In this document: one piece after another, positions 1-64,000 of the stretch
How positions within the stretch are numbered: position 1 is the first letter of the stretch
Layout: every line of letters begins with the position of its first letter
From: a virus
IMG/VR virus record: IMGVR_UViG_3300045988_175656
Strand: one strand, 5' to 3'
DNA length: 64,000 nucleotides
Notes under the pieces: generated by a model
Told to the model about the DNA's origin: nothing
What the model saw: the letters and a program-made list of their open reading frames with translations, nothing else
The model's database searches: none
Position numbers and translations under genes: made by a program

Positions 1-1
1 A

Positions 2-79
2 AACCCTGATGGTACTAAAGAAATTATTTTTAAAGTTAAAAACAACTTTTATAAAGTAGAAAAAAGAAATTTAAATTAA
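2..79 (+). CDS. 3' end of an upstream gene (partial)
   Basis: The frame is open from the window edge (..PDGTKEIIFKVKNNFYKVEKRNLN*). TAA lies at 77-79, 6 nt before the next ATG. Confidence 0.3.
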   Translation, partial: NPDGTKEIIFKVKNNFYKVEKRNLN

Positions 80-85
80 GAAAAG

Positions 86-901
86 ATGTATAAAATTGAA
101 AGTTTTATAGCTATGGGATGTGCTCATTCGCTTCATTGTGAAGATGATTTTTATGTATATGAAGATGAAGAAGTGATTGTTGCAGCCGTTTTTGATGGAT
201 GTTCATCTGGTATTGATTCACATTTTGCATCCACTATGCATAAATATTGTTTGAGAGAAGTTTTAATTGACATTCCTTATATTATAAGAGAAGATGATAA
301 TAGAAATTTTCCTTTTAAAGATATTAATGAAAGTGGAAAAGAAATTATACACTTACTTTATGATAGAATTTATCGCCTTAATTATGAAGTAAATAGTGAA
401 ATGCTTAGTACAGTTGTATTAACATTGGTTAATAAACTGACAAAAGAATATTTTATATGTTTTGCAGGTGATGGCGTATGCAAAATTAATGATAAAATAC
501 ACTCTGTACATGATTCAAATAGTAATGCTGTGTGGTATTTATCTAGTGTAAAGTATTCTGATTTCAACTTTTATTATGATACTTATTGTACTAAATATAG
601 TGGAGTATTTGAAAACGAGATTTCCATATCATCAGATGGCATGGAATCTTTTAAAGATAAATTTGGAACAGATGTTACAACTGAAGCTGAAATTTTGTTT
701 TTAGGATTGAATCATGATGAATTGAAATTGAATGATAAATATAAAACAATACCAATGTGTCGTTTATATAATATGTTTCAAAATGGAAAGATTGATGAAT
801 TTAAAAATATTCCAGTAAAGAATTTAGATGATTTTACAATTATTAAAATAACTGAAATAAAAGAAAAAAGTAATGAAACGTCTACTGAGTCTATGGAATA
901 G
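86..901 (+). CDS. PP2C-family Ser/Thr protein phosphatase-like protein
   Basis: The N-terminus GCAHSLHCEDDF..VIVAAVFDGCSSGIDSHFAS matches the PP2C_2 pattern (G..H....[NE]D...a.DG.s.G..S). Later motifs are FAGDGV and ISSDGMESF. Confidence 0.6.
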   Translation: MYKIESFIAMGCAHSLHCEDDFYVYEDEEVIVAAVFDGCSSGIDSHFASTMHKYCLREVLIDIPYIIREDDNRNFPFKDINESGKEIIHLLYDRIYRLNYEVNSEMLSTVVLTLVNKLTKEYFICFAGDGVCKINDKIHSVHDSNSNAVWYLSSVKYSDFNFYYDTYCTKYSGVFENEISISSDGMESFKDKFGTDVTTEAEILFLGLNHDELKLNDKYKTIPMCRLYNMFQNGKIDEFKNIPVKNLDDFTIIKITEIKEKSNETSTESME

Positions 902-1130
902 ATATGTCAGATTTGTTCAGTTCCGTAGCCATAAAGCAACCTTTATTGATTATGTTTATATAATATTTGCGAATGTATTTACACTAGCATTTTTATTTCA
1001 CATATTCTTTTTAACACTAACTATATACAATTATATAGCTATGTTCTTAATAATGGGACTGCTTGTGTATATAGAATCAAGCGAAATTAAAAAATGGAAA
1101 AGATACAAAAAGATAAATCATATAAAATAA
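873..1130 (+). CDS. small membrane protein (hypothetical)
   Basis: 85-aa ORF with two hydrophobic helices. It overlaps the upstream stop by 29 nt and has no alternative ATG. Confidence 0.35.
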   Translation: MKRLLSLWNRYVRFVQFRSHKATFIDYVYIIFANVFTLAFLFHIFFLTLTIYNYIAMFLIMGLLVYIESSEIKKWKRYKKINHIK

Positions 1131-1138
1131 AAAATATA

Positions 1139-1327
1139 ATGTTGATATTGGAGTTTTTATTGATATTAACATTTATGATAGCATCAATTTATTTGATGAC
1201 AAATGCTATTATTGTTGGAGTGTTTGCTCATATATTTTTTATATCTTTTTGTTTATGGTGGGTATATGAGATATATGGTTTATGGAAAGATTTTTTTAAT
1301 AGGATTAAAAATGAAAAGAATACCTAA
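1139..1327 (+). CDS. small membrane protein (hypothetical)
   Basis: Hydrophobic ORF (MLILEFLLILTFMIASIYL..). The track start is 1094, but the ATG at 1139 begins right after the upstream stop. Confidence 0.4.
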   Translation: MLILEFLLILTFMIASIYLMTNAIIVGVFAHIFFISFCLWWVYEIYGLWKDFFNRIKNEKNT

Positions 1328-1493
1328 TGTCACGCCTTTATTAAAAGATAATCAAGAATTATTAGCTAAATTAAATAATATTACTAAAGTATCATTTTTA
1401 GATAAAAATGGTATTATTTGGAAACCGTTTAGTAATGGTAAATGGTTTGGGAGAACTGCATACTGGAACAAAAAACTTTTAAAATATGAATAA
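1311..1493 (+). CDS. hypothetical protein
   Basis: The internal ATG (MKRIPNVTPLL..) of track ORF 1203..1493 is chosen because it avoids a long overlap with the previous gene. Confidence 0.4.
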   Translation: MKRIPNVTPLLKDNQELLAKLNNITKVSFLDKNGIIWKPFSNGKWFGRTAYWNKKLLKYE

Positions 1494-1495
1494 AA

Positions 1496-1708
1496 ATGGA
1501 AACAAATGAAAAGAATAATTTGACTGAAAATACCATTGTTAGTTTTAATATAAATGATGCTATTAAAGGAATTGCAAATAGAAGTTTACCTGTAATTGGT
1601 AAATCTTATATTATAGAAATTTTATCTTCCAAAGGTATTGATAAAAAAACATATCCATATTCTAGTATAGTAGTATTTGAGAAATTTATTGAAGTGAAAC
1701 ATTTTTAA
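1496..1708 (+). CDS. hypothetical protein
   Basis: 70-aa ORF in the + strand gene train. It starts 2 nt after the upstream stop. Confidence 0.5.
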   Translation: METNEKNNLTENTIVSFNINDAIKGIANRSLPVIGKSYIIEILSSKGIDKKTYPYSSIVVFEKFIEVKHF

Positions 1709-1721
1709 AAGATAAAGTAAT

Positions 1722-2579
1722 ATGAGATTAGATACTTTAGAAAAAAGAATGCTATATTATCGCAGTTTAACTGATTATAAACTATTACCAAATGCGCCTG
1801 TATTATTAATGTTAGATGGTAGGGCATTTTCCAAGTTTTGTAAAAGATTTGAAAAACCATATGATGAAAAATTTATTGATATGATGAATCAAACAGCCCA
1901 ATATTTGTGCGAAAACATTGAAGGTTGTAAATTTGCATATGTACAATCAGATGAAATTTCTCTTTATGTGACTGATATGGAGAATGAAAATTCTGAAAGT
2001 TGGTTTAGTTATCGAATGGTAAAAATGTGTTCTATTGCAGCAAGTTTGGCTACGGCTAAATTCAACCAATTGTTAATGATTGATTATTTAAATGAAAAAT
2101 CAATTGAAACATTAAAAGAACAGAAACTAGTTGAATTTGATTGCAAAGTGTGGAATGTACCAACTTTAAATGATGTTTTTGCGTGGTTTTTGTTTCGCCA
2201 AATTGATTGCATAAGAAATTCTAAACAAATGGCTGCTCAAACTTTCATTCCTCATGACCAATTAAAATGTTTGCACACTGACCAACAAATTGCAAAACTT
2301 AAAGAATGGAAAGGTATTGATTGGAATGATTATTCAGATGATAAAAAATTTGGTCGTTTTCTTTATAAGGAAAGTGTAGTAATTCCTTATATTATTCCTG
2401 AAAAATTTAAGAATGGTAAACTACCAGATAAAATGTTAGAAACACTTATTACTGAAGATAATGATGATGGAACTTTTTATTACATTGAACGTAATAAATG
2501 GATTGCTCACAATGGTTTTGAACTAACAACTGAAGAAGGTAAACAGCAATTTTATGACATACTAGGATGGCAACAATAA
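1722..2579 (+). CDS. Thg1-like protein (tRNA-His guanylyltransferase family, 3'-5' nucleotidyltransferase)
   Basis: Thg1 hallmark motifs appear in order: LMLDGRAFSKF, KPYDEKF, YVQSDEISLY, FDCKVW..P....V..WF.FRQIDCIRN, and KGIDWN...KFGRF. Confidence 0.9.
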   Translation: MRLDTLEKRMLYYRSLTDYKLLPNAPVLLMLDGRAFSKFCKRFEKPYDEKFIDMMNQTAQYLCENIEGCKFAYVQSDEISLYVTDMENENSESWFSYRMVKMCSIAASLATAKFNQLLMIDYLNEKSIETLKEQKLVEFDCKVWNVPTLNDVFAWFLFRQIDCIRNSKQMAAQTFIPHDQLKCLHTDQQIAKLKEWKGIDWNDYSDDKKFGRFLYKESVVIPYIIPEKFKNGKLPDKMLETLITEDNDDGTFYYIERNKWIAHNGFELTTEEGKQQFYDILGWQQ

Positions 2580-2607
2580 AAGATAGTAATGGGAAAATAT
2601 ATAAAAT

Positions 2608-2633
2608 TGAATGAGATTATATAATCTCATTCA
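2608..2633. terminator. bidirectional terminator hairpin between convergent genes
   Basis: Perfect 26-nt palindrome TGAATGAGATTAT/ATAATCTCATTCA between the Thg1-like gene (+) and the minus-strand endonuclease gene. It overlaps the last codons of the endonuclease gene. Confidence 0.5.
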
Positions 2634-3552
2634 ATAATTCATTATGATTTGTAAATACCTTAGATATATATAAATTATTACTTTTATCTGAGTGAGTATA
2701 GTATAGAATTTTTATATTATTGTGCTTACATAAATCATATTTTAACTTATTATTTTTAGATAATTTAATAAAATTTTGTAAACCACCAAAATAATTAATT
2801 GGTTTGAAATGCTGTTCACCCTGACATTCAATCGCAATATTATAATCAGGAAGATAAAAGTCTAATCTTAATTTATATTTTGATTTAAGCCAATCAAATG
2901 TTTTCTCTCGTTCATAATTAATATTGTTTATTTCTAAAAAATTAGATATTTCATTTTCTAATTTTGATTCATTACAAATAGGGCATCCTTTACTTTGTAA
3001 GTGATTGTGTGGCGTTTGCCAAAACTCACCATGTTCAGGACAAACAATACAAACTTTTGTGCAATTGTTTACATAATTTACTTTTGAATAATCGTATTTA
3101 TTGCCATGTATTTCTTTTGCTTTAGTAATAAATTTTTCATTTGTTAATTTGTTATTATCATTTCTATGCTTATTGGCACAAATGGGACATCCTTGCTTTT
3201 GATGGATATGTTTATATAGTGATTGCTGAAATTCACCATGTTCAGGACATATAATTGTTGATTTGGTATCAATATTTAAATAATGAAATTTTGAATAATC
3301 ATATTTATCACCATGTATTTGAATTGCATATTCAACCCATTCATTAATAGTTTTATATAAACCACGACATTTGGGGCAACCATGTTTTCGATTAATATGT
3401 TTAACAGGTGTTTGCCAAAACTCACCATGTTCAGGGCAAATAATACAAACTTTTGTTTTATTGTTTATATATTCTACTTTTGAATAATCATATTTGTTAC
3501 CATGAACTTCCATAGCTCTCTTTATAAAATTCTCAGTTGTGTTTTGTTTCAT
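2617..3552 (-). CDS. putative homing endonuclease: 3 zinc-ribbon repeats + Vsr/DUF559-like PD-(D/E)xK core (paralog 1 of 3)
   Basis: Three roughly 60-aa repeats (HGNKYDYSKV.Y.N..TKVCIICPEHGEFWQTP..H...GCP.C) are followed by LRLDFYLPDYNIAIECQGEQHF. It is one of only two convincing minus-strand genes, which suggests an inserted selfish gene. Confidence 0.7.
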   Translation of the reverse strand: MKQNTTENFIKRAMEVHGNKYDYSKVEYINNKTKVCIICPEHGEFWQTPVKHINRKHGCPKCRGLYKTINEWVEYAIQIHGDKYDYSKFHYLNIDTKSTIICPEHGEFQQSLYKHIHQKQGCPICANKHRNDNNKLTNEKFITKAKEIHGNKYDYSKVNYVNNCTKVCIVCPEHGEFWQTPHNHLQSKGCPICNESKLENEISNFLEINNINYEREKTFDWLKSKYKLRLDFYLPDYNIAIECQGEQHFKPINYFGGLQNFIKLSKNNKLKYDLCKHNNIKILYYTHSDKSNNLYISKVFTNHNELLNEII

Positions 3553-3631
3553 TAGTAATTCAATTTATATATAAATATATTAAAAATTATTAAAAGTACC
3601 CTTACCTCTTTGAGAATACAAATTTTTATTG

Positions 3632-3639
3632 TATATTTG
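3632..3639 (+). promoter_or_regulatory. Bacteroidota-type -7 promoter box (TAnnTTTG)
   Basis: TATATTTG(CA) lies 26 nt upstream of the kinase ATG. The same GTATATTTGCA word recurs before many genes here. Confidence 0.55.
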
Positions 3640-3665
3640 CATTGAAATCAATTTAAATATTTAAC

Positions 3666-5324
3666 ATGAATAATATTATATTAAAAGATGATAATGGAAA
3701 AACATATAAAGTTTCCACATCAAACGAAATAAATCGTGGTGGCGAGGGGATGATTGTATCATTAAACAATGGCAAAGTTGTTAAACTATATTTTGAAGCT
3801 TCTAGAGCTATTTCTCAAAGAAAAATAGATGAATTATCACCTTTAGATGATAAATTGTTTGTGAAACCAGAAATTGCGGTTTCTGGAGATTATAATGGCT
3901 TTATAATGCCTGAGCTTGATTGTGTTGATTATTTTCCATTATATTCTCTTTATTCATTAAATTTTGCTATGAAGAGAGGATTGCCATCAGATTATCAAAC
4001 CAAAATAGCTGATAAATTAATAGCAGCAGTAAAAAATGCGCATGATAATAACATCATTATTGGTGACTTAAATCCTTTTAATGTTATGGTCAATAATAAT
4101 TTAGATGTTAAGTTTATTGATGTTGATTCTTATGAGACTACATCTTATAAACATAATGATAAATTATTAGAAGAAATAAGAGATTATAAAAATAATGGTT
4201 TTGTCACTAAGAATAGTGATTATTTTGCATTAGCTGTGTGTATTTTCAATTTGTTCACTGGTATTCATCCATATAAAGGCATTCATAATATATATCGTGA
4301 TAATCTAAAAGACCGAGAAGTGAATGATTTATCATTAGTTAATAAAAAAGAATTTGGGAATATAAAAGTTCCCAAATTTTATAAAGCAATTTCTGATACT
4401 AATCTTTTAGGATTGTTTGAAAAACTGTTTAATAATAATGAGCGATTTTTACTGGATTTACATGGGGCAATTATTAAACAAATTAAATTTGACAAAGTAA
4501 TTTGTTCTGATGATTTATTGATTACTACTATATTGTCAGAAAATATTGTATCAGTTACTTCTTCACAAAATTATTTGTGTATAACAACTGATACACGTCA
4601 TTTAATTATGTCAACAGTGTCTAAGGGAGTTGTAATGAACTTAACTATAATTGATAAATCAATCAATATTATATTGACTGATAAATACATATATGGTTTG
4701 AAAGGTAATAAGTTAAAACTCTTTGATATTAAAAAACAAGAATTTATTGATATTACATCATTAGCAATTAATAATGTACATTGTGTAAAACAATATGAGA
4801 ATATATTATTAATAATAACAGCAAATGATACTATGTACAAGGTATATTTGGATGAAACATTTTGTAATTCAGTTAAATATACAGTTGAAAATGTATATCA
4901 TAAATCGTTTATTAAACGTGATGGATTATTTCAACGACTTGGAGCTAATAATATTATATTCTATAATAATGGTAAAACATTAAATTCTTGTATATATCCT
5001 AATAATATTGCAGATATTCAACAAGTAGGGAATGTTGGATTAATCACAAGTGTGCAAAATTCTAAAATTGTTTATGAATTATTTTCAATAAACAAAATGG
5101 GTAAAATGAATACAATTCAAATTCCTGAACAATATAATTTTACAGCAAATGAGAAGTTCATATTGTTATTTAAAGATGATAAATTAAGGTTTATTGATAA
5201 AGAAACCTTAAATGAAGTAATATCATTTAAGATAAATGACGTTGATGATTACCAAATGTTATCAACAAAATCTGGAATTATTGCATATAATTCTAGTAAT
5301 GTTAAATTATTAAATACTAAATAA
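3666..5324 (+). CDS. Ser/Thr protein kinase-like protein with a beta-rich C-terminal domain of about 300 aa
   Basis: Motifs seen: Gly-rich loop RGGEGMIV, VVKLY lysine, catalytic loop IIIGDLNPFNVMV, DFG-equivalent FIDVDSY, and C-lobe SDYFALAVCIFNLFTGIHPY. The C-terminal half has repetitive beta-strand character (propeller-like). Confidence 0.7.
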   Translation: MNNIILKDDNGKTYKVSTSNEINRGGEGMIVSLNNGKVVKLYFEASRAISQRKIDELSPLDDKLFVKPEIAVSGDYNGFIMPELDCVDYFPLYSLYSLNFAMKRGLPSDYQTKIADKLIAAVKNAHDNNIIIGDLNPFNVMVNNNLDVKFIDVDSYETTSYKHNDKLLEEIRDYKNNGFVTKNSDYFALAVCIFNLFTGIHPYKGIHNIYRDNLKDREVNDLSLVNKKEFGNIKVPKFYKAISDTNLLGLFEKLFNNNERFLLDLHGAIIKQIKFDKVICSDDLLITTILSENIVSVTSSQNYLCITTDTRHLIMSTVSKGVVMNLTIIDKSINIILTDKYIYGLKGNKLKLFDIKKQEFIDITSLAINNVHCVKQYENILLIITANDTMYKVYLDETFCNSVKYTVENVYHKSFIKRDGLFQRLGANNIIFYNNGKTLNSCIYPNNIADIQQVGNVGLITSVQNSKIVYELFSINKMGKMNTIQIPEQYNFTANEKFILLFKDDKLRFIDKETLNEVISFKINDVDDYQMLSTKSGIIAYNSSNVKLLNTK

Positions 5325-5363
5325 AAATATATTAAAATTGTGGTAAGTATGGCAAATAAGTCG

Positions 5364-5371
5364 TATATTTG
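5364..5371 (+). promoter_or_regulatory. Bacteroidota-type -7 promoter box
   Basis: TCGTATATTTGCAATG upstream of ssb. Confidence 0.55.
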
Positions 5372-5413
5372 CAATGAAATTAATTTTAAAAATAAATAAA
5401 AACTTTAAGAAAA

Positions 5414-5878
5414 ATGAGAACATTAATTGTAAGTGGATTTTTAGCTAAAGATGCTCAAATTGATACTATTCCCACAAGTGGAAATAAAGTATTGAAACTT
5501 GTATTGGCTTCTAATGAATATGGTGATGAAAAAAATGCAGATGGAACAAACAAAGCTGTATGGGTTAACATTTCTTCATTTAAAGAAGAAGCTATGAGAA
5601 TGGCACAGTATTTGAAAAAAGGTAGTAATATTATTGCCATTGGTGATATGAGAACAAGAATGTATCAAAACAAAGCCCAAGAATGGGTATGTGGTGTTGA
5701 AATATATAATGCTGATATTAAGTTTAACGGAACTGGTACAAAGAAAGAAGATAATGCATCAACAGATGAAACTCCTGTTCCTGCACCCAAAAGTACTGCA
5801 AAACATACTGACATGAATATTGCTGTACAACCTGCACCATCAACACAAAATGATGATACAGATGACCTTCCATTCTAA
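5414..5878 (+). CDS. ssb: single-stranded DNA-binding protein
   Basis: OB-fold pattern (SGFLAKDAQI..VLKLVLASN..WVNISSF..AQYLKKGSNIIAIGDMRTRMY), a low-complexity linker, and the acidic tail DDTDDLPF. Confidence 0.85.
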   Translation: MRTLIVSGFLAKDAQIDTIPTSGNKVLKLVLASNEYGDEKNADGTNKAVWVNISSFKEEAMRMAQYLKKGSNIIAIGDMRTRMYQNKAQEWVCGVEIYNADIKFNGTGTKKEDNASTDETPVPAPKSTAKHTDMNIAVQPAPSTQNDDTDDLPF

Positions 5879-5901
5879 TAAAAAATTAGTTATGTAATAT
5901 A

Positions 5902-5932
5902 AAAAGCTATACAACGTGTATAGCTTTTTTTG
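5902..5932 (+). terminator. rho-independent terminator
   Basis: Stem AAAAGCTATAC/GTATAGCTTTT with a 5-nt loop, followed by a T-run. Confidence 0.7.
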
Positions 5933-5978
5933 TTTATTTATGGTTTTCAATTAAGTATTTATTAATAAACAAAATATT

Positions 5979-6386
5979 ATGATTTTAACTGTCGTTTTAG
6001 TAATTGCTGTTATTGGATGCGCAATTGGTTTTTACTTTTATAAGAAAAACAATAAACCACATGTAGACCCTACTCCAGAGCCTAAACCAGAGCCAACACC
6101 TGACCCTGAACCAGAGCCTGAACCTGTTGTTGATAGTGTTAAATGGAAAAACACTAAAACTGTTCATATACCAAAAGAAGGTAAAGTATTAAATGATGTT
6201 GAATTAGATATAACAGGAGACCCTTTTATTAAATTTGAAGCAAGAGTAAATGGTGTTATAGATAATAGTATCAAATTTACACCATCAGAAGGAAACGGAT
6301 TCACCAAAACTACAATATCAGTAGATGAAAATACTTCAGATGAATCAAGAATAATCGAAATTACTGTAAAGAAAGATGGCGAGTAA
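5979..6386 (+). CDS. membrane-anchored protein with Pro/Glu-rich linker and Ig/BACON-like C-terminal module
   Basis: N-terminal TM helix, then PEPKPEPTPDPEPEPEP. The C-terminus (..FTPSEGNGFTKTTISVDENTSDESRIIEITV) resembles BACON/Ig-like modules. The function call is weak. Confidence 0.5.
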   Translation: MILTVVLVIAVIGCAIGFYFYKKNNKPHVDPTPEPKPEPTPDPEPEPEPVVDSVKWKNTKTVHIPKEGKVLNDVELDITGDPFIKFEARVNGVIDNSIKFTPSEGNGFTKTTISVDENTSDESRIIEITVKKDGE

Positions 6387-7098
6387 AACAACAAAAATAC
6401 AAGTATTACATAGCAATTCTCCAATTGTTCCAAGTTTAGATAAACTTGATGAAGGGGTTATTGCAATTAATAATAGAAAAGATAAAGAAAAAATTTATTT
6501 TAAAGGTGAAGTAGATGAAAGTGGTACAAATAGAATTGTTGAGTTTGACCCTACTTCAACTATAATGAAATTAGTTGACCAAAAAATACAAGATACTGAT
6601 ATTGGTCATTTACAAGACCAAATTGATATTATTAATGGTGGTGATAATGTTGATGGGTCATTTGCACATGCTGATAAAGTTTTGGAAGATAAATTAACCC
6701 CACTAATTAATAATAAAGTACAACAAATTAATGCTGGTAAAGGTATTAAAGTTACTGAAAGTGTTGTTAATGATGCTAAATCAGTGTTAGTTGAAACAGT
6801 GGTTAAAGCAAATGATTTAGTATTATCAGTAGATGCAACTAGTGGTATTACAAGTACTATTAAAATGAATATATCTGGTAACACCATATCTTTATTAGGA
6901 CGCAATGATATGGTTATTAGTAGTATTGTCGTCCCTGGTATGAATTTAACCTTTACATCAACTGATGGTATTGATTTAACAAATACAAATGGTGATGTTA
7001 CAGCAAATTTAAAAATAGATTCTAATCCTGATAACCGTTTGGAACTAAGCAATAATGGACTTTTTTCTTCAAGAATTATTAATTGTGGAAACTATTAG
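6376..7098 (+). CDS. hypothetical protein, possibly virion/fibre-like
   Basis: 240-aa ORF rich in Ser/Thr/Asn/Gly with beta-strand character. It overlaps the upstream gene by 11 nt. Confidence 0.5.
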   Translation: MASKTTKIQVLHSNSPIVPSLDKLDEGVIAINNRKDKEKIYFKGEVDESGTNRIVEFDPTSTIMKLVDQKIQDTDIGHLQDQIDIINGGDNVDGSFAHADKVLEDKLTPLINNKVQQINAGKGIKVTESVVNDAKSVLVETVVKANDLVLSVDATSGITSTIKMNISGNTISLLGRNDMVISSIVVPGMNLTFTSTDGIDLTNTNGDVTANLKIDSNPDNRLELSNNGLFSSRIINCGNY

Positions 7099-7162
7099 AA
7101 TAATTATTATATAATGTGAACAATATGACTGATTGTGGCGCATTTTAACAGTTAAAAAATAT

Positions 7163-7196
7163 AAAGTCTGTAATCCGATTACAGACTTTTTTGTTT
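7163..7196 (+). terminator. rho-independent terminator
   Basis: Stem AAAGTCTGTAAT/ATTACAGACTTT, loop CCG, then TTTTTTG. Confidence 0.75.
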
Positions 7197-7213
7197 TATT
7201 GGATTTAAAGTCG

Positions 7214-7221
7214 TATATTTG
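7214..7221 (+). promoter_or_regulatory. Bacteroidota-type -7 promoter box
   Basis: TCGTATATTTGCATAA lies 22 nt upstream of the ATG at 7244. Confidence 0.55.
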
Positions 7222-7243
7222 CATAAACATAAATAATTTTAAT

Positions 7244-7567
7244 ATGACTATATTTTTAATTCTCATAGGATGTGTTTTAGTATTTGCTCTTTTTGCTAGA
7301 TGGATATTTTTAGAAATATTTAAGAAAAATATTGATATAACTAGAAAACTAAGAGTTGTTTCTATTTCTGAAAGTAATACTATTAATGGAGAAAAATATT
7401 ATAAAATAAAATGCAAAGCGTGTGAAACTAGTAATGAATATCTTAATTTAGAAATTGATTTTGGTAAAACAATTACAATTAATTTATTTGATATAGGGGA
7501 AGTGAATGTGGGTGATGAAATTGTGTTTGAAAAATTTATAAATAAAGAATTAAAATGGGATAAATAA
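7244..7567 (+). CDS. small membrane-anchored protein
   Basis: The start is moved from 7133 to MTIFLILIGCVLVFALF.. because the track N-terminus runs through the terminator and promoter. Confidence 0.55.
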   Translation: MTIFLILIGCVLVFALFARWIFLEIFKKNIDITRKLRVVSISESNTINGEKYYKIKCKACETSNEYLNLEIDFGKTITINLFDIGEVNVGDEIVFEKFINKELKWDK

Positions 7568-8445
7568 TGTTAAATATAAAAGAAATTTTAGAGTTTAGAA
7601 AAACTAATCCAGAACCTAAAGAAGTTACTAAAATTAGGGAGAAAATACTATCAACTTTTAATAAGTTGCAATTTGTTGAAGAAACACACCAATATTTTCT
7701 TCCTGATACAAAAGGTAATCTTATAGAATATGACTGTGTAAGTAATGTAACACATAAATTTGTACCACATGAGAATTGGGATTTAATTGCTGAGAATTAT
7801 GCAATTAAGCATAACAAGCCAAAAGAATTAGTACAAGAAGAGTGGCATTATAATAATATAAGAGCAACCAATAGTGGTACTGGAGTACATTTGTATGGAG
7901 AAATGTGGATGGAACTATTTTTAGGTCATCCAGACAATATTTGTGATATAATTAAACCACAATACCAAGATGGATATTTATTGCCACATTCGCCAAAAGA
8001 AGAAGCCGTAGCAAAGTTTAATGAGGACTTATTTAGAACGCCTAACATGTACCCTGTTTTAGCTGAAACAAGAGTTTATACAGGTGTTAATAAAAAGGTG
8101 AAAAAATTAAATAATAACTATGCAGGCACATTTGATATTTTATATTATTTTAAACACCCAACAGATAATGAAAAAAGTGGTTTATTAATATTGGATTATA
8201 AAACAAATAATGATTTATATAGTAAATTTAATATTGATAATAATAAAATGCTATTAGAACCATTTACCAACATGGTAAATCAAAATTTATCATTATATAC
8301 CCTTCAATTATCATGTTATCAAATACCACTTGAAGATATTGGGATGAAAGTATTAGGTAGAAGAATAATTTGGGTTAAGCCTGATGGAAGTTATGAAAAA
8401 ATTCCTGTACCTGATGTAACTAATGTATTAAGAAATGTATTGTAA
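7567..8445 (+). CDS. RecB-family PD-(D/E)xK exonuclease
   Basis: Motifs seen: GTGVHLYGE, AGTFDILYY, LLILDYKTN (D-x-K), and YTLQLSCYQ (QxxxY). Confidence 0.6.
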   Translation: MLNIKEILEFRKTNPEPKEVTKIREKILSTFNKLQFVEETHQYFLPDTKGNLIEYDCVSNVTHKFVPHENWDLIAENYAIKHNKPKELVQEEWHYNNIRATNSGTGVHLYGEMWMELFLGHPDNICDIIKPQYQDGYLLPHSPKEEAVAKFNEDLFRTPNMYPVLAETRVYTGVNKKVKKLNNNYAGTFDILYYFKHPTDNEKSGLLILDYKTNNDLYSKFNIDNNKMLLEPFTNMVNQNLSLYTLQLSCYQIPLEDIGMKVLGRRIIWVKPDGSYEKIPVPDVTNVLRNVL

Positions 8446-8447
8446 TT

Positions 8448-8612
8448 ATGACAAGAGAAGAAATTGAAAAAGATATAGAATGGGAGTTTGGTAATTCTTG
8501 TGGCATCTGGTACCCATTTAGAAATATAATAGACAATTATACTGATGAAGATATATATGATGTTATGATTCAATGGACTAAAAAACATGGTGCTAAGTTT
8601 GATGATGAATAA
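8448..8612 (+). CDS. small hypothetical protein (54 aa, below track cutoff)
   Basis: ATG lies 2 nt after the upstream stop (MTREEIEKDIEWEFGNSCGIWYPF..KHGAKFDDE*). It fills the gap up to the terminator cassette. Confidence 0.45.
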   Translation: MTREEIEKDIEWEFGNSCGIWYPFRNIIDNYTDEDIYDVMIQWTKKHGAKFDDE

Positions 8613-8624
8613 TTAACCATATTT

Positions 8625-8667
8625 AACGAGATTTCTTTTGGAATCTCGTTTTTTATTTGTACATTTG
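8625..8667 (+). promoter_or_regulatory. terminator hairpin fused to promoter (cassette copy 1 of 6)
   Basis: AACGAGATT-tcttttgg-AATCTCGTT, then a T-run, then TACATTTG. The loop TTTG lies about 20 nt upstream of the -7 box. Confidence 0.65.
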
Positions 8668-8692
8668 TACCAAAATAAAAAACCATAGAATT

Positions 8693-9091
8693 ATGAGACG
8701 AGAACATTATCTTCCAAAACAGCCTAAATATGGCAATAAACAGTGTGAAACTTTCTCCCATATAGATATAAATGGAGAAAAAGTTATGAAAAATAAACAA
8801 AAATATGATACTGATAAGGAAGCAATTGAAGAAGCAAGAAAATTAAATTGTTTGCCTGAAACAATTCATAAAGTAGTTGCATATAAGTGTATAACCTGTG
8901 GAAAGTGGCACATTGGTAGAACTACTAAAGTTTTAACTGAAAAAGAAAAAGAACATTATAGAAGTCTTGGGACACCTTTTAATTTTAAAAAAGTCATATA
9001 TAAAACTGATATATCAGAGGGTAAGTTTAAACGTATAATTCCAAGTGCTGAACAGGAACTTATTATTAAAAGAAATTTAGGTCTATTATGA
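8693..9091 (+). CDS. hypothetical protein with CxxC motif
   Basis: The start is moved to MRREHYLPK because the track start at 8657 lies inside the promoter box. It contains KCITCGKWHIGR. Confidence 0.55.
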   Translation: MRREHYLPKQPKYGNKQCETFSHIDINGEKVMKNKQKYDTDKEAIEEARKLNCLPETIHKVVAYKCITCGKWHIGRTTKVLTEKEKEHYRSLGTPFNFKKVIYKTDISEGKFKRIIPSAEQELIIKRNLGLL

Positions 9092-9390
9092 GTGAATCAA
9101 AAAAAGTACAAAATATGAGGGCTGATTTTATAAACTTCATAAAATCAGTTGTGTTCATGAAAGGAAAATTAAATATATGTGGTGAACAAGAGATAAATTT
9201 TGATAATTTATCAAATGTAATTTCTTTGGATTATTTTGATATTAATGGTGCAAGTCATTCAAGTTATATTGAAAGTGTTTTATTATGTAATGATAAATTA
9301 GTTTTCAATACCAAAAATGGTGATGCATTAACACCATCTGATTTAGAAATGGAAGTTTTGGAGAACATTGTAGACATTTTAAAAGAATAG
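9088..9390 (+). CDS. hypothetical protein
   Basis: 100-aa ORF with an ATGA overlap with the upstream gene. Confidence 0.55.
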   Translation: MSESKKVQNMRADFINFIKSVVFMKGKLNICGEQEINFDNLSNVISLDYFDINGASHSSYIESVLLCNDKLVFNTKNGDALTPSDLEMEVLENIVDILKE

Positions 9391-9396
9391 TTAAAT

Positions 9397-9951
9397 ATGA
9401 AGTTAAAAAAACAATATATTAGAATACTCCAAAAAGCATTCAGAGTATGGAGTAATAAATTAGATGATTATGACTTGCATTATGCAATGGATGAAATTTA
9501 TTATGCTAAAAGTCCAGCAGCCGCTATTCAAAAGTTTTTATCTTCTGAATATGGATATGATTCATCATTTAATGATTGTAAAACACAACGTGTTCCAAGT
9601 GATGATAAAATTGAATATAATGATGGTGTGATATGTAAAACAGGGTTTAGAAGTTGTATTGAAGATTATATGGAAGAACTTGAACGTATGGATATAATTC
9701 GTAAACTTCCTGATGATACAATGTTTTACATACAAGATAGAAGAAACTATGTTGGCAATTCAGTTCTTTGGTGGGGTTTAAATAGTGGTGGTTATGTTAC
9801 AAACCCAAAGAAAGCAATGAAAGTATCAAAAGAATATATTTTAAAACATACATGGAGAAAAACTGATATTATATGGGAAGCGACTGAAGTAGAAAATAAT
9901 ATTACATCACATGTTGATGCTCAATATCTTAATAAAAAGAAAAGTTTTTAA
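9397..9951 (+). CDS. hypothetical protein
   Basis: 184-aa ORF in the gene train with no recognised motif. Confidence 0.55.
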   Translation: MKLKKQYIRILQKAFRVWSNKLDDYDLHYAMDEIYYAKSPAAAIQKFLSSEYGYDSSFNDCKTQRVPSDDKIEYNDGVICKTGFRSCIEDYMEELERMDIIRKLPDDTMFYIQDRRNYVGNSVLWWGLNSGGYVTNPKKAMKVSKEYILKHTWRKTDIIWEATEVENNITSHVDAQYLNKKKSF

Positions 9952-9952
9952 T

Positions 9953-10429
9953 ATGAAAAAAGGTGATAAAGTATTAATTAAAGAATGTCCTATTAAAAAA
10001 TATGTAGGAAAAGAAGGAGTTATTACAAATGTAATTTGTAAATGGAATTGTGAAAAATTATATAAAGTAACAATTGGTAATACAACAATTAAAAATTGGG
10101 CAACAGATGATTGCCTTGAATTAATTGTTGAAAAGAAAACAATAGCAGAATTGTATGATACCGAAACTGAAGATATTAAACGTTTTTGTGACCATGTTAA
10201 TAAGCAGAAAAACGAATATAAAGTAAATGAAGAGTGTTATCATTGTAAATACAAATATAACATTCCAGGAAATGCTCATGTTGGGTGTCGTAAATATTGT
10301 GAAGGAAACACATTTGCATCTTATGGCATTGCAAATGGATGGGTTATTAATATTCCAACATTAGGAATTTCTTGTTTTGACCCAATTTGGAAAGATACAA
10401 AGTGTCCACATTTTGAAGAAAAAGAATAA
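9953..10429 (+). CDS. hypothetical Cys-rich protein
   Basis: The start MKKGDKVLIKE lies immediately after the upstream stop (the track start at 9911 overlaps). The C-terminal half is rich in Cys and His. Confidence 0.55.
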   Translation: MKKGDKVLIKECPIKKYVGKEGVITNVICKWNCEKLYKVTIGNTTIKNWATDDCLELIVEKKTIAELYDTETEDIKRFCDHVNKQKNEYKVNEECYHCKYKYNIPGNAHVGCRKYCEGNTFASYGIANGWVINIPTLGISCFDPIWKDTKCPHFEEKE

Positions 10430-10430
10430 T

Positions 10431-10766
10431 ATGAAAAAAGTTGATATTAATAGAATTTTAACAGATGTTTTATTTGTTGTTTTTAACAATGAAGGTAGTA
10501 ACTCTCCTGAAGATATTACTGATTATGTAGATTCAGAAACAATTCTTGATTATATGTTAGAAGATAATGATTATTTTTTAAGTAATTTTTTAACATATCT
10601 TGAAAGTGCATATATGAATGGTAAATATCCATGTAATGATGGTGATAAATGTTATTATAATGTGTTATTTGTAATGATACGAAATCCTCATTATAAAGAA
10701 AAATGCCAAGACTTCATGAATCGTTATGGGTTTGATTTAGATATAATTAATAGAGATTTTTTGTAA
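10431..10766 (+). CDS. hypothetical protein
   Basis: The start MKKVDINRIL lies right after the upstream stop (the track start at 10377 overlaps). Confidence 0.5.
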   Translation: MKKVDINRILTDVLFVVFNNEGSNSPEDITDYVDSETILDYMLEDNDYFLSNFLTYLESAYMNGKYPCNDGDKCYYNVLFVMIRNPHYKEKCQDFMNRYGFDLDIINRDFL

Positions 10767-10767
10767 T

Positions 10768-11337
10768 ATGCTTAAATTATCTGATATTAGAAAGCCATTA
10801 AAAATTGATGTTCAATCACCTTGTGTTATAACAAGACTTGGGAGGATTGAAAACAGATATGACATTGATTGGGATATTATATTAAGCAATGGGAAACCAT
10901 TACAAAGAGATTTTTGTTGGTCACATGAACAAAAATCTGAATTGATATTATCAGTTCTTAAAAATATTCCAATACCACCTTTTAGTTTTATAATTGGCGG
11001 TAAAGATGACAAAACATTAAGAGTTATTGATGGTAAACAAAGATTATCAACTTTAATTGATTTTTATAAAGGGGTAATTTCATTTCATTATGAAGGGAAA
11101 AATTATTTTTATAAAGATTTAGATAAATCTGCACAATTTGAATTTGAATATTTTGATATTATGGCTTCAGTGGCTTATGAGCCTTTCGTTGAAGATACAC
11201 AATTAAGAAAAACAGAAAAATGTGTACCATTTAATGATGAAGATATTATTGAATGGTTTAAATTAATCAATTTTGCAGGAACACCTCAAAATAAAGAGCA
11301 TTTAAATTATTTAAATAGTATTATTAAAAATAGTTAA
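10768..11337 (+). CDS. DUF262/ParB-like nuclease-domain protein
   Basis: LRVIDGKQRLSTLIDFYKG matches the DGQQR(L/I)T(T/S)L core of DUF262 (the N-terminal domain of GmrSD). There is no DUF1524/HNH half. Confidence 0.55.
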   Translation: MLKLSDIRKPLKIDVQSPCVITRLGRIENRYDIDWDIILSNGKPLQRDFCWSHEQKSELILSVLKNIPIPPFSFIIGGKDDKTLRVIDGKQRLSTLIDFYKGVISFHYEGKNYFYKDLDKSAQFEFEYFDIMASVAYEPFVEDTQLRKTEKCVPFNDEDIIEWFKLINFAGTPQNKEHLNYLNSIIKNS

Positions 11338-11375
11338 ACTTTATATTAATATTTGGTAGTATGAAAATTTTGCCA

Positions 11376-11383
11376 TATATTTG
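11376..11383 (+). promoter_or_regulatory. Bacteroidota-type -7 promoter box
   Basis: CCATATATTTGCAC lies 33 nt upstream of the pncB ATG. Confidence 0.5.
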
Positions 11384-11416
11384 CACTATAAATTAATAAC
11401 AATAATAAAAAATAAC

Positions 11417-12637
11417 ATGGGACAAATAATTAACAGTATTCTTGACACAGATTTATATTCATTTAGTATTCAGTATCTTTATTTACAAAAATTTCCTCGT
11501 GCAAAAGGAACTTTTAAATTTAAAGATAGAAGTAACACAGTTTATCCAGAAGGGTTTGCTGAAAAAGTAATGTCTGAAGTTAGAAAGATGGATAATCTTC
11601 AGCTTCAAGATGATGAAGCTGAATGGATGGAAAATAAGTTGTATTATTTTCCTAAATGGTATATTACAACCTTTTTAAAAGGTTATCGCTTTAATTCTAA
11701 AGAAGTTAGTTTGCGGCAAGATGAAGAAGGGCATTTACATGGGGAGATAAAAGGATATTTGTGGAGAACCCTTTTTTGGGAAGAACCAATTTTGGCAATT
11801 GTATCAGAACTTTATCATAAAGAAATAGGAGAAGTAGCTGATTTACAAGAAGTGGCTGAAATTACACGAAGAAAATTTGAAAAATTCCAATTACATGGCA
11901 TTACATTTTCTGATTTTGGAACACGTAGACGTTTTTCATTTGCTGTACAAGAAACTGTTGTGAAAGTATTTGATGACTTATCAAAACTATATGCTCGTGG
12001 GACATCTAAAGATAGAATCTGTTTCAAAGGCACATCAAATACATATTTGGCATTTAAATATGATTTGACACCTATTGGCACAATGGCACATCAAATTGTA
12101 TCAGCAATTGGCGCACTGTTTGGTTATAAAGAAGCTAATTATTTAGCAATGGAAAATTGGTTTGATGTTTATAATGCAGACCTTGGAATTTTTCTTTATG
12201 ACACTTATGGATGGGATGCATTTGAAAAGAACTTTGCCAAAAAACATGCACTTCTCTATGATGGATTACGAGTTGATTCAGGTGATAATATTGACCAATT
12301 AGAAAAAATTATTGCCAAATATATATCTCTTGGAATTGACCCATCAACTAAAAGTGTTGTATTTTCAAATGCACTAACAACTGATGATGCAGTCCAAATT
12401 CATTTAAAAGTACGTGGGCGTATTAAAGATAGTTATGGAATTGGTACACATTTCACTTGTGATATTCCAGGTGTTAAACCGTTGAATATTGTCATTAAAT
12501 TAGATGAAGTATCTATTACTGAAAAAACCGAAACTAAAAAAGCAGTAAAACTATCTAATGATTTTGGAAAATATACTGGAGATGCTGATGAAGTACAAAT
12601 AGCATTACTAACTTTAGGTATAAAAAATAAAGAATAA
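11417..12637 (+). CDS. pncB: nicotinate phosphoribosyltransferase
   Basis: Collinear with E. coli PncB as I remember it: ILDTDLYSFS, LQLQDDEAEWM, FSDFGTRRRFSFAVQETVV, GTSN, LTPIGTMAHQ, LRVDSGD, LGIDPSTKSVVFSN, SYGIGTHFTCDIPGVKPLNIVIKL. The start is moved to MGQIINS, downstream of the promoter box. Confidence 0.93.
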   Translation: MGQIINSILDTDLYSFSIQYLYLQKFPRAKGTFKFKDRSNTVYPEGFAEKVMSEVRKMDNLQLQDDEAEWMENKLYYFPKWYITTFLKGYRFNSKEVSLRQDEEGHLHGEIKGYLWRTLFWEEPILAIVSELYHKEIGEVADLQEVAEITRRKFEKFQLHGITFSDFGTRRRFSFAVQETVVKVFDDLSKLYARGTSKDRICFKGTSNTYLAFKYDLTPIGTMAHQIVSAIGALFGYKEANYLAMENWFDVYNADLGIFLYDTYGWDAFEKNFAKKHALLYDGLRVDSGDNIDQLEKIIAKYISLGIDPSTKSVVFSNALTTDDAVQIHLKVRGRIKDSYGIGTHFTCDIPGVKPLNIVIKLDEVSITEKTETKKAVKLSNDFGKYTGDADEVQIALLTLGIKNKE

Positions 12638-12918
12638 TGGGTGTTATGGATGCAGTACTAATAACATTATTTATAATAACATGGATTGTATGTATAGTTA
12701 TTGTAAATATATTTATATATGAGTCTTATAAAGAAGAACATAATGGAATAACAACAGGTCAAACTATTGTAATGAACACTATTGGAATACTGCCACTTTT
12801 TAATCAATTGTATGTAATATATTGGTTAATAATGAAAGCATATCGTAATAGAAAAATAATTCTTAAAGGTTTTTCATTGACAAATATTTTTAATTCATTT
12901 AAAGTATTAAAATTATAA
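12637..12918 (+). CDS. small membrane protein
   Basis: TAATG overlap with pncB and two hydrophobic helices. Confidence 0.5.
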   Translation: MGVMDAVLITLFIITWIVCIVIVNIFIYESYKEEHNGITTGQTIVMNTIGILPLFNQLYVIYWLIMKAYRNRKIILKGFSLTNIFNSFKVLKL

Positions 12919-12921
12919 TTC

Positions 12922-13395
12922 ATGGGCATATTAGTATTTTTTTGGTTACTTGCTATTGCAATACTTTTGTTTCTTGTAATAAATATTATTAATTTTCTAT
13001 ACACTAAAAATATTAAATACAGAGAATTAAAAAGAAGATACAGAGAATATGTAAATTATATTAAAGCAAATCAATATATTTTTGAAACAGCAATCAAAAC
13101 TTTTGATGAAATCAAAGATGATAAATTTGAGGAAATGTTATCTGATGAATCAGTTGTTTTTGGTATAAGAACTAAAGATGGAAAATTAGCTTGTTTTAAT
13201 TCTAATAATTTAATGAATGTGAAATTTGGGACTTATGTATTTCATATACCTTATATTAAAGAATATAGAAATACAATAAAAAAGTTACAATTTCATATTA
13301 ATCATATTTCTCTTAGCAGAAAATTTAATGCTGATAAAGAAACAATTGATAAAGCACATAAAATTAAAGACGATATATTAAAAAATAACTTATAA
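12922..13395 (+). CDS. membrane-anchored hypothetical protein
   Basis: N-terminal TM helix followed by a charged soluble part. Confidence 0.55.
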   Translation: MGILVFFWLLAIAILLFLVINIINFLYTKNIKYRELKRRYREYVNYIKANQYIFETAIKTFDEIKDDKFEEMLSDESVVFGIRTKDGKLACFNSNNLMNVKFGTYVFHIPYIKEYRNTIKKLQFHINHISLSRKFNADKETIDKAHKIKDDILKNNL

Positions 13396-13399
13396 TTAA

Positions 13400-13834
13400 A
13401 TGAACGAATTAAAATACAATAATGAAGAAAGACTTACTAATTTTAAAGAACATTTTGGCAAATTAGTAAATAATTGTAAAGCATTTGATTATATGCTAAA
13501 TGAATTACTGCAATTAGAAGATAAGAGATTAGTATATATCATCATCAATAAATTTTGGTTTATTGAACGACAAAGATGCCACTATTGGAACAATTTACCA
13601 AAAAATGTAAAAAGTTATTATAGACCATATTTTATAAAAAATATGAGAAATGTAATGATAACTACATTAAGTAAATGTGGTTCTATTGATATAACTGCTC
13701 ATATGATAACTGAAGAGGGAAAACCTGTATGGGCTGATGAATCTGAAACTGCATATCAATTTAATAAATCAAGATGTCATGGTTTTGTTTTAAATGTTCT
13801 CTCTACTTATTTTAAAATAAGATGTAAAGTATGA
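13400..13834 (+). CDS. hypothetical protein
   Basis: 144-aa ORF in the gene train. Confidence 0.55.
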   Translation: MNELKYNNEERLTNFKEHFGKLVNNCKAFDYMLNELLQLEDKRLVYIIINKFWFIERQRCHYWNNLPKNVKSYYRPYFIKNMRNVMITTLSKCGSIDITAHMITEEGKPVWADESETAYQFNKSRCHGFVLNVLSTYFKIRCKV

Positions 13835-14115
13835 AACGAATTTATATAGATTATACCCATATTGGTGGTAATAGTTATCAAATTGGTTTAATGGATGAAC
13901 ATAATTTATCAACTATTTATTTTATGACAGTTATATGGTCAGATGATAATAGTCCACAAATTATAATTCCTTCAACAAAATTGTTACATAAACAATGTTA
14001 TGATGAAATTAGTAGTATATTATATTCAATAAATTCTGACCAAGAAGAAATTTCAAAAAAGAAACTATCTGATATACTGTTGACCAATGGATATACAAAA
14101 AATCCACTAAATTAA
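13831..14115 (+). CDS. hypothetical protein
   Basis: ATGA overlap with the upstream gene. It is followed by a terminator cassette. Confidence 0.55.
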   Translation: MKRIYIDYTHIGGNSYQIGLMDEHNLSTIYFMTVIWSDDNSPQIIIPSTKLLHKQCYDEISSILYSINSDQEEISKKKLSDILLTNGYTKNPLN

Positions 14116-14123
14116 TCAATTTT

Positions 14124-14166
14124 AACGAGAATTCTTTTGGATTCTCGTTTTTTGTTTGTATATTTG
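14124..14166 (+). promoter_or_regulatory. terminator hairpin fused to promoter (cassette copy 2 of 6)
   Basis: AACGAGAAT-tcttttgg-ATTCTCGTT, then TTTT, then GTTTGTATATTTGCA. Confidence 0.7.
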
Positions 14167-14203
14167 CATCATAAAATTAGAAAACAACAAAAAATAATAT
14201 TGT

Positions 14204-14407
14204 ATGAAAGTAGAAATTATTGACCATATTTCTGGTAATCAAGAGATTGAAACTAAAAGTAGTGGCATTCTTGTTTATGACAAAGATGGAAATGAATATC
14301 ATATAAAAGAGAGTCAATGGGGTGGATTGGAAGTTTATTCTACAAATGATAAATTATCAATTGAACCATGTTATAGTAATTTAATTTATTTAAAGACAAG
14401 AAAATGA
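14204..14407 (+). CDS. hypothetical protein
   Basis: 67-aa ORF downstream of the cassette promoter. Confidence 0.5.
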   Translation: MKVEIIDHISGNQEIETKSSGILVYDKDGNEYHIKESQWGGLEVYSTNDKLSIEPCYSNLIYLKTRK

Positions 14408-14661
14408 AACTGAGAACACAGAAAAATTTTAATACCAGAACTCATGAAACAGTTTATGGTGTAAGTATTATGGTGGATGGTAGCCGTATGTATTGTAAAT
14501 ATCCAATTGGTTATCAAGAGTTTAAAACAAATAAAGATGCTAAAGAAGCATTGGAAAAAATAAAAAACATATTAGATAATGGTGGAACAATACAATATGC
14601 TCCATCAGGAAGTGCTGGATTAAACAAATCTGAATATGTTTTAATTAAAAACAAAGAATAA
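14404..14661 (+). CDS. hypothetical protein
   Basis: ATGA overlap with the upstream gene; 85 aa. Confidence 0.5.
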   Translation: MKLRTQKNFNTRTHETVYGVSIMVDGSRMYCKYPIGYQEFKTNKDAKEALEKIKNILDNGGTIQYAPSGSAGLNKSEYVLIKNKE

Positions 14662-14882
14662 TGAAATATCTGGTAATTCTAATAACTTTTATTTTAATGA
14701 GTTCTTTTTATATAGTAAATGATGTAGAAGAATTTCATATTAGAATGGAAGGTAAAAAGAATGTAGAAATTTTTAAGAAAAAACACCCAAAAATAGTAAG
14801 GGATAGAGCCGTTTATATTGCCTATTTACAAAAATATTATAATGGCAATGAAAATGAGTTTATATCACTTTTAAAACATTAA
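14661..14882 (+). CDS. small membrane-anchored protein
   Basis: TAATG overlap with the upstream gene and an N-terminal TM helix. Confidence 0.5.
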   Translation: MKYLVILITFILMSSFYIVNDVEEFHIRMEGKKNVEIFKKKHPKIVRDRAVYIAYLQKYYNGNENEFISLLKH

Positions 14883-14884
14883 TT

Positions 14885-15154
14885 ATGAAAAAAATTTTGG
14901 TAGGAATTTTTTGTATAACATTATTATTATCATGTACAACTGCAAGGATTCATAGAATGGGTAAACAGTATGTAACAATATATCATATTTTCCCATCTCC
15001 TGATAAAATAGGCTTAGATTATGCTCGTGTATATTTGGTTAATGACACTCTTTGCACAAGACCATATTTCATATATGTACCAAGTAGATTTAATTATGAG
15101 GTAGGAAATACGCTATTGTATAATTTTGAATATTATGATTTTTTAACAAAATAA
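14885..15154 (+). CDS. putative lipoprotein
   Basis: Signal peptide with a lipobox-like LLLSC (MKKILVGIFCITLLLSCTT). Confidence 0.5.
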   Translation: MKKILVGIFCITLLLSCTTARIHRMGKQYVTIYHIFPSPDKIGLDYARVYLVNDTLCTRPYFIYVPSRFNYEVGNTLLYNFEYYDFLTK

Positions 15155-15179
15155 ACTTGTGCTTTTATAAATAAAATAC

Positions 15180-15187
15180 TATATTTG
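15180..15187 (+). promoter_or_regulatory. Bacteroidota-type -7 promoter box
   Basis: ACTATATTTGCATC lies 23 nt upstream of the ATG at 15211. Confidence 0.5.
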
Positions 15188-15210
15188 CATCATTAAAATA
15201 ATAATAAAAA

Positions 15211-16239
15211 ATGGAACAGCACGAAAAATTAATTAAAATTACGCCAAGTTGTTGGCATTATCGTCTTATTAAATACATTTGGAATATTGACCCAAAGATG
15301 TTTATAAATCTTTGCCCATATTTCTGGTTAACAATTGCATCTTTATTTGCATTGCCATTTGTTTGGCTATATAAAGTAATTAAAAATGGTATCACTACAT
15401 TTTTTGATAAAATAGGTGAATATATAGATAAAGTTTTTGATAAAGAATTAGAAAAGTGGGTTAAAACGTTAAATGAAGCTCAAATTATTGAGATTGATAA
15501 ATTTGGTTGGAATTCTGATGATGTTAATGTGCCTTTTTCTTTCAAACAAAAAGCTTCATCATGGGATGCTGTGCATAAATGGTGTAAGTTACATAATATG
15601 TCAACTTCTGACCTTTACAAAAAAGTAGGTCTTTATGAAGAGTTTAAAGAAAAAATGCGTATTAAGAAAGCCGAAAAAAGAAAAAGGGAAGAAGAAAAAG
15701 AATTGCGTAAACAACTCGCTAATAATAAACGCAATATTGATAGAGCTAAAATGAATAAGGTTATTAAAAATACAAAACAGATAGCTGGTTTTCTTATAAC
15801 ACTTCTTTTAGCATTCATATTTTTCTATATTGTTAAATTATTCGTGTTTATTTTCACTATATTTGTTGAGTTTGTAATGCTTAATTCAACTGAATGTGGA
15901 TGTGCTCTTGGCTTTATAGCTCTTAGTTTATTAATTGGATTTATTATATGGTTATATTGTTGTAGAGTTAGTCCAATTGTTGATAGAATTACAGATTGTC
16001 AGTCTGCAAGTGTTAAAGAATGGATTGTAGCATTTCCAGCATTAATCTTTATTGGTTCTTGTTATGTAATATTTTATTGTATTATATATACTTTCTTGTG
16101 GAAATGGATTATATATGCAACTTATGTAGGACTTAGAAATGCGTTTTTTACATTTACAGGTATATTTGGTGAATATTTTGGCGCATCATATTCAGATTAT
16201 TGCCCTGGAATTGAATGGGATGAAAAAGATGAAGATTAA
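15211..16239 (+). CDS. multi-pass membrane protein with central Lys/Glu-rich coiled coil
   Basis: 342-aa ORF. It has TM helices near residue 40 and in the C-terminal third, with KAEKRKREEEKELRKQL in the middle. Confidence 0.6.
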   Translation: MEQHEKLIKITPSCWHYRLIKYIWNIDPKMFINLCPYFWLTIASLFALPFVWLYKVIKNGITTFFDKIGEYIDKVFDKELEKWVKTLNEAQIIEIDKFGWNSDDVNVPFSFKQKASSWDAVHKWCKLHNMSTSDLYKKVGLYEEFKEKMRIKKAEKRKREEEKELRKQLANNKRNIDRAKMNKVIKNTKQIAGFLITLLLAFIFFYIVKLFVFIFTIFVEFVMLNSTECGCALGFIALSLLIGFIIWLYCCRVSPIVDRITDCQSASVKEWIVAFPALIFIGSCYVIFYCIIYTFLWKWIIYATYVGLRNAFFTFTGIFGEYFGASYSDYCPGIEWDEKDED

Positions 16240-16256
16240 CATTAAAAAATAAAAAT

Positions 16257-16754
16257 ATGTACACTTATATTTTAGTAGTAATTTTATTGTTTATAATTGC
16301 ATCTTGTATTAAAACTTCTTTTCCTAAAAAATTTGTTTTAATTGGATGTGCATTAATTAGTTTGGTGGTTTGTGTAGTCATTAATTGTGTTTATTATGGC
16401 GTTAATTATGACACGATGGAAACAGTTAAAAACACTAAAGTTAAAATTGTTTCAGATGAAGAATTAGAAATGAAGATTAAAAATGATTCTATCATTAGAG
16501 TCGAAACTAAAACTTCAATATATAATATCGCCATTAATGGTACTGAAGGAGAGGTTGTTAAATTAGACACTGTTAATAGAGTAATAACAATTAAAGATGA
16601 ATTTGTTGATAATAATCAATGGATGATGATTTCAAGTTATCCAACTAAACATTCAATCACTATTATTGGACTAAAAAAAGATAAATATGATGTATTTAAG
16701 ACTTATCAAGATTCTATTTGCAAAAGAAAAGATACATTATCAAAGAATGGGTAG
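16257..16754 (+). CDS. membrane-anchored hypothetical protein
   Basis: Two N-terminal TM helices; 165 aa. Confidence 0.55.
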   Translation: MYTYILVVILLFIIASCIKTSFPKKFVLIGCALISLVVCVVINCVYYGVNYDTMETVKNTKVKIVSDEELEMKIKNDSIIRVETKTSIYNIAINGTEGEVVKLDTVNRVITIKDEFVDNNQWMMISSYPTKHSITIIGLKKDKYDVFKTYQDSICKRKDTLSKNG

Positions 16755-16953
16755 TCTTTTTCTTGAACTTGAAAATATAGGTGGTAAATTAATTGCATAT
16801 CCAATTATATTCTGTTTAATAACGTTTTTCCATTATTGTTTCGCATTTATGCATACCTCATTTGAAACTTTTATGTTTTTCTATAATAAAGATAGATTTG
16901 CATTAAATGTGGCTAATATGGAAAAGCGTTTAAATAAAAAATACCATGATTGA
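16747..16953 (+). CDS. small membrane protein
   Basis: The internal ATG (MGSLFLELEN..) overlaps the upstream stop by 8 nt. The track start at 16687 would overlap by 68 nt. Confidence 0.4.
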   Translation: MGSLFLELENIGGKLIAYPIIFCLITFFHYCFAFMHTSFETFMFFYNKDRFALNVANMEKRLNKKYHD

Positions 16954-17182
16954 TTTAATCAAAAGATACTTTAAACAATATTTGTCTTTAAAATATCGAA
17001 TAGTTACAGACCGTTTTGCTGGTTATGAATGTCAAGTAACTTTATTTGGTCTTTTTTGGTACGAAATGGGTGGTACTAATACACAATTCAGTATTGAGAG
17101 GTCATTAGATTACATATATAGAAATACAGGAAAACGTTTTAAATTCTTAAAATTAAAAGAAAAATTATATGAACAATGTTAA
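16946..17182 (+). CDS. hypothetical protein
   Basis: 78-aa ORF with an 8-nt overlap upstream. Confidence 0.45.
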   Translation: MIDLIKRYFKQYLSLKYRIVTDRFAGYECQVTLFGLFWYEMGGTNTQFSIERSLDYIYRNTGKRFKFLKLKEKLYEQC

Positions 17183-18212
17183 TGAACATACACTAAATAA
17201 CTTGAAAAAACGGTTTGTTAGCGATTATAGCTTACCAATTATAATTTTTGAAGAACCTGATTTTGAATATTTTCTTAATTTATATGAAGAACAGTTTGGT
17301 GCTAAAACTAAATGGGATAAATTGATAAATGTTATTGACGAAAAATTCAATGGTAATCCTAATTTATTTCTGGAAGAGTTTGCAAGGGTAAGAAACAACA
17401 TGATTGAGAGCATACTCAATAATAAATATTATCAAGAATTTAACGAAAATCAATGTGTTCTTTCCAAATATAATTTACCTAAATTGAATTACCCAAAATC
17501 CAATGTATATAAAGAAACTAATAATGGAAGATATTTCTTATCAGTTGATTTAAAAAAAGCTAACTTCTCAGCATTAATGTATCATGATAGTTGGATATTA
17601 GGAGAAGAAACTATAATTCCTTATGAAGATTGGGTTAAGAAATTCACTGATTTAGAGTATATTATAGAATCAAAATATACTCGCCAAGTTGTTTTTGGTA
17701 AATTAAACCCTTCAAGGCAAATTAAAGTAGAAAACTATATGATTTATCAAGCACTTCAAAAATATTTAACATTATTTGAATGTTTAAATATTAATGTTGA
17801 AGTAGCGAGTTTTTGTACTGATGAAGTTGTATTTGATGTAACAGATAACTTTAAATATATTCTTGATAATATGTCTGCAATTAAACATTTGCAGAAATGT
17901 TTAAAAGATGATGACAAAATCAATGTTGATGTTGAGTTTTATCGTTTGAGTTTACAAAAATTCAAAACTTATAAAGATGCTGAAATACCTGTTTATATGA
18001 AAACTTATCTTGATAATAAAGAAAGAGGTAAATTTAGTGCTGTTGTATATGATTTATTTTCAGTACCATCTTTTTACTATGCACAAATATATAAACTTAT
18101 TCATGGTATGAGAGTTACTGAAACTGATATGAAATTTTATATGGAAGGTCAAATTGCTAGATTTTATCATCCATTAATTTATGTAAATTCAATTTTAAAT
18201 TATGATAAGTAG
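17169..18212 (+). CDS. hypothetical protein, possibly a palm-domain nucleotidyltransferase
   Basis: 347-aa ORF. FLSVDLKKANFSAL, YTRQVVFGKLNP and SFCTDEVVFDV loosely resemble polymerase motifs A, B and C. The function call is very tentative. Confidence 0.55.
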   Translation: MNNVNEHTLNNLKKRFVSDYSLPIIIFEEPDFEYFLNLYEEQFGAKTKWDKLINVIDEKFNGNPNLFLEEFARVRNNMIESILNNKYYQEFNENQCVLSKYNLPKLNYPKSNVYKETNNGRYFLSVDLKKANFSALMYHDSWILGEETIIPYEDWVKKFTDLEYIIESKYTRQVVFGKLNPSRQIKVENYMIYQALQKYLTLFECLNINVEVASFCTDEVVFDVTDNFKYILDNMSAIKHLQKCLKDDDKINVDVEFYRLSLQKFKTYKDAEIPVYMKTYLDNKERGKFSAVVYDLFSVPSFYYAQIYKLIHGMRVTETDMKFYMEGQIARFYHPLIYVNSILNYDK

Positions 18213-18606
18213 AATATTAATAAAGAAAATCAAGAAACATGGATTTGGTAAAAAAGATTCTTTTACTATTATTGATGTTGCTCCAAAAGAGTATTATAAG
18301 TTAGTCAAAATAGACAAATTATATTTTGCCAAAATTATTCTTGGTTTCAGGAAAATTCTAGAGAATATTAAGCCACATGATAACATAGTTGAAACAATGC
18401 CTGATGGCACTTTATGCAAAACTATGGTAGGAAATGAGTTTGTCCTTTCTTTAAGTGAGTTAATTAAAATAGCAGACTCTTTGTATTTCCCACTTAAAAT
18501 TTATGAAGAAAATTTTAAATATTATAATATTCTACATAAAATAATACAAACAGTTCAAAAACATGGCTATCATAATAGAGTAATATTTGTGTTGGAAAAG
18601 AATTAA
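18202..18606 (+). CDS. hypothetical protein
   Basis: 134-aa ORF whose stop lies inside the palindromic terminator. Confidence 0.55.
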   Translation: MISRILIKKIKKHGFGKKDSFTIIDVAPKEYYKLVKIDKLYFAKIILGFRKILENIKPHDNIVETMPDGTLCKTMVGNEFVLSLSELIKIADSLYFPLKIYEENFKYYNILHKIIQTVQKHGYHNRVIFVLEKN

Positions 18607-18630
18607 TGGGATTAGCTAATCCCATTAATT
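18601..18630. terminator. bidirectional terminator between convergent genes
   Basis: AATTAATGGGATTA-GC-TAATCCCATTAATT, with 14-nt perfect inverted arms. Confidence 0.6.
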
Positions 18631-19086
18631 TTACATACAAATAGCACTATGAGAAGTGGAATATAAAAAGTTAGTTAATAATTTCCCCAAAGATTCATAT
18701 TTTTCATCTTTAGGTTTCAACATTAAAAATGTTGAAGGTGAATAACAATCAAAACAAGAATATTCTTGTTCCACTTTTATCATCCATGCAGGTTTTTCAA
18801 TTTCACCTGTTAATACTTGGTCAATTATAATTGAAACATAATTAATTTTGTCACTTGTTGGAGTCATATTGGAAATTAATATATCAGGAACATCAATATT
18901 ATCAGTATTGTAAGTTTCCCAATCAAAATTTGCATATGTTATATAAGCACAGAATATACCAAAATAAAAAATATCATCGGCTCTTAAAGGATTAGATGAT
19001 AAATCAAACATTTCATCAATTAAATTTTTAACTGATGATAAAGTACCACTTGAATAAGTGAAAATCATTACACGATTCATAATCAA
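18631..19086 (-). CDS. hypothetical protein (second of only two minus-strand genes)
   Basis: 151-aa ORF that does not overlap any + strand ORF. It is bounded by the palindrome on one side and a divergent intergenic region on the other. Confidence 0.55.
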   Translation of the reverse strand: MIMNRVMIFTYSSGTLSSVKNLIDEMFDLSSNPLRADDIFYFGIFCAYITYANFDWETYNTDNIDVPDILISNMTPTSDKINYVSIIIDQVLTGEIEKPAWMIKVEQEYSCFDCYSPSTFLMLKPKDEKYESLGKLLTNFLYSTSHSAICM

Positions 19087-19125
19087 CTATTTTTATGTAT
19101 AAATAGCTTTAATAATGTTTATAAA

Positions 19126-20502
19126 ATGGATAAAATAATAAAATATTTAGATAAAAGTGAAGAGACTATTAACCAATTAATCAATCTAAAGCATGAATTA
19201 AAAGAAGAAAGTCCTGAAACTCAAAGGTATATTTTTTATGACCACAAACAAAATCAAAGGTTTTGTTTTAATGATAATTCATCGTATTCACCAATAACTA
19301 AAAAATATAGTGAATTGCTTGATGGAAATTCTTTGCGTAAATTTATACATGATGATGATAAAATTTGTGTTTGTACATATAGTTACACACCTATGTTTAA
19401 TAAAGTTATATTTTTTAAAAGTAAATGGGAAGAGGGATTAACATATGATAAAAAAACTAAAAAAGTAAAACTTTGGGGTGCTAGTACACTAGATAAATGC
19501 TCATATTTAATTAAAAATATGTTAATTGAGCTTAAACATGAATGGTTTCTTTCATTACCAGATTTTTTTAAAGAAAATTTGACTAAAACTTTATTAGAAA
19601 ACATATTAAATGGCAAAATTACAAATCCTGAAGATTATATTAAAAAATATATGAAAACTTCTCTTAAATATAGTTTTCATTATAAATTAATTAAAAAATG
19701 GTTTGAAGTTGATGGATTTTATTTCAAAAAAGATGAAAATTTTGTGATACCAAAAGGTAAATCTGTTTATGATAAAACATTCTTATCAGAAAATAAGAAA
19801 AATTTCGTTTTTCTTTCTCAGCATCATGAATTTAATAGAGGGTTAAACATGAAATATATTAAAGATTATACTGTTGAACCTAATTTTTCTATGCAAAAAA
19901 TTTTAAGTGGTGAGCTTTCTCAAAGTTATTTAGAAACACTTAATGATATGTTTAACCAATGTAAATTACTTGGAGAAAAAGTCAATTTACATTGGTCATA
20001 CAATAGATTACAAGAAGAACATTTGAAGTTTACTAGAAAAATAGCATCTATTAGATTTATAAATGCTGATTTAGAAAATGTAAAATATTTTGGAACTACT
20101 ACAAACCCTGAATTGATAAAATATGAAATTGTTAATAATGAAAAAATGGCTTTTGAAGAAGGAAACGAAATGTACAATTGTGTATATACAAATTATTGGT
20201 CAAGAGTTAAAGACAAAGAATATTTTATTTTTAAGGTAACTTATCCAGAACGATGTACAGTAGGTGTTTCTAAAACATATTGGGCTAATGATAGTAAAGA
20301 CAGATTTTTCATTGAACAAGCTTATATTAGACATAATAGACCTGTAAAACCTGAAACAAAATTACTATTAATTGGATGGATAAGTAGTAAAGAGATGCAA
20401 AACTTTTTTGTCATGAATTATAAAACATATGATGAAAAAGATATTAAAACATTAGAAGAAATAGAAATAGAAGAATTAAGCCTAAAGAAAAAAGCTGTTT
20501 AA
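19126..20502 (+). CDS. PcfJ-like protein (tentative)
   Basis: The C-terminal FEEGNEMYNCVYTNYWSRVKDKEYFIFKV resembles the PcfJ-like E(G)..M.HCV..Y....G....F core. Confidence 0.55.
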   Translation: MDKIIKYLDKSEETINQLINLKHELKEESPETQRYIFYDHKQNQRFCFNDNSSYSPITKKYSELLDGNSLRKFIHDDDKICVCTYSYTPMFNKVIFFKSKWEEGLTYDKKTKKVKLWGASTLDKCSYLIKNMLIELKHEWFLSLPDFFKENLTKTLLENILNGKITNPEDYIKKYMKTSLKYSFHYKLIKKWFEVDGFYFKKDENFVIPKGKSVYDKTFLSENKKNFVFLSQHHEFNRGLNMKYIKDYTVEPNFSMQKILSGELSQSYLETLNDMFNQCKLLGEKVNLHWSYNRLQEEHLKFTRKIASIRFINADLENVKYFGTTTNPELIKYEIVNNEKMAFEEGNEMYNCVYTNYWSRVKDKEYFIFKVTYPERCTVGVSKTYWANDSKDRFFIEQAYIRHNRPVKPETKLLLIGWISSKEMQNFFVMNYKTYDEKDIKTLEEIEIEELSLKKKAV

Positions 20503-20545
20503 TGTATTTTAACCATATTAATTTTGCACTTTAAATTATAATGGT

Positions 20546-20553
20546 TACATTTG
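20546..20553 (+). promoter_or_regulatory. Bacteroidota-type -7 promoter box
   Basis: GGTTACATTTGCATAA lies 22 nt upstream of the ATG at 20576. Confidence 0.5.
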
Positions 20554-20575
20554 CATAAATAAAAATAAAGACAGT

Positions 20576-21358
20576 ATGAAATTTTTTATACAAACAATAA
20601 AAGGAAAAATAACATTTGATTTCGCATTAGAATTAGTTAATGCAATCGAATCACATAACTATTTTTATCCTAATGATAAAATAGAATATATTCTTGATGA
20701 TGATTACAAAGATTATGCTTGGGAAAATAAATTTCAAGAATGGTGTCCTATTGGAAGTGTAGAATTTGTATGTGGGTGGCTTAGGCATTTTTATGGGGAA
20801 AACATGGTTCCAAAACCAATAAATGTACCAAATGCATTAAAAGACCAATATTTTACACGAAGATTTATTGATGAAGAAACAATTAATGATGAATTTAGAA
20901 AGAAAACAAATTCGTTTGTTTTGAAAATATTCGCAAAGGATGTAAATAAAATTAAATCTGAAAATAATGGACTATATGAATTAGGATATAGAAATATTCC
21001 AGATGGAACATATCAAGTATCAAGTTATATCAAAGAAATTAAAGCTGAATTTAGATGCTTTGTATTTGAGAATAAACTATTAGATGTACGTTTATATAAT
21101 GGTGATTATAAAATATTACCTGACTTTGATAAAATACAGAAAATGATTGATACATATATGGTTGATGCTCCTGTTGCTTATACTCTTGATGTGGCTGTAA
21201 ATGAAGATGATGATACTATTGTTATAGAAGTGCATGATTTCTTCTCTTGTGGATTGTATGGTTTTATGGAAACAAAAAGACTTCCTTATATGTTTTGGAG
21301 ATGGTATTATAACCATATAAACAAAATTAATTATTCCAAATTAAAAAGTGGTTTATGA
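20576..21358 (+). CDS. ATP-grasp-like protein (tentative)
   Basis: EFRCFVFENKLLDVRLY and IVIEVHDFFSCGLYG resemble the C-terminal strands of phage ATP-grasp (DUF4343-like) proteins. Confidence 0.5.
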   Translation: MKFFIQTIKGKITFDFALELVNAIESHNYFYPNDKIEYILDDDYKDYAWENKFQEWCPIGSVEFVCGWLRHFYGENMVPKPINVPNALKDQYFTRRFIDEETINDEFRKKTNSFVLKIFAKDVNKIKSENNGLYELGYRNIPDGTYQVSSYIKEIKAEFRCFVFENKLLDVRLYNGDYKILPDFDKIQKMIDTYMVDAPVAYTLDVAVNEDDDTIVIEVHDFFSCGLYGFMETKRLPYMFWRWYYNHINKINYSKLKSGL

Positions 21359-22269
21359 ATATAAAAGAATTTTATCAGCTATTATCAGAAAATAAAATAA
21401 CTATTGATGATAACCATCATACATTTAATCTAACAAATTTTATATATAATCTTAAATTTAAAATTGAAGATTATGAAGAATTATGCGAGGAACATAAAAA
21501 TGATAAGTTTTTTGAATATTATTATCATGTTTTAAATAAACCTATTAATCAATTTGATATTATAGATGCAGGTTATGCTGGTGATAGTAATATAAGATGT
21601 TATTATTGTAATAAGCCATTATGTATGATATATTTAGGAGATAATAGTGTAGTGATAGTTGATTCAAAAATAGCTTATAATTGTTCTAAAACAGGAGAAA
21701 AAATCTCTGATTATATACACACTTCATGTTCTTTATTTGATATGACTAATAAAGGTTATTTAGAAGCTAATATACACATAAAGAATGGACAATTAGTTTT
21801 TGCAAATTTTTTTGAAGATGAAAGACTCTATGATTTTGATAGGGATAAACGTTATAAAGATGAAACTAATATTTGTTATGTAACTGGGCGTAACAATCTC
21901 ATGCAGCATTTAGCACGCAAGAATGTTGGTTATGGTCAAACAGGAAATATGTATATAGGAGTTTTTGTAAGTAATGATAAAAAATCAATAATAATTGCAT
22001 CTCCATATGATGATGAAGGCGAAGATAACAAGATAGAAGGATATAAATTAGATGGAAAAATATCTTGTGACGTGTGGAGATGGCAATGTGCTGATACATC
22101 AGTATTAGAAAAATATGGCACAATTATTGATGAAGATTTTATGGAAGATAACATTGTCATAGAAGTTCCAAAAGGAGAATGGAATATTAAACATTATTAT
22201 GATTTAATTTCAGATGAAGATTACAAGAAAAATAACAAAATTATAGCAGTACTAACATTTATTGAATAA
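21355..22269 (+). CDS. hypothetical protein
   Basis: 304-aa ORF with an ATGA overlap with the upstream gene. Confidence 0.6.
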   Translation: MNIKEFYQLLSENKITIDDNHHTFNLTNFIYNLKFKIEDYEELCEEHKNDKFFEYYYHVLNKPINQFDIIDAGYAGDSNIRCYYCNKPLCMIYLGDNSVVIVDSKIAYNCSKTGEKISDYIHTSCSLFDMTNKGYLEANIHIKNGQLVFANFFEDERLYDFDRDKRYKDETNICYVTGRNNLMQHLARKNVGYGQTGNMYIGVFVSNDKKSIIIASPYDDEGEDNKIEGYKLDGKISCDVWRWQCADTSVLEKYGTIIDEDFMEDNIVIEVPKGEWNIKHYYDLISDEDYKKNNKIIAVLTFIE

Positions 22270-22273
22270 AATT

Positions 22274-22501
22274 ATGAAAAGACCAATAGATAAAGCATTT
22301 GAAAATCTTACTATGAAACAGATTGCTCAAATGGTTGAAGAATTTAATAATGAAACAATTAGTTCTGATGCATTAATCAGGAAGATTACAGCCGAAGTTT
22401 TTGAAGTTGAAATAAATAAAACTTCTATTATGCAAATGCAATTAGTTGTTATACATTGTGCTATTTATATGTCACGTTTTATTTTAAGATTAGATATATG
22501 A
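22274..22501 (+). CDS. hypothetical protein
   Basis: First ATG (MKRPIDKAF..). The track start at 22262 is a TTG that overlaps the upstream stop. Confidence 0.45.
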   Translation: MKRPIDKAFENLTMKQIAQMVEEFNNETISSDALIRKITAEVFEVEINKTSIMQMQLVVIHCAIYMSRFILRLDI

Positions 22502-22944
22502 TGAATGAATGGTCTGAATTAAATAAATTGATAATCACACCTGATGTTAAACAAATACATTGTGATACAAGAGATTTTTATTGTATTTCATCAAAAGATA
22601 ATTTAAAGTACCACAAAAGCGACCATTTAGATGAACAAAAAAGGAAAAAGGGTATTATTAAAACAATAAAAAAACAAGCAGTTAAAGACTGTTATCTTAT
22701 TGAAGAAAGTGAAATTATAACATGGTTAACTAATATGGAATTATCTTCTCGTGATGGTTGTAAAAATACTGTAACATGGAGATTTTTATCATTTGAACAT
22801 TTAGATGGTATTTGGCTAAAATATATTAGAATGTATCGTTATAGTCCCACACAATTTATTGTTTGTGATTCATATAATAATATGATTGTGTGGAAAGATT
22901 GTAATGAAGAAAATTTATGTAAAAAATATTTAAATTCTCATTAA
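22498..22944 (+). CDS. hypothetical protein (tandem paralog A)
   Basis: ATGA overlap with the upstream gene. It shares IHCDTR.F and G.WLKY.RMY....QFIVC.S with the next gene. Confidence 0.55.
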   Translation: MMNEWSELNKLIITPDVKQIHCDTRDFYCISSKDNLKYHKSDHLDEQKRKKGIIKTIKKQAVKDCYLIEESEIITWLTNMELSSRDGCKNTVTWRFLSFEHLDGIWLKYIRMYRYSPTQFIVCDSYNNMIVWKDCNEENLCKKYLNSH

Positions 22945-22945
22945 T

Positions 22946-23386
22946 ATGGTAGATGATTGGATTAAAATTGATGAAGTGGAAATCACTTCAGAAATAAATT
23001 GTATTCATTGTGATACAAGAACATTTCATGCAAAATGTAACATTATTGATTTCAAAAAAATTGAAAATGATAGATATTATGAATTAACATATAACAAATT
23101 CATTGATTTTCTTGAAGAAAAGAAAGGTAATATTGATGAAAAGTATTTAATTAACATTAATGAAATTATACCATTTTTGTTAAATCTACGTGAAATCAAG
23201 AATTATGCAAATGAACCGATACTACGTTTTAATGGTGTTTTAGGATGTGGTTTTTGGCTTAAATATGTTCGTATGTATAAAATTAATGATAACCAATTTA
23301 TTGTATGTAATTCAGATTGTGTTCCAATTGAATGGAGACTTTTAAGTAAGAATAATGTAGCTATTACTAACTATGAAAATAAATAA
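22946..23386 (+). CDS. hypothetical protein (tandem paralog B)
   Basis: Paralog of 22498..22944, with IHCDTRTFH and GFWLKYVRMYKINDNQFIVCNS. Confidence 0.55.
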   Translation: MVDDWIKIDEVEITSEINCIHCDTRTFHAKCNIIDFKKIENDRYYELTYNKFIDFLEEKKGNIDEKYLININEIIPFLLNLREIKNYANEPILRFNGVLGCGFWLKYVRMYKINDNQFIVCNSDCVPIEWRLLSKNNVAITNYENK

Positions 23387-23546
23387 GAATGTAACTTTAG
23401 AATGGCTTAGAAAAGAATTTCTTTATTGTAACCATTCTAAATATCGTAAGTATGTTGATGAATGGCTATCAAATCTAACAATGGCACAAATTGAAGGATT
23501 TGAATTACAAAGAATTGGTCAAGAAACTAAATCTAAATGTATATAA
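23373..23546 (+). CDS. small hypothetical protein (57 aa, below track cutoff)
   Basis: MKINKNVTLEWLRKEFLYCNHSKYRKYVDEWLSNLTMAQIEGFELQRIGQETKSKCI*. It overlaps the upstream gene by 14 nt and ends 1 nt before the ATG at 23548. Confidence 0.4.
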   Translation: MKINKNVTLEWLRKEFLYCNHSKYRKYVDEWLSNLTMAQIEGFELQRIGQETKSKCI

Positions 23547-23547
23547 T

Positions 23548-23997
23548 ATGGGATTTATTTGTAGTGCTCTAATAAGAAAAAATACTAAAGAAATCCAATC
23601 AAAATTAGAAGATATTGGATGGGTAAAAGCTGAATATGTTGACGAATATCCTCATATAGAAACAAAATTTAATATGCACCCAACAGGAAAATTTTTTGGT
23701 TGTAATAGTGGAGAAAAAGGTGAAACTATATGTGGCATTCCTTTATCATTATTTATTGAAGGAGTTGATTGTGATAAAAATGAAGATTTGTTTTTTGCTT
23801 TATCTTCATTAAGAGATGATACTGATGAAAATCAACTTTTTATGATGGATGTTGAAATATATAATGATATTCCAAAAGATAGTACATTTTACTCAACTAA
23901 TATTGATGGAAAATATCATATTGGGACTAAAATAGACCCTTTTTATTGTCATAAAATGACTAAAGAAGAAATTATTAATTATTTTAATAAAAATTAA
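23548..23997 (+). CDS. hypothetical protein
   Basis: The start MGFICSALIRK is preferred over the track start at 23491, which would overlap the 57-aa ORF. Confidence 0.5.
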   Translation: MGFICSALIRKNTKEIQSKLEDIGWVKAEYVDEYPHIETKFNMHPTGKFFGCNSGEKGETICGIPLSLFIEGVDCDKNEDLFFALSSLRDDTDENQLFMMDVEIYNDIPKDSTFYSTNIDGKYHIGTKIDPFYCHKMTKEEIINYFNKN

Positions 23998-24030
23998 CAG
24001 ATAAAATTTTAATATATAAAAAATAATTTG

Positions 24031-24038
24031 TATATTTG
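24031..24038 (+). promoter_or_regulatory. Bacteroidota-type -7 promoter box
   Basis: TTTGTATATTTGCATTG lies 27 nt upstream of the pncA ATG. Confidence 0.55.
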
Positions 24039-24065
24039 CATTGTTAAATTTTAAAACATATAAAA

Positions 24066-24851
24066 ATGAAGAAAAGAGCAATTTTAGGTATTGACCTACA
24101 AAACGATTTCGTTTTAATTAATGGTGCTTTGAGTGTGAATGGTGCAGAAGAAGATGCAAAACGTATTGGTGCATTTATTTCTAATAATAAGAAAGATATT
24201 CATCACATTTCTCTAACACTTGATTCACATCACCCTTTGCACATTGCAAACCCTATCTATTGGAAAGATAAAGATGGCAATCATCCTTCACCTTTCACAG
24301 TGATTACTTACCAAGACATTAAAGATGGTAAATGGACTACATCTATTAACCCACAATGGTCTTTCCGTTATGTAGAAGAGTTGGAAAAACAAGGAAGCCA
24401 ACTAACAATTTGGAATGAACACTGCCTCCTTGGTACTGATGGATGGGCAATTGTTACTCCTGTTATCAAAGCATGTATTGAATGGGAAGAAACTAATTGT
24501 AAGCCTTATAATTTGTGGTTTAAAGGAAGTAATTGGTTTACTGAACATTATAGCATTTTTAAAGCTGCTGTAACATATCCTGGTGCTCCTGAGACTGATT
24601 TGAATCAACAATTAATTCAGGTATTGAATGAATATGATGAAGTTTATATTTGTGGAGAAGCAATGAATTATTGTTGTTTGAATAGTATTAAAGATTTGAA
24701 TACATATGCTCCAGATTTAATGAAAAAAGTATTAATTCTTGAAGATTGTATGTCTCCTATTGGCACTTTTGACATCAATACAGACCCAGTTTATCAAGAA
24801 GCTGTTCGTTTAGGGGCAAAAATTATAAAATCAACTGATGTTTTGTTTTAA
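24066..24851 (+). CDS. pncA: nicotinamidase / isochorismatase-family hydrolase
   Basis: ILGIDLQNDF (catalytic Asp) and YICGEAMNYCCLNS (nucleophile Cys in a GxAxxxC context). The genome also encodes pncB and nadD. Confidence 0.7.
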   Translation: MKKRAILGIDLQNDFVLINGALSVNGAEEDAKRIGAFISNNKKDIHHISLTLDSHHPLHIANPIYWKDKDGNHPSPFTVITYQDIKDGKWTTSINPQWSFRYVEELEKQGSQLTIWNEHCLLGTDGWAIVTPVIKACIEWEETNCKPYNLWFKGSNWFTEHYSIFKAAVTYPGAPETDLNQQLIQVLNEYDEVYICGEAMNYCCLNSIKDLNTYAPDLMKKVLILEDCMSPIGTFDINTDPVYQEAVRLGAKIIKSTDVLF

Positions 24852-24940
24852 CACAATTTGAACAATATTTTATTACTGTATATACTTTATTTTTTATTGT
24901 TATTTTTGAGTTAAATCATTATATTTATAATAAAAATATA

Positions 24941-26572
24941 ATGAATACTGAAGAATTTATAAAAAAAGCTAAAAGTATATATGGTAATAAATACAATTAT
25001 TCAAAAATAAATTATGTTAATGCAAAAACCAAAGTTTGTGTAATATGCCCTGAACATGGAGAATTTTGGCAATTACCATATAGTCATTTTGTAAGAGGTT
25101 GTAATAAATGTTCAAAACCAATTTTCGATAAAGATTCTTTTATTAAAAAAGCTAAAGAGATACATGGGAACAAATATGATTATTCTAAAGTAAAATATGT
25201 AAAATGTTCTGAGAAAGTTTGTGTAATATGCCCTGAACATGGAGAATTTTGGGTATCACCAAATAATCATTGTAATGGTAAACACAAACAAGGATGTCCT
25301 AAATGTGGAAAATTAGAAGCTCAAAAAGATAATAAAAAACGTCTTGTAACAGCAGCTAATTCATTTATTCAGAAAGCACAGGAGATTCATGGGGATAAAT
25401 ATGATTATTCAAAAGTGATATATAAAGGGGCACATAAAAAAGTTTGTCTAATATGTCCTGAACATGGTGAATTTTGGCAAACACCTGATAAACATATTAA
25501 TGCTAAACAAGGATGTCCTAAATGTAAAGAAAGCTTATTAGAAAAAGAAGTAAGATTATTGTTAGATTGCAACAACATATATTATGAGCAAGAATATTCT
25601 GCCAAATGGTTAGGAAAACAACGTTTAGATTTTTATTTACCTAATTATGGTATTGCAATTGAATGCCAAGGAGAACAACATTATAGACCAATTGATTTTG
25701 CTAACAAAGGAAATGAATGGGCTAAAAAATCGTTTTTACAAACCCTAAAAAATGATTATAATAAAAAAAGAAAATTAATTGAAAATAATATTGAACTTAT
25801 ATATTACACAAAACCAGAATTAAAACAAATAAATGAATTTATAGATAAAGAAGATTTATTAACATATATAAAAAATAAAAAGATGAACGAACAAGAAACT
25901 TTTCAAACAACAATGGGTATTAATTTTACCAATTTTGATGTAAATAATATCCAAGAAGCTGAAACTATCAATGTAGTATTTGTTATTGATAAATCATCTT
26001 CAACAAACCGTTTTATCAATGACTTGAACAACACATTGAATGAGTTTTTACATGAATTTCAACGTTCTCATGTAGCAAGTAAAATGCTTATTTCAGTTAT
26101 TGAATTTAATGATAAAATTGATGTTGTTTCAGCATTTCAACCTATTTCAGACTTGAAAGACTTTAATGTTCAACCTTATGGTTGCACAAATCTTTATGGA
26201 GCAGTTCTTGCAGGTCTTGAAAATGCTGTACAATATCGTAAAGACCTTGAAAATAATGGAATTAGTGTAAAAACACTTGTTTTCATTATTACTGATGGCG
26301 AAGATAATGAAGGAGTTGACCCATCATTGGTAAAACAAAAAATTGATGAAATTTATCAAGATGAATCAAATTGTTTTAGTTTCACTGTTATGATGTTTGG
26401 TCTTGGTGATGAAGCTAATTTTGATGAAGCTCGTGAAAAAATGGGTATTAAACCTGAAATGCTTGGCAAACTTGGAGCTACTGCTAAAGATTTGCGTAAA
26501 ATGGTGTCATTTATTTCAAGTTCCGTTTCTTCAAGTGCAAGCGGACAAAATGTTTCTGCAATCACATTCTAA
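24941..26572 (+). CDS. in-frame fusion of a zinc-ribbon/Vsr-like homing endonuclease (paralog 2 of 3) and a TerY-like vWA protein
   Basis: Residues 1-314 carry 3 zinc-ribbon repeats plus QRLDFYLPNYGIAIECQGEQHY. From Met315 (ATG 25883) there is a complete vWA domain with MIDAS VFVIDKSSS, TNLYGAV and FIITDGEDN. No stop codon lies between the two parts. Confidence 0.7.
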   Translation: MNTEEFIKKAKSIYGNKYNYSKINYVNAKTKVCVICPEHGEFWQLPYSHFVRGCNKCSKPIFDKDSFIKKAKEIHGNKYDYSKVKYVKCSEKVCVICPEHGEFWVSPNNHCNGKHKQGCPKCGKLEAQKDNKKRLVTAANSFIQKAQEIHGDKYDYSKVIYKGAHKKVCLICPEHGEFWQTPDKHINAKQGCPKCKESLLEKEVRLLLDCNNIYYEQEYSAKWLGKQRLDFYLPNYGIAIECQGEQHYRPIDFANKGNEWAKKSFLQTLKNDYNKKRKLIENNIELIYYTKPELKQINEFIDKEDLLTYIKNKKMNEQETFQTTMGINFTNFDVNNIQEAETINVVFVIDKSSSTNRFINDLNNTLNEFLHEFQRSHVASKMLISVIEFNDKIDVVSAFQPISDLKDFNVQPYGCTNLYGAVLAGLENAVQYRKDLENNGISVKTLVFIITDGEDNEGVDPSLVKQKIDEIYQDESNCFSFTVMMFGLGDEANFDEAREKMGIKPEMLGKLGATAKDLRKMVSFISSSVSSSASGQNVSAITF

Positions 26573-26617
26573 AAGATTGCAACACTTTATGGTGTTTTTA
26601 TAATTAATTATAGTAGT

Positions 26618-26659
26618 AAAACCATTTGTCTGTGAAGATAGATGGTTTTTATTTTTTTT
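26618..26659 (+). terminator. rho-independent terminator
   Basis: A 13-bp stem (AAAACCATTTGTC/GATAGATGGTTTT, with 2 G-U pairs) followed by a long T-run. Confidence 0.65.
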
Positions 26660-26694
26660 AACTAATAAAATTTTGATATTATGAGAAAATATAC

Positions 26695-26702
26695 TATATT
26701 TG
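26695..26702 (+). promoter_or_regulatory. Bacteroidota-type -7 promoter box
   Basis: ACTATATTTGCATAAG upstream of the ATG at 26745. Confidence 0.5.
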
Positions 26703-26744
26703 CATAAGAATAATAAAACAAAAAATAAAATTAATTATTGAAAA

Positions 26745-27299
26745 ATGGAAAAAGAAAAATCATCTAAAAATTATACCATTATTGGTATTATTATTGCAAT
26801 TGTGTTTATAATTGGTATTGGATTTGCAATGAATATTAATTATAGCAACAAAGAAGTTAAACTGACTAATCAGTTTAATATGGAGATGAAAAATCGTGAA
26901 GCAACTTTTGACAATATGTTTAAAGTAGTTAACCAAACAGCACAAGTTGCTGAAAAGTACAAAGAATCGTTTAAAGACATTTATGTTCACATTACATCTG
27001 AAAGATATAGTAAAGATGATGGTGTATTAATGAAATGGATTCAAGAAAGTAACCCTAATTTTGATAGTAAATTATATGACAAACTAGCGTCTGAAATTGA
27101 GATTAAAAGGCAAGAATTTCTAATGGTTCAAAGAAAACTTATGGATATTGAGAACCAACATAATAATTTACTTGATATGATTCCTTCTTCATGGTTTTTA
27201 AGTGGTAAACAACGTCTTGAATATAAAGTAATTAGTTCAACTCGTTCTAAACAAGTTATGGAAACTGGTGTAGAAGATGATATTGATTTATTCAACTAA
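26745..27299 (+). CDS. membrane-anchored protein, LemA-like topology (paralog family with 57148 and 57955)
   Basis: N-terminal TM helix. It shares K.REATFDNMF..(N)..K.I.ESNPNFD.. with the two downstream paralogs. Confidence 0.55.
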   Translation: MEKEKSSKNYTIIGIIIAIVFIIGIGFAMNINYSNKEVKLTNQFNMEMKNREATFDNMFKVVNQTAQVAEKYKESFKDIYVHITSERYSKDDGVLMKWIQESNPNFDSKLYDKLASEIEIKRQEFLMVQRKLMDIENQHNNLLDMIPSSWFLSGKQRLEYKVISSTRSKQVMETGVEDDIDLFN

Positions 27300-27312
27300 A
27301 TAAATAAACCGT

Positions 27313-27621
27313 ATGATTTTTTTATTAATTGTCTTATTTGCAACATTCATTTATATAATTACAGTACTATTAATTTGTATTGATAGATACAGATTTTTCA
27401 GTGGTGGAAAAATAAAAGATTATTTTAATGAAGAATATTATGGAGATTCTTTATACTCTGATGAAATAACAAAGATTGCAACATTTATGCCATTTATAAA
27501 CGTTTTATTTGCTTTTATTAGATGTATATATTTGTTTGTTGAACTTATAAAATGGATTTTAACCAAAATTGGTGTTACAAAATGGTATAATCATTTTATT
27601 AATTTAGATTTAAAAAAATGA
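27313..27621 (+). CDS. small two-TM protein (tandem triplet member 1)
   Basis: About 100 aa with the layout TM, acidic loop, TM, basic tail. ATGA overlap with the next gene. Confidence 0.5.
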   Translation: MIFLLIVLFATFIYIITVLLICIDRYRFFSGGKIKDYFNEEYYGDSLYSDEITKIATFMPFINVLFAFIRCIYLFVELIKWILTKIGVTKWYNHFINLDLKK

Positions 27622-27914
27622 GTAAAATTTTATATGTAATATTAATAGCATATATATTACCAACAATTATATCAACAATTGGATTTTATCTTTATGATTT
27701 TAAAGGTCATACAATAGGAGAATTTTGTGAATATCTTACAACAGAAGAAGATGACATGAAACCATTACCTTTTATAGTATGTCCTGTGGTTAATATATTA
27801 TTTGGTATTATTGCAATAATAATCATATGTACCAATATAATAATATTACCAATAAAGATATTAAATAAGAAATATAAACTTTGGAGCAAAATACAAAAAA
27901 TTAGAATAAAATGA
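27618..27914 (+). CDS. small two-TM protein (tandem triplet member 2)
   Basis: It shares GH/ETIGEF...., the second TM, and the KKY/FK.W.KI..I/LKIK tail with member 3. Confidence 0.55.
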   Translation: MSKILYVILIAYILPTIISTIGFYLYDFKGHTIGEFCEYLTTEEDDMKPLPFIVCPVVNILFGIIAIIIICTNIIILPIKILNKKYKLWSKIQKIRIK

Positions 27915-28228
27915 TAACAGATATAATATTTTTAATAATATATTTTTATATTATTCCTTTTATAATTGTAATTGCTGGATATTATATAGATTTTGAAGGA
28001 GAAACATTAGGGGAATTTAAAGAAGATATGTTTTTTATGGATGAACATGCTGATGACCCAGTATCAAAATTTATGCAATCCACAATACCTGGTATGAACA
28101 TAATAGTAGCATTTATATTTTTAGTTATTGGTATTCATAGATGTATAAAATTCCCATTTAAGATTATTAATAAAAAGTTTGATGTTTGGAATAAAATTAA
28201 AAATTTAAAGATTAAAAAACATATATAA
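27911..28228 (+). CDS. small two-TM protein (tandem triplet member 3)
   Basis: Clear paralog of 27618..27914, with an ATGA overlap. Confidence 0.55.
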   Translation: MITDIIFLIIYFYIIPFIIVIAGYYIDFEGETLGEFKEDMFFMDEHADDPVSKFMQSTIPGMNIIVAFIFLVIGIHRCIKFPFKIINKKFDVWNKIKNLKIKKHI

Positions 28229-29394
28229 TGGAATATCTAATTTTAATTATACCTGTTATTGCTGCTATAATACTAGCTGTAAAATTTAGAGAACAAACTG
28301 TGTGGTGGGAATATGGGTTATTGTTAATTCCATCAATTATTATTGTATTTACTCTTAAATTTTCGTTTGAAGCTTATGAGACTTCAACTAAAGAATATTT
28401 AAGTTATTACTATGTAAAAGCTCGTCATACTGATGAATGGAATGAATGGATTCATAAGACGTGTACTAGACGAGTTCCTAATGGTAGAGATTCTAAAGGA
28501 AATACTACATATCGAACTGAAACTTATGATTGTTCTTATTGTCAAACACACCCTGAAAGATGGATTTTAATTGATAATACAGGCAATGAAATTTATACTA
28601 ATAAGACCACTTTTGATAGAGTAAGAACAAAATGGAAAGCTCCAATGGTTTTTGTGGATATGAATAGGCATTATTACACAAAAGACGGAGATGCACAAGA
28701 TTATTATTGGGATAAACAAGAAATGACTGCTGAGACTTATACAGTTGCAAAATCTTATTCTAATAAAATTAGAGCTTCTAGGTCAGTTTTTAATTTTAAA
28801 GAAATTAGTAAAAACGAAGCTAAAGAATTAGGTTTATATGATTACCCTGAAATTATAAATGACCATCAAAACCCTCTTATTGGATATAAAAATCCACGTT
28901 CAATTGATATTAATAGATTAAGATATATTAATGCTCTTTATGGTAAAACAAAACAATTTAGAACATTTGTTATAGTATTCTATGATAAACCTGCATCCAT
29001 AGCTGAAATGCAAAGGTCTTATTGGTTTGGTGGGAATAAAAATGAATTTGTAACATGTGTGGGAATAAATTCTCAAACAAATGAAGTTGATTGGGTTAAT
29101 GTTTTTAACTGGTTAGAAACTCCAAAAATGAATGTTGAATGTGAATATTATTTTTCAGGTAAAAAATATTTTGACCCATGTGAATATGCTGATTGGATTC
29201 ATAATAATATTAATCAATGGCAAAGAAGAGAGTTTAAAGATTTTGATTATCTTGAAGTAGAATTATCTGACACACAATATATGTGGATGTTTATCATTAC
29301 ATTAATGTATAGTATTGGGATTTCTATATTCATTGTTATGAACAATGCAAGAAATGATGAAAAAAACTATAAAAGAAATCGTTACAGATATTGA
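28228..29394 (+). CDS. membrane protein (TM helices at both ends)
   Basis: 388-aa ORF with a TAATG overlap. The soluble central part contains CSYCQTHPERW. Confidence 0.6.
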   Translation: MEYLILIIPVIAAIILAVKFREQTVWWEYGLLLIPSIIIVFTLKFSFEAYETSTKEYLSYYYVKARHTDEWNEWIHKTCTRRVPNGRDSKGNTTYRTETYDCSYCQTHPERWILIDNTGNEIYTNKTTFDRVRTKWKAPMVFVDMNRHYYTKDGDAQDYYWDKQEMTAETYTVAKSYSNKIRASRSVFNFKEISKNEAKELGLYDYPEIINDHQNPLIGYKNPRSIDINRLRYINALYGKTKQFRTFVIVFYDKPASIAEMQRSYWFGGNKNEFVTCVGINSQTNEVDWVNVFNWLETPKMNVECEYYFSGKKYFDPCEYADWIHNNINQWQRREFKDFDYLEVELSDTQYMWMFIITLMYSIGISIFIVMNNARNDEKNYKRNRYRY

Positions 29395-29396
29395 TT

Positions 29397-29768
29397 ATGG
29401 AAACAATAAATGAAAATACACGCATTTGCCCTTTATGCGGAAAAAAAATTCATTACAGAAACGTTTATGAAGATGGTTCTGATTGGTTAGGTCATCAAAG
29501 AGGGTCATCAAAATCATATACTATTGGTTATGAATGTACATGTGATAACATCAAATTTAAAAAAATGTGTTTAAATTGTTCGTTTTACCAAGCTGATACT
29601 TGTATCAATAAAAGTGTAATTGAAAAATATAAAAACACTATTGAGACACTTGATAGTCCTTTTTCAGTTGAAAAAATTTCAATTACTGTAAAAAAACCAA
29701 CTAATGCCTGTGATTGTTGGAAAGTTAATTCTGAAATTATTTCAAGAATTTTTAAGCAAACAATTTAA
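29397..29768 (+). CDS. Cys-rich zinc-finger-like protein
   Basis: First ATG (the track start at 29391 is a TTG). It contains CPLCGKK and several further Cys pairs. Confidence 0.5.
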   Translation: METINENTRICPLCGKKIHYRNVYEDGSDWLGHQRGSSKSYTIGYECTCDNIKFKKMCLNCSFYQADTCINKSVIEKYKNTIETLDSPFSVEKISITVKKPTNACDCWKVNSEIISRIFKQTI

Positions 29769-29802
29769 AACCTATTTATTATAAGTAAAAACATATAATA
29801 AT

Positions 29803-30378
29803 ATGGCAAACACATTAAAAGTTACAAGAAAAATTTTAGAAAATATAGTAGAAAATACCATTAATGAAGTAATGAATGAAATAACTGCTTATCATGGAAC
29901 TGATGCTAATTTTGATAATTTTGATTTAGCATATATGGGAACAGGAGCAGGTAAACAAGATTATGGATATGGTATCTACTTATCAATACTCCCTGATGGT
30001 ACACAACAATATGGTAAAAATGCTTATACAGTTGAAATCCCAAGTGATAACAAAAAATATTTAATAGCAGATAAAGTTTATTCTCCATCTTTTGTTAATA
30101 AACTTAAAAATAAACTTTATCAACTTATTATCACACAAGATGATACCTATAAAGGTGCAGAAAAAGAATTAATGCAAGATTTGAATATTACCTTCAATGA
30201 TATTGATGGCACTAGTATATATGGCAGCATTGAAACTTATTTAGGAAGTGATAAAAGAACTTCAGAATTCCTTTACTCAATGGGTTTTATTGGTCTTAAA
30301 TATCGCAATGGAAAATATGAGAATGTAGTTATGTTTAACCCGAAAGATATTAAAATTATAAATAAGAAATTGGGATAA
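29803..30378 (+). CDS. hypothetical protein, possibly an H-Y-E type ADP-ribosyltransferase fold
   Basis: AYHGTDANFDNFD...GYGIYLS resembles the HG[ST]..F..F....G.G.Y start of ART-PolyVal-like domains and of Tpt1 (compare LYHGT in 61116..61643). Confidence 0.55.
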   Translation: MANTLKVTRKILENIVENTINEVMNEITAYHGTDANFDNFDLAYMGTGAGKQDYGYGIYLSILPDGTQQYGKNAYTVEIPSDNKKYLIADKVYSPSFVNKLKNKLYQLIITQDDTYKGAEKELMQDLNITFNDIDGTSIYGSIETYLGSDKRTSEFLYSMGFIGLKYRNGKYENVVMFNPKDIKIINKKLG

Positions 30379-30424
30379 ACAATAAAAATATCTATTAAAA
30401 TTTGCATTTTAAAAAATATAGTCG

Positions 30425-30432
30425 TATATTTG
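30425..30432 (+). promoter_or_regulatory. Bacteroidota-type -7 promoter box
   Basis: GTCGTATATTTGCATTG upstream of the OmpA-like gene. Confidence 0.5.
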
Positions 30433-30482
30433 CATTGCTTTTGAAAAAGAGCAATATTGTTTAATTAAAAAATAGATTAAAA

Positions 30483-31580
30483 ATGAAAAAAATTATTTTA
30501 TTATTAATGGCACTAGTACTTACTGTTAGTATTAATGCGCAAGAAAAAGCAGTTAAAACAAGTCAAGTGACTGATAATGTTTTTGTTGGTATTAATGGTG
30601 GTGGTTCATGGTCATTAATGAATAGAGATTCCAAATTCTGGAACAATGTCAATCCAATGGCTACAATTAATGTAGGACGTTACATTACCCCAATAACAGG
30701 TTTACAAGTTTCATTTGAAGCTGGAGCAAGAGAAGGTGGCAGATGTTTCATAGACCATACTAATTTGACTTTAGATGGTTTATTAAATATGTCAAACCTA
30801 TTTGGTGGATATAAAGGCTCACCACGTGTATTTGAAGTTGTTGGTGTGTTAGGTGGTGGTTGGTTTCACACTTATGGTAATGTAAGTAATAGTGCTTCTG
30901 TTAAAGGTGCTGTTGAACTTAATTTCAATCTTGGGAAAGAAAAAGCATGGCAATTAAATATTATCCCAAGTTATACTTATTTACCTGCAAAAGCAATTGA
31001 AAATTCTTATGTAGCTCTTTCAGCAGGTTTTACTTATAAGTTTAGAAATAGCAACAATACACATAATTTTGTATTAGTGGATGTAAGAAATCAAAGCGAA
31101 ATTGATTTGCTTAATCAACAAATTAATGCTTTACGTGAAAAAGCTGAATTGTTAGCTAAACAAAACGAAGAAAATAGTTCTTTGATTAAGGAACAAATGA
31201 AAACCATTGAAGAATTGACTAAATGTTGCCAAAAAGCAAGAGAAACAAAACAAGTAGTTTCTTTGACTAATATGGTATCATTTGAGATTGGTAAAGCTAA
31301 AGTTGATGAACTTCAAATGGCTAATTTGTCTCAAATTGCTAAAGTATTGAATGAAAATTCAGATTTAAACATTGAAATTAAGGGATATGCTGATAAAGAT
31401 ACTGGTACAGCAGAACTTAACCAAAAACTTTCTGAACAACGTGCTTTAAATGTTAAAAATGTGTTAGTAAATACATTTAATATTGATGAAAAGCGCATTT
31501 TAACAGTTGGAGTAGGGGCTACTGAACAACTCTTTGATGAAAACAATTGGAATCGTGTTGCAATCTTTGTTAGTAAGTAA
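30483..31580 (+). CDS. OmpA-family outer-membrane protein
   Basis: Signal peptide MKKIILLLMALVLTVSINAQE and an N-terminal half with beta-barrel character. A coiled coil follows, then a C-terminal OmpA-like domain (IEIKGYADKDTGTAELNQKLSEQRALNV). Confidence 0.75.
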   Translation: MKKIILLLMALVLTVSINAQEKAVKTSQVTDNVFVGINGGGSWSLMNRDSKFWNNVNPMATINVGRYITPITGLQVSFEAGAREGGRCFIDHTNLTLDGLLNMSNLFGGYKGSPRVFEVVGVLGGGWFHTYGNVSNSASVKGAVELNFNLGKEKAWQLNIIPSYTYLPAKAIENSYVALSAGFTYKFRNSNNTHNFVLVDVRNQSEIDLLNQQINALREKAELLAKQNEENSSLIKEQMKTIEELTKCCQKARETKQVVSLTNMVSFEIGKAKVDELQMANLSQIAKVLNENSDLNIEIKGYADKDTGTAELNQKLSEQRALNVKNVLVNTFNIDEKRILTVGVGATEQLFDENNWNRVAIFVSK

Positions 31581-31601
31581 TATTGATACAACTAAACATA
31601 T

Positions 31602-31638
31602 AAAAAAGGTGAGTATAAAGTTTATACTCACCTTTTTT
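31602..31638 (+). terminator. rho-independent terminator
   Basis: AAAAAAGGTGAGTAT-aaagttt-ATACTCACCTTTTTT. Confidence 0.8.
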
Positions 31639-31681
31639 ATATTATTAACAGTTATTATTTTAATAATACCAATTAAAATAT

Positions 31682-31689
31682 TATATTTG
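31682..31689 (+). promoter_or_regulatory. Bacteroidota-type -7 promoter box for the effector gene
   Basis: TTATATTTGCATTG lies 24 nt upstream of the ATG at 31714. Confidence 0.55.
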
Positions 31690-31713
31690 CATTGAAATAA
31701 TAAATAAAACAAT

Positions 31714-33372
31714 ATGGAAAATAGTATTTATGTACTTGAATTACCTTTAAAAGTTGAGAAATGGCAAGAAGATATTATGGTTAAACGCTTTAATTTATTG
31801 CGTATATTATACAATAATATTCTTCATAAATATGAACTTAGATATAACCAATTAATTAAGATTAAAGAATATCGTGAAGCTAAAACTAAGTTATATAATT
31901 TAGATGCAAAAAAAGAAATTAAGGCTAAGATAAAAGCAATAGAAAAAGAACTAGGCAAAAAAAATGCTATCAACAATGAAAACTATAATCTATTAATTAA
32001 TGAGTTAAAAACTATTTCTTGCACATTATCTGAAAATGATAAAAAAACATATAAAGATATTAAATCTAATTTAGAAAAACAATTTGGCTTCACTGAATAT
32101 GGAATTTATGGCAAATGTAATGAAGGTATAGGGTGGAATATAGCTCAATATGCTAAAAATTGTGGTATAAATTCAACAATCATAGAAAGAATGTGCAAAA
32201 AAAACGTATGGAAATCAATTGAAGGTTTTTTATTTAAAGGGAAAAAAATTCATTATAAGAAATATAATGAATTTAATTCATTATATGGAACTAATGTTTC
32301 TAAAGTATTAACAGGAATAAGTTTTGATGGTAAATGTGTATATTGGAGAAAATCAGGTAAAAAAAATAATAAAGGAGTATATTCTGATATTGTTTTACCA
32401 ATCAATAAAACTGTAAACGAATATGAAGCTCAGGCATTGTCCAATGAAATTGCATATGTTGGTATTATTAGAAAAATAATTAGAGGGAAAAATAAATTTT
32501 ATGCTCAAATTACATTAAAAGGCTGTTTGCCAAGTAAAATAGATAAATCAACTAATTTATTTCGTAAACCTGCTATTGGACGAGTTGGGCTTGATATTGG
32601 AACATCAACACTTGCAATAGCTTCTAATTCAAAAGTTGAATTATTAGAACTTGCTGACAAAGCACAACCTAATGAAAACAAAATTAAAATCATACAACGA
32701 AAAATAGATAGGAGTATTCGTAAAAATAACCCTAATAAATTTAATGAAAATGGTACTATTAATATTTCAAATAAAAATAAATGGGTTATTTCTAAAAATT
32801 GTCAGAAATTAAAATTGAAGCTAAAAGAAATGTACAGAAAATTATCAGTAATACGAAAATTGCAACATGAAGAATTAGCTAATCATATAATTTCATTAGG
32901 AAACGAATGTTATATTGAGACTATGAGATGGAAAGGCTTACAAAAAAGGTCACAAAATGATGATATTAATAATAATGGAAAACCAAAAAAGAAAAAACGC
33001 TTTGGAAAAAGTATTAGTAATAGAGCACCATCACAATTAACAACTATTTTATCTAACAAATTGAACAATTATGGTTACAAATTATATCTAATAGATACAA
33101 CAAAATGTAGAGCTAGTCAATATAATCATATAACAAAAGAGTATAATAAAAAATCTTTAAATGAAAGATGGAATATTATGCCAAATGGTGATAAAATTCA
33201 AAGAGATTTATATTCAGCTTTTTTAATCCAAAATATTAATGATACATTGGATGGCTTTAATGAAAAATTATTAAATGATAATTATGATAACTTTAAAGTT
33301 ATGCATAATAAAGAGATTGAAAGATTAAGATTAATACCAAAGAAAAAATTATCGTCAATGGGAATTAAATAA
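31714..33372 (+). CDS. TnpB-like / compact Cas12-like RuvC nuclease (candidate type V CRISPR effector, 552 aa)
   Basis: TnpB-style N-terminus (YVLELPLKVEKWQEDIMVKRFNLLRILYNNIL). The split RuvC motifs are RVGLD(294)IGTSTLAIAS, ECYIE(402)TMRWKGLQ and SQ..(R)..IQRD(498)LYSAFLIQN. A CRISPR array starts 244 nt downstream on the same strand. Confidence 0.75.
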   Translation: MENSIYVLELPLKVEKWQEDIMVKRFNLLRILYNNILHKYELRYNQLIKIKEYREAKTKLYNLDAKKEIKAKIKAIEKELGKKNAINNENYNLLINELKTISCTLSENDKKTYKDIKSNLEKQFGFTEYGIYGKCNEGIGWNIAQYAKNCGINSTIIERMCKKNVWKSIEGFLFKGKKIHYKKYNEFNSLYGTNVSKVLTGISFDGKCVYWRKSGKKNNKGVYSDIVLPINKTVNEYEAQALSNEIAYVGIIRKIIRGKNKFYAQITLKGCLPSKIDKSTNLFRKPAIGRVGLDIGTSTLAIASNSKVELLELADKAQPNENKIKIIQRKIDRSIRKNNPNKFNENGTINISNKNKWVISKNCQKLKLKLKEMYRKLSVIRKLQHEELANHIISLGNECYIETMRWKGLQKRSQNDDINNNGKPKKKKRFGKSISNRAPSQLTTILSNKLNNYGYKLYLIDTTKCRASQYNHITKEYNKKSLNERWNIMPNGDKIQRDLYSAFLIQNINDTLDGFNEKLLNDNYDNFKVMHNKEIERLRLIPKKKLSSMGIK

Positions 33373-33411
33373 TTTTAACTATAATAATTTTGAAATTTAA
33401 AAAATAAGTTG

Positions 33412-33419
33412 TATATTTG
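33412..33419 (+). promoter_or_regulatory. Bacteroidota-type -7 promoter box driving leader/CRISPR array
   Basis: AGTTGTATATTTGCAATG lies 40 nt after the effector stop and about 197 nt before the first repeat. Confidence 0.55.
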
Positions 33420-33425
33420 CAATGT

Positions 33426-33615
33426 AATAAAAAACAAGATTTGTTATCTTGGTCATCGTTAATGAGAACATTGGTTTTCTTGATGACGAATTTATTAAAT
33501 CGAATTAAGATTAGTTTTATTGAACTATGTGTGTCAATTTAGAAAATTTTATATTAGATTTAATATATACGATTATATCATAAATAATTGGTTATTAGCT
33601 ATTTGTTGAAGATGT
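33426..33615 (+). ncRNA. CRISPR leader transcript / candidate tracrRNA-like scaffold
   Basis: Non-coding stretch downstream of the promoter. It holds adjacent stem-loops (CAAGAT/ATCTTG at 33435-33451; GTCATC..GAGAA/TTCTT..GATGAC at 33452-33487). The 11-nt TATATCATAAA (33574-33584) is exactly complementary to repeat positions 4-14. Confidence 0.3.
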
Positions 33616-34241
33616 GCTGTTTATGATATATAAATATATTGTATAAACAGGTTCGGTAATGATAACATCATCATCAAATGTGCTGTTTATGATATATAAA
33701 TATATTGTATAAACAGGAATATGGTATAGCAGGTGTGTTATTTGCCACTGTTTATGATATATAAATATATTGTATAAACAGGAGCAACGATTTTCAACGC
33801 AAAGGGCGCACGGCTGTTTATGATATATAAATATATTGTATAAACAGGATAACGTTCTTTAGTCTTATCTCCATAAGAGCTGTTTATGACATATAAATAT
33901 ATTGTATAAACAGGCAAGTATCGTTTATGGTTCTTGTAGCTATTGCTGTTTATGATATATAAATATATTGTATAAACAGGAAGTCAGTTTGTATGTTGTT
34001 CTTCCTCTCTGCTATTTATGACATATAAATGTATTGTATAAACAGGAGAAAAGGTATCTGGAGCGAAAAAGAATACGTTGTTTATGATATATAAAATATA
34101 TTGTATAAAACAAGCAAGAAATGTAGTGTGATTGATTTTTTTCTGTTGTTTATGATATATAAAATATATTGTATAAACAAGAATAGTGATGAACGCAGCC
34201 ACACTTGCTGTTTATGATATATGAGTTTATTATATAAACAG
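33616..34241 (+). CRISPR. CRISPR array, 10 repeats / 9 spacers
   Basis: Consensus is (G)CTGTTTATGATATATAAATATATTGTATAAACAG(G). Repeat starts are 33617, 33683, 33748, 33814, 33880, 33946, 34012, 34078, 34146 and 34208, giving a period of 65-66 nt. The spacers are unique, and repeats 7-10 are progressively degenerate. Confidence 0.93.
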
Positions 34242-34263
34242 AGAATTAATCAGATATTTATTT

Positions 34264-35268
34264 ATGCAAAATAACTATTTATGTTATATAAATAACATAA
34301 CAATGGATATTTTCAAGAAAAAAGAAATAATAGTTGCAAATATAAAACGCTTTAATGCTAATAACATTAACCCAAATGATGTTATATTATGCAACACTGA
34401 TGAAGAGTTATTAAAATTAATTCTTCGCCAATCACCTAATTATTGGTTCAACAATTATGTTTTAACGTTAGAACAATTTGTTGATTTCTTCTCCGATTTA
34501 TTTGAAAAATATAATATTTTTACAACAGGAGAACATCATTTGTATGGAAGCCATAAAGGTTACGCATTTGGGGATGCAATATTATATGTCTATAACAATT
34601 ATGAATTGTATGCTTATCAAAAAGCAACTGTATATGCCTATACACAATCTCATATATACACTCATGACTTTACTAAAGCTGAAGCTCATAATTTAGCTTG
34701 TGTTGATATGTTTGATGCAAATTGTCACACTGAGTATTTTGATGAATCATGTGGCTATATTCATAATGGAGAAGCTATATCAAATGATAAATCAAATATA
34801 GTTTTAATTGAAGGCACTTTAACTTCTCATAATTATTCGCATATTAAGACTTTACCTGGTGGCTATAAAAATGTAACTGCAATGGATAATTGTACTCTTG
34901 AATTACATGGTTCTCCTTGTGTTGATTGCTATAATCATTGCCAAGTGAAAGCATATGATATGTCAGAAGTAACTTGTCATAATAATGTTTGTGTTGAATC
35001 ATATAATAAATCACAAATCATATTAAATGATTTATCTTCATGTGTTGCACATGATACTTCAATAATCCATATATGTGCAGCAAAATGTGTTAAACTAATG
35101 GATTTATCTATTGGTTATAATTATCATGATATTGCAATTCAAATGGATGTATCAGGAACATCTTATTTATGTGATTTAACTGATACATTTACACAAGTAC
35201 AAAATAATGGTACTATTAAATGGGAACAGTCAGGAAAGATATTCTCAAATCAAAGAAATTTAAATTAA
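34264..35268 (+). CDS. His/Cys/Tyr-rich repeat protein (beta-solenoid-like)
   Basis: 334-aa ORF whose start may instead be the ATG at 34303 (MDIFKKK). The central region has a short periodic motif of about 10 aa: AYDMSEV / SYNKSQI / LNDLSSC / AHDTSII / LMDLSIG. Confidence 0.6.
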   Translation: MQNNYLCYINNITMDIFKKKEIIVANIKRFNANNINPNDVILCNTDEELLKLILRQSPNYWFNNYVLTLEQFVDFFSDLFEKYNIFTTGEHHLYGSHKGYAFGDAILYVYNNYELYAYQKATVYAYTQSHIYTHDFTKAEAHNLACVDMFDANCHTEYFDESCGYIHNGEAISNDKSNIVLIEGTLTSHNYSHIKTLPGGYKNVTAMDNCTLELHGSPCVDCYNHCQVKAYDMSEVTCHNNVCVESYNKSQIILNDLSSCVAHDTSIIHICAAKCVKLMDLSIGYNYHDIAIQMDVSGTSYLCDLTDTFTQVQNNGTIKWEQSGKIFSNQRNLN

Positions 35269-35290
35269 CCATTTTATTTTAACCATATTT

Positions 35291-35333
35291 AACGAGACTT
35301 CTTTTGAGGTCTCGTTTTTTGTTTGTACATTTG
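35291..35333 (+). promoter_or_regulatory. terminator hairpin fused to promoter (cassette copy 3 of 6)
   Basis: AACGAGACTTC-tttt-GAGGTCTCGTT, then TTTT, then GTTTGTACATTTGCA. Confidence 0.7.
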
Positions 35334-35356
35334 CATAAACAAAAAATAAATAGAAT

Positions 35357-35947
35357 ATGAATAATTGGAAATATGTTAATCAGTTTTACAAAATAAAAGA
35401 CTCAAAATTTGAAGAACCATCAATATGGGTTAAGGGGGATGAAAATGATGTAATGTCCATACTTAATAAATGTGAATACGAAAATTTTCAAAAGAGTTTG
35501 GGGAATGGAATATTTCAAGAAGAAGCATTTAGAGTAAAACCTAATTCAATGATGGAATTTATTGATTTACCAAAGGAAGAAATGGATAAAATCAATGAAG
35601 AGTTTGCTCGCCCATTAGAAAGAATGACAGAAAAACGTTTTATTGAATGTGCATTGTATGTTTTAAATATTAATCCATATTTAGGTTCTTCTACATGTTT
35701 AGGATGGGAAGAATATAACGATTATACTAAAAATCCTAATTGGATGGGTGGAGATTATATTCTACCTGACAATAATAAATATCATATTTGTTTACACAAA
35801 GGAACTATGAGAATATACCCAGGTGAAGGAGACCCATTCTGTACTTGGATAACCAAAGAACCATTAATTGAATTTAAAATTAATTTGAATGAATGGGCTG
35901 AAAGAGTGACTAATAATGAAAGCACAATTAAAATAACACAATTATGA
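35357..35947 (+). CDS. hypothetical protein
   Basis: 196-aa ORF downstream of the cassette promoter. Confidence 0.6.
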   Translation: MNNWKYVNQFYKIKDSKFEEPSIWVKGDENDVMSILNKCEYENFQKSLGNGIFQEEAFRVKPNSMMEFIDLPKEEMDKINEEFARPLERMTEKRFIECALYVLNINPYLGSSTCLGWEEYNDYTKNPNWMGGDYILPDNNKYHICLHKGTMRIYPGEGDPFCTWITKEPLIEFKINLNEWAERVTNNESTIKITQL

Positions 35948-36759
35948 GCAAAAGTTTAGAAGATGTATTAAACTATATGATTGTTGAGAAACCATATCCA
36001 TCTCAAATACAAAAAATATTTGATAATGGTATAATTCAAGAAATATCTGAAAGGAATGGTTTTTATATTATGCTTTTTAGTTTTCAACATAAAGGAAGTT
36101 TCATAATGAGCTATATGTCAACATCAAGAGACATATATTTAATGTGTGATGAATATATGAACGAAATTGCATATATTGGTGCTTTAATTGTTGATAGCAA
36201 ATATAAAATACATAGAGGTGTTTTGGAATCTTTTTTAAGAGATAGTAATGGTAACTATAAAATGAACACCACACAGCTTTTAACTAAAAGTGATGGTTTA
36301 AAACTTTCACATTTATTTAAAGATAAATATTTTAGTTCAATGATATTACCAATTGTTGTCACAGATATTTCAACTGCTTGGCGTGATTCAATAACAAACT
36401 ATAATTATGGTTATCCTCGTGGATATAATACTAAACCTGAATATGATGACTATGGTAATTATTATGGAGTTATAAAAGACATTTATACATTTATAAGTAG
36501 ACATAATTTTACTAGTGTTGAAAGCATTGAAAGAAATGTTAAATTTGGAATAGATAAACAAACAATTTTAACTAAATTAAATTGTGCATCTATTATTGGA
36601 AAATCGGTTGAAAAAGCTGGTAATAAAATTGGTAAATCTATTGAAGTTGGATGTGAGAATATTGCAAGAAGCAATTTTATGATTGGTTCATCAATTCAAA
36701 AAGCAGGTACTAGAATAGCAAATGGTGTAAATGGTTGTACATATGCTTATGGAGATTAA
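35944..36759 (+). CDS. hypothetical protein
   Basis: 271-aa ORF with an ATGA overlap. Confidence 0.6.
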   Translation: MSKSLEDVLNYMIVEKPYPSQIQKIFDNGIIQEISERNGFYIMLFSFQHKGSFIMSYMSTSRDIYLMCDEYMNEIAYIGALIVDSKYKIHRGVLESFLRDSNGNYKMNTTQLLTKSDGLKLSHLFKDKYFSSMILPIVVTDISTAWRDSITNYNYGYPRGYNTKPEYDDYGNYYGVIKDIYTFISRHNFTSVESIERNVKFGIDKQTILTKLNCASIIGKSVEKAGNKIGKSIEVGCENIARSNFMIGSSIQKAGTRIANGVNGCTYAYGD

Positions 36760-36789
36760 TAAATATAGAAAATTATAAAATAATTAAAA

Positions 36790-37374
36790 ATGGACAATAA
36801 TCAAATATATCATTTTGTTAAAGTGAAAACTAAAGGTGATGAAGATTCAAAAGGAACTTGGTTACTTGAAGCTGATTCATTAAGAGTAATTAATGAACAC
36901 TTTAAAAAATATGTTGGAGCCGAAATTAAACAAGGTATGAAAGAAATCATATCTCGTATTAATGGTAAAGTAGGTCATTATACAAATAGTTTTGCTAGTA
37001 CTGTTGATACAATTATGCAATTTGGTGAAAAACCTTATTTAGTTGTTGCTACTGAATTGGAAAATGAAATGCTGCAAACCAGAATAAAAGGTTATCTTAA
37101 TGATAGAAAACAATATTTATCCGATTCTTTATCTGTTATTATCATGTCTCCACACTTAGAGATTATTGATGAAGAATATAAAGATGAAATGGTATATCCT
37201 CATGAAAGTAAACCATCATTAAATGATGTAAAATATATGACATGGTATGGTGGAAAACATTGGTATGCTAAAATAGGAAAAATTGATATTGTTGACAGAG
37301 ATAACAATCAAAAATGGAACACTCGCAAAGAAGCTGAAGAAGCAGCTAAATGGTATATTGAAACATTCTATTAA
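36790..37374 (+). CDS. hypothetical protein
   Basis: 194-aa ORF. Confidence 0.6.
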   Translation: MDNNQIYHFVKVKTKGDEDSKGTWLLEADSLRVINEHFKKYVGAEIKQGMKEIISRINGKVGHYTNSFASTVDTIMQFGEKPYLVVATELENEMLQTRIKGYLNDRKQYLSDSLSVIIMSPHLEIIDEEYKDEMVYPHESKPSLNDVKYMTWYGGKHWYAKIGKIDIVDRDNNQKWNTRKEAEEAAKWYIETFY

Positions 37375-37376
37375 TT

Positions 37377-37742
37377 ATGAAAAAACATATAACTTATTGC
37401 AATCAATGTGATAATTGTAAGGTATATCCTGACCCAGACTTTGATGATTGGTTTTGTCATGATGATATAAAAATTGTTTGTAATGTTAACAACATGACAA
37501 TGGCAAGTGCATGTCGTCCTTATGAAATAAATTCATTTAAAGTGCCTAAAAATTGTCCATTAATGAATAAAATGGAAGAAAAGCCTATTAAAAATACTAA
37601 TGATTTGATTAGAAAATTTATGAAGGATAATAATCTTGAAGAGATGCATATGGGTGCATTTATTCTTGAAGAATACAATAGTGTATGTATCAACAAAAAT
37701 GATATAGATAAAATAAATAATATAATTAACTTTAATAAATAA
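37377..37742 (+). CDS. Cys-rich hypothetical protein
   Basis: 121-aa ORF with N-terminal CNQCDNC....C....C motifs. Confidence 0.55.
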   Translation: MKKHITYCNQCDNCKVYPDPDFDDWFCHDDIKIVCNVNNMTMASACRPYEINSFKVPKNCPLMNKMEEKPIKNTNDLIRKFMKDNNLEEMHMGAFILEEYNSVCINKNDIDKINNIINFNK

Positions 37743-37745
37743 ATT

Positions 37746-38324
37746 ATGTCAGAAATTAAAATTACAACAGAAAAAGTAAGAGAAGCCTATAAGAAAGGTA
37801 ATGATTGTGTAAAAGATGTATTGCAAAATCTTTTTGGAGAAGAAGTATGTGCTCCGAAAAATGTAATGGATAGAGTAAAAACATTTGAAGATGCTTGTAT
37901 AGAAACAAATACAGACATCAAAGCATTTAATGAGATGACAAAGAATTTAGATGAACATGTGGTAACTTACATGAAATTAAGTATTATTGTTAAAGCTCTT
38001 AATGAAGATGATAAATTTCCGTACTTTACAAAAGAAGAATGGAGATATTACCCTTATTTTTGGTTATATACTAAAGATGAATATGAAAAAATGAACACCA
38101 AAGACAGAGAGAAAGTCTCTCGTGTCCTCTTTCGCTCGTATAACGATGCGCATTCGAATGGCGGTGTTGCGTATGCGGATGCGGTGGACGGTGCTTCGTG
38201 TGCGAGTAGCTATGTGGGTGCTCGGCTTGTTTTCCGAACAAGAGAACTTGCATTATATGCAGGGAAACAATTTATTGATTTATATGTAAAACATATATTT
38301 GATGCTGACATAATAAAAGATTAA
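37746..38324 (+). CDS. hypothetical protein carrying a G+C-rich, A-poor segment (DGR-VR-like)
   Basis: 192-aa ORF. Codons about 125-163 (nt about 38117-38236) switch to GCG/TCG/GGY/NNY usage and encode ..YNDAHSNGGVAYADAVDGASCASSYVGARLVFR. Confidence 0.6.
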   Translation: MSEIKITTEKVREAYKKGNDCVKDVLQNLFGEEVCAPKNVMDRVKTFEDACIETNTDIKAFNEMTKNLDEHVVTYMKLSIIVKALNEDDKFPYFTKEEWRYYPYFWLYTKDEYEKMNTKDREKVSRVLFRSYNDAHSNGGVAYADAVDGASCASSYVGARLVFRTRELALYAGKQFIDLYVKHIFDADIIKD

Positions 38325-38333
38325 AATCATATT

Positions 38334-38624
38334 ATGAAGAAAGAAAAAAGAAAATGGGTCAAAGATGAAAAAAGGTTAATTAAACTGTTATATAGAACAG
38401 GTATTATTGATAGATATACATCAATTGATTCATTATATTGGGATTATTCTGGGAAGTTTCCCAGAATAATTTATACTAAAAATGATTATTTAGATAATAT
38501 TAATGATTATATTATTGTTGATATTGTTAACAGGGAGGAATATGGAAACATTTCACGAAAATCATTGATTAAACTTCTTAGTAAACTTCCAATTAAAAAC
38601 AACAAAACAATAAAAAACGTTTAA
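38334..38624 (+). CDS. hypothetical basic protein
   Basis: 96-aa ORF. Confidence 0.5.
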   Translation: MKKEKRKWVKDEKRLIKLLYRTGIIDRYTSIDSLYWDYSGKFPRIIYTKNDYLDNINDYIIVDIVNREEYGNISRKSLIKLLSKLPIKNNKTIKNV

Positions 38625-38626
38625 TA

Positions 38627-38725
38627 ATGATTGAAACTGTAATTTTAATTGCATTAGCAATTGTGTATTCCATAGGATGTATAATGGTTCGCATTTATAA
38701 ATGGAATAAAAGACGAAAAAATTAA
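38627..38725 (+). CDS. 32-aa hydrophobic micro-protein
   Basis: MIETVILIALAIVYSIGCIMVRIYKWNKRRKN*. It starts 2 nt after the upstream stop and ends just before the terminator cassette. Confidence 0.35.
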   Translation: MIETVILIALAIVYSIGCIMVRIYKWNKRRKN

Positions 38726-38733
38726 GAATAATT

Positions 38734-38776
38734 AACGAGACTTATTTGCAAGTCTCGTTTTTTGTTTCTATATTTG
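38734..38776 (+). promoter_or_regulatory. terminator hairpin fused to promoter (cassette copy 4 of 6)
   Basis: AACGAGACTT-atttgc-AAGTCTCGTT, then TTTT, then GTTTCTATATTTGCA. Confidence 0.7.
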
Positions 38777-38801
38777 CATTATAATAAATTATAGAAATAG
38801 T

Positions 38802-39212
38802 ATGGAAAATTTTACATTAAAAGAATTAAAACAATGTGTTGAATATTGTGGTGGAGATAAAAAGAAAGTGAAAGAATGGATAAAAAATTGTAATCCATTA
38901 CCAACAACATTAAAAGAATTATTATCATATAATAAACTAAAAACTGTTGATTATGGTGATTTTCCCAATGATATTCAAGAAGATGTTACTCATTGTATAT
39001 ATACATTCGAAAAAGGATATACTACTAGTTTAAATAGGGTATTTGAGCGATTCTGTGATTATTTTTTAGATGATGAAGATGAAAATGTGTGGGATGATGA
39101 AAAAAAAGAATATAATTATGATGCGTTGGAAAAAGCATTTAACAAATATATTCCAGGTTTTGTAAAATTTCTAATTGATAATCAAGTAGGAGCAATTAGA
39201 AATTATTGGTAA
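38802..39212 (+). CDS. hypothetical protein
   Basis: 136-aa ORF. Confidence 0.55.
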   Translation: MENFTLKELKQCVEYCGGDKKKVKEWIKNCNPLPTTLKELLSYNKLKTVDYGDFPNDIQEDVTHCIYTFEKGYTTSLNRVFERFCDYFLDDEDENVWDDEKKEYNYDALEKAFNKYIPGFVKFLIDNQVGAIRNYW

Positions 39213-39225
39213 TATAATTGGAAAA

Positions 39226-39324
39226 ATGAAAATCATTGATTATATATTACTCAGTCTAATTTGGCTAATTATATTGTTTTTATTTGGTTGTGTTTATTAT
39301 GTAATGTTTATTATTAGATATTAG
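39226..39324 (+). CDS. 32-aa hydrophobic micro-protein
   Basis: MKIIDYILLSLIWLIILFLFGCVYYVMFIIRY*. It fills the gap between neighbouring genes. Confidence 0.35.
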   Translation: MKIIDYILLSLIWLIILFLFGCVYYVMFIIRY

Positions 39325-39327
39325 AAT

Positions 39328-39651
39328 ATGGAAATTGAAGTAAAAGAAACTGTAACAAGGAAAATGAAAGTTTATCCTTGTATTAAATGTGGAAGTGAAA
39401 ATATTAAAATCTATAATTGTGGTTATAGTAGTTTTAATTGTGCTGGTGGCGAATGTAAAAGATGTGGTCATACTGTTGAAACTAATGCTAACTGGGATGT
39501 TACTGAATCAAGTTTAATTAAAGCTTGGAACAAAGAAAATGACCCATCAGTACTTATAGAACGTTTGGATAAAGAAAGACTTAAAATAATTGATGAAATC
39601 AAACGTCTTAAAAAATTAAAGAATAAAATGTCTAAATTAACCAAAGATTAA
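39328..39651 (+). CDS. Lar-family (restriction alleviation)-like zinc-ribbon protein
   Basis: PCIKCGSENIKIY......ECKRCGH....N......LIKAWNK fits the Lar-family pattern (C.FCG...C..CG...AWN). Confidence 0.45.
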   Translation: MEIEVKETVTRKMKVYPCIKCGSENIKIYNCGYSSFNCAGGECKRCGHTVETNANWDVTESSLIKAWNKENDPSVLIERLDKERLKIIDEIKRLKKLKNKMSKLTKD

Positions 39652-39655
39652 AAAT

Positions 39656-40060
39656 ATGATAGATATAGATTTTTATAAAGTAATACATGGAGAACAGATA
39701 TTGTTTAATAAATGTAAAGGAAAAACAATAAAAGATACCTATATTGGTAATGAAATTTTGTGCATTATATTTGATGATAATAGTTTTGTATATTTAGAAG
39801 AATACGATGATTATGGAAATATATCCAGATTTGACGATGTAAATATCAATTATTCTAATCTCAAAGATTATGTTGGGTATAATAAAGATGGTGAGTTATA
39901 TCATAGTGATGTTATGTCATTTATGATAAAAAATGAACTATTTGTAGAAAATGAATTAAAAGAATATTTGTACCCTCTTTTTGAAGAAGAAAAAAAGAAA
40001 ATAATAGAACGAGAACTTGCTGAGTATGAAAGGATTAAAAATAAGTATAATTTAAATTAA
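39656..40060 (+). CDS. hypothetical protein
   Basis: 134-aa ORF. Confidence 0.55.
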   Translation: MIDIDFYKVIHGEQILFNKCKGKTIKDTYIGNEILCIIFDDNSFVYLEEYDDYGNISRFDDVNINYSNLKDYVGYNKDGELYHSDVMSFMIKNELFVENELKEYLYPLFEEEKKKIIERELAEYERIKNKYNLN

Positions 40061-40071
40061 TTAGTGTAGTT

Positions 40072-40278
40072 ATGAGAAAATTAATTGGAACTATTGTAGT
40101 AATATTATTGATTGTTGTAGGTTTTACAGGTGTTAATTTGAAAGTGAATGGAACTGCATTTAAAATTCCACCTTACATTAAAAATGTTATGAATGATAAA
40201 AAGAAAATTGATGAAGCAAAGAAAGTTTTTAATGAAGCAAAAGATAAATTAACTGATGAAGTTAAAGATGAAAAATAA
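40072..40278 (+). CDS. small membrane-anchored protein
   Basis: N-terminal TM helix with a Lys/Glu-rich tail. Confidence 0.5.
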   Translation: MRKLIGTIVVILLIVVGFTGVNLKVNGTAFKIPPYIKNVMNDKKKIDEAKKVFNEAKDKLTDEVKDEK

Positions 40279-40281
40279 TCA

Positions 40282-40354
40282 TTTTAATGCGTTTTAAAAG
40301 ACTTTCGATTTAATATGAATAATCTATTGAATTTATAAATAAAACGCATTAAAA
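40282..40354. repeat. 15-nt perfect inverted repeat flanking a 43-nt spacer
   Basis: TTTTAATGCGTTTTA (40282-40296) pairs with TAAAACGCATTAAAA (40340-40354), at the start of the largest non-coding gap outside the CRISPR locus. Confidence 0.6.
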
Positions 40355-40639
40355 CTAAAACAAATAGCATTATGAGCTATATTATTAATTATTTAGACAC
40401 TGATATAGGATTTACTAAAAATATCTTAAAGAAAGAAGATATTGGAAAACTGATTTTTATTATAAAAATTTAACATATATAATTTGTATCTGATAAATCA
40501 AAACATATTAATATCATTATAAGATATATTATAATATTAATTATATATTTTATTATAAAATTATATATAATAAGGTCCAATATATTAATACCAGTTATTA
40601 TTTAATTTGCAAATATAAATTATTAAAATATATTAAATT

Positions 40640-40981
40640 ATGGGAAATAAAACGTTAGATGACAAAGTAGCTGATTTAAGGAATAAGCTCACTCCATTAT
40701 ATAACTTGGCTGCTATAATGAATGAAATTGTGATAAACAAAGGTGAAGTCGAATTTAATGATGTGATTAAAAATTGTATTAATGATGCTAATCATTCTCT
40801 TCCAATAATTAGAAAAATTGTTGACTCATTGTTAGTGAATGATTATCCAATGTCAAAAGAACGTTTAAAAAGCATCTCACAAGAGTTTGCAAATAATGCT
40901 TGTATGCCTTATTGCTGGGAAGATGTTTATAACAGACTAATTGATAGAAGTGCATTACCTTTTAAAATTAAAGTAGAATGA
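40640..40981 (+). CDS. hypothetical protein
   Basis: 113-aa ORF and the first gene after the 360-nt AT-rich gap. Confidence 0.55.
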   Translation: MGNKTLDDKVADLRNKLTPLYNLAAIMNEIVINKGEVEFNDVIKNCINDANHSLPIIRKIVDSLLVNDYPMSKERLKSISQEFANNACMPYCWEDVYNRLIDRSALPFKIKVE

Positions 40982-41226
40982 ACGATTTTATAGGAACTAT
41001 GGTATCAAGAACAATATATGCTTATGTATCAGAAATTGTACTTGGTCCTGGATATGATGAAAAAGAAAATAATTGGTGGGTGATTGTTGATGTTATTTGG
41101 AATGATAATGGTTGCCCAATGCAAGAAAATTGTAAAATTTTAAAGTTTGATACTGAACATGAAGCAAAACAAATTAAAATTGGTACATGTGTTGATTCAG
41201 AAAAAAAGTTTTCATGGATAGATTAA
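40978..41226 (+). CDS. hypothetical protein
   Basis: ATGA overlap with the upstream gene; 82 aa. Confidence 0.5.
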   Translation: MNDFIGTMVSRTIYAYVSEIVLGPGYDEKENNWWVIVDVIWNDNGCPMQENCKILKFDTEHEAKQIKIGTCVDSEKKFSWID

Positions 41227-41414
41227 ATAAAAAAGATGTTTGGCATGATAATTGTCAACCAAATGTAGGGCAGTTAGTAATAGTAGTTGATGAAAATAAT
41301 ACAATATATGATTTTGGTTATTTTCATTTTAATGATTATGTTGATTATAAACATGGTTTTAGATGGGCATATATGAAAGATTTAGTAGATATAACAAATG
41401 GAAAAGAAAAATAG
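41214..41414 (+). CDS. hypothetical protein
   Basis: 66-aa ORF with a 13-nt overlap. Confidence 0.45.
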   Translation: MDRLNKKDVWHDNCQPNVGQLVIVVDENNTIYDFGYFHFNDYVDYKHGFRWAYMKDLVDITNGKEK

Positions 41415-42015
41415 AACATCATCAGCAATTGTATCTTATAGATATGGTAGTATTGTATATGGTACTGATAATGAAAATTCAGATGAAGATATGATTTCAA
41501 TCATTTCTGACAATTTTGAGGATATGACTGAAAATGAAGGTCAAGGAAGAGTTGGAGATTATGACATTACTTTTTATAAGGAAAGTTATTTTATTGAAAA
41601 AATCAAAAATCATTCAATTGATGCTTTGGAATGTATTTTTCTCCCAAAAGATATGATTATTGGAGATAATAAATATCTTCAATATTTTCAACTTGATTTG
41701 CCGACGTTAAGAAATTCAATATCAGCTATATGCAATAATTCTTATGCTAAAGCAAAGAAGAAGTTAACAGTAAAAAAAGACTATGATTTCTATAAAGCAA
41801 TGAAATCATTATTTCATTCAATCAGGATTTTTGAATTTGGAAAACAAATAGCCATATTTGGTAAAATAACTAATTATCAGGCTTGTAATCACATATGGTA
41901 CATGATTAGCAAAGAAACATCTACTGATTGGGAATATTATCATAAAAAATATAAACCAATTTGGAATGAATATCATAGTGCATTTGTAAAAGTAGCAAGG
42001 AAGAAGCTTACTTAA
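41398..42015 (+). CDS. Pol-beta superfamily nucleotidyltransferase
   Basis: YRYGSIVYGTDNENSDEDMISI fits the hG[GS]x9-13Dh[DE]h minimal NTase signature. Confidence 0.5.
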   Translation: MEKKNRTSSAIVSYRYGSIVYGTDNENSDEDMISIISDNFEDMTENEGQGRVGDYDITFYKESYFIEKIKNHSIDALECIFLPKDMIIGDNKYLQYFQLDLPTLRNSISAICNNSYAKAKKKLTVKKDYDFYKAMKSLFHSIRIFEFGKQIAIFGKITNYQACNHIWYMISKETSTDWEYYHKKYKPIWNEYHSAFVKVARKKLT

Positions 42016-42058
42016 CAATTTTTAACTATAATATTTTTGGGATTTAAAAAATAAATTG

Positions 42059-42066
42059 TATGTTTG
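42059..42066 (+). promoter_or_regulatory. Bacteroidota-type -7 promoter box
   Basis: ATTGTATGTTTGCACT upstream of the ATG at 42083. Confidence 0.45.
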
Positions 42067-42082
42067 CACTAAAATATAAAAA

Positions 42083-42334
42083 ATGAAAGGCGTAATTAAT
42101 TTTTTTAATATCATTATAGTACCATTTTCCATTCTTATGGGATTTGTGTTTGAATTTAAATATATGTGGCTAATAATAGCCTTATATTCAAGTCTTATGC
42201 TTGTTAATATCACAATTAATACAATAGTTACTTCTATTATTGAAAAGAAATATGAAGAAAGTTATTCAGCTTTCTGGAGAACATTATTTGTGATTATATC
42301 AGCAATTAGTTGGACATTTGTAATTTATTCTTAA
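42083..42334 (+). CDS. small multi-TM protein
   Basis: 83 aa with three hydrophobic segments. Confidence 0.5.
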   Translation: MKGVINFFNIIIVPFSILMGFVFEFKYMWLIIALYSSLMLVNITINTIVTSIIEKKYEESYSAFWRTLFVIISAISWTFVIYS

Positions 42335-42336
42335 TT

Positions 42337-42510
42337 ATGTATATAAAACGTATAAATATAAATGGTTTTCCAAACCCAACAAATAAAATAGAGAAATATT
42401 ATTTTTTTAAAAATAAAACTCAGGAAGAAATTGAGCTTTTAGAAACAGTAGGTAAAATTATTACCAAATTTATTAAACTTTATCATATAAAAAACAAAAA
42501 ACATGAGTAA
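42337..42510 (+). CDS. small hypothetical protein
   Basis: The ATG (MYIKRININ..) lies just after the upstream stop. The track start at 42310 overlaps. Confidence 0.4.
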   Translation: MYIKRININGFPNPTNKIEKYYFFKNKTQEEIELLETVGKIITKFIKLYHIKNKKHE

Positions 42511-42841
42511 TATTATATTAGATTTCTTTCACAACATTACAAAAAGGAGTAATCCAAGGTTAAATGCAAAAGATGCGTATTTGAAAGCAAAATATCAACG
42601 TATTCAAACTGAAGAAGAAAGATTAAATGAATTTAAATTTAATCTTGATACTTTAATCTCAATCAAGTGTGATTCATGTACATGTTGTTGTGTGGTAGAA
42701 CTTGAAGAAGATTTGTCCAAGCATTTGGATGATATTATTAAAGAATATCGTGAATTAGGTTATACAGTTATTAATTTAAAAGATGAAGTAGAAGATATTG
42801 ATAACAATTATCTTTTTCTTTGTTGGGATAAAAAATATTAA
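42503..42841 (+). CDS. hypothetical protein
   Basis: 112-aa ORF. Confidence 0.5.
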   Translation: MSNIILDFFHNITKRSNPRLNAKDAYLKAKYQRIQTEEERLNEFKFNLDTLISIKCDSCTCCCVVELEEDLSKHLDDIIKEYRELGYTVINLKDEVEDIDNNYLFLCWDKKY

Positions 42842-42845
42842 TATA

Positions 42846-43130
42846 ATGACTACACAAGATATTAGCAATATTTTAAATTCTATTAATGCTTCAATTCCAC
42901 CTAAACCAAAATATGCGTTAATAGCATCCGAATTTATAGTTGATTTAATAGTGAAAAATAGTGATTCTGCGTTTAATTTTGAACATGACTTCTGGATATA
43001 TAAAACACCTTATCATAACATTAATATTCGTATAGAACATACACTTCAAGGTTATGCAGCTATTTTATTTAAAGATGGAAAAGTAAAGGTCACTATTGAC
43101 AAAGAAGGTAAAGGGAAAATTTTTGCATAA
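42846..43130 (+). CDS. hypothetical protein
   Basis: The start MTTQDISNIL lies after the upstream stop. The track start at 42798 overlaps. Confidence 0.5.
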   Translation: MTTQDISNILNSINASIPPKPKYALIASEFIVDLIVKNSDSAFNFEHDFWIYKTPYHNINIRIEHTLQGYAAILFKDGKVKVTIDKEGKGKIFA

Positions 43131-43186
43131 AATATAAATTAATATTATTTAACTTTTTGGTATTTGCAATTAATCACTTTAAGTTG

Positions 43187-43194
43187 TATATTTG
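43187..43194 (+). promoter_or_regulatory. Bacteroidota-type -7 promoter box
   Basis: AGTTGTATATTTGCATAA upstream of the ATG at 43225. Confidence 0.5.
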
Positions 43195-43224
43195 CATAAA
43201 ATAAGAGAATAAATTAAAGTGATT

Positions 43225-43470
43225 ATGTCAGAACAAATGAAAAATAATACAGTTGTTTTTATATTTGAAGGTAAACTGGATGATTTGTTAACAGATAATG
43301 GAAATATTAAATCAAGTAGATTGATTAAATTTGGGAATGAAACTGAATGTGGAAGTGAACAAAATTGGGATATTCAACTAACGTCTTATAATAATATTGA
43401 ACCTAAACATGAGAAGTTTGATAGTTTATTAGGGAAAAAAGTTAGAATTGTTGTTGAAACCATAGAATAA
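43225..43470 (+). CDS. hypothetical protein
   Basis: First ATG (MSEQMKNN..). The track start at 43219 is a GTG. Confidence 0.5.
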   Translation: MSEQMKNNTVVFIFEGKLDDLLTDNGNIKSSRLIKFGNETECGSEQNWDIQLTSYNNIEPKHEKFDSLLGKKVRIVVETIE

Positions 43471-43486
43471 AAATACAAAGATTGTT

Positions 43487-44197
43487 ATGAATATGGATAG
43501 AACTTGGATGAAAGAAAAAATCACAATGAGTTATGAAGATTTATTTAATTATGTGATTCAATCAAGGGTTCTTGGGGATATGTTAAACGAAAATAAACTA
43601 GCTGAAGTGGGATTCGAAATCCCACATTTAGTTTATATACAAAAAAATAATAAATCACCTTATATGGAAACTGAAAAAAAATCTAAAGAAATATTATATA
43701 CTAATGGAGATGCTACTTCTCCAAAAGGAGAAGGTAAAAAATATATAGTACACGTTTGTAATGATATTGGGGGATGGGGACGAGGATTTGTACTTGCACT
43801 ATCAAATAAATGGGATTCTCCAGAAAAGAGTTATCGTGAATGGAATCGCAATGGATTTTATGAATTTCCTGATTCAACTAAATGTAAATTTGAATTAGGA
43901 AATATTCAAGTAGTTCCTGTTGAAGAAAATTTATCAGTTATTAATATGATTGGACAACATGGTTGTTATCCAACAATAGTTGATGGGGAAAAAATACAGC
44001 CAATTCGTTATAATGCTCTAAAAGAGTGTTTAATGAAAGTGGCAAAACTTGCTAAATCAACAAATGCTAGTGTTCATATGCCTATGATTGGAGCTGGACT
44101 TGCAGGTGGTGATTGGTCTATTATTGAAGGAATAATTAATAAAACTTTGATATTCCTTGGTGTTGATACAACTGTTTATATATTTGATGAAAAATGA
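43487..44197 (+). CDS. macro-domain protein (ADP-ribose binding/hydrolase)
   Basis: GDATSP...KYIVHVCNDIGGWGRGFVLAL and MPMIGAGLAGGDWSIIEGII match the macro-domain core motifs. An N-terminal extension of about 60 aa precedes them. Confidence 0.7.
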   Translation: MNMDRTWMKEKITMSYEDLFNYVIQSRVLGDMLNENKLAEVGFEIPHLVYIQKNNKSPYMETEKKSKEILYTNGDATSPKGEGKKYIVHVCNDIGGWGRGFVLALSNKWDSPEKSYREWNRNGFYEFPDSTKCKFELGNIQVVPVEENLSVINMIGQHGCYPTIVDGEKIQPIRYNALKECLMKVAKLAKSTNASVHMPMIGAGLAGGDWSIIEGIINKTLIFLGVDTTVYIFDEK

Positions 44198-44198
44198 T

Positions 44199-44687
44199 AT
44201 GGAAAAACCTATTATTAATGAAGTATTTGCTGATAATGGTGAACATTCACATTGGGAATTAATAAACGCTGAAACAGGAGAGTTATTATGGAGCGAAGAT
44301 GTTGAGGAATCTAATATAAGATGGACTGGTAAACCTCTTACCGAAAATAAGAAAAATTCAGATATATTAAAAGATAATACTTTTAATAAGTATATCCCAA
44401 CTGATGATACAATTGAAGAAGTATTAAAGCACATACCAAGATATTTTGCCTTTGATAAAGTTTCAGGAAAACTATACAATAGTAATTCTCAGTCATATGA
44501 AGGAATTGATGGTGATACTGTTGTTTATACAACTTATATTAAAGGTGAGAAGAAAAAACTTAAAGGTACTGTTAAGGGTTATACAGAACATCAAATTGTT
44601 ATAACATATGAATATGGGACAGATATATTAACAGCCGAAAATGCTCAAAGAAAAGAAATTATTAAAAATAAAAAGTGGATTAAATGA
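44199..44687 (+). CDS. hypothetical protein
   Basis: The start MEKPIINEVF lies right after the macro-domain stop. The track start at 44157 overlaps. Confidence 0.5.
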   Translation: MEKPIINEVFADNGEHSHWELINAETGELLWSEDVEESNIRWTGKPLTENKKNSDILKDNTFNKYIPTDDTIEEVLKHIPRYFAFDKVSGKLYNSNSQSYEGIDGDTVVYTTYIKGEKKKLKGTVKGYTEHQIVITYEYGTDILTAENAQRKEIIKNKKWIK

Positions 44688-45673
44688 CAGAAGTAGAGAA
44701 TTATACAGATGATTTCTTTTATGATGGTGATGAAAGAACTATTGGAAAAAATGATTATTGTAATTTCATGATTGAAGGTAGTGATTTTTTTCCTTGTAAA
44801 AAAGTCAGTAAATCACTACCAAATGGATATTATACAATAAGAAAAGATTACACACGAGGTATTTTCTTTAGAAAAAAAGAAGTTAATTTAGATAGATTAG
44901 TCAAATTTGACTCTTATCCTATGTATCAATTAATTTTAAAAGATATTGAAACTTTTTGGAATTCTGAAGAAGAATATGTTAAAAGAGGGAGAGTTTATAA
45001 AAGAAATATGCTTCTTTATTCTCCACCAGGAATGGGTAAAACATCTTTAATTAATTTATTAGTTGAAGATTTAGTAAAAAATCGTAATGGTTTTGTATTG
45101 TCATTAACTGATGATAATGATATTTTAAATTTTAACGATGCAATGTCTTATATTAGAGCAATTATGCCAACTAAGCCAATTATTGTAATAATTGAAGATA
45201 TTGATAATTTCATTGGTGAAGGTGCGGACAATAAATTAGAAACTGAAATTCTAAATATGCTTGATGGTATTAATAAACATAGTAATATTCTTACTATTGC
45301 TACAACAAATTATCCAGAGAATTTGACTGAAAGATATTTGAAAAGACCATCAAGATTTAATCGTAAGTTTTCATTTACTTATCCTGACGAAGCATTAAGA
45401 CGTGAGTTCTTAACAAAAGTTAACTTAGCTGAAGATATTGCGAAAATAGATTTAGATAAATGGGTTAAAGAAACAGAAGGGTGGACGGTTGATTATTTAA
45501 AAGAATTAAGTGATTCTGTATTTATCAATGGTTATACTGAAGAAGAATCATTTAAAGAAATCAACGAAATGATTAAAACTAATATTGTCAAGAATGACAA
45601 GCCAAAAAATAAACAAGGTGGCGTTGGTTTAAGACCAATACCAGGCGGTATTGTAAAAACATGTAATCCATGA
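44684..45673 (+). CDS. classical AAA-family ATPase
   Basis: Walker A LLYSPPGMGKTSLI, Walker B IVIIEDIDNF, sensor-1 ATTNYPENL and second-region-of-homology RPSRFNRKFSFTYPD. Confidence 0.85.
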   Translation: MTEVENYTDDFFYDGDERTIGKNDYCNFMIEGSDFFPCKKVSKSLPNGYYTIRKDYTRGIFFRKKEVNLDRLVKFDSYPMYQLILKDIETFWNSEEEYVKRGRVYKRNMLLYSPPGMGKTSLINLLVEDLVKNRNGFVLSLTDDNDILNFNDAMSYIRAIMPTKPIIVIIEDIDNFIGEGADNKLETEILNMLDGINKHSNILTIATTNYPENLTERYLKRPSRFNRKFSFTYPDEALRREFLTKVNLAEDIAKIDLDKWVKETEGWTVDYLKELSDSVFINGYTEEESFKEINEMIKTNIVKNDKPKNKQGGVGLRPIPGGIVKTCNP

Positions 45674-47520
45674 GTGTTAAAACTTATAACTATTATAACA
45701 AAAGAGCCTATGTAGTCGGCGACATACATGGGCATTTTGACATTATAAAAAATCAAATAAAAACTTATAAAATTACAGATAGTGTAATTATATTTGCTGG
45801 TGATATTGGACTTGGATTTGAAAAAGCTGAACATTATAAACAAATATTTCCTAAGCTAAATAAAGTAATGAAAACGCAAGGAAATGTTTTATTGTTTACT
45901 AGAGGAAATCATGACTGTTTATCAAAAAATTTTACTATTCTTACAAAACGTGGATGGTTGAAATACAATGAATTATCTATGAATGATATGGTATTATCTT
46001 TTAATCCTGAAACAAAAATGTCAGAATGGCATAAAATTGATAATATTATTATCAAAGATAGTGAATTTATATATACAAGAAGAACTAATTCAATTGAATT
46101 TGAAGTAACTGAAAATCATAGGCATTTATTAACTAATGAAGATGGTGAGTATTTCTATAAAAAAACTAAAGACATTTCAAAATATAATAATAAGGATAAA
46201 ATTATACATGGAATGCCGATTTCTAACCATGAATATGAAATCAAAGATGATGAAATTAGAATTGTTGCATGGTTAATGACTGATGGTTATTATGATGATG
46301 TAAATCATAAATATTTTTGTATATCACAATCTAAAGAGCATTGCATTGAAAATATAAAAACTATTTTATCAAATTTAAAATGTAATTTTAGCCTTAATTA
46401 TAGGAAAACAAAAGATAAAACAATAATAATTAAGGGCACAACAGTTAAAAATGCTAAGAATGAAGGTGTTTTTAGATTAAAAACAGAATTTTCTAAATTT
46501 GTTAGAGATAATTTATTATCTGACAAATTTAAACTTCCTGATTGGGTTTATGAATTATCTTATAGACAATTAAAAATATTCACAGACACATTACTTGAAG
46601 CCAATGGTACTATTTTGAAACAAAAAGGAAATTACATGCTTTTTGGTACACATGAAATGCTATTTCAATTCCAACCATTGTTCTGTATGTGTGGATATAG
46701 ATGTGGACTTGTTCAAGATAATAGAGGTGATTGGAGATTAAATATATGCGAAAATAATTTATCAAATATAATAAGTAATGATAAGCCATTTAAAAAAGAA
46801 GAATATAATGATAAGGTATTTTGTATAACAACAGAATTATCCAATTTTTTTGTTTCACTTAATGGCAAATGTCATTTTACAGGTAATTGTCCTCAATATT
46901 TTGAAAACGAGTTAATAAACTATTCTAATATAAAATCAATTCCTGATTATTCAGTAATTAATTTTTATCAAGATTGGGATAATGAAATGAAAGAACCACC
47001 TAAATTTTCGATACTTTGTGTTGGGGGTGGTGTATCAATAGATAGACAATACAGATTGAATGCAGAAGCAGCTTCTATGATTGAATATAAATATTGGCAT
47101 CCAAATGCATCTAAAGAAGATATAGAAAAACATTGTAAAAAATATTATTGGAGCGATGAACTTCCAGTTTATGATGTTGATAAGTTGGATGAAATAACAA
47201 AAGAAGGGTATAATATTGCATATGTGGTAAGTCATACTGCTCCTGATTTTTGCTATCCATATACTAAAAAGGGAATTGAATCTTGGATGCGATTAGATGA
47301 AAATCTTGAAAAAGATGTTGATTTTGAAAGAAATACAATGACAAGTATTTACAATTACCTAATTAATCATAAACATATATTAATAGGATGGTATTATGGT
47401 CATTTTCATTCTCATTATGAATCATATTATGATAATGTAAAATTCACATTGCTTGATTGTGAACATCATAAGTGGGATATGGTTGAAATCGGATATAAAC
47501 CAATGGAGATTAATATATGA
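45670..47520 (+). CDS. calcineurin-like metallophosphoesterase interrupted by an intein
   Basis: The extein motifs are VVGDIHGH, FAGDIGLG, RGNHD|, GGGVSIDR, VVSHTAP and YGHFHSH. A 324-aa insertion follows GNHD. ATGA overlap with the AAA gene. Confidence 0.75.
   Translation: MSVKTYNYYNKRAYVVGDIHGHFDIIKNQIKTYKITDSVIIFAGDIGLGFEKAEHYKQIFPKLNKVMKTQGNVLLFTRGNHDCLSKNFTILTKRGWLKYNELSMNDMVLSFNPETKMSEWHKIDNIIIKDSEFIYTRRTNSIEFEVTENHRHLLTNEDGEYFYKKTKDISKYNNKDKIIHGMPISNHEYEIKDDEIRIVAWLMTDGYYDDVNHKYFCISQSKEHCIENIKTILSNLKCNFSLNYRKTKDKTIIIKGTTVKNAKNEGVFRLKTEFSKFVRDNLLSDKFKLPDWVYELSYRQLKIFTDTLLEANGTILKQKGNYMLFGTHEMLFQFQPLFCMCGYRCGLVQDNRGDWRLNICENNLSNIISNDKPFKKEEYNDKVFCITTELSNFFVSLNGKCHFTGNCPQYFENELINYSNIKSIPDYSVINFYQDWDNEMKEPPKFSILCVGGGVSIDRQYRLNAEAASMIEYKYWHPNASKEDIEKHCKKYYWSDELPVYDVDKLDEITKEGYNIAYVVSHTAPDFCYPYTKKGIESWMRLDENLEKDVDFERNTMTSIYNYLINHKHILIGWYYGHFHSHYESYYDNVKFTLLDCEHHKWDMVEIGYKPMEINI
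45916..46887 (+). mobile_element. intein with LAGLIDADG-type homing endonuclease domain
   Basis: Block A is CLSKNFTILTKRGWLKYNEL and block B is FEVTENHRHLLT. The LAGLIDADG-like motifs are IVAWLMTDGYY and FTDTLLEANGT. The C-terminal block is SNFFVSLNGKCHFTGN followed by Cys(+1). Confidence 0.85.
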
Positions 47521-47618
47521 AAATAAAATTCAAAAAAATCATTGAAGCTATATATTGCTTTTGTTTTGGTTGTGACCCTGTATCTGTTGATAAAGAAAAT
47601 ACTGTAACAACAGATTAA
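47517..47618 (+). CDS. 33-aa micro-ORF
   Basis: MKIKFKKIIEAIYCFCFGCDPVSVDKENTVTTD*. ATGA overlap with the phosphoesterase stop. Confidence 0.3.
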   Translation: MKIKFKKIIEAIYCFCFGCDPVSVDKENTVTTD

Positions 47619-47629
47619 AATTTGAATAT

Positions 47630-48022
47630 ATGGTTGCTAAGAAAAATAGTAAAGCAAAAAAGAAACTTACTAGCTCTGAAATTATGGAGCGAGTTATTGA
47701 TGTTGAGGAACTTGAAAAACGAAAACAAAGTTTAATAAAAGAAGAAGCTTTTTCAAAAGAAGAAATAGTTACCATAAAAGAAAAACGATGGTGGGAGCTT
47801 CCAATGAAAAAAACACTTTTTAAAACTGAAAAATATAAAGGTAAGTTTTATGGACAATATGAAGGATGGAGTGAAAATGTATGGATTGGACCTTATGATA
47901 CTGAAAAACAGTTGAATGATGTTATCAAGTCATATGTTGAAGAAACTAAAAAACCTGTAATGGAAAGAAACATAAAAAATGTTCACTCTATTGTTTTAAA
48001 AATAAAAGAAATAACATTATAA
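47630..48022 (+). CDS. hypothetical Lys/Glu-rich protein
   Basis: 130-aa ORF. Confidence 0.55.
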   Translation: MVAKKNSKAKKKLTSSEIMERVIDVEELEKRKQSLIKEEAFSKEEIVTIKEKRWWELPMKKTLFKTEKYKGKFYGQYEGWSENVWIGPYDTEKQLNDVIKSYVEETKKPVMERNIKNVHSIVLKIKEITL

Positions 48023-48026
48023 AATT

Positions 48027-48449
48027 ATGAGTTCAAGTATTTGGGTTAAATGCCCTAATTGTAAAGGTAGTGGAAAAATAGAAACTACTTTACAAGATTT
48101 AACAAAATGTCCTACTTGTAAAGGTAAGGGTATTATTAGTGAGGTAACAGGTTTACCGCCTGGGGAAACGGAAGATGTAACAATACAACCATTTACAATT
48201 CCAACATTTCCTATCACATCTCCAAGTGTAGTACCACAATATCCTTGGTATGTAAATCCTAATATAACATGTCAATATATAGGTAATACAGATATGGCTA
48301 AAGGTGATGATAATTGTACAATAAGTCTATTAAAGATAGACAAGGATGGCAATATAAATTATGAATTTGGTCAAGAATGTGGAAATGATTTCTTAAAAGT
48401 ATTTGAGGATATTGTTTCAAAATATGTAAATAAAGATATAAAAAAATAA
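48027..48449 (+). CDS. protein with DnaJ-type CxxCxGxG zinc-finger repeats
   Basis: CPNCKGSGK....CPTCKGKG at the N-terminus. Confidence 0.55.
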   Translation: MSSSIWVKCPNCKGSGKIETTLQDLTKCPTCKGKGIISEVTGLPPGETEDVTIQPFTIPTFPITSPSVVPQYPWYVNPNITCQYIGNTDMAKGDDNCTISLLKIDKDGNINYEFGQECGNDFLKVFEDIVSKYVNKDIKK

Positions 48450-48454
48450 TTGAA

Positions 48455-49228
48455 ATGGCAGAAACACATTTTCATACAATATTGGTAATAGGTGAAGAAC
48501 CTGAAAAAACTATTGCAAAATATAGTTCTGTAACTGAAGTTGAAAAACATTTAAAAATTAAAAGAGATGACGCTCCAAAATTATTAAATAAACACATTAA
48601 AGCAATCAAATCATTTTTAGATAGTGATAAGATTAAACTAACTTCTCGACAAAAAGATTACTTTAAAGAAGCATATCTTTCTTTAAAGGATATGGATGAA
48701 TTTGATTATTTCTTGGAAATAACTAAAGGTTGCACTTATGATGAAGAAACAGGAGATGCATATACAACTGAAAACCCAGATGCTATGTATCAAATGTATT
48801 ATATTGGAGATAAATGCCCATTTGCTGAACCATTTATTTTAAATGATGGAACGACATCTTACAGTGCTAAAGTTGAAGATATTGATTGGAGTAAAATGCA
48901 TATGAGTGTTGCTAAAATAGAATTATGCAAACGTGTATGGGCTTTAATTGTAGATGAAGATACACCAACTAATGAAAGAGAAGAAGAATTAGTTAAGAAT
49001 TGGGAAAAAAATAAAGCATATTTTAGCAATTTTATTGATTGTGATGAATATGTAAAACATACTTGTTCTTTTTGGCATTATGGGGTTACAGATGGAAAAA
49101 AATTCTCTGAAGTTGATTATACTATTTCTGACAAAGAATGGGTTGCTACATTTTATGATAAATTTGTTAAAGATTTAACACCTGAAACATTATTAACTGT
49201 GTGTGAAGTAAGAAAATTAGATGATTAA
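48455..49228 (+). CDS. hypothetical protein
   Basis: 257-aa ORF. Confidence 0.6.
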   Translation: MAETHFHTILVIGEEPEKTIAKYSSVTEVEKHLKIKRDDAPKLLNKHIKAIKSFLDSDKIKLTSRQKDYFKEAYLSLKDMDEFDYFLEITKGCTYDEETGDAYTTENPDAMYQMYYIGDKCPFAEPFILNDGTTSYSAKVEDIDWSKMHMSVAKIELCKRVWALIVDEDTPTNEREEELVKNWEKNKAYFSNFIDCDEYVKHTCSFWHYGVTDGKKFSEVDYTISDKEWVATFYDKFVKDLTPETLLTVCEVRKLDD

Positions 49229-49243
49229 TTAGTCATTTTTTGA

Positions 49244-49272
49244 TTTAGTTTGATAATAATTATCAAACTAAA
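49244..49272 (+). promoter_or_regulatory. palindromic 5'-UTR element (copy 1 of 2)
   Basis: TTTAGTTTGATAA-TAA-TTATCAAACTAAA, a 13-bp stem that ends 5 nt before the ATG at 49278. Confidence 0.6.
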
Positions 49273-49277
49273 CAAAT

Positions 49278-49763
49278 ATGGCGAGCACATTTACAATTTT
49301 ACAAACAGGGAGAAGTCTATCTTATGCTTTTCAGCTAAATATAGATACATTAAATACTGATATTATTTTAAAAGAAGCCCACATTTATGGAAACCCAGAA
49401 GATATTATATTATCAGCTACCCAAGTAAGTTCTAATTCAATACAAATTGATATTACTTCAAACAACACAGTTGTACAAAATCCAAATGAAATACCATTAA
49501 CAGTTGCAATAGATTTTGGAATAATTGATACAGGTGATTATATATCTCTTAGTCTTAATGGGGAACAAACTATTACAAGTGCATGGTCAGACCATGATTT
49601 GTTAGAATGTGTACTTCCAAGTACACCATCTAGTTTAATATCATATGATATTGAATGTGTTAAAGAAAAATCTCCTTATTTTACATCAACAGTTGATTTC
49701 ACAGATGAAAATTTCCCATATACTATCAGATTAAGTGCTGAAATATTGGGAAATTTTCAATAA
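49278..49763 (+). CDS. hypothetical protein (MASTF.. family, paralog 1)
   Basis: It shares the MASTF.I.Q.G N-terminus and a conserved upstream palindrome with 51612..51995. Confidence 0.6.
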   Translation: MASTFTILQTGRSLSYAFQLNIDTLNTDIILKEAHIYGNPEDIILSATQVSSNSIQIDITSNNTVVQNPNEIPLTVAIDFGIIDTGDYISLSLNGEQTITSAWSDHDLLECVLPSTPSSLISYDIECVKEKSPYFTSTVDFTDENFPYTIRLSAEILGNFQ

Positions 49764-49785
49764 ACGAAATTCTTTATATAATTTT

Positions 49786-49828
49786 AACGAGAATCTTTTT
49801 AGGTTCTCGTTTTTTATTCGTATATTTG
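49786..49828 (+). promoter_or_regulatory. terminator hairpin fused to promoter (cassette copy 5 of 6)
   Basis: AACGAGAATCT-tttt-AGGTTCTCGTT, then TTTT, then ATTCGTATATTTGCA. Confidence 0.7.
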
Positions 49829-49848
49829 CAATATTAATTAATATAATC

Positions 49849-50211
49849 ATGAAAAATACATATAAATATTCTTGTAAAGTTGAAGTAAATGATGAAGATA
49901 CATTAAAAGAATTGTATGAATATTTACGACATCATAAATATGTTGTTGATAGTCCATATCAATCAGTTGGAAAATATTTAGCAAATATTTTAGTTACAGT
50001 TAATGATAAAAGATGGCTTTCATATTATCTTTATTATGAAAGATATGAAGGGTATGCTGTTTTAATAAGAAGTGATATTGAAAACTATCATACAAATACT
50101 ATTAATTGTGGTACTGATGTTGATTTATTTAAAAAATTAGTTATCATTAAATATGACGAAGATGATTTTGATTTAGGACTTTATAATGTATATAAAGCAT
50201 ATGAAAAATAA
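49849..50211 (+). CDS. hypothetical protein
   Basis: The start is moved to MKNTYKYS because the track start at 49735 reads through the terminator and promoter. Confidence 0.55.
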   Translation: MKNTYKYSCKVEVNDEDTLKELYEYLRHHKYVVDSPYQSVGKYLANILVTVNDKRWLSYYLYYERYEGYAVLIRSDIENYHTNTINCGTDVDLFKKLVIIKYDEDDFDLGLYNVYKAYEK

Positions 50212-50620
50212 GTTATTAACAAGACAAGATTTTAAAGAAGAAGTTTTTAAAAGGGATAAACATAAATGTGTTGTTCCTGGATGTGAACAAAAAGCTGTTG
50301 ATGCACATCATATAATGGAAAGGAAATTGTTTTCTGATGGTGGTTATTATTTGAATAATGGAGCATCATTATGTGCTGAACATCATTTGGATGCTGAAAC
50401 AGGTAAAATAACAGTAAAGGAAATATTAGATTATGTTAAGATAGATATAGATGAAATTCCAATTCCTGATAATATAACAATTGTTGATTATGTAGGATTG
50501 ATAAAAACTGATTCACTTGATAAGTGGGGAGAAAGGAAGAAAGAAATTGATTCAATTAATGAATGGTGGAAACAATATGAAAATAAGAAAGTTAAAAAAG
50601 AAACTAAAGAAGAACAATGA
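50201..50620 (+). CDS. HNH endonuclease-domain protein
   Basis: KCVVPGCEQKAVDAHHIMERK...NGASLCAEHH. Confidence 0.6.
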   Translation: MKNKLLTRQDFKEEVFKRDKHKCVVPGCEQKAVDAHHIMERKLFSDGGYYLNNGASLCAEHHLDAETGKITVKEILDYVKIDIDEIPIPDNITIVDYVGLIKTDSLDKWGERKKEIDSINEWWKQYENKKVKKETKEEQ

Positions 50621-50633
50621 TTTTGTTAAAATC

Positions 50634-50744
50634 ATGTGGCTTAAACATGTTAAAGAATGGTGTAAATTAAGTCATAAACTTTATAATATCTATCCAACAA
50701 TTACTAAACATTATATAAAATTTTGCAATAATAAAATAAAATGA
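50634..50744 (+). CDS. micro-ORF (start uncertain)
   Basis: MWLKHVKEWCKLSHKLYNIYPTITKHYIKFCNNKIK*. The earlier ATGs at 50517 and 50577 would overlap the HNH gene. Confidence 0.3.
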   Translation: MWLKHVKEWCKLSHKLYNIYPTITKHYIKFCNNKIK

Positions 50745-50944
50745 AAAATATTATAAAAATAAAAATAGCTTTATGGATTATTTTATGTCCTCTTATTCTT
50801 ATGTGGTTGTGGAACTTTGTAATGCCTAAATTTGGCATTATTGAAATTAACTATATTGAAGCATTTGCATTAAGAATTATTACAAGTATTTTATTTAAAA
50901 CTAATCAATCTCTTTTAAATGATTTTAATGAGATAGGAAAATAA
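50741..50944 (+). CDS. small membrane protein
   Basis: ATGA overlap with the upstream ORF; two hydrophobic helices. Confidence 0.45.
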   Translation: MKNIIKIKIALWIILCPLILMWLWNFVMPKFGIIEINYIEAFALRIITSILFKTNQSLLNDFNEIGK

Positions 50945-50957
50945 ATGAGAAATAGAA

Positions 50958-51560
50958 ATGAAAAAAATAGGCTTATTTTTTGGAACATTTAATCCAATCC
51001 ATAATGGTCACTTAATGATGGCTAATTATATTGTTAATAATACCGATATTTCAACAGTATTATTTGTTGTTAATCCAACTGCGCCATTTAAAAAGAAAGA
51101 TAACCTTCTTAGTTTTGAAGATAGAGTGGATATGGTTGATTTAGCAATTGCTAATGTTAAACATATTAGGTCTACTAAGATGGAAAATGATTTGCCATTA
51201 CCAGCATATACATATAATACTTTTAGACATTGTGTTAAAACATATGGAGAAAACTTTGAATTTGTATTAATTCTTGGATGTGATAATTTAGATAAATTAT
51301 CACGATGGAAAAACGCTGCTGAAATTATTGAAAATCATGAAATATATGTTTGCCCAAGAAACGGAATTGATTATAATAAAGAAATTGCCAAGATTAAGAG
51401 TAATTTCAAAGTTAAAGCAATTTATGTTGTTACAGATGTTCCAGAGTGTAATCTAAGTTCTACATTTATTAGAAAACAAATAAAAGAAGGTAAAAATATA
51501 GAATTTTATGTACCAACTGATGTAAGAAAATATATAGAAAATAAAAAATTTTATTTGTGA
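50958..51560 (+). CDS. nadD: nicotinate/nicotinamide mononucleotide adenylyltransferase
   Basis: GLFFGTFNPIHNGHLMMA (the GxFxPxHxGH motif) and NLSSTFIRKQIKEG (the ISST.IR motif). Confidence 0.85.
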   Translation: MKKIGLFFGTFNPIHNGHLMMANYIVNNTDISTVLFVVNPTAPFKKKDNLLSFEDRVDMVDLAIANVKHIRSTKMENDLPLPAYTYNTFRHCVKTYGENFEFVLILGCDNLDKLSRWKNAAEIIENHEIYVCPRNGIDYNKEIAKIKSNFKVKAIYVVTDVPECNLSSTFIRKQIKEGKNIEFYVPTDVRKYIENKKFYL

Positions 51561-51576
51561 TTTGTTATTTTTTTCA

Positions 51577-51605
51577 TTTAGTTTACTAATAATTAGTAAA
51601 CTAAA
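51577..51605 (+). promoter_or_regulatory. palindromic 5'-UTR element (copy 2 of 2)
   Basis: TTTAGTTTACTAA-TAA-TTAGTAAACTAAA. It differs from copy 1 at two stem positions, each with a compensating change on the other arm. Confidence 0.6.
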
Positions 51606-51611
51606 CAAACA

Positions 51612-51995
51612 ATGGCAAGTACTTTTAAAATTTATCAAGAGGGAAAACTCAATGATTATGATATTACAATAGATTTGCATACTGATGGTGATGCAGAAAG
51701 AGTAACATGTAAAATCAAATGGACTGATAGTGATGGTAATACTGGTAGTCAACAATTAGACACTGATAAAATTTCATCTTATACAATACATGTTAATGCT
51801 AATAATTCTATTTCTATAATAATTTCAGGAGTTGATATAATGTATTATAGAAATAAAGAAGAAGCTGAATGCTGTAATACTTCTGTATATGTTGAATGTA
51901 ATCCACCGCTTACATGGAGTGAAGGCGTAGATGAAATTTCAGGCGAATATCCAGGTGGTAATGCTTCTATATATGGTTATGGAGAAATATGCTAA
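51612..51995 (+). CDS. hypothetical protein (MASTF.. family, paralog 2)
   Basis: MASTFKIYQEG.., preceded by the same upstream element as 49278..49763. Confidence 0.6.
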   Translation: MASTFKIYQEGKLNDYDITIDLHTDGDAERVTCKIKWTDSDGNTGSQQLDTDKISSYTIHVNANNSISIIISGVDIMYYRNKEEAECCNTSVYVECNPPLTWSEGVDEISGEYPGGNASIYGYGEIC

Positions 51996-52006
51996 AAATA
52001 TAATTT

Positions 52007-52049
52007 AATATAAATTAACGAGAATTCTTTGGGATTCTCGTTTTTTGTT
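52007..52049 (+). promoter_or_regulatory. terminator hairpin fused to promoter (cassette copy 6 of 6)
   Basis: AACGAGAAT-tctttggg-ATTCTCGTT, then TTTT, then GTTTATATATTTGCA. Confidence 0.7.
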
Positions 52050-52086
52050 TATATATTTGCATTATTAATTAATAACGAATAAAAAT

Positions 52087-52686
52087 ATGAGGAAATTTAT
52101 TGTAGCAAACATATCATCTTATATTGGACAATGTGTTGAAGCAGAACATTATTATTGTACTATCTACAAAAACATACAAATTGATATTGATAAAAATATA
52201 TCAGTTTTACATCATTGTAGAACTTCTTTTGAAAAAGAAGAACTTTATAAAGTTCTTAGTAAAGAAGATGCTGAAACTCTTAATAAAAAAGATAATTATT
52301 CCTTTTGGGAAGAAGGTAGTAAAGTTACTCGTTTCAATTCAATTGCTGAAATTAAAGAAGAATTATTAAAACAATTTCCTAATGATAATATTGTTACATA
52401 TGAAGATTGTGAACCTCATAGAGAGATGTTGATTAAAATTGATGGTGAAATAAAATCAATTGATTTTTTAGGCGAAATTTGGAATACAGTACCAAATTCA
52501 GTATGGAAAGATTTACTGCCTGAGCATTTTAAAGTTAAATGTGAATGTGGCAAAGAATATAGTGAAGAGGAAATACAAGAACTTATTTTCACTCATAAAA
52601 TTGGAAATAGAGAACTTGCTGTTTTTGATATAGATTTTTGTTACTGTTGTAAAAGACCTTATTTAATGTGGAATGTAGTATTATGA
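52087..52686 (+). CDS. hypothetical protein
   Basis: 199-aa ORF. Confidence 0.6.
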   Translation: MRKFIVANISSYIGQCVEAEHYYCTIYKNIQIDIDKNISVLHHCRTSFEKEELYKVLSKEDAETLNKKDNYSFWEEGSKVTRFNSIAEIKEELLKQFPNDNIVTYEDCEPHREMLIKIDGEIKSIDFLGEIWNTVPNSVWKDLLPEHFKVKCECGKEYSEEEIQELIFTHKIGNRELAVFDIDFCYCCKRPYLMWNVVL

Positions 52687-53348
52687 AATATTGGATATGT
52701 ACTTATACATCCACCAATGACCAGGGATTAGGAGTTGGGGTTGTTACAAAAAGTGAAGAAAAACCAAGAATTGAATGGGAAAATGTTGAATGGAAAGAAA
52801 TATCTGAAGATGATTATAATAATTGCCTTGACCCTGTTAATGGTAGTCGATTTATTAATTCGATTCTTGATATACCACAATATATCATCACAGATATAGT
52901 GGGGAAAGTTGTTTATGAAGGTTCTTATATGGCTTGTGAATGGTATAAAGAGAAAGGTGGGGATGTTAGGACTTTTGGTGGCAATATTATTTTAAGAAAA
53001 ACACATATTGAAAACATTGCTAAAAAATCAATGAAAAGTGTATGGTGGAATACAATACAACATATGATTGAAATTGAAGGTGGAAAACTTAATTCAGATA
53101 CTATTAAATTTGTTGATAGGATAATAACCAATAAATTAGTACCATATAAACATCAGTTATCACAAGATGAAACTGTATTGAGAAGTTTTTTCAAAACTAA
53201 GTTTATAACATTTAATGATATTGATGTACCTGTTGAAAACAGACAAATAGTATATGATTTGGGTGAGTTTATTCGTTTTAGATTAACATTTGGGGATAGA
53301 CCAATTAATCATGAAGCCGTTGTTGAAATTAATATAAACTTATTATAA
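52683..53348 (+). CDS. hypothetical protein
   Basis: MKYWICTYTS.., with an ATGA overlap. The track start at 52668 overlaps further. Confidence 0.55.
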   Translation: MKYWICTYTSTNDQGLGVGVVTKSEEKPRIEWENVEWKEISEDDYNNCLDPVNGSRFINSILDIPQYIITDIVGKVVYEGSYMACEWYKEKGGDVRTFGGNIILRKTHIENIAKKSMKSVWWNTIQHMIEIEGGKLNSDTIKFVDRIITNKLVPYKHQLSQDETVLRSFFKTKFITFNDIDVPVENRQIVYDLGEFIRFRLTFGDRPINHEAVVEININLL

Positions 53349-53349
53349 T

Positions 53350-53721
53350 ATGGAATTACCAATTGAATTTAGATTAGTAAAAATCAAAAACTTATATCAA
53401 ATAGAATATAGGACTGTTGATATTTTCAAAAGTGTTCCAACATTTTCAAATTTTCCAAACAAGAGTAAAATTAAATGGGAAACCATACCTTATTATTTTA
53501 TAGAAGATAATAGAGTGAAAGAAACTACTTTAAAATATAGAGATATTGATGGATGTTGCATGTTTATCAGTAAACATCAAAAAGGCTCAGATATTAATAA
53601 TTGGTGTTTTAATATGAAAAACATGTTAGAACAAGAATTATATCAAAAGAATATTGTAAGTCAAGAAGATAACGAACTATATGATAAATATAGAATTGTT
53701 GAAATTATTAATGGAGATTAA
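53350..53721 (+). CDS. hypothetical protein
   Basis: 123-aa ORF. Confidence 0.55.
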   Translation: MELPIEFRLVKIKNLYQIEYRTVDIFKSVPTFSNFPNKSKIKWETIPYYFIEDNRVKETTLKYRDIDGCCMFISKHQKGSDINNWCFNMKNMLEQELYQKNIVSQEDNELYDKYRIVEIINGD

Positions 53722-53740
53722 ACATAAAATTAATATAACA

Positions 53741-54124
53741 ATGAGATACTTAAATAAACTTAAAGAAATTATTAATGATTGGTTCAGAGATAAAACAATG
53801 GAACAATATGAAAAATATCTTCTGAATAATAAAGGTAAAAAGTGTCGTTTTCATATTGATAGAAGTGACTATGGAATAATTCGGCTAAAGTTTAATGCTG
53901 AAAGCGAACATGATTGGATAACTTTTATTCATTTCTACTGTTCTTCAACTGAAGAACAAATTAATTATTATGAGCAAACATTTGGTAATGAAAGTGTTAA
54001 TGAATTTATTGAAACCCATTCAATGATTGATGATATTCTAAAGGAATTTGAAAGAGATAAGGAGCGAATTGCAAAAGAAATCCAAAGGCAAAAAGACTAT
54101 AAACGTTCTTATAACATATATTAA
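53741..54124 (+). CDS. hypothetical protein
   Basis: The start MRYLNKLKE lies after the upstream stop. The track start at 53681 overlaps. Confidence 0.5.
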   Translation: MRYLNKLKEIINDWFRDKTMEQYEKYLLNNKGKKCRFHIDRSDYGIIRLKFNAESEHDWITFIHFYCSSTEEQINYYEQTFGNESVNEFIETHSMIDDILKEFERDKERIAKEIQRQKDYKRSYNIY

Positions 54125-54157
54125 CTTTAAAAATTTTTATATTATACCATAATTTAG

Positions 54158-54165
54158 TATATTTG
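54158..54165 (+). promoter_or_regulatory. Bacteroidota-type -7 promoter box (near-leaderless arrangement)
   Basis: AGTATATTTGCATT ends only 4 nt before the ATG at 54170. Confidence 0.45.
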
Positions 54166-54169
54166 CATT

Positions 54170-54310
54170 ATGAAAGAATATATAAAACGTTTTTTGGATA
54201 AATGGTTATGTTGTCATCAATGGGAAACCTACGAAAAAATATTGGTTAGAACCGATTTTGGTGGCTCTTATTATCGTTATATCCTAATTTGTAAAAATGT
54301 GGAAAAATAA
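54170..54310 (+). CDS. small zinc-ribbon-like protein, apparently truncated by a poly-A frameshift
   Basis: MKEYIKRFLDKWLCCHQWE...YILICKNVEK*. One extra A in the A5 run at 54293-54297 would give ..ICKKCGKIKRLKSNN*, ending at 54333 directly before the next ATG. Confidence 0.45.
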   Translation: MKEYIKRFLDKWLCCHQWETYEKILVRTDFGGSYYRYILICKNVEK

Positions 54311-54333
54311 AAAGATTAAAAAGCAATAATTAA

Positions 54334-55005
54334 ATGTTATATAAAGGTTTAAATATAGTAAATTGTGATTGTGTAAGATATTTTCAACTTATGAAAGACA
54401 ATCAATATCTTGCAATCATTGACCAAGAAGGTATCATAAAAGCTTCATTTATTAAAATGGGCGGGAAAATTTATGAATATTTTGACATATTCACAATTAA
54501 ATGTCTTGATGATTATAAAGAATTTGTTTATCCGTTATCATTTTTGTTTAGAAATGAACCTAATGCAAAAACATATATTTACCATATCTGTGATGAATAT
54601 GAATGGAATGAAAGATTAAAAGCTAATAATCTTAAATGGGCTAAAGAAGAGCTTAAAGATAGCAATTCTAATGCCAAACTAATATATGAAGAAATTTTAA
54701 AAAATGGTGGTAAATTTGTATCATTTGGGTCACTACCCAATGATGTGGGTTTATTAGTCTGTGCAGTTTCAAGTGATGAAGATTATTATTGGGTTTACAT
54801 AGAAACAAATTTAAAGGTTCATTTATCATCTTGTGTTGGTGGCTATGAAATTATTGAAGGTAATGAAGTAGAGTTTAATATATTAAAACATTTAATAGAG
54901 AATGACCCTGAAAGTTTATATCTAAGAATATTGGAGAACTTTAAAGGTACAAGTGATGCAATATTTACCCCTATTGTTATTAGTAAAACATTTAAAAAAG
55001 AATAA
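54334..55005 (+). CDS. hypothetical protein
   Basis: 223-aa ORF. Confidence 0.6.
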   Translation: MLYKGLNIVNCDCVRYFQLMKDNQYLAIIDQEGIIKASFIKMGGKIYEYFDIFTIKCLDDYKEFVYPLSFLFRNEPNAKTYIYHICDEYEWNERLKANNLKWAKEELKDSNSNAKLIYEEILKNGGKFVSFGSLPNDVGLLVCAVSSDEDYYWVYIETNLKVHLSSCVGGYEIIEGNEVEFNILKHLIENDPESLYLRILENFKGTSDAIFTPIVISKTFKKE

Positions 55006-55010
55006 ATAAT

Positions 55011-55217
55011 ATGTCAGTAATTATCACAAAAAATAAAACAATATTTTATTGTAATACTTGTAATAATACTTTAAGTGGTGGTAATTTTGTTGCAATGCAA
55101 CAGATAATTTTTAATTGTGGATGGGTTATATTGCCAAATAAAAATTGTTATTGTGATAAGTGTGCTCATAAATACAATATCATACATGAGCCAAAAATTT
55201 GTGTAATTGAAAAATAG
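55011..55217 (+). CDS. small zinc-ribbon protein
   Basis: CNTCNN......CYCDKC. Confidence 0.5.
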   Translation: MSVIITKNKTIFYCNTCNNTLSGGNFVAMQQIIFNCGWVILPNKNCYCDKCAHKYNIIHEPKICVIEK

Positions 55218-55258
55218 TAATTATATGGAAACAACTAAATATCCATAGCATTTATTGA

Positions 55259-55286
55259 GAAAAATTAGTTATTCATCTAATTTTTC
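55259..55286 (+). terminator. stem-loop (possible terminator)
   Basis: GAAAAATTAG-ttattcat-CTAATTTTTC, a 10-bp perfect stem with only a weak T-tract after it. Confidence 0.4.
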
Positions 55287-55322
55287 AGTATTCTTTTCAT
55301 ATTTATATAAAAATAATAAAAT

Positions 55323-56216
55323 ATGAAAGAATATATATGCCCTTTTTGTAATAAAGTAATGCATAGAAATGCTATACATCACATTTATAATTGTGAAGAA
55401 AATGAACAAGATATTTCTAAAGATGAAATTAGAATTAAATATTTGGAGTATAATTTCAGTAAAGAAACTATTAAAAAATTGATAGAAGATTATATTAATT
55501 TATATTCTCTTCCAATGTTACGGGAAAAATATGACATAGATTATAAATCAATTCAATTTATATTAAAATATAATGATATTGAAATTAGGAATAGTTCTAA
55601 AAGTGCAAAATTAATATCAATGCCTAAATATAAAAAAACTTGTAATATGAAATATGGAACTGATAATGTTTCTAAATTAGACTTTATACAAGAAAAAAAG
55701 AAAAAAACATTTTTAAAACATTATGGTGTTGATAATATATGGAAAACTAAAGACTATGTAAAAAATATATGGAAAAATTATAGTGAAGAAAAAAAACAAG
55801 AAATAATTAGAAATGTTTATGCATCAATAAATAAAAATAAATCTGTTGGAAGCAAAATAGAAAAAAGAGTTGCATCTATTTTAGATGATATGAATATATC
55901 ATATTGTAGACAATTTTTTATAAATGGTTCAAGACATCCATATGATTTTAGATTAACTAATTCAAATATATTGATTGAAGTTAATGGTAGATGGTGGCAC
56001 GCAGACCCAAGATATTATAATGAAAAAGATATAATTAAACAACCAGGTAAAAAATATAATTTAAAAGCCAAAGATATTTGGGATAAGGATAAAAAAATAA
56101 TTGATTTTGCTTTGAAAAACGGTTTTATTGTTGTAACTTTGTGGGAAGATGATATAAATGACAAAGATGATTGTGAGTTAATGAAATTTATTATAGATAC
56201 TTTAAATAACATATAA
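55323..56216 (+). CDS. putative homing endonuclease with Vsr/DUF559-like PD-(D/E)xK core
   Basis: N-terminal CPFC....H...H..C finger. The C-terminus has HPYDFRLTNSNILIEVNGRWWHADPR..(W)DKDKKIIDFALKNGFIVVTLWEDDI. Confidence 0.6.
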   Translation: MKEYICPFCNKVMHRNAIHHIYNCEENEQDISKDEIRIKYLEYNFSKETIKKLIEDYINLYSLPMLREKYDIDYKSIQFILKYNDIEIRNSSKSAKLISMPKYKKTCNMKYGTDNVSKLDFIQEKKKKTFLKHYGVDNIWKTKDYVKNIWKNYSEEKKQEIIRNVYASINKNKSVGSKIEKRVASILDDMNISYCRQFFINGSRHPYDFRLTNSNILIEVNGRWWHADPRYYNEKDIIKQPGKKYNLKAKDIWDKDKKIIDFALKNGFIVVTLWEDDINDKDDCELMKFIIDTLNNI

Positions 56217-56217
56217 T

Positions 56218-56892
56218 ATGAATAATAATGATAGAAAATATCCAAGAACTTTACATGTACCTTTTAGTGAAAGTATAACACCTGATGATAGAAGGTGTGA
56301 AAGTGATTGGTTTGATTACTTAAAAGATAAAACACTTGTTTTAACGGAAAAGTTAGATGGTTCACAAAGTTATATTTGTAGAGATGGTGTTTATGCTCGT
56401 TCTCATGCAACTGTTACTGATAATCCTTGGGATAAGAATCTATTTGAAAAAGGTGGTACATATGACCAAGTGAAAGGATGGCTTGCAGAAAATGAAGGAA
56501 TTTATGGCGAAAATATGTATGGTGTTCATTCAATTGAATATAATAAGTTGCCTTCTTATTTTTTCATGTTTGCTGCTCGTGATGATAAAAGATGGTATTC
56601 ATGGAAAGAAGTTGAAGAACTATCATCCATATTAGGTATTGAACATGTACCAGTTCTTGAAATAAGACGTTTTGAGACAGTTTCAGAACTTGAACAAGCA
56701 ATTGCATTCCACATGAAAAATGGTAGCAAATATGGGGACACAATTGAAGGGGTTGTTGTAAGAAACATTGAATCATTTCCATTAGATGATTTTTCTAAAA
56801 ATGTAGTTAAGTATGTTAGAAAAAATCATGTTCAAACAGATGAACATTGGAAAAAAAATTGGAAAAGAGCTAAATTAATGTTTGAATATTAA
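56218..56892 (+). CDS. ATP-dependent RNA ligase (RNA_ligase/Rnl2-Rnl5-like family)
   Basis: KYPRTLHVPFS, motif I TEKLDGSQ (the KxDG lysine), EGVVVRN (motif IV) and VKYVRKNHV (motif V). Confidence 0.75.
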   Translation: MNNNDRKYPRTLHVPFSESITPDDRRCESDWFDYLKDKTLVLTEKLDGSQSYICRDGVYARSHATVTDNPWDKNLFEKGGTYDQVKGWLAENEGIYGENMYGVHSIEYNKLPSYFFMFAARDDKRWYSWKEVEELSSILGIEHVPVLEIRRFETVSELEQAIAFHMKNGSKYGDTIEGVVVRNIESFPLDDFSKNVVKYVRKNHVQTDEHWKKNWKRAKLMFEY

Positions 56893-56893
56893 T

Positions 56894-57151
56894 ATGACAG
56901 AACAAGAATCTTTAAATTTTTATGAGAGTTATGTGAAAAATAACCCTCAATATAATCAAACAAGATGGGAACGTTGTGAGTTTGAAGAATATCGTAATTG
57001 TTTGGCTAAATTTCTTAAATATCCACAAGGTCATAGATGGAAATTCCCTGAATGGTTTGATATTCAAGATATTGCATTTAAAGTACTTGTAGATAAAAGT
57101 AAAATAACTGAAGAAGAATACAAATTCTATTGTTTAAGATTCAAAGTATGA
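56894..57151 (+). CDS. hypothetical protein
   Basis: The start MTEQESLNFY lies after the upstream stop. The track start at 56882 overlaps. Confidence 0.5.
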   Translation: MTEQESLNFYESYVKNNPQYNQTRWERCEFEEYRNCLAKFLKYPQGHRWKFPEWFDIQDIAFKVLVDKSKITEEEYKFYCLRFKV

Positions 57152-57669
57152 TTAATAATAAAAATAAACATATAAAAATGAAAAAAGTTATTAAATGGTT
57201 TTTGGGGGCTATTTTGATTATATTAATCATACAAGCTGTTTTTGTGGTAATACCTTATACTATTTCTACATTTAATGAACAAAAAGACATAAGAAATTCT
57301 TATAGTCAAAAGGTTCAAGAAAAAGAAGTTATTATGAATGAATTTACATCTTGTTTAACAAATAGTTTGAATATCAGTAATACTAATGCCAAATATTTTA
57401 AGGAAAATATTCAAATTATTATGGATAACAGACAAGATGGAATGGGATTAATGTGGAAATGGGTTAAAGAAATAAACCCCAATGCAAATTATAAAGAAGT
57501 TGCAGACCTATTTAAAAATATGCAACAAATGTATAGTGAAAAACGTGATATTATCATTAAAGCTAATGCTGATATATTCATGTTACAAAAACGGGATAAA
57601 GACTTAATAACTAAGTTTCCATCCTCAGTTGTTATTAAAGTGTTTGGAGAAACTACACCAATAAAATAG
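57148..57669 (+). CDS. membrane-anchored LemA-like-topology protein (paralog)
   Basis: ATGA overlap with the upstream gene and a TM helix. FNEQKDIRNSYSQKVQEKE...MWKWVKEINPNANY..FPSS is about 55-60% identical by eye to 57955..58812. Confidence 0.6.
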   Translation: MINNKNKHIKMKKVIKWFLGAILIILIIQAVFVVIPYTISTFNEQKDIRNSYSQKVQEKEVIMNEFTSCLTNSLNISNTNAKYFKENIQIIMDNRQDGMGLMWKWVKEINPNANYKEVADLFKNMQQMYSEKRDIIIKANADIFMLQKRDKDLITKFPSSVVIKVFGETTPIK

Positions 57670-57671
57670 AT

Positions 57672-57866
57672 ATGGAAAATAGTTTCATAATTGAAGAATG
57701 GGTCTTAGAGGATGTTATTGATACTTTAAGACAAATGCAGAATTATCGAGATGAAGTTTCTACTACTGAAACTGCATTAGATAGAAGTATTGCTAATAGT
57801 AAAAAGTTATTGGAGAGTGTCAAAAATACTAAGCCAATTTATTATGGCAAATTTCACAAATATTAA
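57672..57866 (+). CDS. hypothetical protein
   Basis: 64-aa ORF. Confidence 0.45.
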   Translation: MENSFIIEEWVLEDVIDTLRQMQNYRDEVSTTETALDRSIANSKKLLESVKNTKPIYYGKFHKY

Positions 57867-57954
57867 TATATAAAATTTTGTAGTATTAAATATTTTGTTT
57901 TACTTTGTATTGTAATTGTTAAATGAAATATTAAACATTTAAACTTAAAAGAAA

Positions 57955-58812
57955 ATGAGCGAAAAAATTGAGAGTAGAAAAGATGTTAGAAACGTGGCTG
58001 TTGTTTTTGGAAACTATGTTATCAACACACCAATTTTGTTGTTTGCAATATTTGTTGCATATTCAATATTAGTTGGTATTATCACATTTAGTAATCCAAT
58101 CCCTGAAATTTTTGGAAATAATGCTAAAGGAGAGTGTACTGGTTGGTTTGTATTTTATTGTGCTATTGAAATTATAGCATGGGCTGTTTATAGTTTTATT
58201 TACTTCATGGCTTCATATGAAAGTAATTCAACAGAAAAAGATGTGAAATCAATTCTAATACTTGATATTGCAAATAAGAAAGATGAAGAAGATGCTAATA
58301 AAATTAAAGTAAGTTGGAAAAAACTTGTATGGCTTATTATTGCAGTTCTTGTTATTTTTAGCGGATATAAAGCAACAAAATATTCTTTAACTGAAGGTGT
58401 AGCTGTATATAACGAACAGAAAGATATTCGTAACACTTATGAACAGAAGGTTCAAGAAAGAAATATTATGATGTCTGAATTTATGGACTGTTTGACAAGT
58501 TCTCTTAAAGTTAGTGAAACTAATGCAAATTATTTTAAAGAGAATATTCAGTCTATTATGGAAAACCGTAAAGATGGTGATAAACTTATGTGGAAATGGG
58601 TAACAGAGGTTAATCCTAATGCAAATTTCAACGAAGTATCTGAAATGTTCCAACATATGCAATCACTTTATTTAGAAAAAAGAAGTTCAATTATTGCAAT
58701 TAATAAAGTATTGTTTGAACTTGAAAAAAGAGATGCTAATCTTAGAACTATGTTCCCTTCTAATATGATTATTAATCTTGTTGGGGAAACAGAACCTTTA
58801 ATTAGAAAATAA
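57955..58812 (+). CDS. membrane protein with LemA-like-topology C-terminal domain (paralog)
   Basis: An extra N-terminal multi-TM part, followed by YNEQKDIRNTYEQKVQERN...MWKWVTEVNPNANF..FPSN. Confidence 0.6.
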   Translation: MSEKIESRKDVRNVAVVFGNYVINTPILLFAIFVAYSILVGIITFSNPIPEIFGNNAKGECTGWFVFYCAIEIIAWAVYSFIYFMASYESNSTEKDVKSILILDIANKKDEEDANKIKVSWKKLVWLIIAVLVIFSGYKATKYSLTEGVAVYNEQKDIRNTYEQKVQERNIMMSEFMDCLTSSLKVSETNANYFKENIQSIMENRKDGDKLMWKWVTEVNPNANFNEVSEMFQHMQSLYLEKRSSIIAINKVLFELEKRDANLRTMFPSNMIINLVGETEPLIRK

Positions 58813-58831
58813 CTGATATTAAATCTTTTGT

Positions 58832-59557
58832 ATGATTGATTACAAAATTGGTGATTGGGTAGAAACTTGTCATATAATGCCTGGTATTGTTCAAAGTGTT
58901 GATATTAAACAAGGTATTGTAGAAATTTTCTACCCACATTATAAAGAACAAGATGATAGATATACAGGTGGTTCTTGTTGTTCAACTGAACATTGTGGTG
59001 TTCATAAAATTACTGAAGAACAAGCTCATATGATGTTATCTATTGGTGAAGAACGTTTAACCCGTTTATGGGATTTTCTTAAAAGAAATGTTAAAATAAA
59101 ATCAATAGAAGGAAAAATTGAATTTTATAAAAAACAAGTGAAAAAAATTTCTGAACATATTGATGATGCTAATTTTAAACATTGGGCTTTTCCTGATATT
59201 GAAAAAGGTAAATCATCTTATGATTGTGCTTTTAATTCATTTAGTAGGGGCTTGAAAGAATATGAAGAGAAACTTTATGAAGCGTGGAAAGAACATGAGA
59301 GATTATGGGAACAAACTATTGCTGATTTGTACAATGGAGTTGTAAATAATATAACACAAGGCATATGGCTATCTTATCCTAAAGTACATATTGAAAAAAT
59401 GGAAGGTGGTTTTAGGATTTTAACTATAAGAACTGGAGAACGTTTTCTTGCTAAAAAATTCCATTGTTCAAAATGGAATCAACCAAGTAATAAAAAATAT
59501 CGCAAAAACAAATATATAATAATTAAAAAATATGATACGTTTTATAGAAACAATTAA
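58832..59557 (+). CDS. hypothetical protein
   Basis: 241-aa ORF. Confidence 0.6.
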   Translation: MIDYKIGDWVETCHIMPGIVQSVDIKQGIVEIFYPHYKEQDDRYTGGSCCSTEHCGVHKITEEQAHMMLSIGEERLTRLWDFLKRNVKIKSIEGKIEFYKKQVKKISEHIDDANFKHWAFPDIEKGKSSYDCAFNSFSRGLKEYEEKLYEAWKEHERLWEQTIADLYNGVVNNITQGIWLSYPKVHIEKMEGGFRILTIRTGERFLAKKFHCSKWNQPSNKKYRKNKYIIIKKYDTFYRNN

Positions 59558-59711
59558 ATTTGAATGTTCAAATAGAGGTAAATTACTATGGATTACAACA
59601 CCTAATAATGTTAGGGTTATCGGATTTTGGAATAAGGATTATGAAACTGACCCCAAAAGAAAAAAGTTTTATCAAAAATGGTATAATGACCATACATCAT
59701 GTGGTAGTTAG
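59532..59711 (+). CDS. small hypothetical protein (59 aa, below track cutoff)
   Basis: ATG-initiated MIRFIETIKFECSNRGKLLWITTPNNVRVIGFWNKDYETDPKRKKFYQKWYNDHTSCGS*. It is preferred over the TTG-initiated track ORF 59560..59748. Confidence 0.4.
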   Translation: MIRFIETIKFECSNRGKLLWITTPNNVRVIGFWNKDYETDPKRKKFYQKWYNDHTSCGS

Positions 59712-59726
59712 TAAATTCATTATTAT

Positions 59727-60098
59727 ATGGAAAAAATTTTATATTTAACATTAAAAAAACAATGGTTTGACCTAATTTCTTCTGGGGTAAAAACTGAAGA
59801 ATATAGGGAGATTAAACCATATTGGATTAAACGTTTAACAAAATGTAAAGGTAATAACTCTTTTGACAAGACAGGTTTCTTTTGTGCTAAAGCTAATTGT
59901 TGGTCTTGTTTAACAAGAACTTCAATTGGTTTCCATCCAGCTGATTATACACATGTGCATTTCAGACTTGGATATGCTAAAGAAGCACCTACCATGAAAT
60001 TTGAAATTAGTGGCTTCACAATTGGATGCGGAAATCCTGATTGGGGTGGTACAGATAAAGATGTTTTTATTATTAAATTAGGTAAAAGAATATATTAA
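59727..60098 (+). CDS. ASCH-domain protein
   Basis: LTLKKQWFDLISSGVKTEEYREIKPYW matches the ASCH N-terminal signature. Confidence 0.55.
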   Translation: MEKILYLTLKKQWFDLISSGVKTEEYREIKPYWIKRLTKCKGNNSFDKTGFFCAKANCWSCLTRTSIGFHPADYTHVHFRLGYAKEAPTMKFEISGFTIGCGNPDWGGTDKDVFIIKLGKRIY

Positions 60099-60100
60099 CT

Positions 60101-60364
60101 ATGGCAGCATATTTAGCAGTAAATAAAAATGGTGATGAAAGGATATTTGAAGAATGTCCAACTTATCATAGATTAGAAGAACAGTGGGTTATTGAAACTG
60201 AAAGGGAAGAATTGGTTCATATTGACAATTATGATTATTCAGCAGGTACACAATGGGAAACTACAACTGAATATTATTATGGTGTACCACTTCCAAAAGG
60301 CTCTATTAAAAAACTTATTGGAAAAGATTTAACTGTTATTGATGAACCCTTTTTAATTGAATAG
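60101..60364 (+). CDS. hypothetical protein
   Basis: 87-aa ORF. Confidence 0.5.
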   Translation: MAAYLAVNKNGDERIFEECPTYHRLEEQWVIETEREELVHIDNYDYSAGTQWETTTEYYYGVPLPKGSIKKLIGKDLTVIDEPFLIE

Positions 60365-60365
60365 G

Positions 60366-61112
60366 ATGGAAAATAAAATAGAATACAAAGATGTAATAAA
60401 AAGTACATCTCATGACCAAAAAGAAATTATGTATAATATCATGCAACTTCATAATGGTGGAAAACCGTTTTATGCTGATATGACATATAGTAGTGGAAAA
60501 TTTTATGAGCCTAAAAAGGGTGACAAATATATAATTCCTGCTCCAACTGTTAAATTGGATGTTGTGCCACAATTTAATGATGTATTAAAATTAGAACCAT
60601 TGGGTAAACTTCCATTTGAGGATAATTCTATTGAATCACTTGTTATTGATTTACCTTTTGTTATCGCTCCACGTGATTCTGCTTCAACAAAACTTACAGA
60701 CCAAAACGGAAGAAATGTTATTATGAATCGTTTTTCTTCTTATTATCCTGTTGCTGAAATGCTTGAAAGTTATCATCATTGGATTAATGAAGCATATAGA
60801 GTATTAAAACCTGATGGCATTTGTGTATTTAAATGCCAAAGTACTGTAACAGGTGGAAAACAACTTATGAGTTGTGAATATAGTTGGCTTTGTGCAACAG
60901 CAGCAGGTTTTTATACTTTAGACCAGTTTTTCTTATTGGCTAAGAATAGACTACATAGTGGAAAGATTAAAACACAGCAACATGCAAGAAAATTCACATC
61001 TACTTTTTATGTATTTAAAAAATCAGACAAAAAGAAAATTTCTTATGTGAAATGGATGGATGATGAAAAACAATCTGAATTTATAAAAAATTTACAAGAC
61101 CAATTAGTATAG
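60366..61112 (+). CDS. putative SAM-dependent DNA methyltransferase
   Basis: First ATG (the track start is a TTG). SLVIDLPFVI resembles the DPP[YF] motif IV, and YRVLKPDGICVFKCQ resembles the typical post-motif segment of amino-methyltransferases. Confidence 0.45.
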   Translation: MENKIEYKDVIKSTSHDQKEIMYNIMQLHNGGKPFYADMTYSSGKFYEPKKGDKYIIPAPTVKLDVVPQFNDVLKLEPLGKLPFEDNSIESLVIDLPFVIAPRDSASTKLTDQNGRNVIMNRFSSYYPVAEMLESYHHWINEAYRVLKPDGICVFKCQSTVTGGKQLMSCEYSWLCATAAGFYTLDQFFLLAKNRLHSGKIKTQQHARKFTSTFYVFKKSDKKKISYVKWMDDEKQSEFIKNLQDQLV

Positions 61113-61115
61113 TTT

Positions 61116-61643
61116 ATGGGACATAGTACGATTATAACTAGAGGAAAAGAATTGGCTTTTCTTCTTCGTCATGATAAAGAATATAAATTTGATAAACATG
61201 GATGGAGAGAAGTTTCAGACCTTATTAAAAATCATCACTATACAATGGATGAACTTAATGAAATTGTTGAAACGAATGATAAAAAACGTTATGAGTTTTC
61301 TGATGATAAAAAGAAGATTCGTGCAAGACAAGGGCATTCAATTGCTGTTGATGTGGAATTGAAAGAAACAACCCCACCTGATGTTCTTTATCATGGAACT
61401 GCTACTCGTTTTATTAGTTCAATTAATAAGCATGGTATTTTAAAAGGTACAAGACAACATGTACATCTTTCTGAAACAATAAGTATTGCAAAAAATGTTG
61501 GAAAGAGACATGGAAACCCTTGTGTTTTTGAAATTGATTCTAAACAAATGTTTGATGATGGTTGCAAATTTTATTTATCAAATAATGGAGTATGGCTTAC
61601 CGATTTCGTGGATAAAAAATATTTTTTAAAATGTATATTTTAA
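61116..61643 (+). CDS. kptA: RNA 2'-phosphotransferase Tpt1/KptA
   Basis: LAFLLRHD, KKRYEF, IRARQGHS, LYHGT and TRQHVHLS are the canonical Tpt1 motifs, and they appear in order. Confidence 0.88.
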   Translation: MGHSTIITRGKELAFLLRHDKEYKFDKHGWREVSDLIKNHHYTMDELNEIVETNDKKRYEFSDDKKKIRARQGHSIAVDVELKETTPPDVLYHGTATRFISSINKHGILKGTRQHVHLSETISIAKNVGKRHGNPCVFEIDSKQMFDDGCKFYLSNNGVWLTDFVDKKYFLKCIF

Positions 61644-61919
61644 ATGGAAAATACTCTTATTTCTTTACCCTTAGCAGAAAAAAGACTTATTGCTAATGAT
61701 ATTCTACTCAAATATCATAGAAGATATAGGGAGCGTACAAGTAGTATGTATTATCATTGGACTTATTTAAAAGAGAAAAATGGAAAGTTACTTCTTATAA
61801 AATGCTATCAACATAATGATTCTTATGTTTGTAATGAAGAAAATCCTGTTAATATAGACCAAGTGTTTAAAAATGAATATGATTATGTAATGGCTTTAAT
61901 AAAAGAATATGGAAAATAA
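61644..61919 (+). CDS. hypothetical protein (tandem paralog A)
   Basis: It shares ..SMYYHWT..K.....L.KC..H.. with the next gene. Confidence 0.5.
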   Translation: MENTLISLPLAEKRLIANDILLKYHRRYRERTSSMYYHWTYLKEKNGKLLLIKCYQHNDSYVCNEENPVNIDQVFKNEYDYVMALIKEYGK

Positions 61920-62244
61920 ATTATTGGGGTTAAATAAAATTTATAAAAAAATATTAGCAGAGAAAATAATTTGTAAATACATTTACAAATATACATCACA
62001 TTATAGTGGAATGTATTATCATTGGACAGATATTAAATGTGATAAAAATAATAGTGGCATTATTTTGGTTAAATGTTCAAGCCATGATTATTCCCCTCAT
62101 ATCAATGAAGATACAAGAGAATATATAGATGAAGTATTAACAGAACATTATGATGAAATTATGAAAACATTAATGGAACATATTGATGATTTTAATGATT
62201 CTCCATTAGGTTTTGTATTTAATGATTTAAAAAAAGTAGTATAA
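61909..62244 (+). CDS. hypothetical protein (tandem paralog B)
   Basis: SGMYYHWTDIKCDKNNSGIILVKCSSHD. It overlaps paralog A by 11 nt. Confidence 0.5.
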   Translation: MENKLLGLNKIYKKILAEKIICKYIYKYTSHYSGMYYHWTDIKCDKNNSGIILVKCSSHDYSPHINEDTREYIDEVLTEHYDEIMKTLMEHIDDFNDSPLGFVFNDLKKVV

Positions 62245-62248
62245 TACT

Positions 62249-62695
62249 ATGGCAAGACATTTTAATGAAGAAATGAAAGATATATGTGAATGGAATAATG
62301 GCAAATATATTATTCCTTGTTTGGTGGATTTTGATGGAACAATTGTTAAACATTGTTTTCCTTTAATTGGAGAACCAGTTCCACATGCTTTAGATTTAAT
62401 GTGTGAATATACACAAAAATATAATTGTGGATGGATTTTGGACACAATGAGAAGTGGAAAATTACTTCAAGATGCTGTTGACTATTTAATATCTAATGGC
62501 ATTAAATTGTATGGTATTGGGAAACATCCTACTCAATACAAATGGACAACATCTAATAAAGCGTATGGAATGTTTAGATGGGATGATAATTGTGCATGTG
62601 CTCCATTAATTGAAGAAAATAATGAGAGAGGGTATTTAGATTGGTTAGCTGTGGATAAAATTATTAGACCTAAATTAGAGCTTATAACAAAATAA
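62249..62695 (+). CDS. HAD-like phosphatase (tentative)
   Basis: CLVDFDGTIV fits the HAD motif I DxDx[TV]. The rest is not recognised. Confidence 0.45.
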   Translation: MARHFNEEMKDICEWNNGKYIIPCLVDFDGTIVKHCFPLIGEPVPHALDLMCEYTQKYNCGWILDTMRSGKLLQDAVDYLISNGIKLYGIGKHPTQYKWTTSNKAYGMFRWDDNCACAPLIEENNERGYLDWLAVDKIIRPKLELITK

Positions 62696-62747
62696 ACTTA
62701 ACCTTTTTTGAAGTGCATATATTTATTATTAGTAATAATATAAATAT

Positions 62748-63863
62748 ATGAGTAGAAAAAAGACATTAAATGAATTTATTGATAAGGCAAAAGAGGTACA
62801 TGGTAATAAATATGATTACTCAAAAGTGAATTATATAAACTCACAAGAAAAAGTATGTATTGTTTGCCATGAACATGGTGAATTTTGGCAGCTTCCATTT
62901 AAACATTTAAAAGGTCAAGGATGCCCAAAATGCTTTAGAAATAATCTTAGTGATATATTAAAATTTTCAATAGATGAATTTATCAAAAAAGCAAAAGAAA
63001 AACATGGATATAAATATGATTATTCAAAAGTAGAATATATAAATAATAAGACAAAGGTTTGTATCATATGTCCTGAACATGGAGAATTTTGGCAAACACC
63101 ACATAATCATTTAAAAGGTTATGGGTGTTCTAAATGCAGTGGAAATTATTTACATACATTAAATGAATTTATTGAAAAATCCAAAGAAATACATGGTGAT
63201 AAATATGGCTACTCTAAAGTAGATTATATTAATGCACTAACAAAAGTATGCATTGTTTGCTCTGAACATGGTGACTTTTGGCAAACACCACATAATCATT
63301 TAAAAGGTCAAGGATGTCCAAAATGCTTTTACACTAAAAATAGTGAAGAAAAGAAGCTAACTTTAGAAATTTTTATTGAAAAAGCAAAAGAGATACATGG
63401 TGATAAATATGATTATTCAAAAGTAAATTATAAAGGATTTCATGATAAAGTATGTATTCTTTGTAAAGAACATGGTGAATTTTGGCAAACACCTGCACAT
63501 CATTTAAGTGGACAAGGATGTAGAAAATGCAATGAAAGTAAATTAGAAAGAATAACAAGAATATTTTTAAAAAAACATAATATAATATCTATTCAAGAAA
63601 AGACTTTTGATTGGTTGATAAAAGACAAAAATCTAAAATTGGATTTTTATTTACCTGAATATAATGTAGCAATTGAATGCCAAGGAATACAACATTTTAA
63701 GCCAATTAATTATTTTGGTGGCTTAAAAGGATTTGAATATATTAAAAAATGTGATTTAATAAAAAAACAAAAATGTTATGAAAATGGTATTAAATTATTT
63801 TATGTCAATTATTATGATGACATAGAACAAAATTTATTAGAAATTATAAATAAATTAAAATAA
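62748..63863 (+). CDS. putative homing endonuclease: 4 zinc-ribbon repeats + Vsr/DUF559-like core (paralog 3 of 3)
   Basis: Four repeats of HG.KYDYSKV.YI....KVCI.C.EHG.FWQTP..HL.G.GC.KC, followed by LKLDFYLPEYNVAIECQGIQHF. Confidence 0.7.
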   Translation: MSRKKTLNEFIDKAKEVHGNKYDYSKVNYINSQEKVCIVCHEHGEFWQLPFKHLKGQGCPKCFRNNLSDILKFSIDEFIKKAKEKHGYKYDYSKVEYINNKTKVCIICPEHGEFWQTPHNHLKGYGCSKCSGNYLHTLNEFIEKSKEIHGDKYGYSKVDYINALTKVCIVCSEHGDFWQTPHNHLKGQGCPKCFYTKNSEEKKLTLEIFIEKAKEIHGDKYDYSKVNYKGFHDKVCILCKEHGEFWQTPAHHLSGQGCRKCNESKLERITRIFLKKHNIISIQEKTFDWLIKDKNLKLDFYLPEYNVAIECQGIQHFKPINYFGGLKGFEYIKKCDLIKKQKCYENGIKLFYVNYYDDIEQNLLEIINKLK

Positions 63864-63906
63864 CATTTTTTAATAATATTAATTTGTTTAATTTCTAAAT
63901 ATATAT

Positions 63907-63914
63907 TATCTTTG
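63907..63914 (+). promoter_or_regulatory. Bacteroidota-type -7 promoter box
   Basis: TATCTTTG lies 26 nt upstream of the ATG at 63941. Confidence 0.4.
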
Positions 63915-63940
63915 TATTATCAATTTAAGTATCAAATAAT

Positions 63941-64000
63941 ATGAATAAAAGAGAAGCGAAGATATTAGCATTAGAAGTATTTGCAAAATATGCTGATAAC
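63941..64000 (+). CDS. 5' end of a gene running off the window (partial)
   Basis: MNKREAKILALEVFAKYADN.. remains open to the window edge. Confidence 0.35.
   Translation, partial: MNKREAKILALEVFAKYADN

Follow-up and report, generated by a model that had tools for sequence, protein, structure and literature searches.

Several phage-encoded pathways of NAD+ restoration have been described. NARP1 and NARP2 were defined by Osterman et al. (2024), both of them named in the preliminary description of the DNA studied here, and NARP3, a combination of PnuC and NadR, was published later (Sci Adv 2026; PMC13464706). NARP1 (Adps plus Namat) reuses ADP-ribose via ADPR-PP, NARP2 (Nampt plus Nmnat) is a two-step amidated route via NMN, and NARP3 imports nicotinamide riboside. 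PncA, PncB and NadD are unmentioned by Osterman et al., and Iyer et al. (2022) cover NadV, NadM and NadR only. Genes of the deamidated branch were reported by Li et al. (2024, Microbiome 12:268; PMC11662467), who reported a complete salvage or Preiss-Handler pathway in 174 of 668 jumbo phages of the gut, called them "NAD-jumbo phages" and proposed a role in counter-defence; their example Kuafu_71 bears a pncB-nadD-nadE cluster. Counter-defence by the Preiss-Handler genes of jumbo phages is thus a hypothesis published in 2024. The preliminary description had put the deamidated route forward as a third way of rebuilding NAD+; this idea had been published before, and the third named pathway is NARP3. 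Neither a "NARP4" nor an experiment that puts a phage route through PncA or PncB to the test turned up in the literature searched.

A second point of comparison is the clade of Jug (jumbo gut) phages that Chen et al. (Sci Adv 2026; PMC12880540) reported from the human gut. Their genomes measure 360–402 kb at 27–30% GC, they use the standard code, and their hosts are Bacteroides and Phocaeicola. Their transcription is high with virion genes ranked relatively low, a pattern that suggests prolonged non-lytic residence. NAD and nicotinamide go unmentioned in the main text of both versions of that paper.

The DNA analyzed here (hereafter the window) is a stretch of 64,000 nucleotides from the IMG/VR virus record IMGVR_UViG_3300045988_175656. 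The exact sequence of its PncB was found on the ENA contig ERZ27260180:k119_25861, with the start of the window at about position 129,454. At 390,089 bp, this source contig lies above the 200-kb jumbo criterion of the NAD-jumbo phages, as do its relatives of 375–394 kb, and other proteins of the window were matched on 375–391-kb contigs of other samples. Two close relatives are filed as viral in IMG/VR: UViG_3300045988_175545 (379,916 bp), which is ∼94% identical to the window at the nucleotide level over positions 7122–22623, and UViG_3300045988_179933 (232,397 bp). The window has a GC content of 26.2% and a coding density of 91% under code 11; nearly all of its genes lie on the plus strand, and most are ORFans, alongside some PHROG matches. 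Scans of the window returned zero tRNA genes and zero Rfam families. Megablast of 20 kb of the window against 50,697 phage records gave zero matches, so a close sequenced relative is absent from that collection. Lak-type stop-codon recoding was considered for a genome of 26% GC and ruled out by the normal stop usage of the window (TAA 79, TGA 21, TAG 11) and its 91% coding under code 11, and also because Jug phages reportedly use the standard code.

We asked whether the contig could be cellular or mis-assembled rather than a phage. No virion hallmark gene is present in the 64-kb window or its 10-kb flanks, which would fit such an origin. However, many human-gut samples yielded near-identical contigs of 375–394 kb in independent assemblies, IMG/VR classes the relatives as viral, the DNA is densely coding and almost one-stranded, with a majority of ORFans and some PHROG matches, and its size, habitat and GC agree with the published Jug phages. 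We therefore regard a cellular or artifactual contig as extremely improbable, and the original claim that this is a phage stands on the length of the source contig and on its viral relatives in IMG/VR. The genome resembles the Jug phages in its ∼390 kb, its human-gut relatives, its low GC, its standard code and its Bacteroides-type −7 box. We infer that the window is part of a ∼390-kb Jug-like jumbo phage of human-gut Bacteroidota, a membership read from size, habitat and composition only. The features discussed below are collected in Table 1.

Table 1. Coordinates of genes and transcription signals discussed in the text (positions in the window)
Feature	Position	Strand	Evidence or remark
Thg1	1722–2579		
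TATATTTGCA, Bacteroides-type −7 box (TAnnTTTG)	11376–11385	+	31 nt before pncB ATG
pncB, nicotinate phosphoribosyltransferase, 406 aa	11417–12637	+	NCBIfam, Pfam, PDB, motifs; start identical in the gene call of the source contig
Terminator hairpin and T-run, then next promoter box	14124–14168	+	End of pncB unit
TATATTTGCA promoter box	24031–24040	+	25 nt before pncA ATG
Long-form nicotinamidase (PncA-type, predicted), 261 aa	24066–24851	+	Active site, AlphaFold2 fold, bacterial gene context
Terminator-like hairpin	26618–26649	+	Ends unit of pncA and DUF723/VWA gene (24941–26572)
Terminator-plus-promoter cassette	49786–49830	+	Opens nadD unit
nadD, nicotinate-mononucleotide adenylyltransferase, 200 aa	50958–51560	+	TIGR00482, 1kam, motifs
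Terminator-plus-promoter cassette	52017–52061	+	Closes nadD unit
RNA ligase	56218–56892		
Tpt1/KptA RNA 2'-phosphotransferase	61116–61643	+	PF01885 148.9 bits; NF002014 202 bits

The first gene of the set to be considered is pncB. Its product scored above two curated family cut-offs, with 398.6 bits against NCBIfam NF003704 (cut-off 379) and 363.7 bits against TIGR01514 (cut-off 269.55), and the TIGR01514 match ran end to end (residues 4–402 on positions 1–397 of the 399-position model). Pfam assigned both domains, NAPRTase_N and NAPRTase. The best solved structure was the Porphyromonas gingivalis NAPRTase 2im5 (E=2.4e-105), and residues 3–366 aligned to residues 7–363 of the enterobacterial-type PncB 3os4. 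The end-to-end TIGR01514 match and the 3os4 alignment bear out the earlier remark that the protein is collinear with E. coli PncB. The motifs FGTRRR (at 167), GTMAH (221), DSGD (287) and GIGT (341) are present, and His225 aligns with the conserved His of the GT.AH motif. By these family assignments, the ORF is a full-length PncB. PHROGs hold no family for PncB and gave only weak matches for the PncA-like protein and NadD. We also asked whether the phage had recently taken up pncB from its host, and rejected this: Desulfovibrio and other Deltaproteobacteria supply the closest named cellular homologues, at only 52–57% identity, the best PDB match is from P. gingivalis, and the gene GC of 31–33% is close to the 26% of the window. 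Thus, low identity to cellular homologues and a gene GC near that of the window give no sign of recent transfer.

The nicotinamidase-like gene is more divergent. Its product falls below the curated cut-offs, with 19.9 bits against the Pfam Isochorismatase family (cut-off 27) and 30 bits against the PncA model PRK11609 (cut-off 174), the latter match being restricted to residues 1–56 of the model. Four independent lines of evidence nevertheless point to a nicotinamidase. First, a sequence search of the PDB returned yeast Pnc1 as the top match (E=2.7e-9). Second, in an alignment of 30 homologues (43–87% identity), the catalytic residues D10, K153 and C203 and the metal ligands D53, H55 and H119 are invariant, and His59 is nearly so; it is this metal site that distinguishes nicotinamidases from other isochorismatase-like hydrolases. 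Third, the AlphaFold2 model is confident (pLDDT 97.2, pTM 0.92), and its top 16 Foldseek matches in the PDB were all nicotinamidases, from yeast, Acinetobacter, Pyrococcus, Drosophila, Leishmania, M. tuberculosis, B. subtilis and S. pneumoniae. Fourth, the 261-aa long form also occurs in Dysgonomonas, Sphingobacterium and Burkholderiales, and among 80 bacterial loci that carry it, 16 have pncB directly 3' of it in the same orientation and 15 have nadE at a distance of up to 3 kb. Counting either neighbour, the association is seen at 24 of the 80 loci, a figure that is a lower bound because many of the contigs are short. The ORF is therefore best called a long-form PncA, a predicted nicotinamidase, and the earlier label of a nicotinamidase-like gene gains from the agreement of triad, metal site, fold and bacterial neighbourhood, despite the missed HMM cut-offs. 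The missed cut-offs make it possible that the enzyme prefers a different pyridine-amide substrate.

The third gene of the set in the window is nadD. Its product reached 160.2 bits against TIGR00482 (cut-off 112.45), aligned end to end with its best solved structure, 1kam of B. subtilis (E=4e-25), and contains HNGH at 15–18 (HxGH) and SSTFIR at 167–172 (ISSTxxR). With a family score above the curated cut-off and both motifs, the ORF is a NadD by homology, the type of adenylyltransferase that had been proposed.

We wondered where the last step of the route is encoded. As previously noted, NadE is missing from the window; it is also missing from the 10-kb flanks. We scanned NadE sequences of related huge phages against IMG/VR and found matches at ∼22.6 kb on contig 3300045988_175545 and on contig 3300045988_179933. 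This NadE has 287 residues, carries SGGLDS at 33–38 and scored 100.8 bits against TIGR00552 (cut-off 63.65). It is a single-domain form with no glutaminase domain, and so it is probably ammonia-dependent. Contig 3300045988_175545 also bears PncB at 69.5 kb (99% amino acid identity), PncA at 81.7 kb (84%) and NadD at 109.7 kb (77%), and the order and spacing of pncA, pncB and nadD are equal to those in the window. From this shared arrangement, nadE would lie ∼35 kb before the start of the window, a position read from a relative of ∼94% nucleotide identity. All four genes occur together on 3300045988_179933 too. The NadE falls in cluster P0121 (99% identity; 136 sequences on 177 contigs), which includes many contigs of 376–393 kb, at least one of them labelled human gut metagenome; the ten placements listed for it in an exact-sequence index were all in samples other than that of the window. 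Thus, of the pathway genes of the NAD-jumbo phages, pncB and nadD lie in the window and nadE lies in close relatives that have all the genes. Of the two options in the preliminary description, a last step encoded elsewhere or one supplied by the host, this bears out the first.

Taken together, these assignments indicate that the phage lineage encodes predicted enzymes for the full route from nicotinamide via nicotinate, NaMN and NaAD to NAD+. As nadE was seen on close relatives (∼94% nucleotide identity), there is strong reason to think that the exact source contig carries the full route as well. The PncA-type nicotinamidase would convert nicotinamide to nicotinate, PncB would combine nicotinate with PRPP to give NaMN, NadD would use ATP to turn NaMN into NaAD, and NadE, probably with ammonia, would complete NAD+. 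Nicotinamide and nicotinate would be recycled in this way and the NAD+ pool of the infected cell kept up; as sources of the nicotinamide, both NADase effectors of host defence and NAD+-using enzymes of the phage, Tpt1 among them, are conceivable. The first three steps were already in the preliminary description, and both its gene assignments and its biochemistry prove sound when judged by family cut-offs, motifs and fold. We consider it likely that this Jug-like lineage has a complete deamidated salvage route, which most probably sustains the NAD+ pool of the infected cell.

The organization of transcription is consistent with use of the host machinery. A scan for σ70-type promoters was uninformative (24, 34 and 25 sites versus 30.5, 26.4 and 29.1 expected), and the Bacteroides −7 consensus was used instead. 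The decamer TANNTTTGCA occurs in 28 copies versus 9.5 expected, a count reached in 0 of 100 shuffles; 23 of the 28 copies are on the plus strand, mostly 17–51 nt 5' of start codons. The decamer contains TAnnTTTG, the −7 consensus of the Bacteroides primary sigma factor (PMC7366714). Its enrichment supports a Bacteroidota host and suggests that the genes are transcribed by the host RNA polymerase. Both pncA and pncB are the first gene behind a TAnnTTTG-type box. The pncB box overlaps an alternative TTG start at 11381, which favors the ATG at 11417 as the true start, and the pncB unit continues through small ORFs to ∼14100. There is no promoter box near nadD, which starts 13 nt 3' of the preceding ORF, in the interior of a ∼2.2-kb multi-gene unit flanked by two copies of a conserved terminator-plus-promoter cassette. 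Hence, the view that each gene has its own promoter context is correct for pncB and pncA and has to be withdrawn for nadD.

The four genes do not form an operon. They are 12–47 kb apart, spread over ∼87 kb, and are not co-transcribed. This dispersal into separate transcription units raises the question of whether there is a pathway at all: the genes could be independently acquired morons, at least one of which acts on another substrate, for instance a different amide for PncA or host-made NMN for NadD. The PncA-like protein is indeed under the curated cut-offs, and identities are mosaic, with PncA 100% or 84% and NadD 72–94% identical to its counterparts on different IMG/VR contigs. Yet four consecutive steps are present, their order and spacing are kept in related genomes, the nicotinamidase-specific metal site is invariant, the bacterial homologues of the long-form PncA directly precede pncB and often nadE, and other phages hold this combination in tight clusters. 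On balance, a chance collection of morons seems very unlikely to us.

Other phages carry the same genes in varying combinations. In the 50,697 phage records, we found PncB in 13, long-form PncA in 4, NadD in 27 and NadE in 39, and the PncB and long-form PncA matches were mostly in huge metagenomic phages. MT835470, from human faeces, has a tight pncB-nadE-AAA-nadD-Nudix cluster. In LR756501 (735 kb), pncB, a 170-aa ORF and nadE are adjacent and nadD lies elsewhere; LR756500 (462 kb, 23.5% GC) has nadE and pncA 3 kb apart, plus pncB. Sinorhizobium phage Phosso carries pncB and nadE, Bacillus phage G carries nadD and nadE, and the long-form PncA is found on 55 IMG/VR contigs, many of them >200 kb. 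The recurrence of these combinations in unrelated large phages argues that their co-occurrence is not a chance assembly of genes. The phage described here is like the NAD-jumbo phages (PMC11662467) in its size of >200 kb, its gut habitat, its predicted Bacteroidota host and its PncB, NadD and NadE. It differs in that its genes are scattered across ∼87 kb instead of forming a cluster, that a divergent long-form PncA takes the route back to nicotinamide, and that the lineage is a human-gut Jug-like clade.

The set is distinct from the named NAD+ reconstitution pathways. With NARP2 and the NadV/NatV of KVP40, it shares phage encoding, a chemistry that depends on nicotinamide and PRPP, and NAD+ as the end product. 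However, it would proceed in four deamidated steps via nicotinate, NaMN and NaAD rather than in two via NMN, and it uses a NAPRTase, not a NAMPT, plus a NadD-type adenylyltransferase. Indeed, the sole phosphoribosyltransferase of that superfamily in the window and its 10-kb flanks is the NAPRTase equivalog, and NAMPT is absent there. Neither the PRPS-like Adps plus Namat pair of NARP1 (by Pfam assignment) nor the PnuC plus NadR-like kinase/adenylyltransferase pair of NARP3 was found in ∼84 kb at the window and ∼21 kb at nadE. Thus, of the genes that the preliminary description proposed to look for, nadE was recovered in close relatives, while neither NAMPT nor an ADPR-PP synthetase turned up in the window and its 10-kb flanks. 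Compared with bacterial PncA-PncB-NadD-NadE salvage, as in E. coli, the four families are the same and the catalytic residues are conserved; here, the route is encoded by a virus, PncA is the 261-aa long form and NadE is single-domain.

The neighbouring genes provide further context. The Tpt1/KptA gene is located among RNA-repair genes, together with the RNA ligase and Thg1. Tpt1 enzymes consume NAD+ and release nicotinamide; Tpt1/KptA is context and stands outside the salvage pathway. A NADAR domain is encoded immediately upstream of the window, and genes of nucleotide metabolism occur in the window and its flanks, with HisG, PurC and Ham1 downstream. PADLOC returned domain-level matches and no defence system among the neighbouring genes, and a PDB sequence search with a TnpB-like protein gave no match.

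What would the phage gain from the route? One explanation is dedicated counter-defence, in which NAD+ would be rebuilt from the nicotinamide freed by NADase abortive-infection systems (Thoeris, SIR2-HerA, DSR and the like) in Bacteroides, in a NARP2-like manner but via the deamidated branch. All phage NAD+ pathways tested so far, NARP1, NARP2 and NARP3, counter NADase defences, and nicotinamide, the substrate of PncA, is exactly the defence product. Host-type promoters precede pncA and pncB, as for early genes, so that expression may be early; the RNA ligase, Tpt1, Thg1 and NADAR neighbours are of the conflict type; and Li et al. (PMC11662467) made the same proposal. Against this, four steps that by standard biochemistry cost PRPP and ATP at several points might not keep pace with a fast NADase, the set is scattered along the genome, with nadD lacking separate regulation, and experiments on phage PncA or PncB are missing from the literature searched, as mentioned above. 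We view dedicated counter-defence as a real possibility that stops short of being probable.

The other explanation is housekeeping auxiliary metabolism: the genes would top up NAD+ for a large, long-replicating phage or exploit gut nicotinamide and niacin, and any buffering against NADases would be incidental. NAD+ users, Tpt1 among them, are part of the phage's own gene content, the transcription of Jug phages suggests prolonged non-lytic residence (PMC12880540), and HisG, PurC and Ham1 belong to nucleotide metabolism. However, by standard stoichiometry, the NAD+ used by a Tpt1-type enzyme is small relative to the cellular pool, and the earlier interpretation of the phage genes for NadV and NMN adenylyltransferase as "AMG" yielded to counter-defence once NARP2 was tested (Osterman et al. 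2024). Housekeeping merits the same guarded credence, and as the selected benefit, counter-defence and general NAD+ supply are about equally likely. In either case, the host probably owns NadD and NadE itself, so that the phage copies may add little.

A bolder proposal is that the dispersed set is a fourth NAD+ reconstitution pathway, the first to be deamidating and the first in Bacteroidota phages, with a previously unrecognised long-form nicotinamidase as its entry enzyme, and that it enables replication in NADase-armed hosts. We put this forward as a speculation that is rather unlikely to hold in full. To the published hypothesis, we add one well-documented case, a NadE for the missing last step and a firmer annotation of the divergent PncA. 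If the enzymes are active, phages would restore NAD+ through the deamidated branch besides NARP1–3, which would widen the known counter-measures against NAD-depleting immunity. This capacity would sit in a clade that reportedly makes up ∼1.1% of human-gut metagenome reads (PMC12880540), and the clade could also influence the conversion of nicotinamide to niacin in the gut.

We compared the NAD+ salvage genes with their counterparts on three related IMG/VR contigs (3300045988_175545, _179933 and _176087). PncB identity was steady at 98-99%. For PncA (24066-24851), identity was 100% against one of these relatives and 84% against a second, and for NadD (50958-51560) it was 94%, 77% or 72% depending on the contig. 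This mosaic pattern points to recombination between co-circulating strains. One strain variant has an insertion between pncB and the SSB region: a gene for a 470-aa reverse transcriptase (RVT_1, L005:18539-19951). An HNH/homing-endonuclease-like ORF directly precedes the RNA ligase gene, and because it is missing from the matching position in two related genomes (L003 and L004), we suggest that it is a mobile insertion.

Coordinates of features in the window and at flanking loci of related genomes (L004, L005)
Feature	Position	Match
Thg1-like guanylyltransferase	1722-2579	
DUF723/DUF4379 (treble-clef zinc-finger) paralogues	2617-3552 (-), 24941-26572 (+), 62748-63863 (+)	
189-aa protein	10768-11337	DUF262/GmrSD_N, 61.5 bits; PADLOC NsnA-like, 67 bits
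552-aa protein	31714-33372	PHROG 506 'transposase', E=5.5e-32
HNH/homing-endonuclease-like ORF	55323-56216	PHROG 559 and 3339
RNA ligase	56218-56892	
Tpt1/KptA, NAD+-dependent	61116-61643	
Terminator hairpin	8627-8654, 14126-14153, 35293-35320, 38736-38763, 49788-49815, 52019-52046	
TANNTTTGCA (examples)	3632, 5364, 15180, 26695, 30425, 31682, 43187, 54158	
NADAR-domain protein	L005:4452-4928, ~5 kb upstream of window 5' end	TIGR02464, 162 bits
HD + AAA_33 protein, kinase/phosphatase-like	L005:5922-7127, upstream of window	
HisG/Ham1/endonuclease V/SAICAR synthase cluster	L004:12905-15942, ~1.7-4.7 kb past window 3' end	

The 735-kb huge phage LR756501.1 carries pncB, a 170-aa ORF and nadE side by side (424818-433465), followed by a TonB-dependent receptor gene; its nadD sits elsewhere, away from this cluster. 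Li et al. 2024 (PMC11662467) list nadD alone for this genome.

In the window, pncB adjoins on its upstream side the gene for a 189-aa protein that consists of the N-terminal DUF262/GmrSD_N domain only and lacks the nuclease half. Just 3' of pncA lies one of three DUF723/DUF4379 paralogues (DNA identity ~72-73%), here fused to a VWA domain; another paralogue (2617-3552) is one of the few minus-strand genes. The RNA-repair-type genes (Thg1-like, RNA ligase, Tpt1/KptA and HD + AAA_33) are dispersed across the region, and this set may counter RNA-cleaving host defences. Beyond the window ends lie a NADAR-domain gene and a cluster that encodes the short form of HisG, an ATP phosphoribosyltransferase scoring 103.5 bits with TIGR00070 (cut-off 75.75), together with a Ham1/RdgB fusion protein (363 aa), endonuclease V and SAICAR synthase. 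HisG on its own is unusual in a phage.

The transposase-like 552-aa protein matched the RNA-guided endonuclease TnpB model NF040570 weakly (40 bits, below the cut-off of 100). Its gene is directly followed by an ORF-free stretch of 891 nt (33373-34263), which could contain a guide RNA. Pfam, Rfam and PDB sequence searches gave no match.

A conserved terminator hairpin (CGAGA-N-TCTCG, then a T-run) occurs six times in the window, where none is expected by chance. A TA..TTTGCA promoter box lies within ~10 nt after at least five of the six copies, and the combination looks like a reused "stop-then-restart" cassette separating transcription units. The motif TANNTTTGCA corresponds to the Bacteroides sigma-AB -7 consensus extended by CA and is enriched three-fold in the window (28 observed versus 9.5 expected), its copies strongly favouring the plus strand immediately upstream of start codons. 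It is useful both for inferring the host and for delimiting transcription units.

Follow-up and report, generated by a model that had tools for sequence, protein, structure and literature searches.

A TnpB-like nuclease gene and its CRISPR array in a megaphage of human-gut Bacteroides: a probable phage-encoded type V system

In this work, a gene for a compact TnpB-like RuvC nuclease was found together with a leader and a CRISPR array on a 64-kb stretch of phage DNA (64,000 nucleotides, hereafter the window). We consider it probable that they make up a type V CRISPR system which the phage itself encodes and which stands close to TnpB, the equivalent of a Cas12 of the TranC-like or V-U-like kind.

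Effector protein and its phage

The window covers 64 kb of the genome of a ~390-kb megaphage with 26% GC, a phage of human-gut Bacteroides. Related phage contigs of 375–396 kb carry every gene on one strand together with phage-typical auxiliary genes, which bears out the phage context given in an earlier note made from the sequence alone. The effector gene (31714..33372, + strand) holds a fixed position, with the same OmpA-like gene upstream and the same genes downstream in dozens of phage contigs. A bidirectional terminator-like hairpin at 31598..31642 (a 20-pair stem followed by a T run), one of only two terminator-like sites in the region where 0.4 were expected, closes the OmpA-like gene, so the effector begins its own transcription unit. 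As the earlier note had stated for cas1, cas2 and cas4, neither the Cas1, Cas2 and Cas4 families nor those of TnpA were among the top 25 families listed per Pfam and PADLOC scan of the window, which took in 78 ORFs of ≥100 aa and 31 ORFs of 50–99 aa on 64 of the ~390 kb. An Rfam search of the window gave no match. A second 552-aa ORF, at 3666–5324, was considered as a copy of the effector and rejected, being unrelated and kinase-like. The effector protein and the exact repeat were absent from IMG/VR, and the carrier phage, the target viruses and the spacer matches were all absent from the GenBank phages. Close relatives of the protein in NCBI nr are UVM93332.1 and DAF43811.1, and a variant of 86% identity is indexed in 250 blocks of a public human-gut metagenome collection, where the lineage is abundant.

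The TnpB/Cas12 architecture first read from the 552-aa ORF was confirmed at the level of the predicted fold. The AF2 model has a pLDDT of 83.6, and its Foldseek matches (E 1e-9 to 1e-11) are ISFba1 TnpB, ISDra2 TnpB, Cas12f, Cas12p, Cas12m and LaTranC. By sequence, the protein matches NCBIfam guided_TnpB at E 2.5e-10, which is below the curated cutoff. No named Cas12 subtype was matched by sequence, and searches of solved structures with the single protein (phmmer, E up to 10) and with a 21-sequence profile (E up to 1) returned no meaningful match. The proposed split RuvC residues do align: D294 (GLDIGT) and E402 (YIETM) are invariant, and D498 (QRDLYSA) is present in 20 of the 21 homologue sequences. 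The C4 zinc finger is absent, with only one cysteine (C466) between RuvC-II and RuvC-III, and the cysteines are missing from the whole clade. The dN/dS values of 0.13–0.21 show purifying selection on the effector.

The one departure from the triad is the close variant P0001, which has N at RuvC-III (D498N) in an otherwise intact locus. It gives some ground for an unlikely reading in which the protein binds DNA under RNA guidance and does not cut it, silencing genes or replication of rivals as a programmable blocker or repressor in the manner of Cas12m, Cas12c or TldR; miniature TnpB-derived silencers of this kind are established (PMC10442227, PMC10705468). Against it, D498N is known from a single Logan contig, and the window protein, the widespread lineage of 86% identity (P0135), P0003 and P0004 all keep an intact D/E/D triad. 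Moreover, the protospacers described below are located within structural genes, on either strand, and not in promoters. A nuclease that cuts is thus the reading we retain.

In a neighbour-joining tree, the CRISPR-linked effectors form a monophyletic clade (100% bootstrap) that is sister to IS607-type TnpBs at 95%. The sister proteins P0005, P0006 and P0018 share 41–47% identity over the full length and the same RuvC motifs, and like the window effector they are without the C4 zinc finger. Several sister TnpBs lie in phage-like contigs. The CRISPR-linked clade differs from them in having ~60 aa inserted into the helical, REC-like region at the N-terminus and a small insertion in WED; furthermore, the IS607-type sisters have no array, whereas the CRISPR-linked clade has an array and no TnpA. 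These nearest relatives are true TnpBs that adjoin serine resolvase genes (other TnpBs adjoin Y1 TnpA), and the PHROGs label of the effector family is "transposase". Both facts would suit a chance neighbourhood between a repeat cluster and the omega-RNA region of an ordinary TnpB transposon of the IS607/IS605 type. This explanation is extremely improbable and already contradicted by the data: Resolvase, Y1_Tnp and other TnpA families were not among the window families listed, no TnpA was called beside the gene in the related loci, the gene is single-copy in the window and fixed in position among the phage contigs, and the sequences between the repeats are variable spacers that match foreign DNA.

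The CRISPR array and its targets

The array lies at 33616..34242 on the + strand, 3' of the effector gene, with 243 nt from the stop codon to the first repeat. The repeat search recovered ten repeats and nine unique spacers; this count, the side and the strand agree with the earlier reading, and the lengths had to be corrected, the repeats being 36–38 nt (not 34–36), the spacers 25–30 nt (not 27–32) and the distance to the gene one nucleotide shorter than the 244 nt first given. The period is 65–68 nt. With ≤3 mismatches, the repeat consensus GCTGTTTATGATATATAAATATATTGTATAAACAGG has seven matches against 0.00 expected, and it occurs nowhere else in the window. It folds as a hairpin with a 9-bp stem. 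Repeats 8–10 are degenerate and therefore mark the trailer end of the array.

Three effector lineages keep the link between ORF and array: that of the window, the P0135 lineage at 86% identity (loci L049–L058), with the related repeat ATTGTTTATGATATACAAATGTATGGTATAAACAGG, and a lineage at 53% identity (P0004; loci L003, L004, L006, L030 and L032), with the alignable repeat GTTGTTAATAACATTAATTTGAAATGTATATACAAG, which is identical to the window repeat at 23 of 36 positions in a hand alignment. The P0004 lineage has as many as three arrays, and a separate copy of the leader goes with each. Contigs with the exact window protein show internal deletions, and strains with identical effectors have the trailer spacers in common and differ in the leader-proximal ones, which indicates a live CRISPR array. 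The intervening sequences vary between related genomes, so the fear that the units were a dispersed phage repeat did not hold; this is a genuine CRISPR array whose spacers change fast between strains.

The same turnover could be explained by a phage mini-array that hijacks host Cas proteins, the TnpB-like gene being a mere neighbour such as a domesticated or decaying transposon nuclease. Because the spacers turn over though no adaptation genes were found nearby, some host machinery would have to recognise the repeats. Furthermore, the repeat of the 53% lineage may resemble Bacteroidota type VI-B repeats in its length, its spacer size and its GTTG...ACAAG ends. On the other hand, the order and orientation of gene, leader and array are kept across 53–86% protein identity and on two different phage backbones, the repeats co-diverge with the effector protein, every array has beside it a structured leader RNA that shows compensatory changes, the protein is under purifying selection, and the T-rich 5' flank of the protospacers fits the polarity of type V and TnpB. 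We therefore regard an array independent of the gene as quite improbable, and treat gene, leader and array as one system.

Exact targets were found for two of the nine window spacers, five of which were scanned against IMG/VR or GTDB. Spacer 1, the leader-proximal one (33652..33681, + strand), matches five IMG/VR viral contigs over 30/30 nt, with (C)TTAC or TTAT as the 5' flank. Spacer 3 (33783..33812, + strand) has no exact 24-nt match in IMG/VR; its match comes from GTDB, 30/30 nt in Bacteroides hominis CLA-AA-H207, on contig NZ_JBBNHB010000088.1, where the protospacer lies in a low-GC island with a phage-integrase-family gene and has the 5' flank TTTAC. A 553-aa ORF beside this protospacer was checked as a relative of the effector and rejected as unrelated. 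Spacers 2 and 4 have no exact 24-nt match in IMG/VR, none of the nine matches the GenBank phages or the related loci compared, and there are no self-matches. In the other lineages, a P0135 spacer matches 29/30 nt of one viral contig that is also matched by spacer 1, and four P0004 spacers match one 38-kb virus, in or near its tail-fibre and HNH genes.

The protospacer 5' flanks over all lineages are TTAC, TTAC, TTCT, ATTC, ACTG, ATTT and TTTA, with T at position −3 in six of the seven, and the background of TTAC in the targets is about 0.4–0.7% of positions. From two distinct protospacers for the window effector and seven across all lineages, we infer that the PAM would be a short, T-rich motif on the 5' side, which reads TTAC for the two window spacers with a target.

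With viruses and an integrase-bearing Bacteroides island among the matches, the suggested use against competing mobile elements gained support, and the targets would be competing phages and integrated elements of the same host. On that reading the system would be an inter-element weapon and not host immunity. Another main role to be weighed is RNA-guided homing or recombination, in which cuts made in a co-infecting relative where the spacers match would lead to marker exclusion or to the copying of megaphage DNA. This would echo the native part that TnpB plays in keeping its transposon, as opposed to plain destruction of the rival. The function established for TnpB is, in the outline given in PMC10705468, break-induced homologous repair that restores the transposon, and in the tree a single step separates the effector from such TnpBs. 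The targets, however, have 30–34% GC against 26% in the megaphage, and the spacer BLAST revealed no resemblance between them and the megaphage window, so no homology arms are evident for repair from the megaphage. We judge such a homing role very improbable and continue with the weapon against rivals.

Leader RNA and proposed mechanism

Effector and array each have their own promoter box, as was first suspected. The box TATATTTGCA is found at 31682..31691 (+ strand), 23 nt upstream of the effector start codon, and again at 33412..33421 (+ strand), with no credible protein-coding gene downstream: behind it there is only a 41-aa TTG ORF, whose start is inside the box. The motif has 18 copies in the window (16 on the + strand) against about one expected, and where sites were checked against the ORF list, they are about 30–50 nt upstream of start codons. 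Presumably it corresponds to the Bacteroidota-type −7 element TAnnTTTG. The second box would drive a leader RNA and the pre-crRNA.

The leader (33432..33615, ~190 nt, + strand) has three covariation-supported stems, at 33435–33451, 33452–33487 and about 33506–33553, and such a leader stands in front of every array. Ten leader modules from three lineages were compared, with a structure of five leader helices and two candidate anti-repeat:repeat helices. In this structure 90.9% of cells are paired and 18 pairs show changes on both sides; sliding it lowers these values to 39–47% and 3–5. Of the 34 leader pairs, 14 covary. The leader covariance model matches solely these loci. The leader is a candidate for a tracrRNA-like scaffold. 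A candidate anti-repeat (33565..33587, + strand) is complementary to repeat positions 2–31. It is kept as a weakly supported candidate only, because the duplex energies were no better than those of shuffled AT-rich leaders (z from −0.2 to −1.8). The repeat itself is palindromic and forms a hairpin, which also bears on this complementarity and leaves room for a mechanism with crRNA alone, as in Cas12a or CasPhi. The covariance model has no counterpart in the omega-RNA regions downstream of the sister TnpB genes. By eye, the repeat seemed to derive from the omega-RNA 3' end; this impression was rejected, since local alignment of the repeats with IS607/IS605 3' flanks was not significant (p 0.15–0.86). 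Descent of tracrRNA and repeat from an omega-RNA is therefore a conjecture.

We hypothesize that the system would work as follows. One phage promoter would express the 552-aa RuvC nuclease, and the second, 40 nt past the stop codon, would produce the ~190-nt structured leader followed by the pre-crRNA. The leader would supply the scaffold (tracrRNA-like) part of the guide, while the 3' half of a repeat and the spacer downstream of it would make up the crRNA part; the two parts together would rebuild the single omega-RNA of the TnpB ancestor. Judging from motifs and flanks, the ribonucleoprotein may recognise the short T-rich 5' motif and cut the spacer-complementary DNA. New spacers would enter at the leader end, with adaptation proteins presumably provided by the host in trans or encoded elsewhere in the phage.

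Significance and comparison with known systems

It is possible, although we put this forward tentatively, that the locus belongs to a Cas12/TranC clade not yet catalogued, which originated inside phages from an IS607 TnpB lineage without the zinc finger and became fixed in widespread megaphages of human-gut Bacteroides, with self-scaffolded arrays and leader-end uptake without phage Cas1 and Cas2. If so, scaffold and array would be a modular cassette, made as one promoter-driven transcript and duplicated up to three times. Leader-end acquisition would then imply either hijacked host adaptation machinery or an unfamiliar acquisition route, which sharpens the question of how arrays on elements lacking Cas1 and Cas2 gain spacers. 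[quoted passage not shown] Because the lineage is abundant and natural targets can be identified, inter-phage warfare in Bacteroides becomes directly testable. At 552 aa, and possibly with a short T-rich PAM, the protein falls in the size class sought for delivering genome editors, a niche already filled by the similar proteins Cas12f, Cas12n, TranC and Cas12p.

In place of the single omega-RNA of TnpB/OMEGA, whose fixed guide lies beyond the right end, the window locus has a variable multi-spacer array. Cas12f (type V-F) and Cas12n (V-U4) are likewise miniature, with a TnpB-like fold and a tracrRNA-dependent 5'-PAM mechanism. The PADLOC matches of the effector to Cas12f and Cas12n are weak (E 1e-8 to 1e-10; Cas12f E 6e-8), and bona fide TnpBs (P0005, P0023) match equally weakly, so these matches are no sign of membership. 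Cas12f also has a CxxC...CxxC zinc-finger TNB domain between RuvC-II and RuvC-III, which is absent here. Cas12j/CasPhi and Cas-lambda share the setting in very large phages, the lack of cas1 and cas2, the small arrays and the presumed role against competitors, but they have 700–800 aa and use crRNA only, whereas the window protein is smaller and much closer to TnpB; no sequence similarity to either was found in the search of solved structures, and no structure of either was among the 50 fold matches listed.

Cas12p, or "Cas12 hacker", is a phage-encoded protein of 500–700 aa described as an early TnpB-to-Cas12 intermediate (bioRxiv 10.1101/2025.01.20.633832; PDB 9JFS, 9JG3). It resembles the present system in being phage-borne without adaptation genes, with a 37-nt repeat, and its tracrRNA lies between gene and array, where the candidate scaffold lies here. 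Cas12p carries a thioredoxin-binding insertion. It differs in the PAM GTN, against flanks of TTAC, TTAC and TTCT here (natural protospacers only), and there is no phmmer or profile match between the two, with 12–13% identity in the Foldseek alignment. The 40 candidate groups V-U6 to V-U45 are, by their general description, branches of the TnpB tree with a downstream array, usually without other cas genes, and many are recent and independent TnpB offshoots (Altae-Tran et al., PNAS 2023, PMC10691335). At that level of description, the window system is also such a branch.

The closest likeness in kind is to TranC, the transposon-CRISPR intermediates (Jin et al., Cell 2025, doi 10.1016/j.cell.2025.09.004; bioRxiv 10.64898/2026.03.27.714800, 10.1101/2025.09.28.678669). 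As outlined there, they are CRISPR-associated TnpB-like nucleases of ~300–600 aa nested in IS605/IS607 TnpB lineages, with no adaptation genes, short arrays, 32–38-bp repeats and some viral members, all of which is alike here, and their guide is regarded as an omega-RNA divided between tracrRNA and crRNA. Clade 20, for which a mean of 513 aa, repeats of 36/38 bp and enlarged REC/WED domains are given, resembles the window protein. LaTranC, the one solved TranC, has no detectable sequence similarity to it and 11–13% identity in the fold alignment. Unlike TranC in its published outline, each array here shares its transcription unit with a scaffold copy of its own, and the clade is without the zinc finger. 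Type V systems of 300–700 aa that are close to TnpB, have no adaptation genes and are in part phage-borne are, to the extent of these accounts (TranC, V-U, Cas12p), already published. The lineage proposed as undescribed has no match to a named subtype by sequence, but its kind was already known, and the window system fits the published TranC, V-U and Cas12p concept.

Effector protein and its relationship to TnpB

The ORF that the earlier note took to encode a 552-aa RuvC effector of the TnpB/Cas12 type was found at 31714-33372 on the plus strand. In Pfam, only OrfB_IS605 was matched by the protein, below threshold (E 0.038), the NCBIfam model guided_TnpB gave an E value of 2.5e-10, which is under the model's cutoff, and the PHROGs family is labelled 'transposase'. 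No solved structure was matched by sequence, either with the single effector sequence or with a 21-sequence profile. The AlphaFold2 model, for which 21 homologues were used as input, was confident (pLDDT 83.6), and its best fold matches in the PDB were ISFba1 TnpB, AsCas12f, Cas12p, CnCas12f, Cas12m2, ISDra2 TnpB, LaTranC, and Fanzor2, with E values of 1e-8 to 1e-11 and identities of just 9-16%. The viral structure matches were all TnpB-like 'transposases'. The predicted fold is that of TnpB/Cas12, and no single named subtype is prominent. The Cas12u4 and Cas12f models of PADLOC matched the effector weakly, and true TnpBs from its clade scored just as well. Residues D294 and E402 are invariant, and D498 is present in 20 of the 21 aligned sequences. 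The homologue P0001 (L001 10001-11659), 92% identical to the effector, has Asn at residue 498 (RuvC-III motif QRNLYSAFL), which is either a natural nuclease-dead variant or an assembly error in one Logan contig. There is one cysteine in the segment between RuvC-II and RuvC-III, and the C4 zinc finger is missing clade-wide in the alignment; its loss was reported in some large TnpB branches (PMC10691335). The dN/dS among the three closest lineages was 0.13-0.21.

Among 5.8 billion proteins searched, more than 1,300 hits were obtained, of which only four clusters are close (P0001, 92%; P0002, 86%; P0003, 54%; P0004, 53%), with lengths of 552-557 aa. The remaining hits have about 486 aa and 39-47% identity across 96-99% of the query, and some of them are named 'transposase'. 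The genes of P0005 and P0006 (43-47% identity) overlap a serine resolvase gene (IS607 type) on phage-like contigs, and the P0023 gene comes after a Y1 transposase gene (IS605 type). Similar TnpBs are carried by Geobacillus and Clostridium phages. The five long proteins came out as one clade in 100% of the bootstraps of a distance tree, and this clade joined the IS607-type TnpBs in 95%. Set against all TnpBs, the long proteins share two insertions, one of about 60 aa in the N-terminal helical part and a small one in the beta-rich part. The evolution of TnpB to Cas12 usually enlarges the recognition lobe (PMC10691335). The closest true TnpBs (IS607 type; loci L007 4397-6563, L008, and L014 700-2836) are located inside phage-like contigs with a dUTPase and many small ORFs, so the TnpB-to-CRISPR transition may have occurred within phages.

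Array, promoters and spacer turnover

The CRISPR array occupies 33616-34242 and includes ten direct repeats at a spacing of 65-68 nt. The number of repeats and the nine spacers, each unique, were counted correctly in the earlier note, but the repeats are 36-38 nt long instead of 34-36 nt and the spacers 25-30 nt instead of 27-32 nt. The repeat consensus GCTGTTTATGATATATAAATATATTGTATAAACAGG has 36 nt, and the final three repeats are degenerate (36-38 nt). Within the 64 kb, the repeat is confined to the array, with 7 matches at ≤3 mismatches against 0.00 expected. The effector and the array each have their own promoter box, as had been proposed; the box TATATTTGCA is located at 31682, 23 nt upstream of the effector ORF start, and at 33412, 40 nt past the effector stop. 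The window has 18 copies where about one is expected, 16 of them on the coding strand, and start codons follow about 30-50 nt downstream of the sites that were checked against the ORF list (further sites are, e.g., 3632, 5364, 15180, 24031, 30425, 38769, and 52052). The box seems to be the main promoter motif of the phage, and its pattern corresponds to TAnnTTTG, the -7 box of Bacteroidota. A strong terminator-like hairpin (31598-31642) lies between the upstream OmpA-like gene and the effector.

The exact window protein was found in at least 24 contigs, several of them 389-397 kb long. P0135, a member of the 86% cluster, was indexed in 250 blocks and is carried by contigs of 375-395 kb, the sample labels of which look like those of human-gut cohorts; its NCBI nr entries (UVM93332.1 and DAF43811.1) have the names 'RuvC nuclease domain protein' and 'Cpf1/RNA Complex'. 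In the contigs of both proteins, the gene always has the same neighbours, an OmpA-like gene on one side and a fixed set of downstream genes on the other, and in nearly all of them the array is 3' of the gene. The exception is L054 of the 86% lineage (loci carrying P0135), where an IS1595-family transposase gene (5029-5961) is found at the expected array site and the repeats are gone.

The array variants of the window lineage are deletions, in that one contig is without spacers 2-5 and another retains the terminal repeat alone. In the 86% lineage (repeat ATTGTTTATGATATACAAATGTATGGTATAAACAGG), strains with an identical effector have trailer spacers in common, and their leader-proximal spacers, seven of them, are different. 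The 53% lineage (P0004 loci L003, L004, L006, L030, and L032) has another phage backbone, 2-3 arrays per locus, and the repeat GTTGTTAATAACATTAATTTGAAATGTATATACAAG, which shares 23 of 36 positions with the window repeat in a hand alignment. Here, too, strains with an identical effector differ in the leader-proximal spacers of array 1, and the spacer sets of their other arrays are wholly different. Such polarised spacer turnover is the behaviour of an active CRISPR array. The array is therefore genuine and not a dispersed conserved repeat, since the intervening sequences vary between related genomes, with turnover at the leader end.

In both L004 (11884-11913) and L006 (5361-5390), TCTTGAAGAAGTTCCTGAATTTGAGCTTCT is the leader-proximal spacer of array 1, and it is also found in array 2 of L030 (reverse strand), the repeat of which differs in its 5' half. 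This points to either independent acquisition from the same protospacer or recombination between arrays. The CRISPR locus of this lineage lies between two tandem runs of small genes (L003 5374-9901 and 13491-18339; L004 likewise), each with about 15-20 genes on the same strand, mostly of 74-104 aa and one of 176 aa. No Pfam matches were obtained for these genes, and their sizes and tandem order suggest a multigene family.

In the 64-kb window of the ~390-kb genome, the Pfam and PADLOC scans covered 78 ORFs of ≥100 aa along with 31 of 50-99 aa, and no Cas1, Cas2, Cas4, resolvase, or Y1 transposase was among the families listed, in agreement with the absence of cas1, cas2, and cas4 claimed before. 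Together, these data speak for the uptake of spacers with no adaptation genes close by. The repeat of the 53% lineage (36 nt, GTTG...TTTGAAATGTATATACAAG, with 30-nt spacers; e.g., L003 11980-12015; L003, L004, and L030) presumably resembles the direct repeats of Bacteroidota type VI-B (Cas13b), and as a mimic of a host array it might allow spacer acquisition in trans. The surroundings are phage-like, as the earlier note had it, with contigs of up to 397 kb and auxiliary genes typical of phages, SSB among them. Clustered genes of auxiliary and counter-defence type are NAPRTase (11381-12637), Tpt1 (RNA 2'-phosphotransferase), Thg1 (tRNA-His guanylyltransferase), RNA ligase, GmrSD_N, ART-PolyVal, and those for a kinase-like 552-aa protein (3666-5324) and a PcfJ-like protein (19126-20502). 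The gene at 62748-63863 has an internal tandem duplication (TRF periods of 189 and 393 nt, 77-80% matches) and matches the DUF4379 treble-clef zinc finger; DUF4379 is present in three window proteins and DUF723 in two.

Leader RNA and spacer targets

The distance from the second promoter to the first repeat is about 190 nt, and in the 53% lineage a copy of this leader stands ahead of every array. The alignment of ten leader modules, two of the window lineage and eight of the 53% lineage, contains three stems, with compensatory changes at 14 of 34 pairs. An explicit pair count covered these five leader helices and, in addition, the two candidate anti-repeat:repeat helices. Over this whole structure, the share of paired cells is 90.9%, compared with 39-47% when the partners are slid, and 18 pairs are changed on both sides against 3-5 when slid. 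None of 500 shuffles matched the observed values on four of the five measures. Furthermore, the leader covariance model matches at these loci only, including a truncated match directly after the P0003 gene. Such selection at the RNA level is an argument for the leader as a functional structured RNA. The obvious candidate for its role in a descendant of TnpB would be a guide scaffold (tracrRNA). Its final 25-50 nt could form a duplex with the repeat, as the two candidate anti-repeat:repeat helices show about 82% pairing; in this AT-rich sequence, shuffled leaders give duplex energies that are just as good. The window repeat itself also folds as RNA into a hairpin with a 9-bp stem (-9.4 kcal/mol, z -3.6), independently of the candidate anti-repeat. 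No homology of leader or repeat to the 3' flanks of sister TnpBs was demonstrated.

The spacers gave no match to GenBank phages or to their own phage. Window spacer 1 has 30/30 matches in five viral contigs (21-30 kb) of IMG/VR. For window spacer 3, the 30/30 match is in Bacteroides hominis CLA-AA-H207, where the surrounding stretch has 34% GC and carries a WYL_2 gene and a gene of the phage-integrase family. One spacer of the 86% lineage (29/30) is found in one of the contigs matched by spacer 1, and one of the 53% lineage (24/26) in two of them. Four other spacers of the 53% lineage match a single 38-kb viral contig, three at 29-30/30 and the fourth at 29/30, the latter also at 30/30 in a second viral contig; the sites of these four spacers fall within or close to tail-fibre genes, HNH genes, and large genes that have no annotation. 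The four bases on the 5' side are TTAC and TTAC for the window, TTCT for the 86% lineage, and ATTC, ACTG, ATTT, and TTTA for the 53% lineage, with TTAC at 0.4-0.7% of positions in the targets, and no motif is apparent in the 3' flanks of the protospacers. Both the strand and the side on which the flank lies are as expected from type V/TnpB polarity. The GC content of the targets is 30-34% against 26% in the megaphage. Most simply, the system would be directed by the megaphage and its relatives against other phages and against integrated elements in the same Bacteroides hosts, and these matches to viral contigs and to the integrase-gene stretch fit the proposed use against competing mobile elements.

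Comparison with known systems

Because the ORF, the array, and the promoter boxes were confirmed and only the repeat and spacer lengths had to be corrected, the original description stands; the finding is real, and its interpretation was essentially right. Functionally, it would be an adaptation-less, TnpB-proximal type V system. Its novelty is tempered, as this class was already established by the literature of 2023-2026. What makes it valuable is that it stands very close to active transposon TnpBs, has modular cassettes of scaffold plus array and clear natural targets in the human gut, and gives evidence of spacer uptake with no adaptation genes nearby. We consider it possible, though less likely than not, that the effector clade is genuinely uncatalogued. 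Identity of the effector with Cas12p, LaTranC, Cas12f, Cas12j, or Cas-lambda was ruled out by sequence. The closest published sets are the 40 V-U candidate subtypes (PMC10691335), the phage-borne Cas12p/hacker (bioRxiv 10.1101/2025.01.20.633832), and TranC, the 'transposon-CRISPR intermediates' (Jin et al., Cell 2025; via bioRxiv 10.64898/2026.03.27.714800). The effector may or may not fall in a numbered TranC clade or a V-U group, and TranC clade 20 is similar to the window system in size and repeat length.
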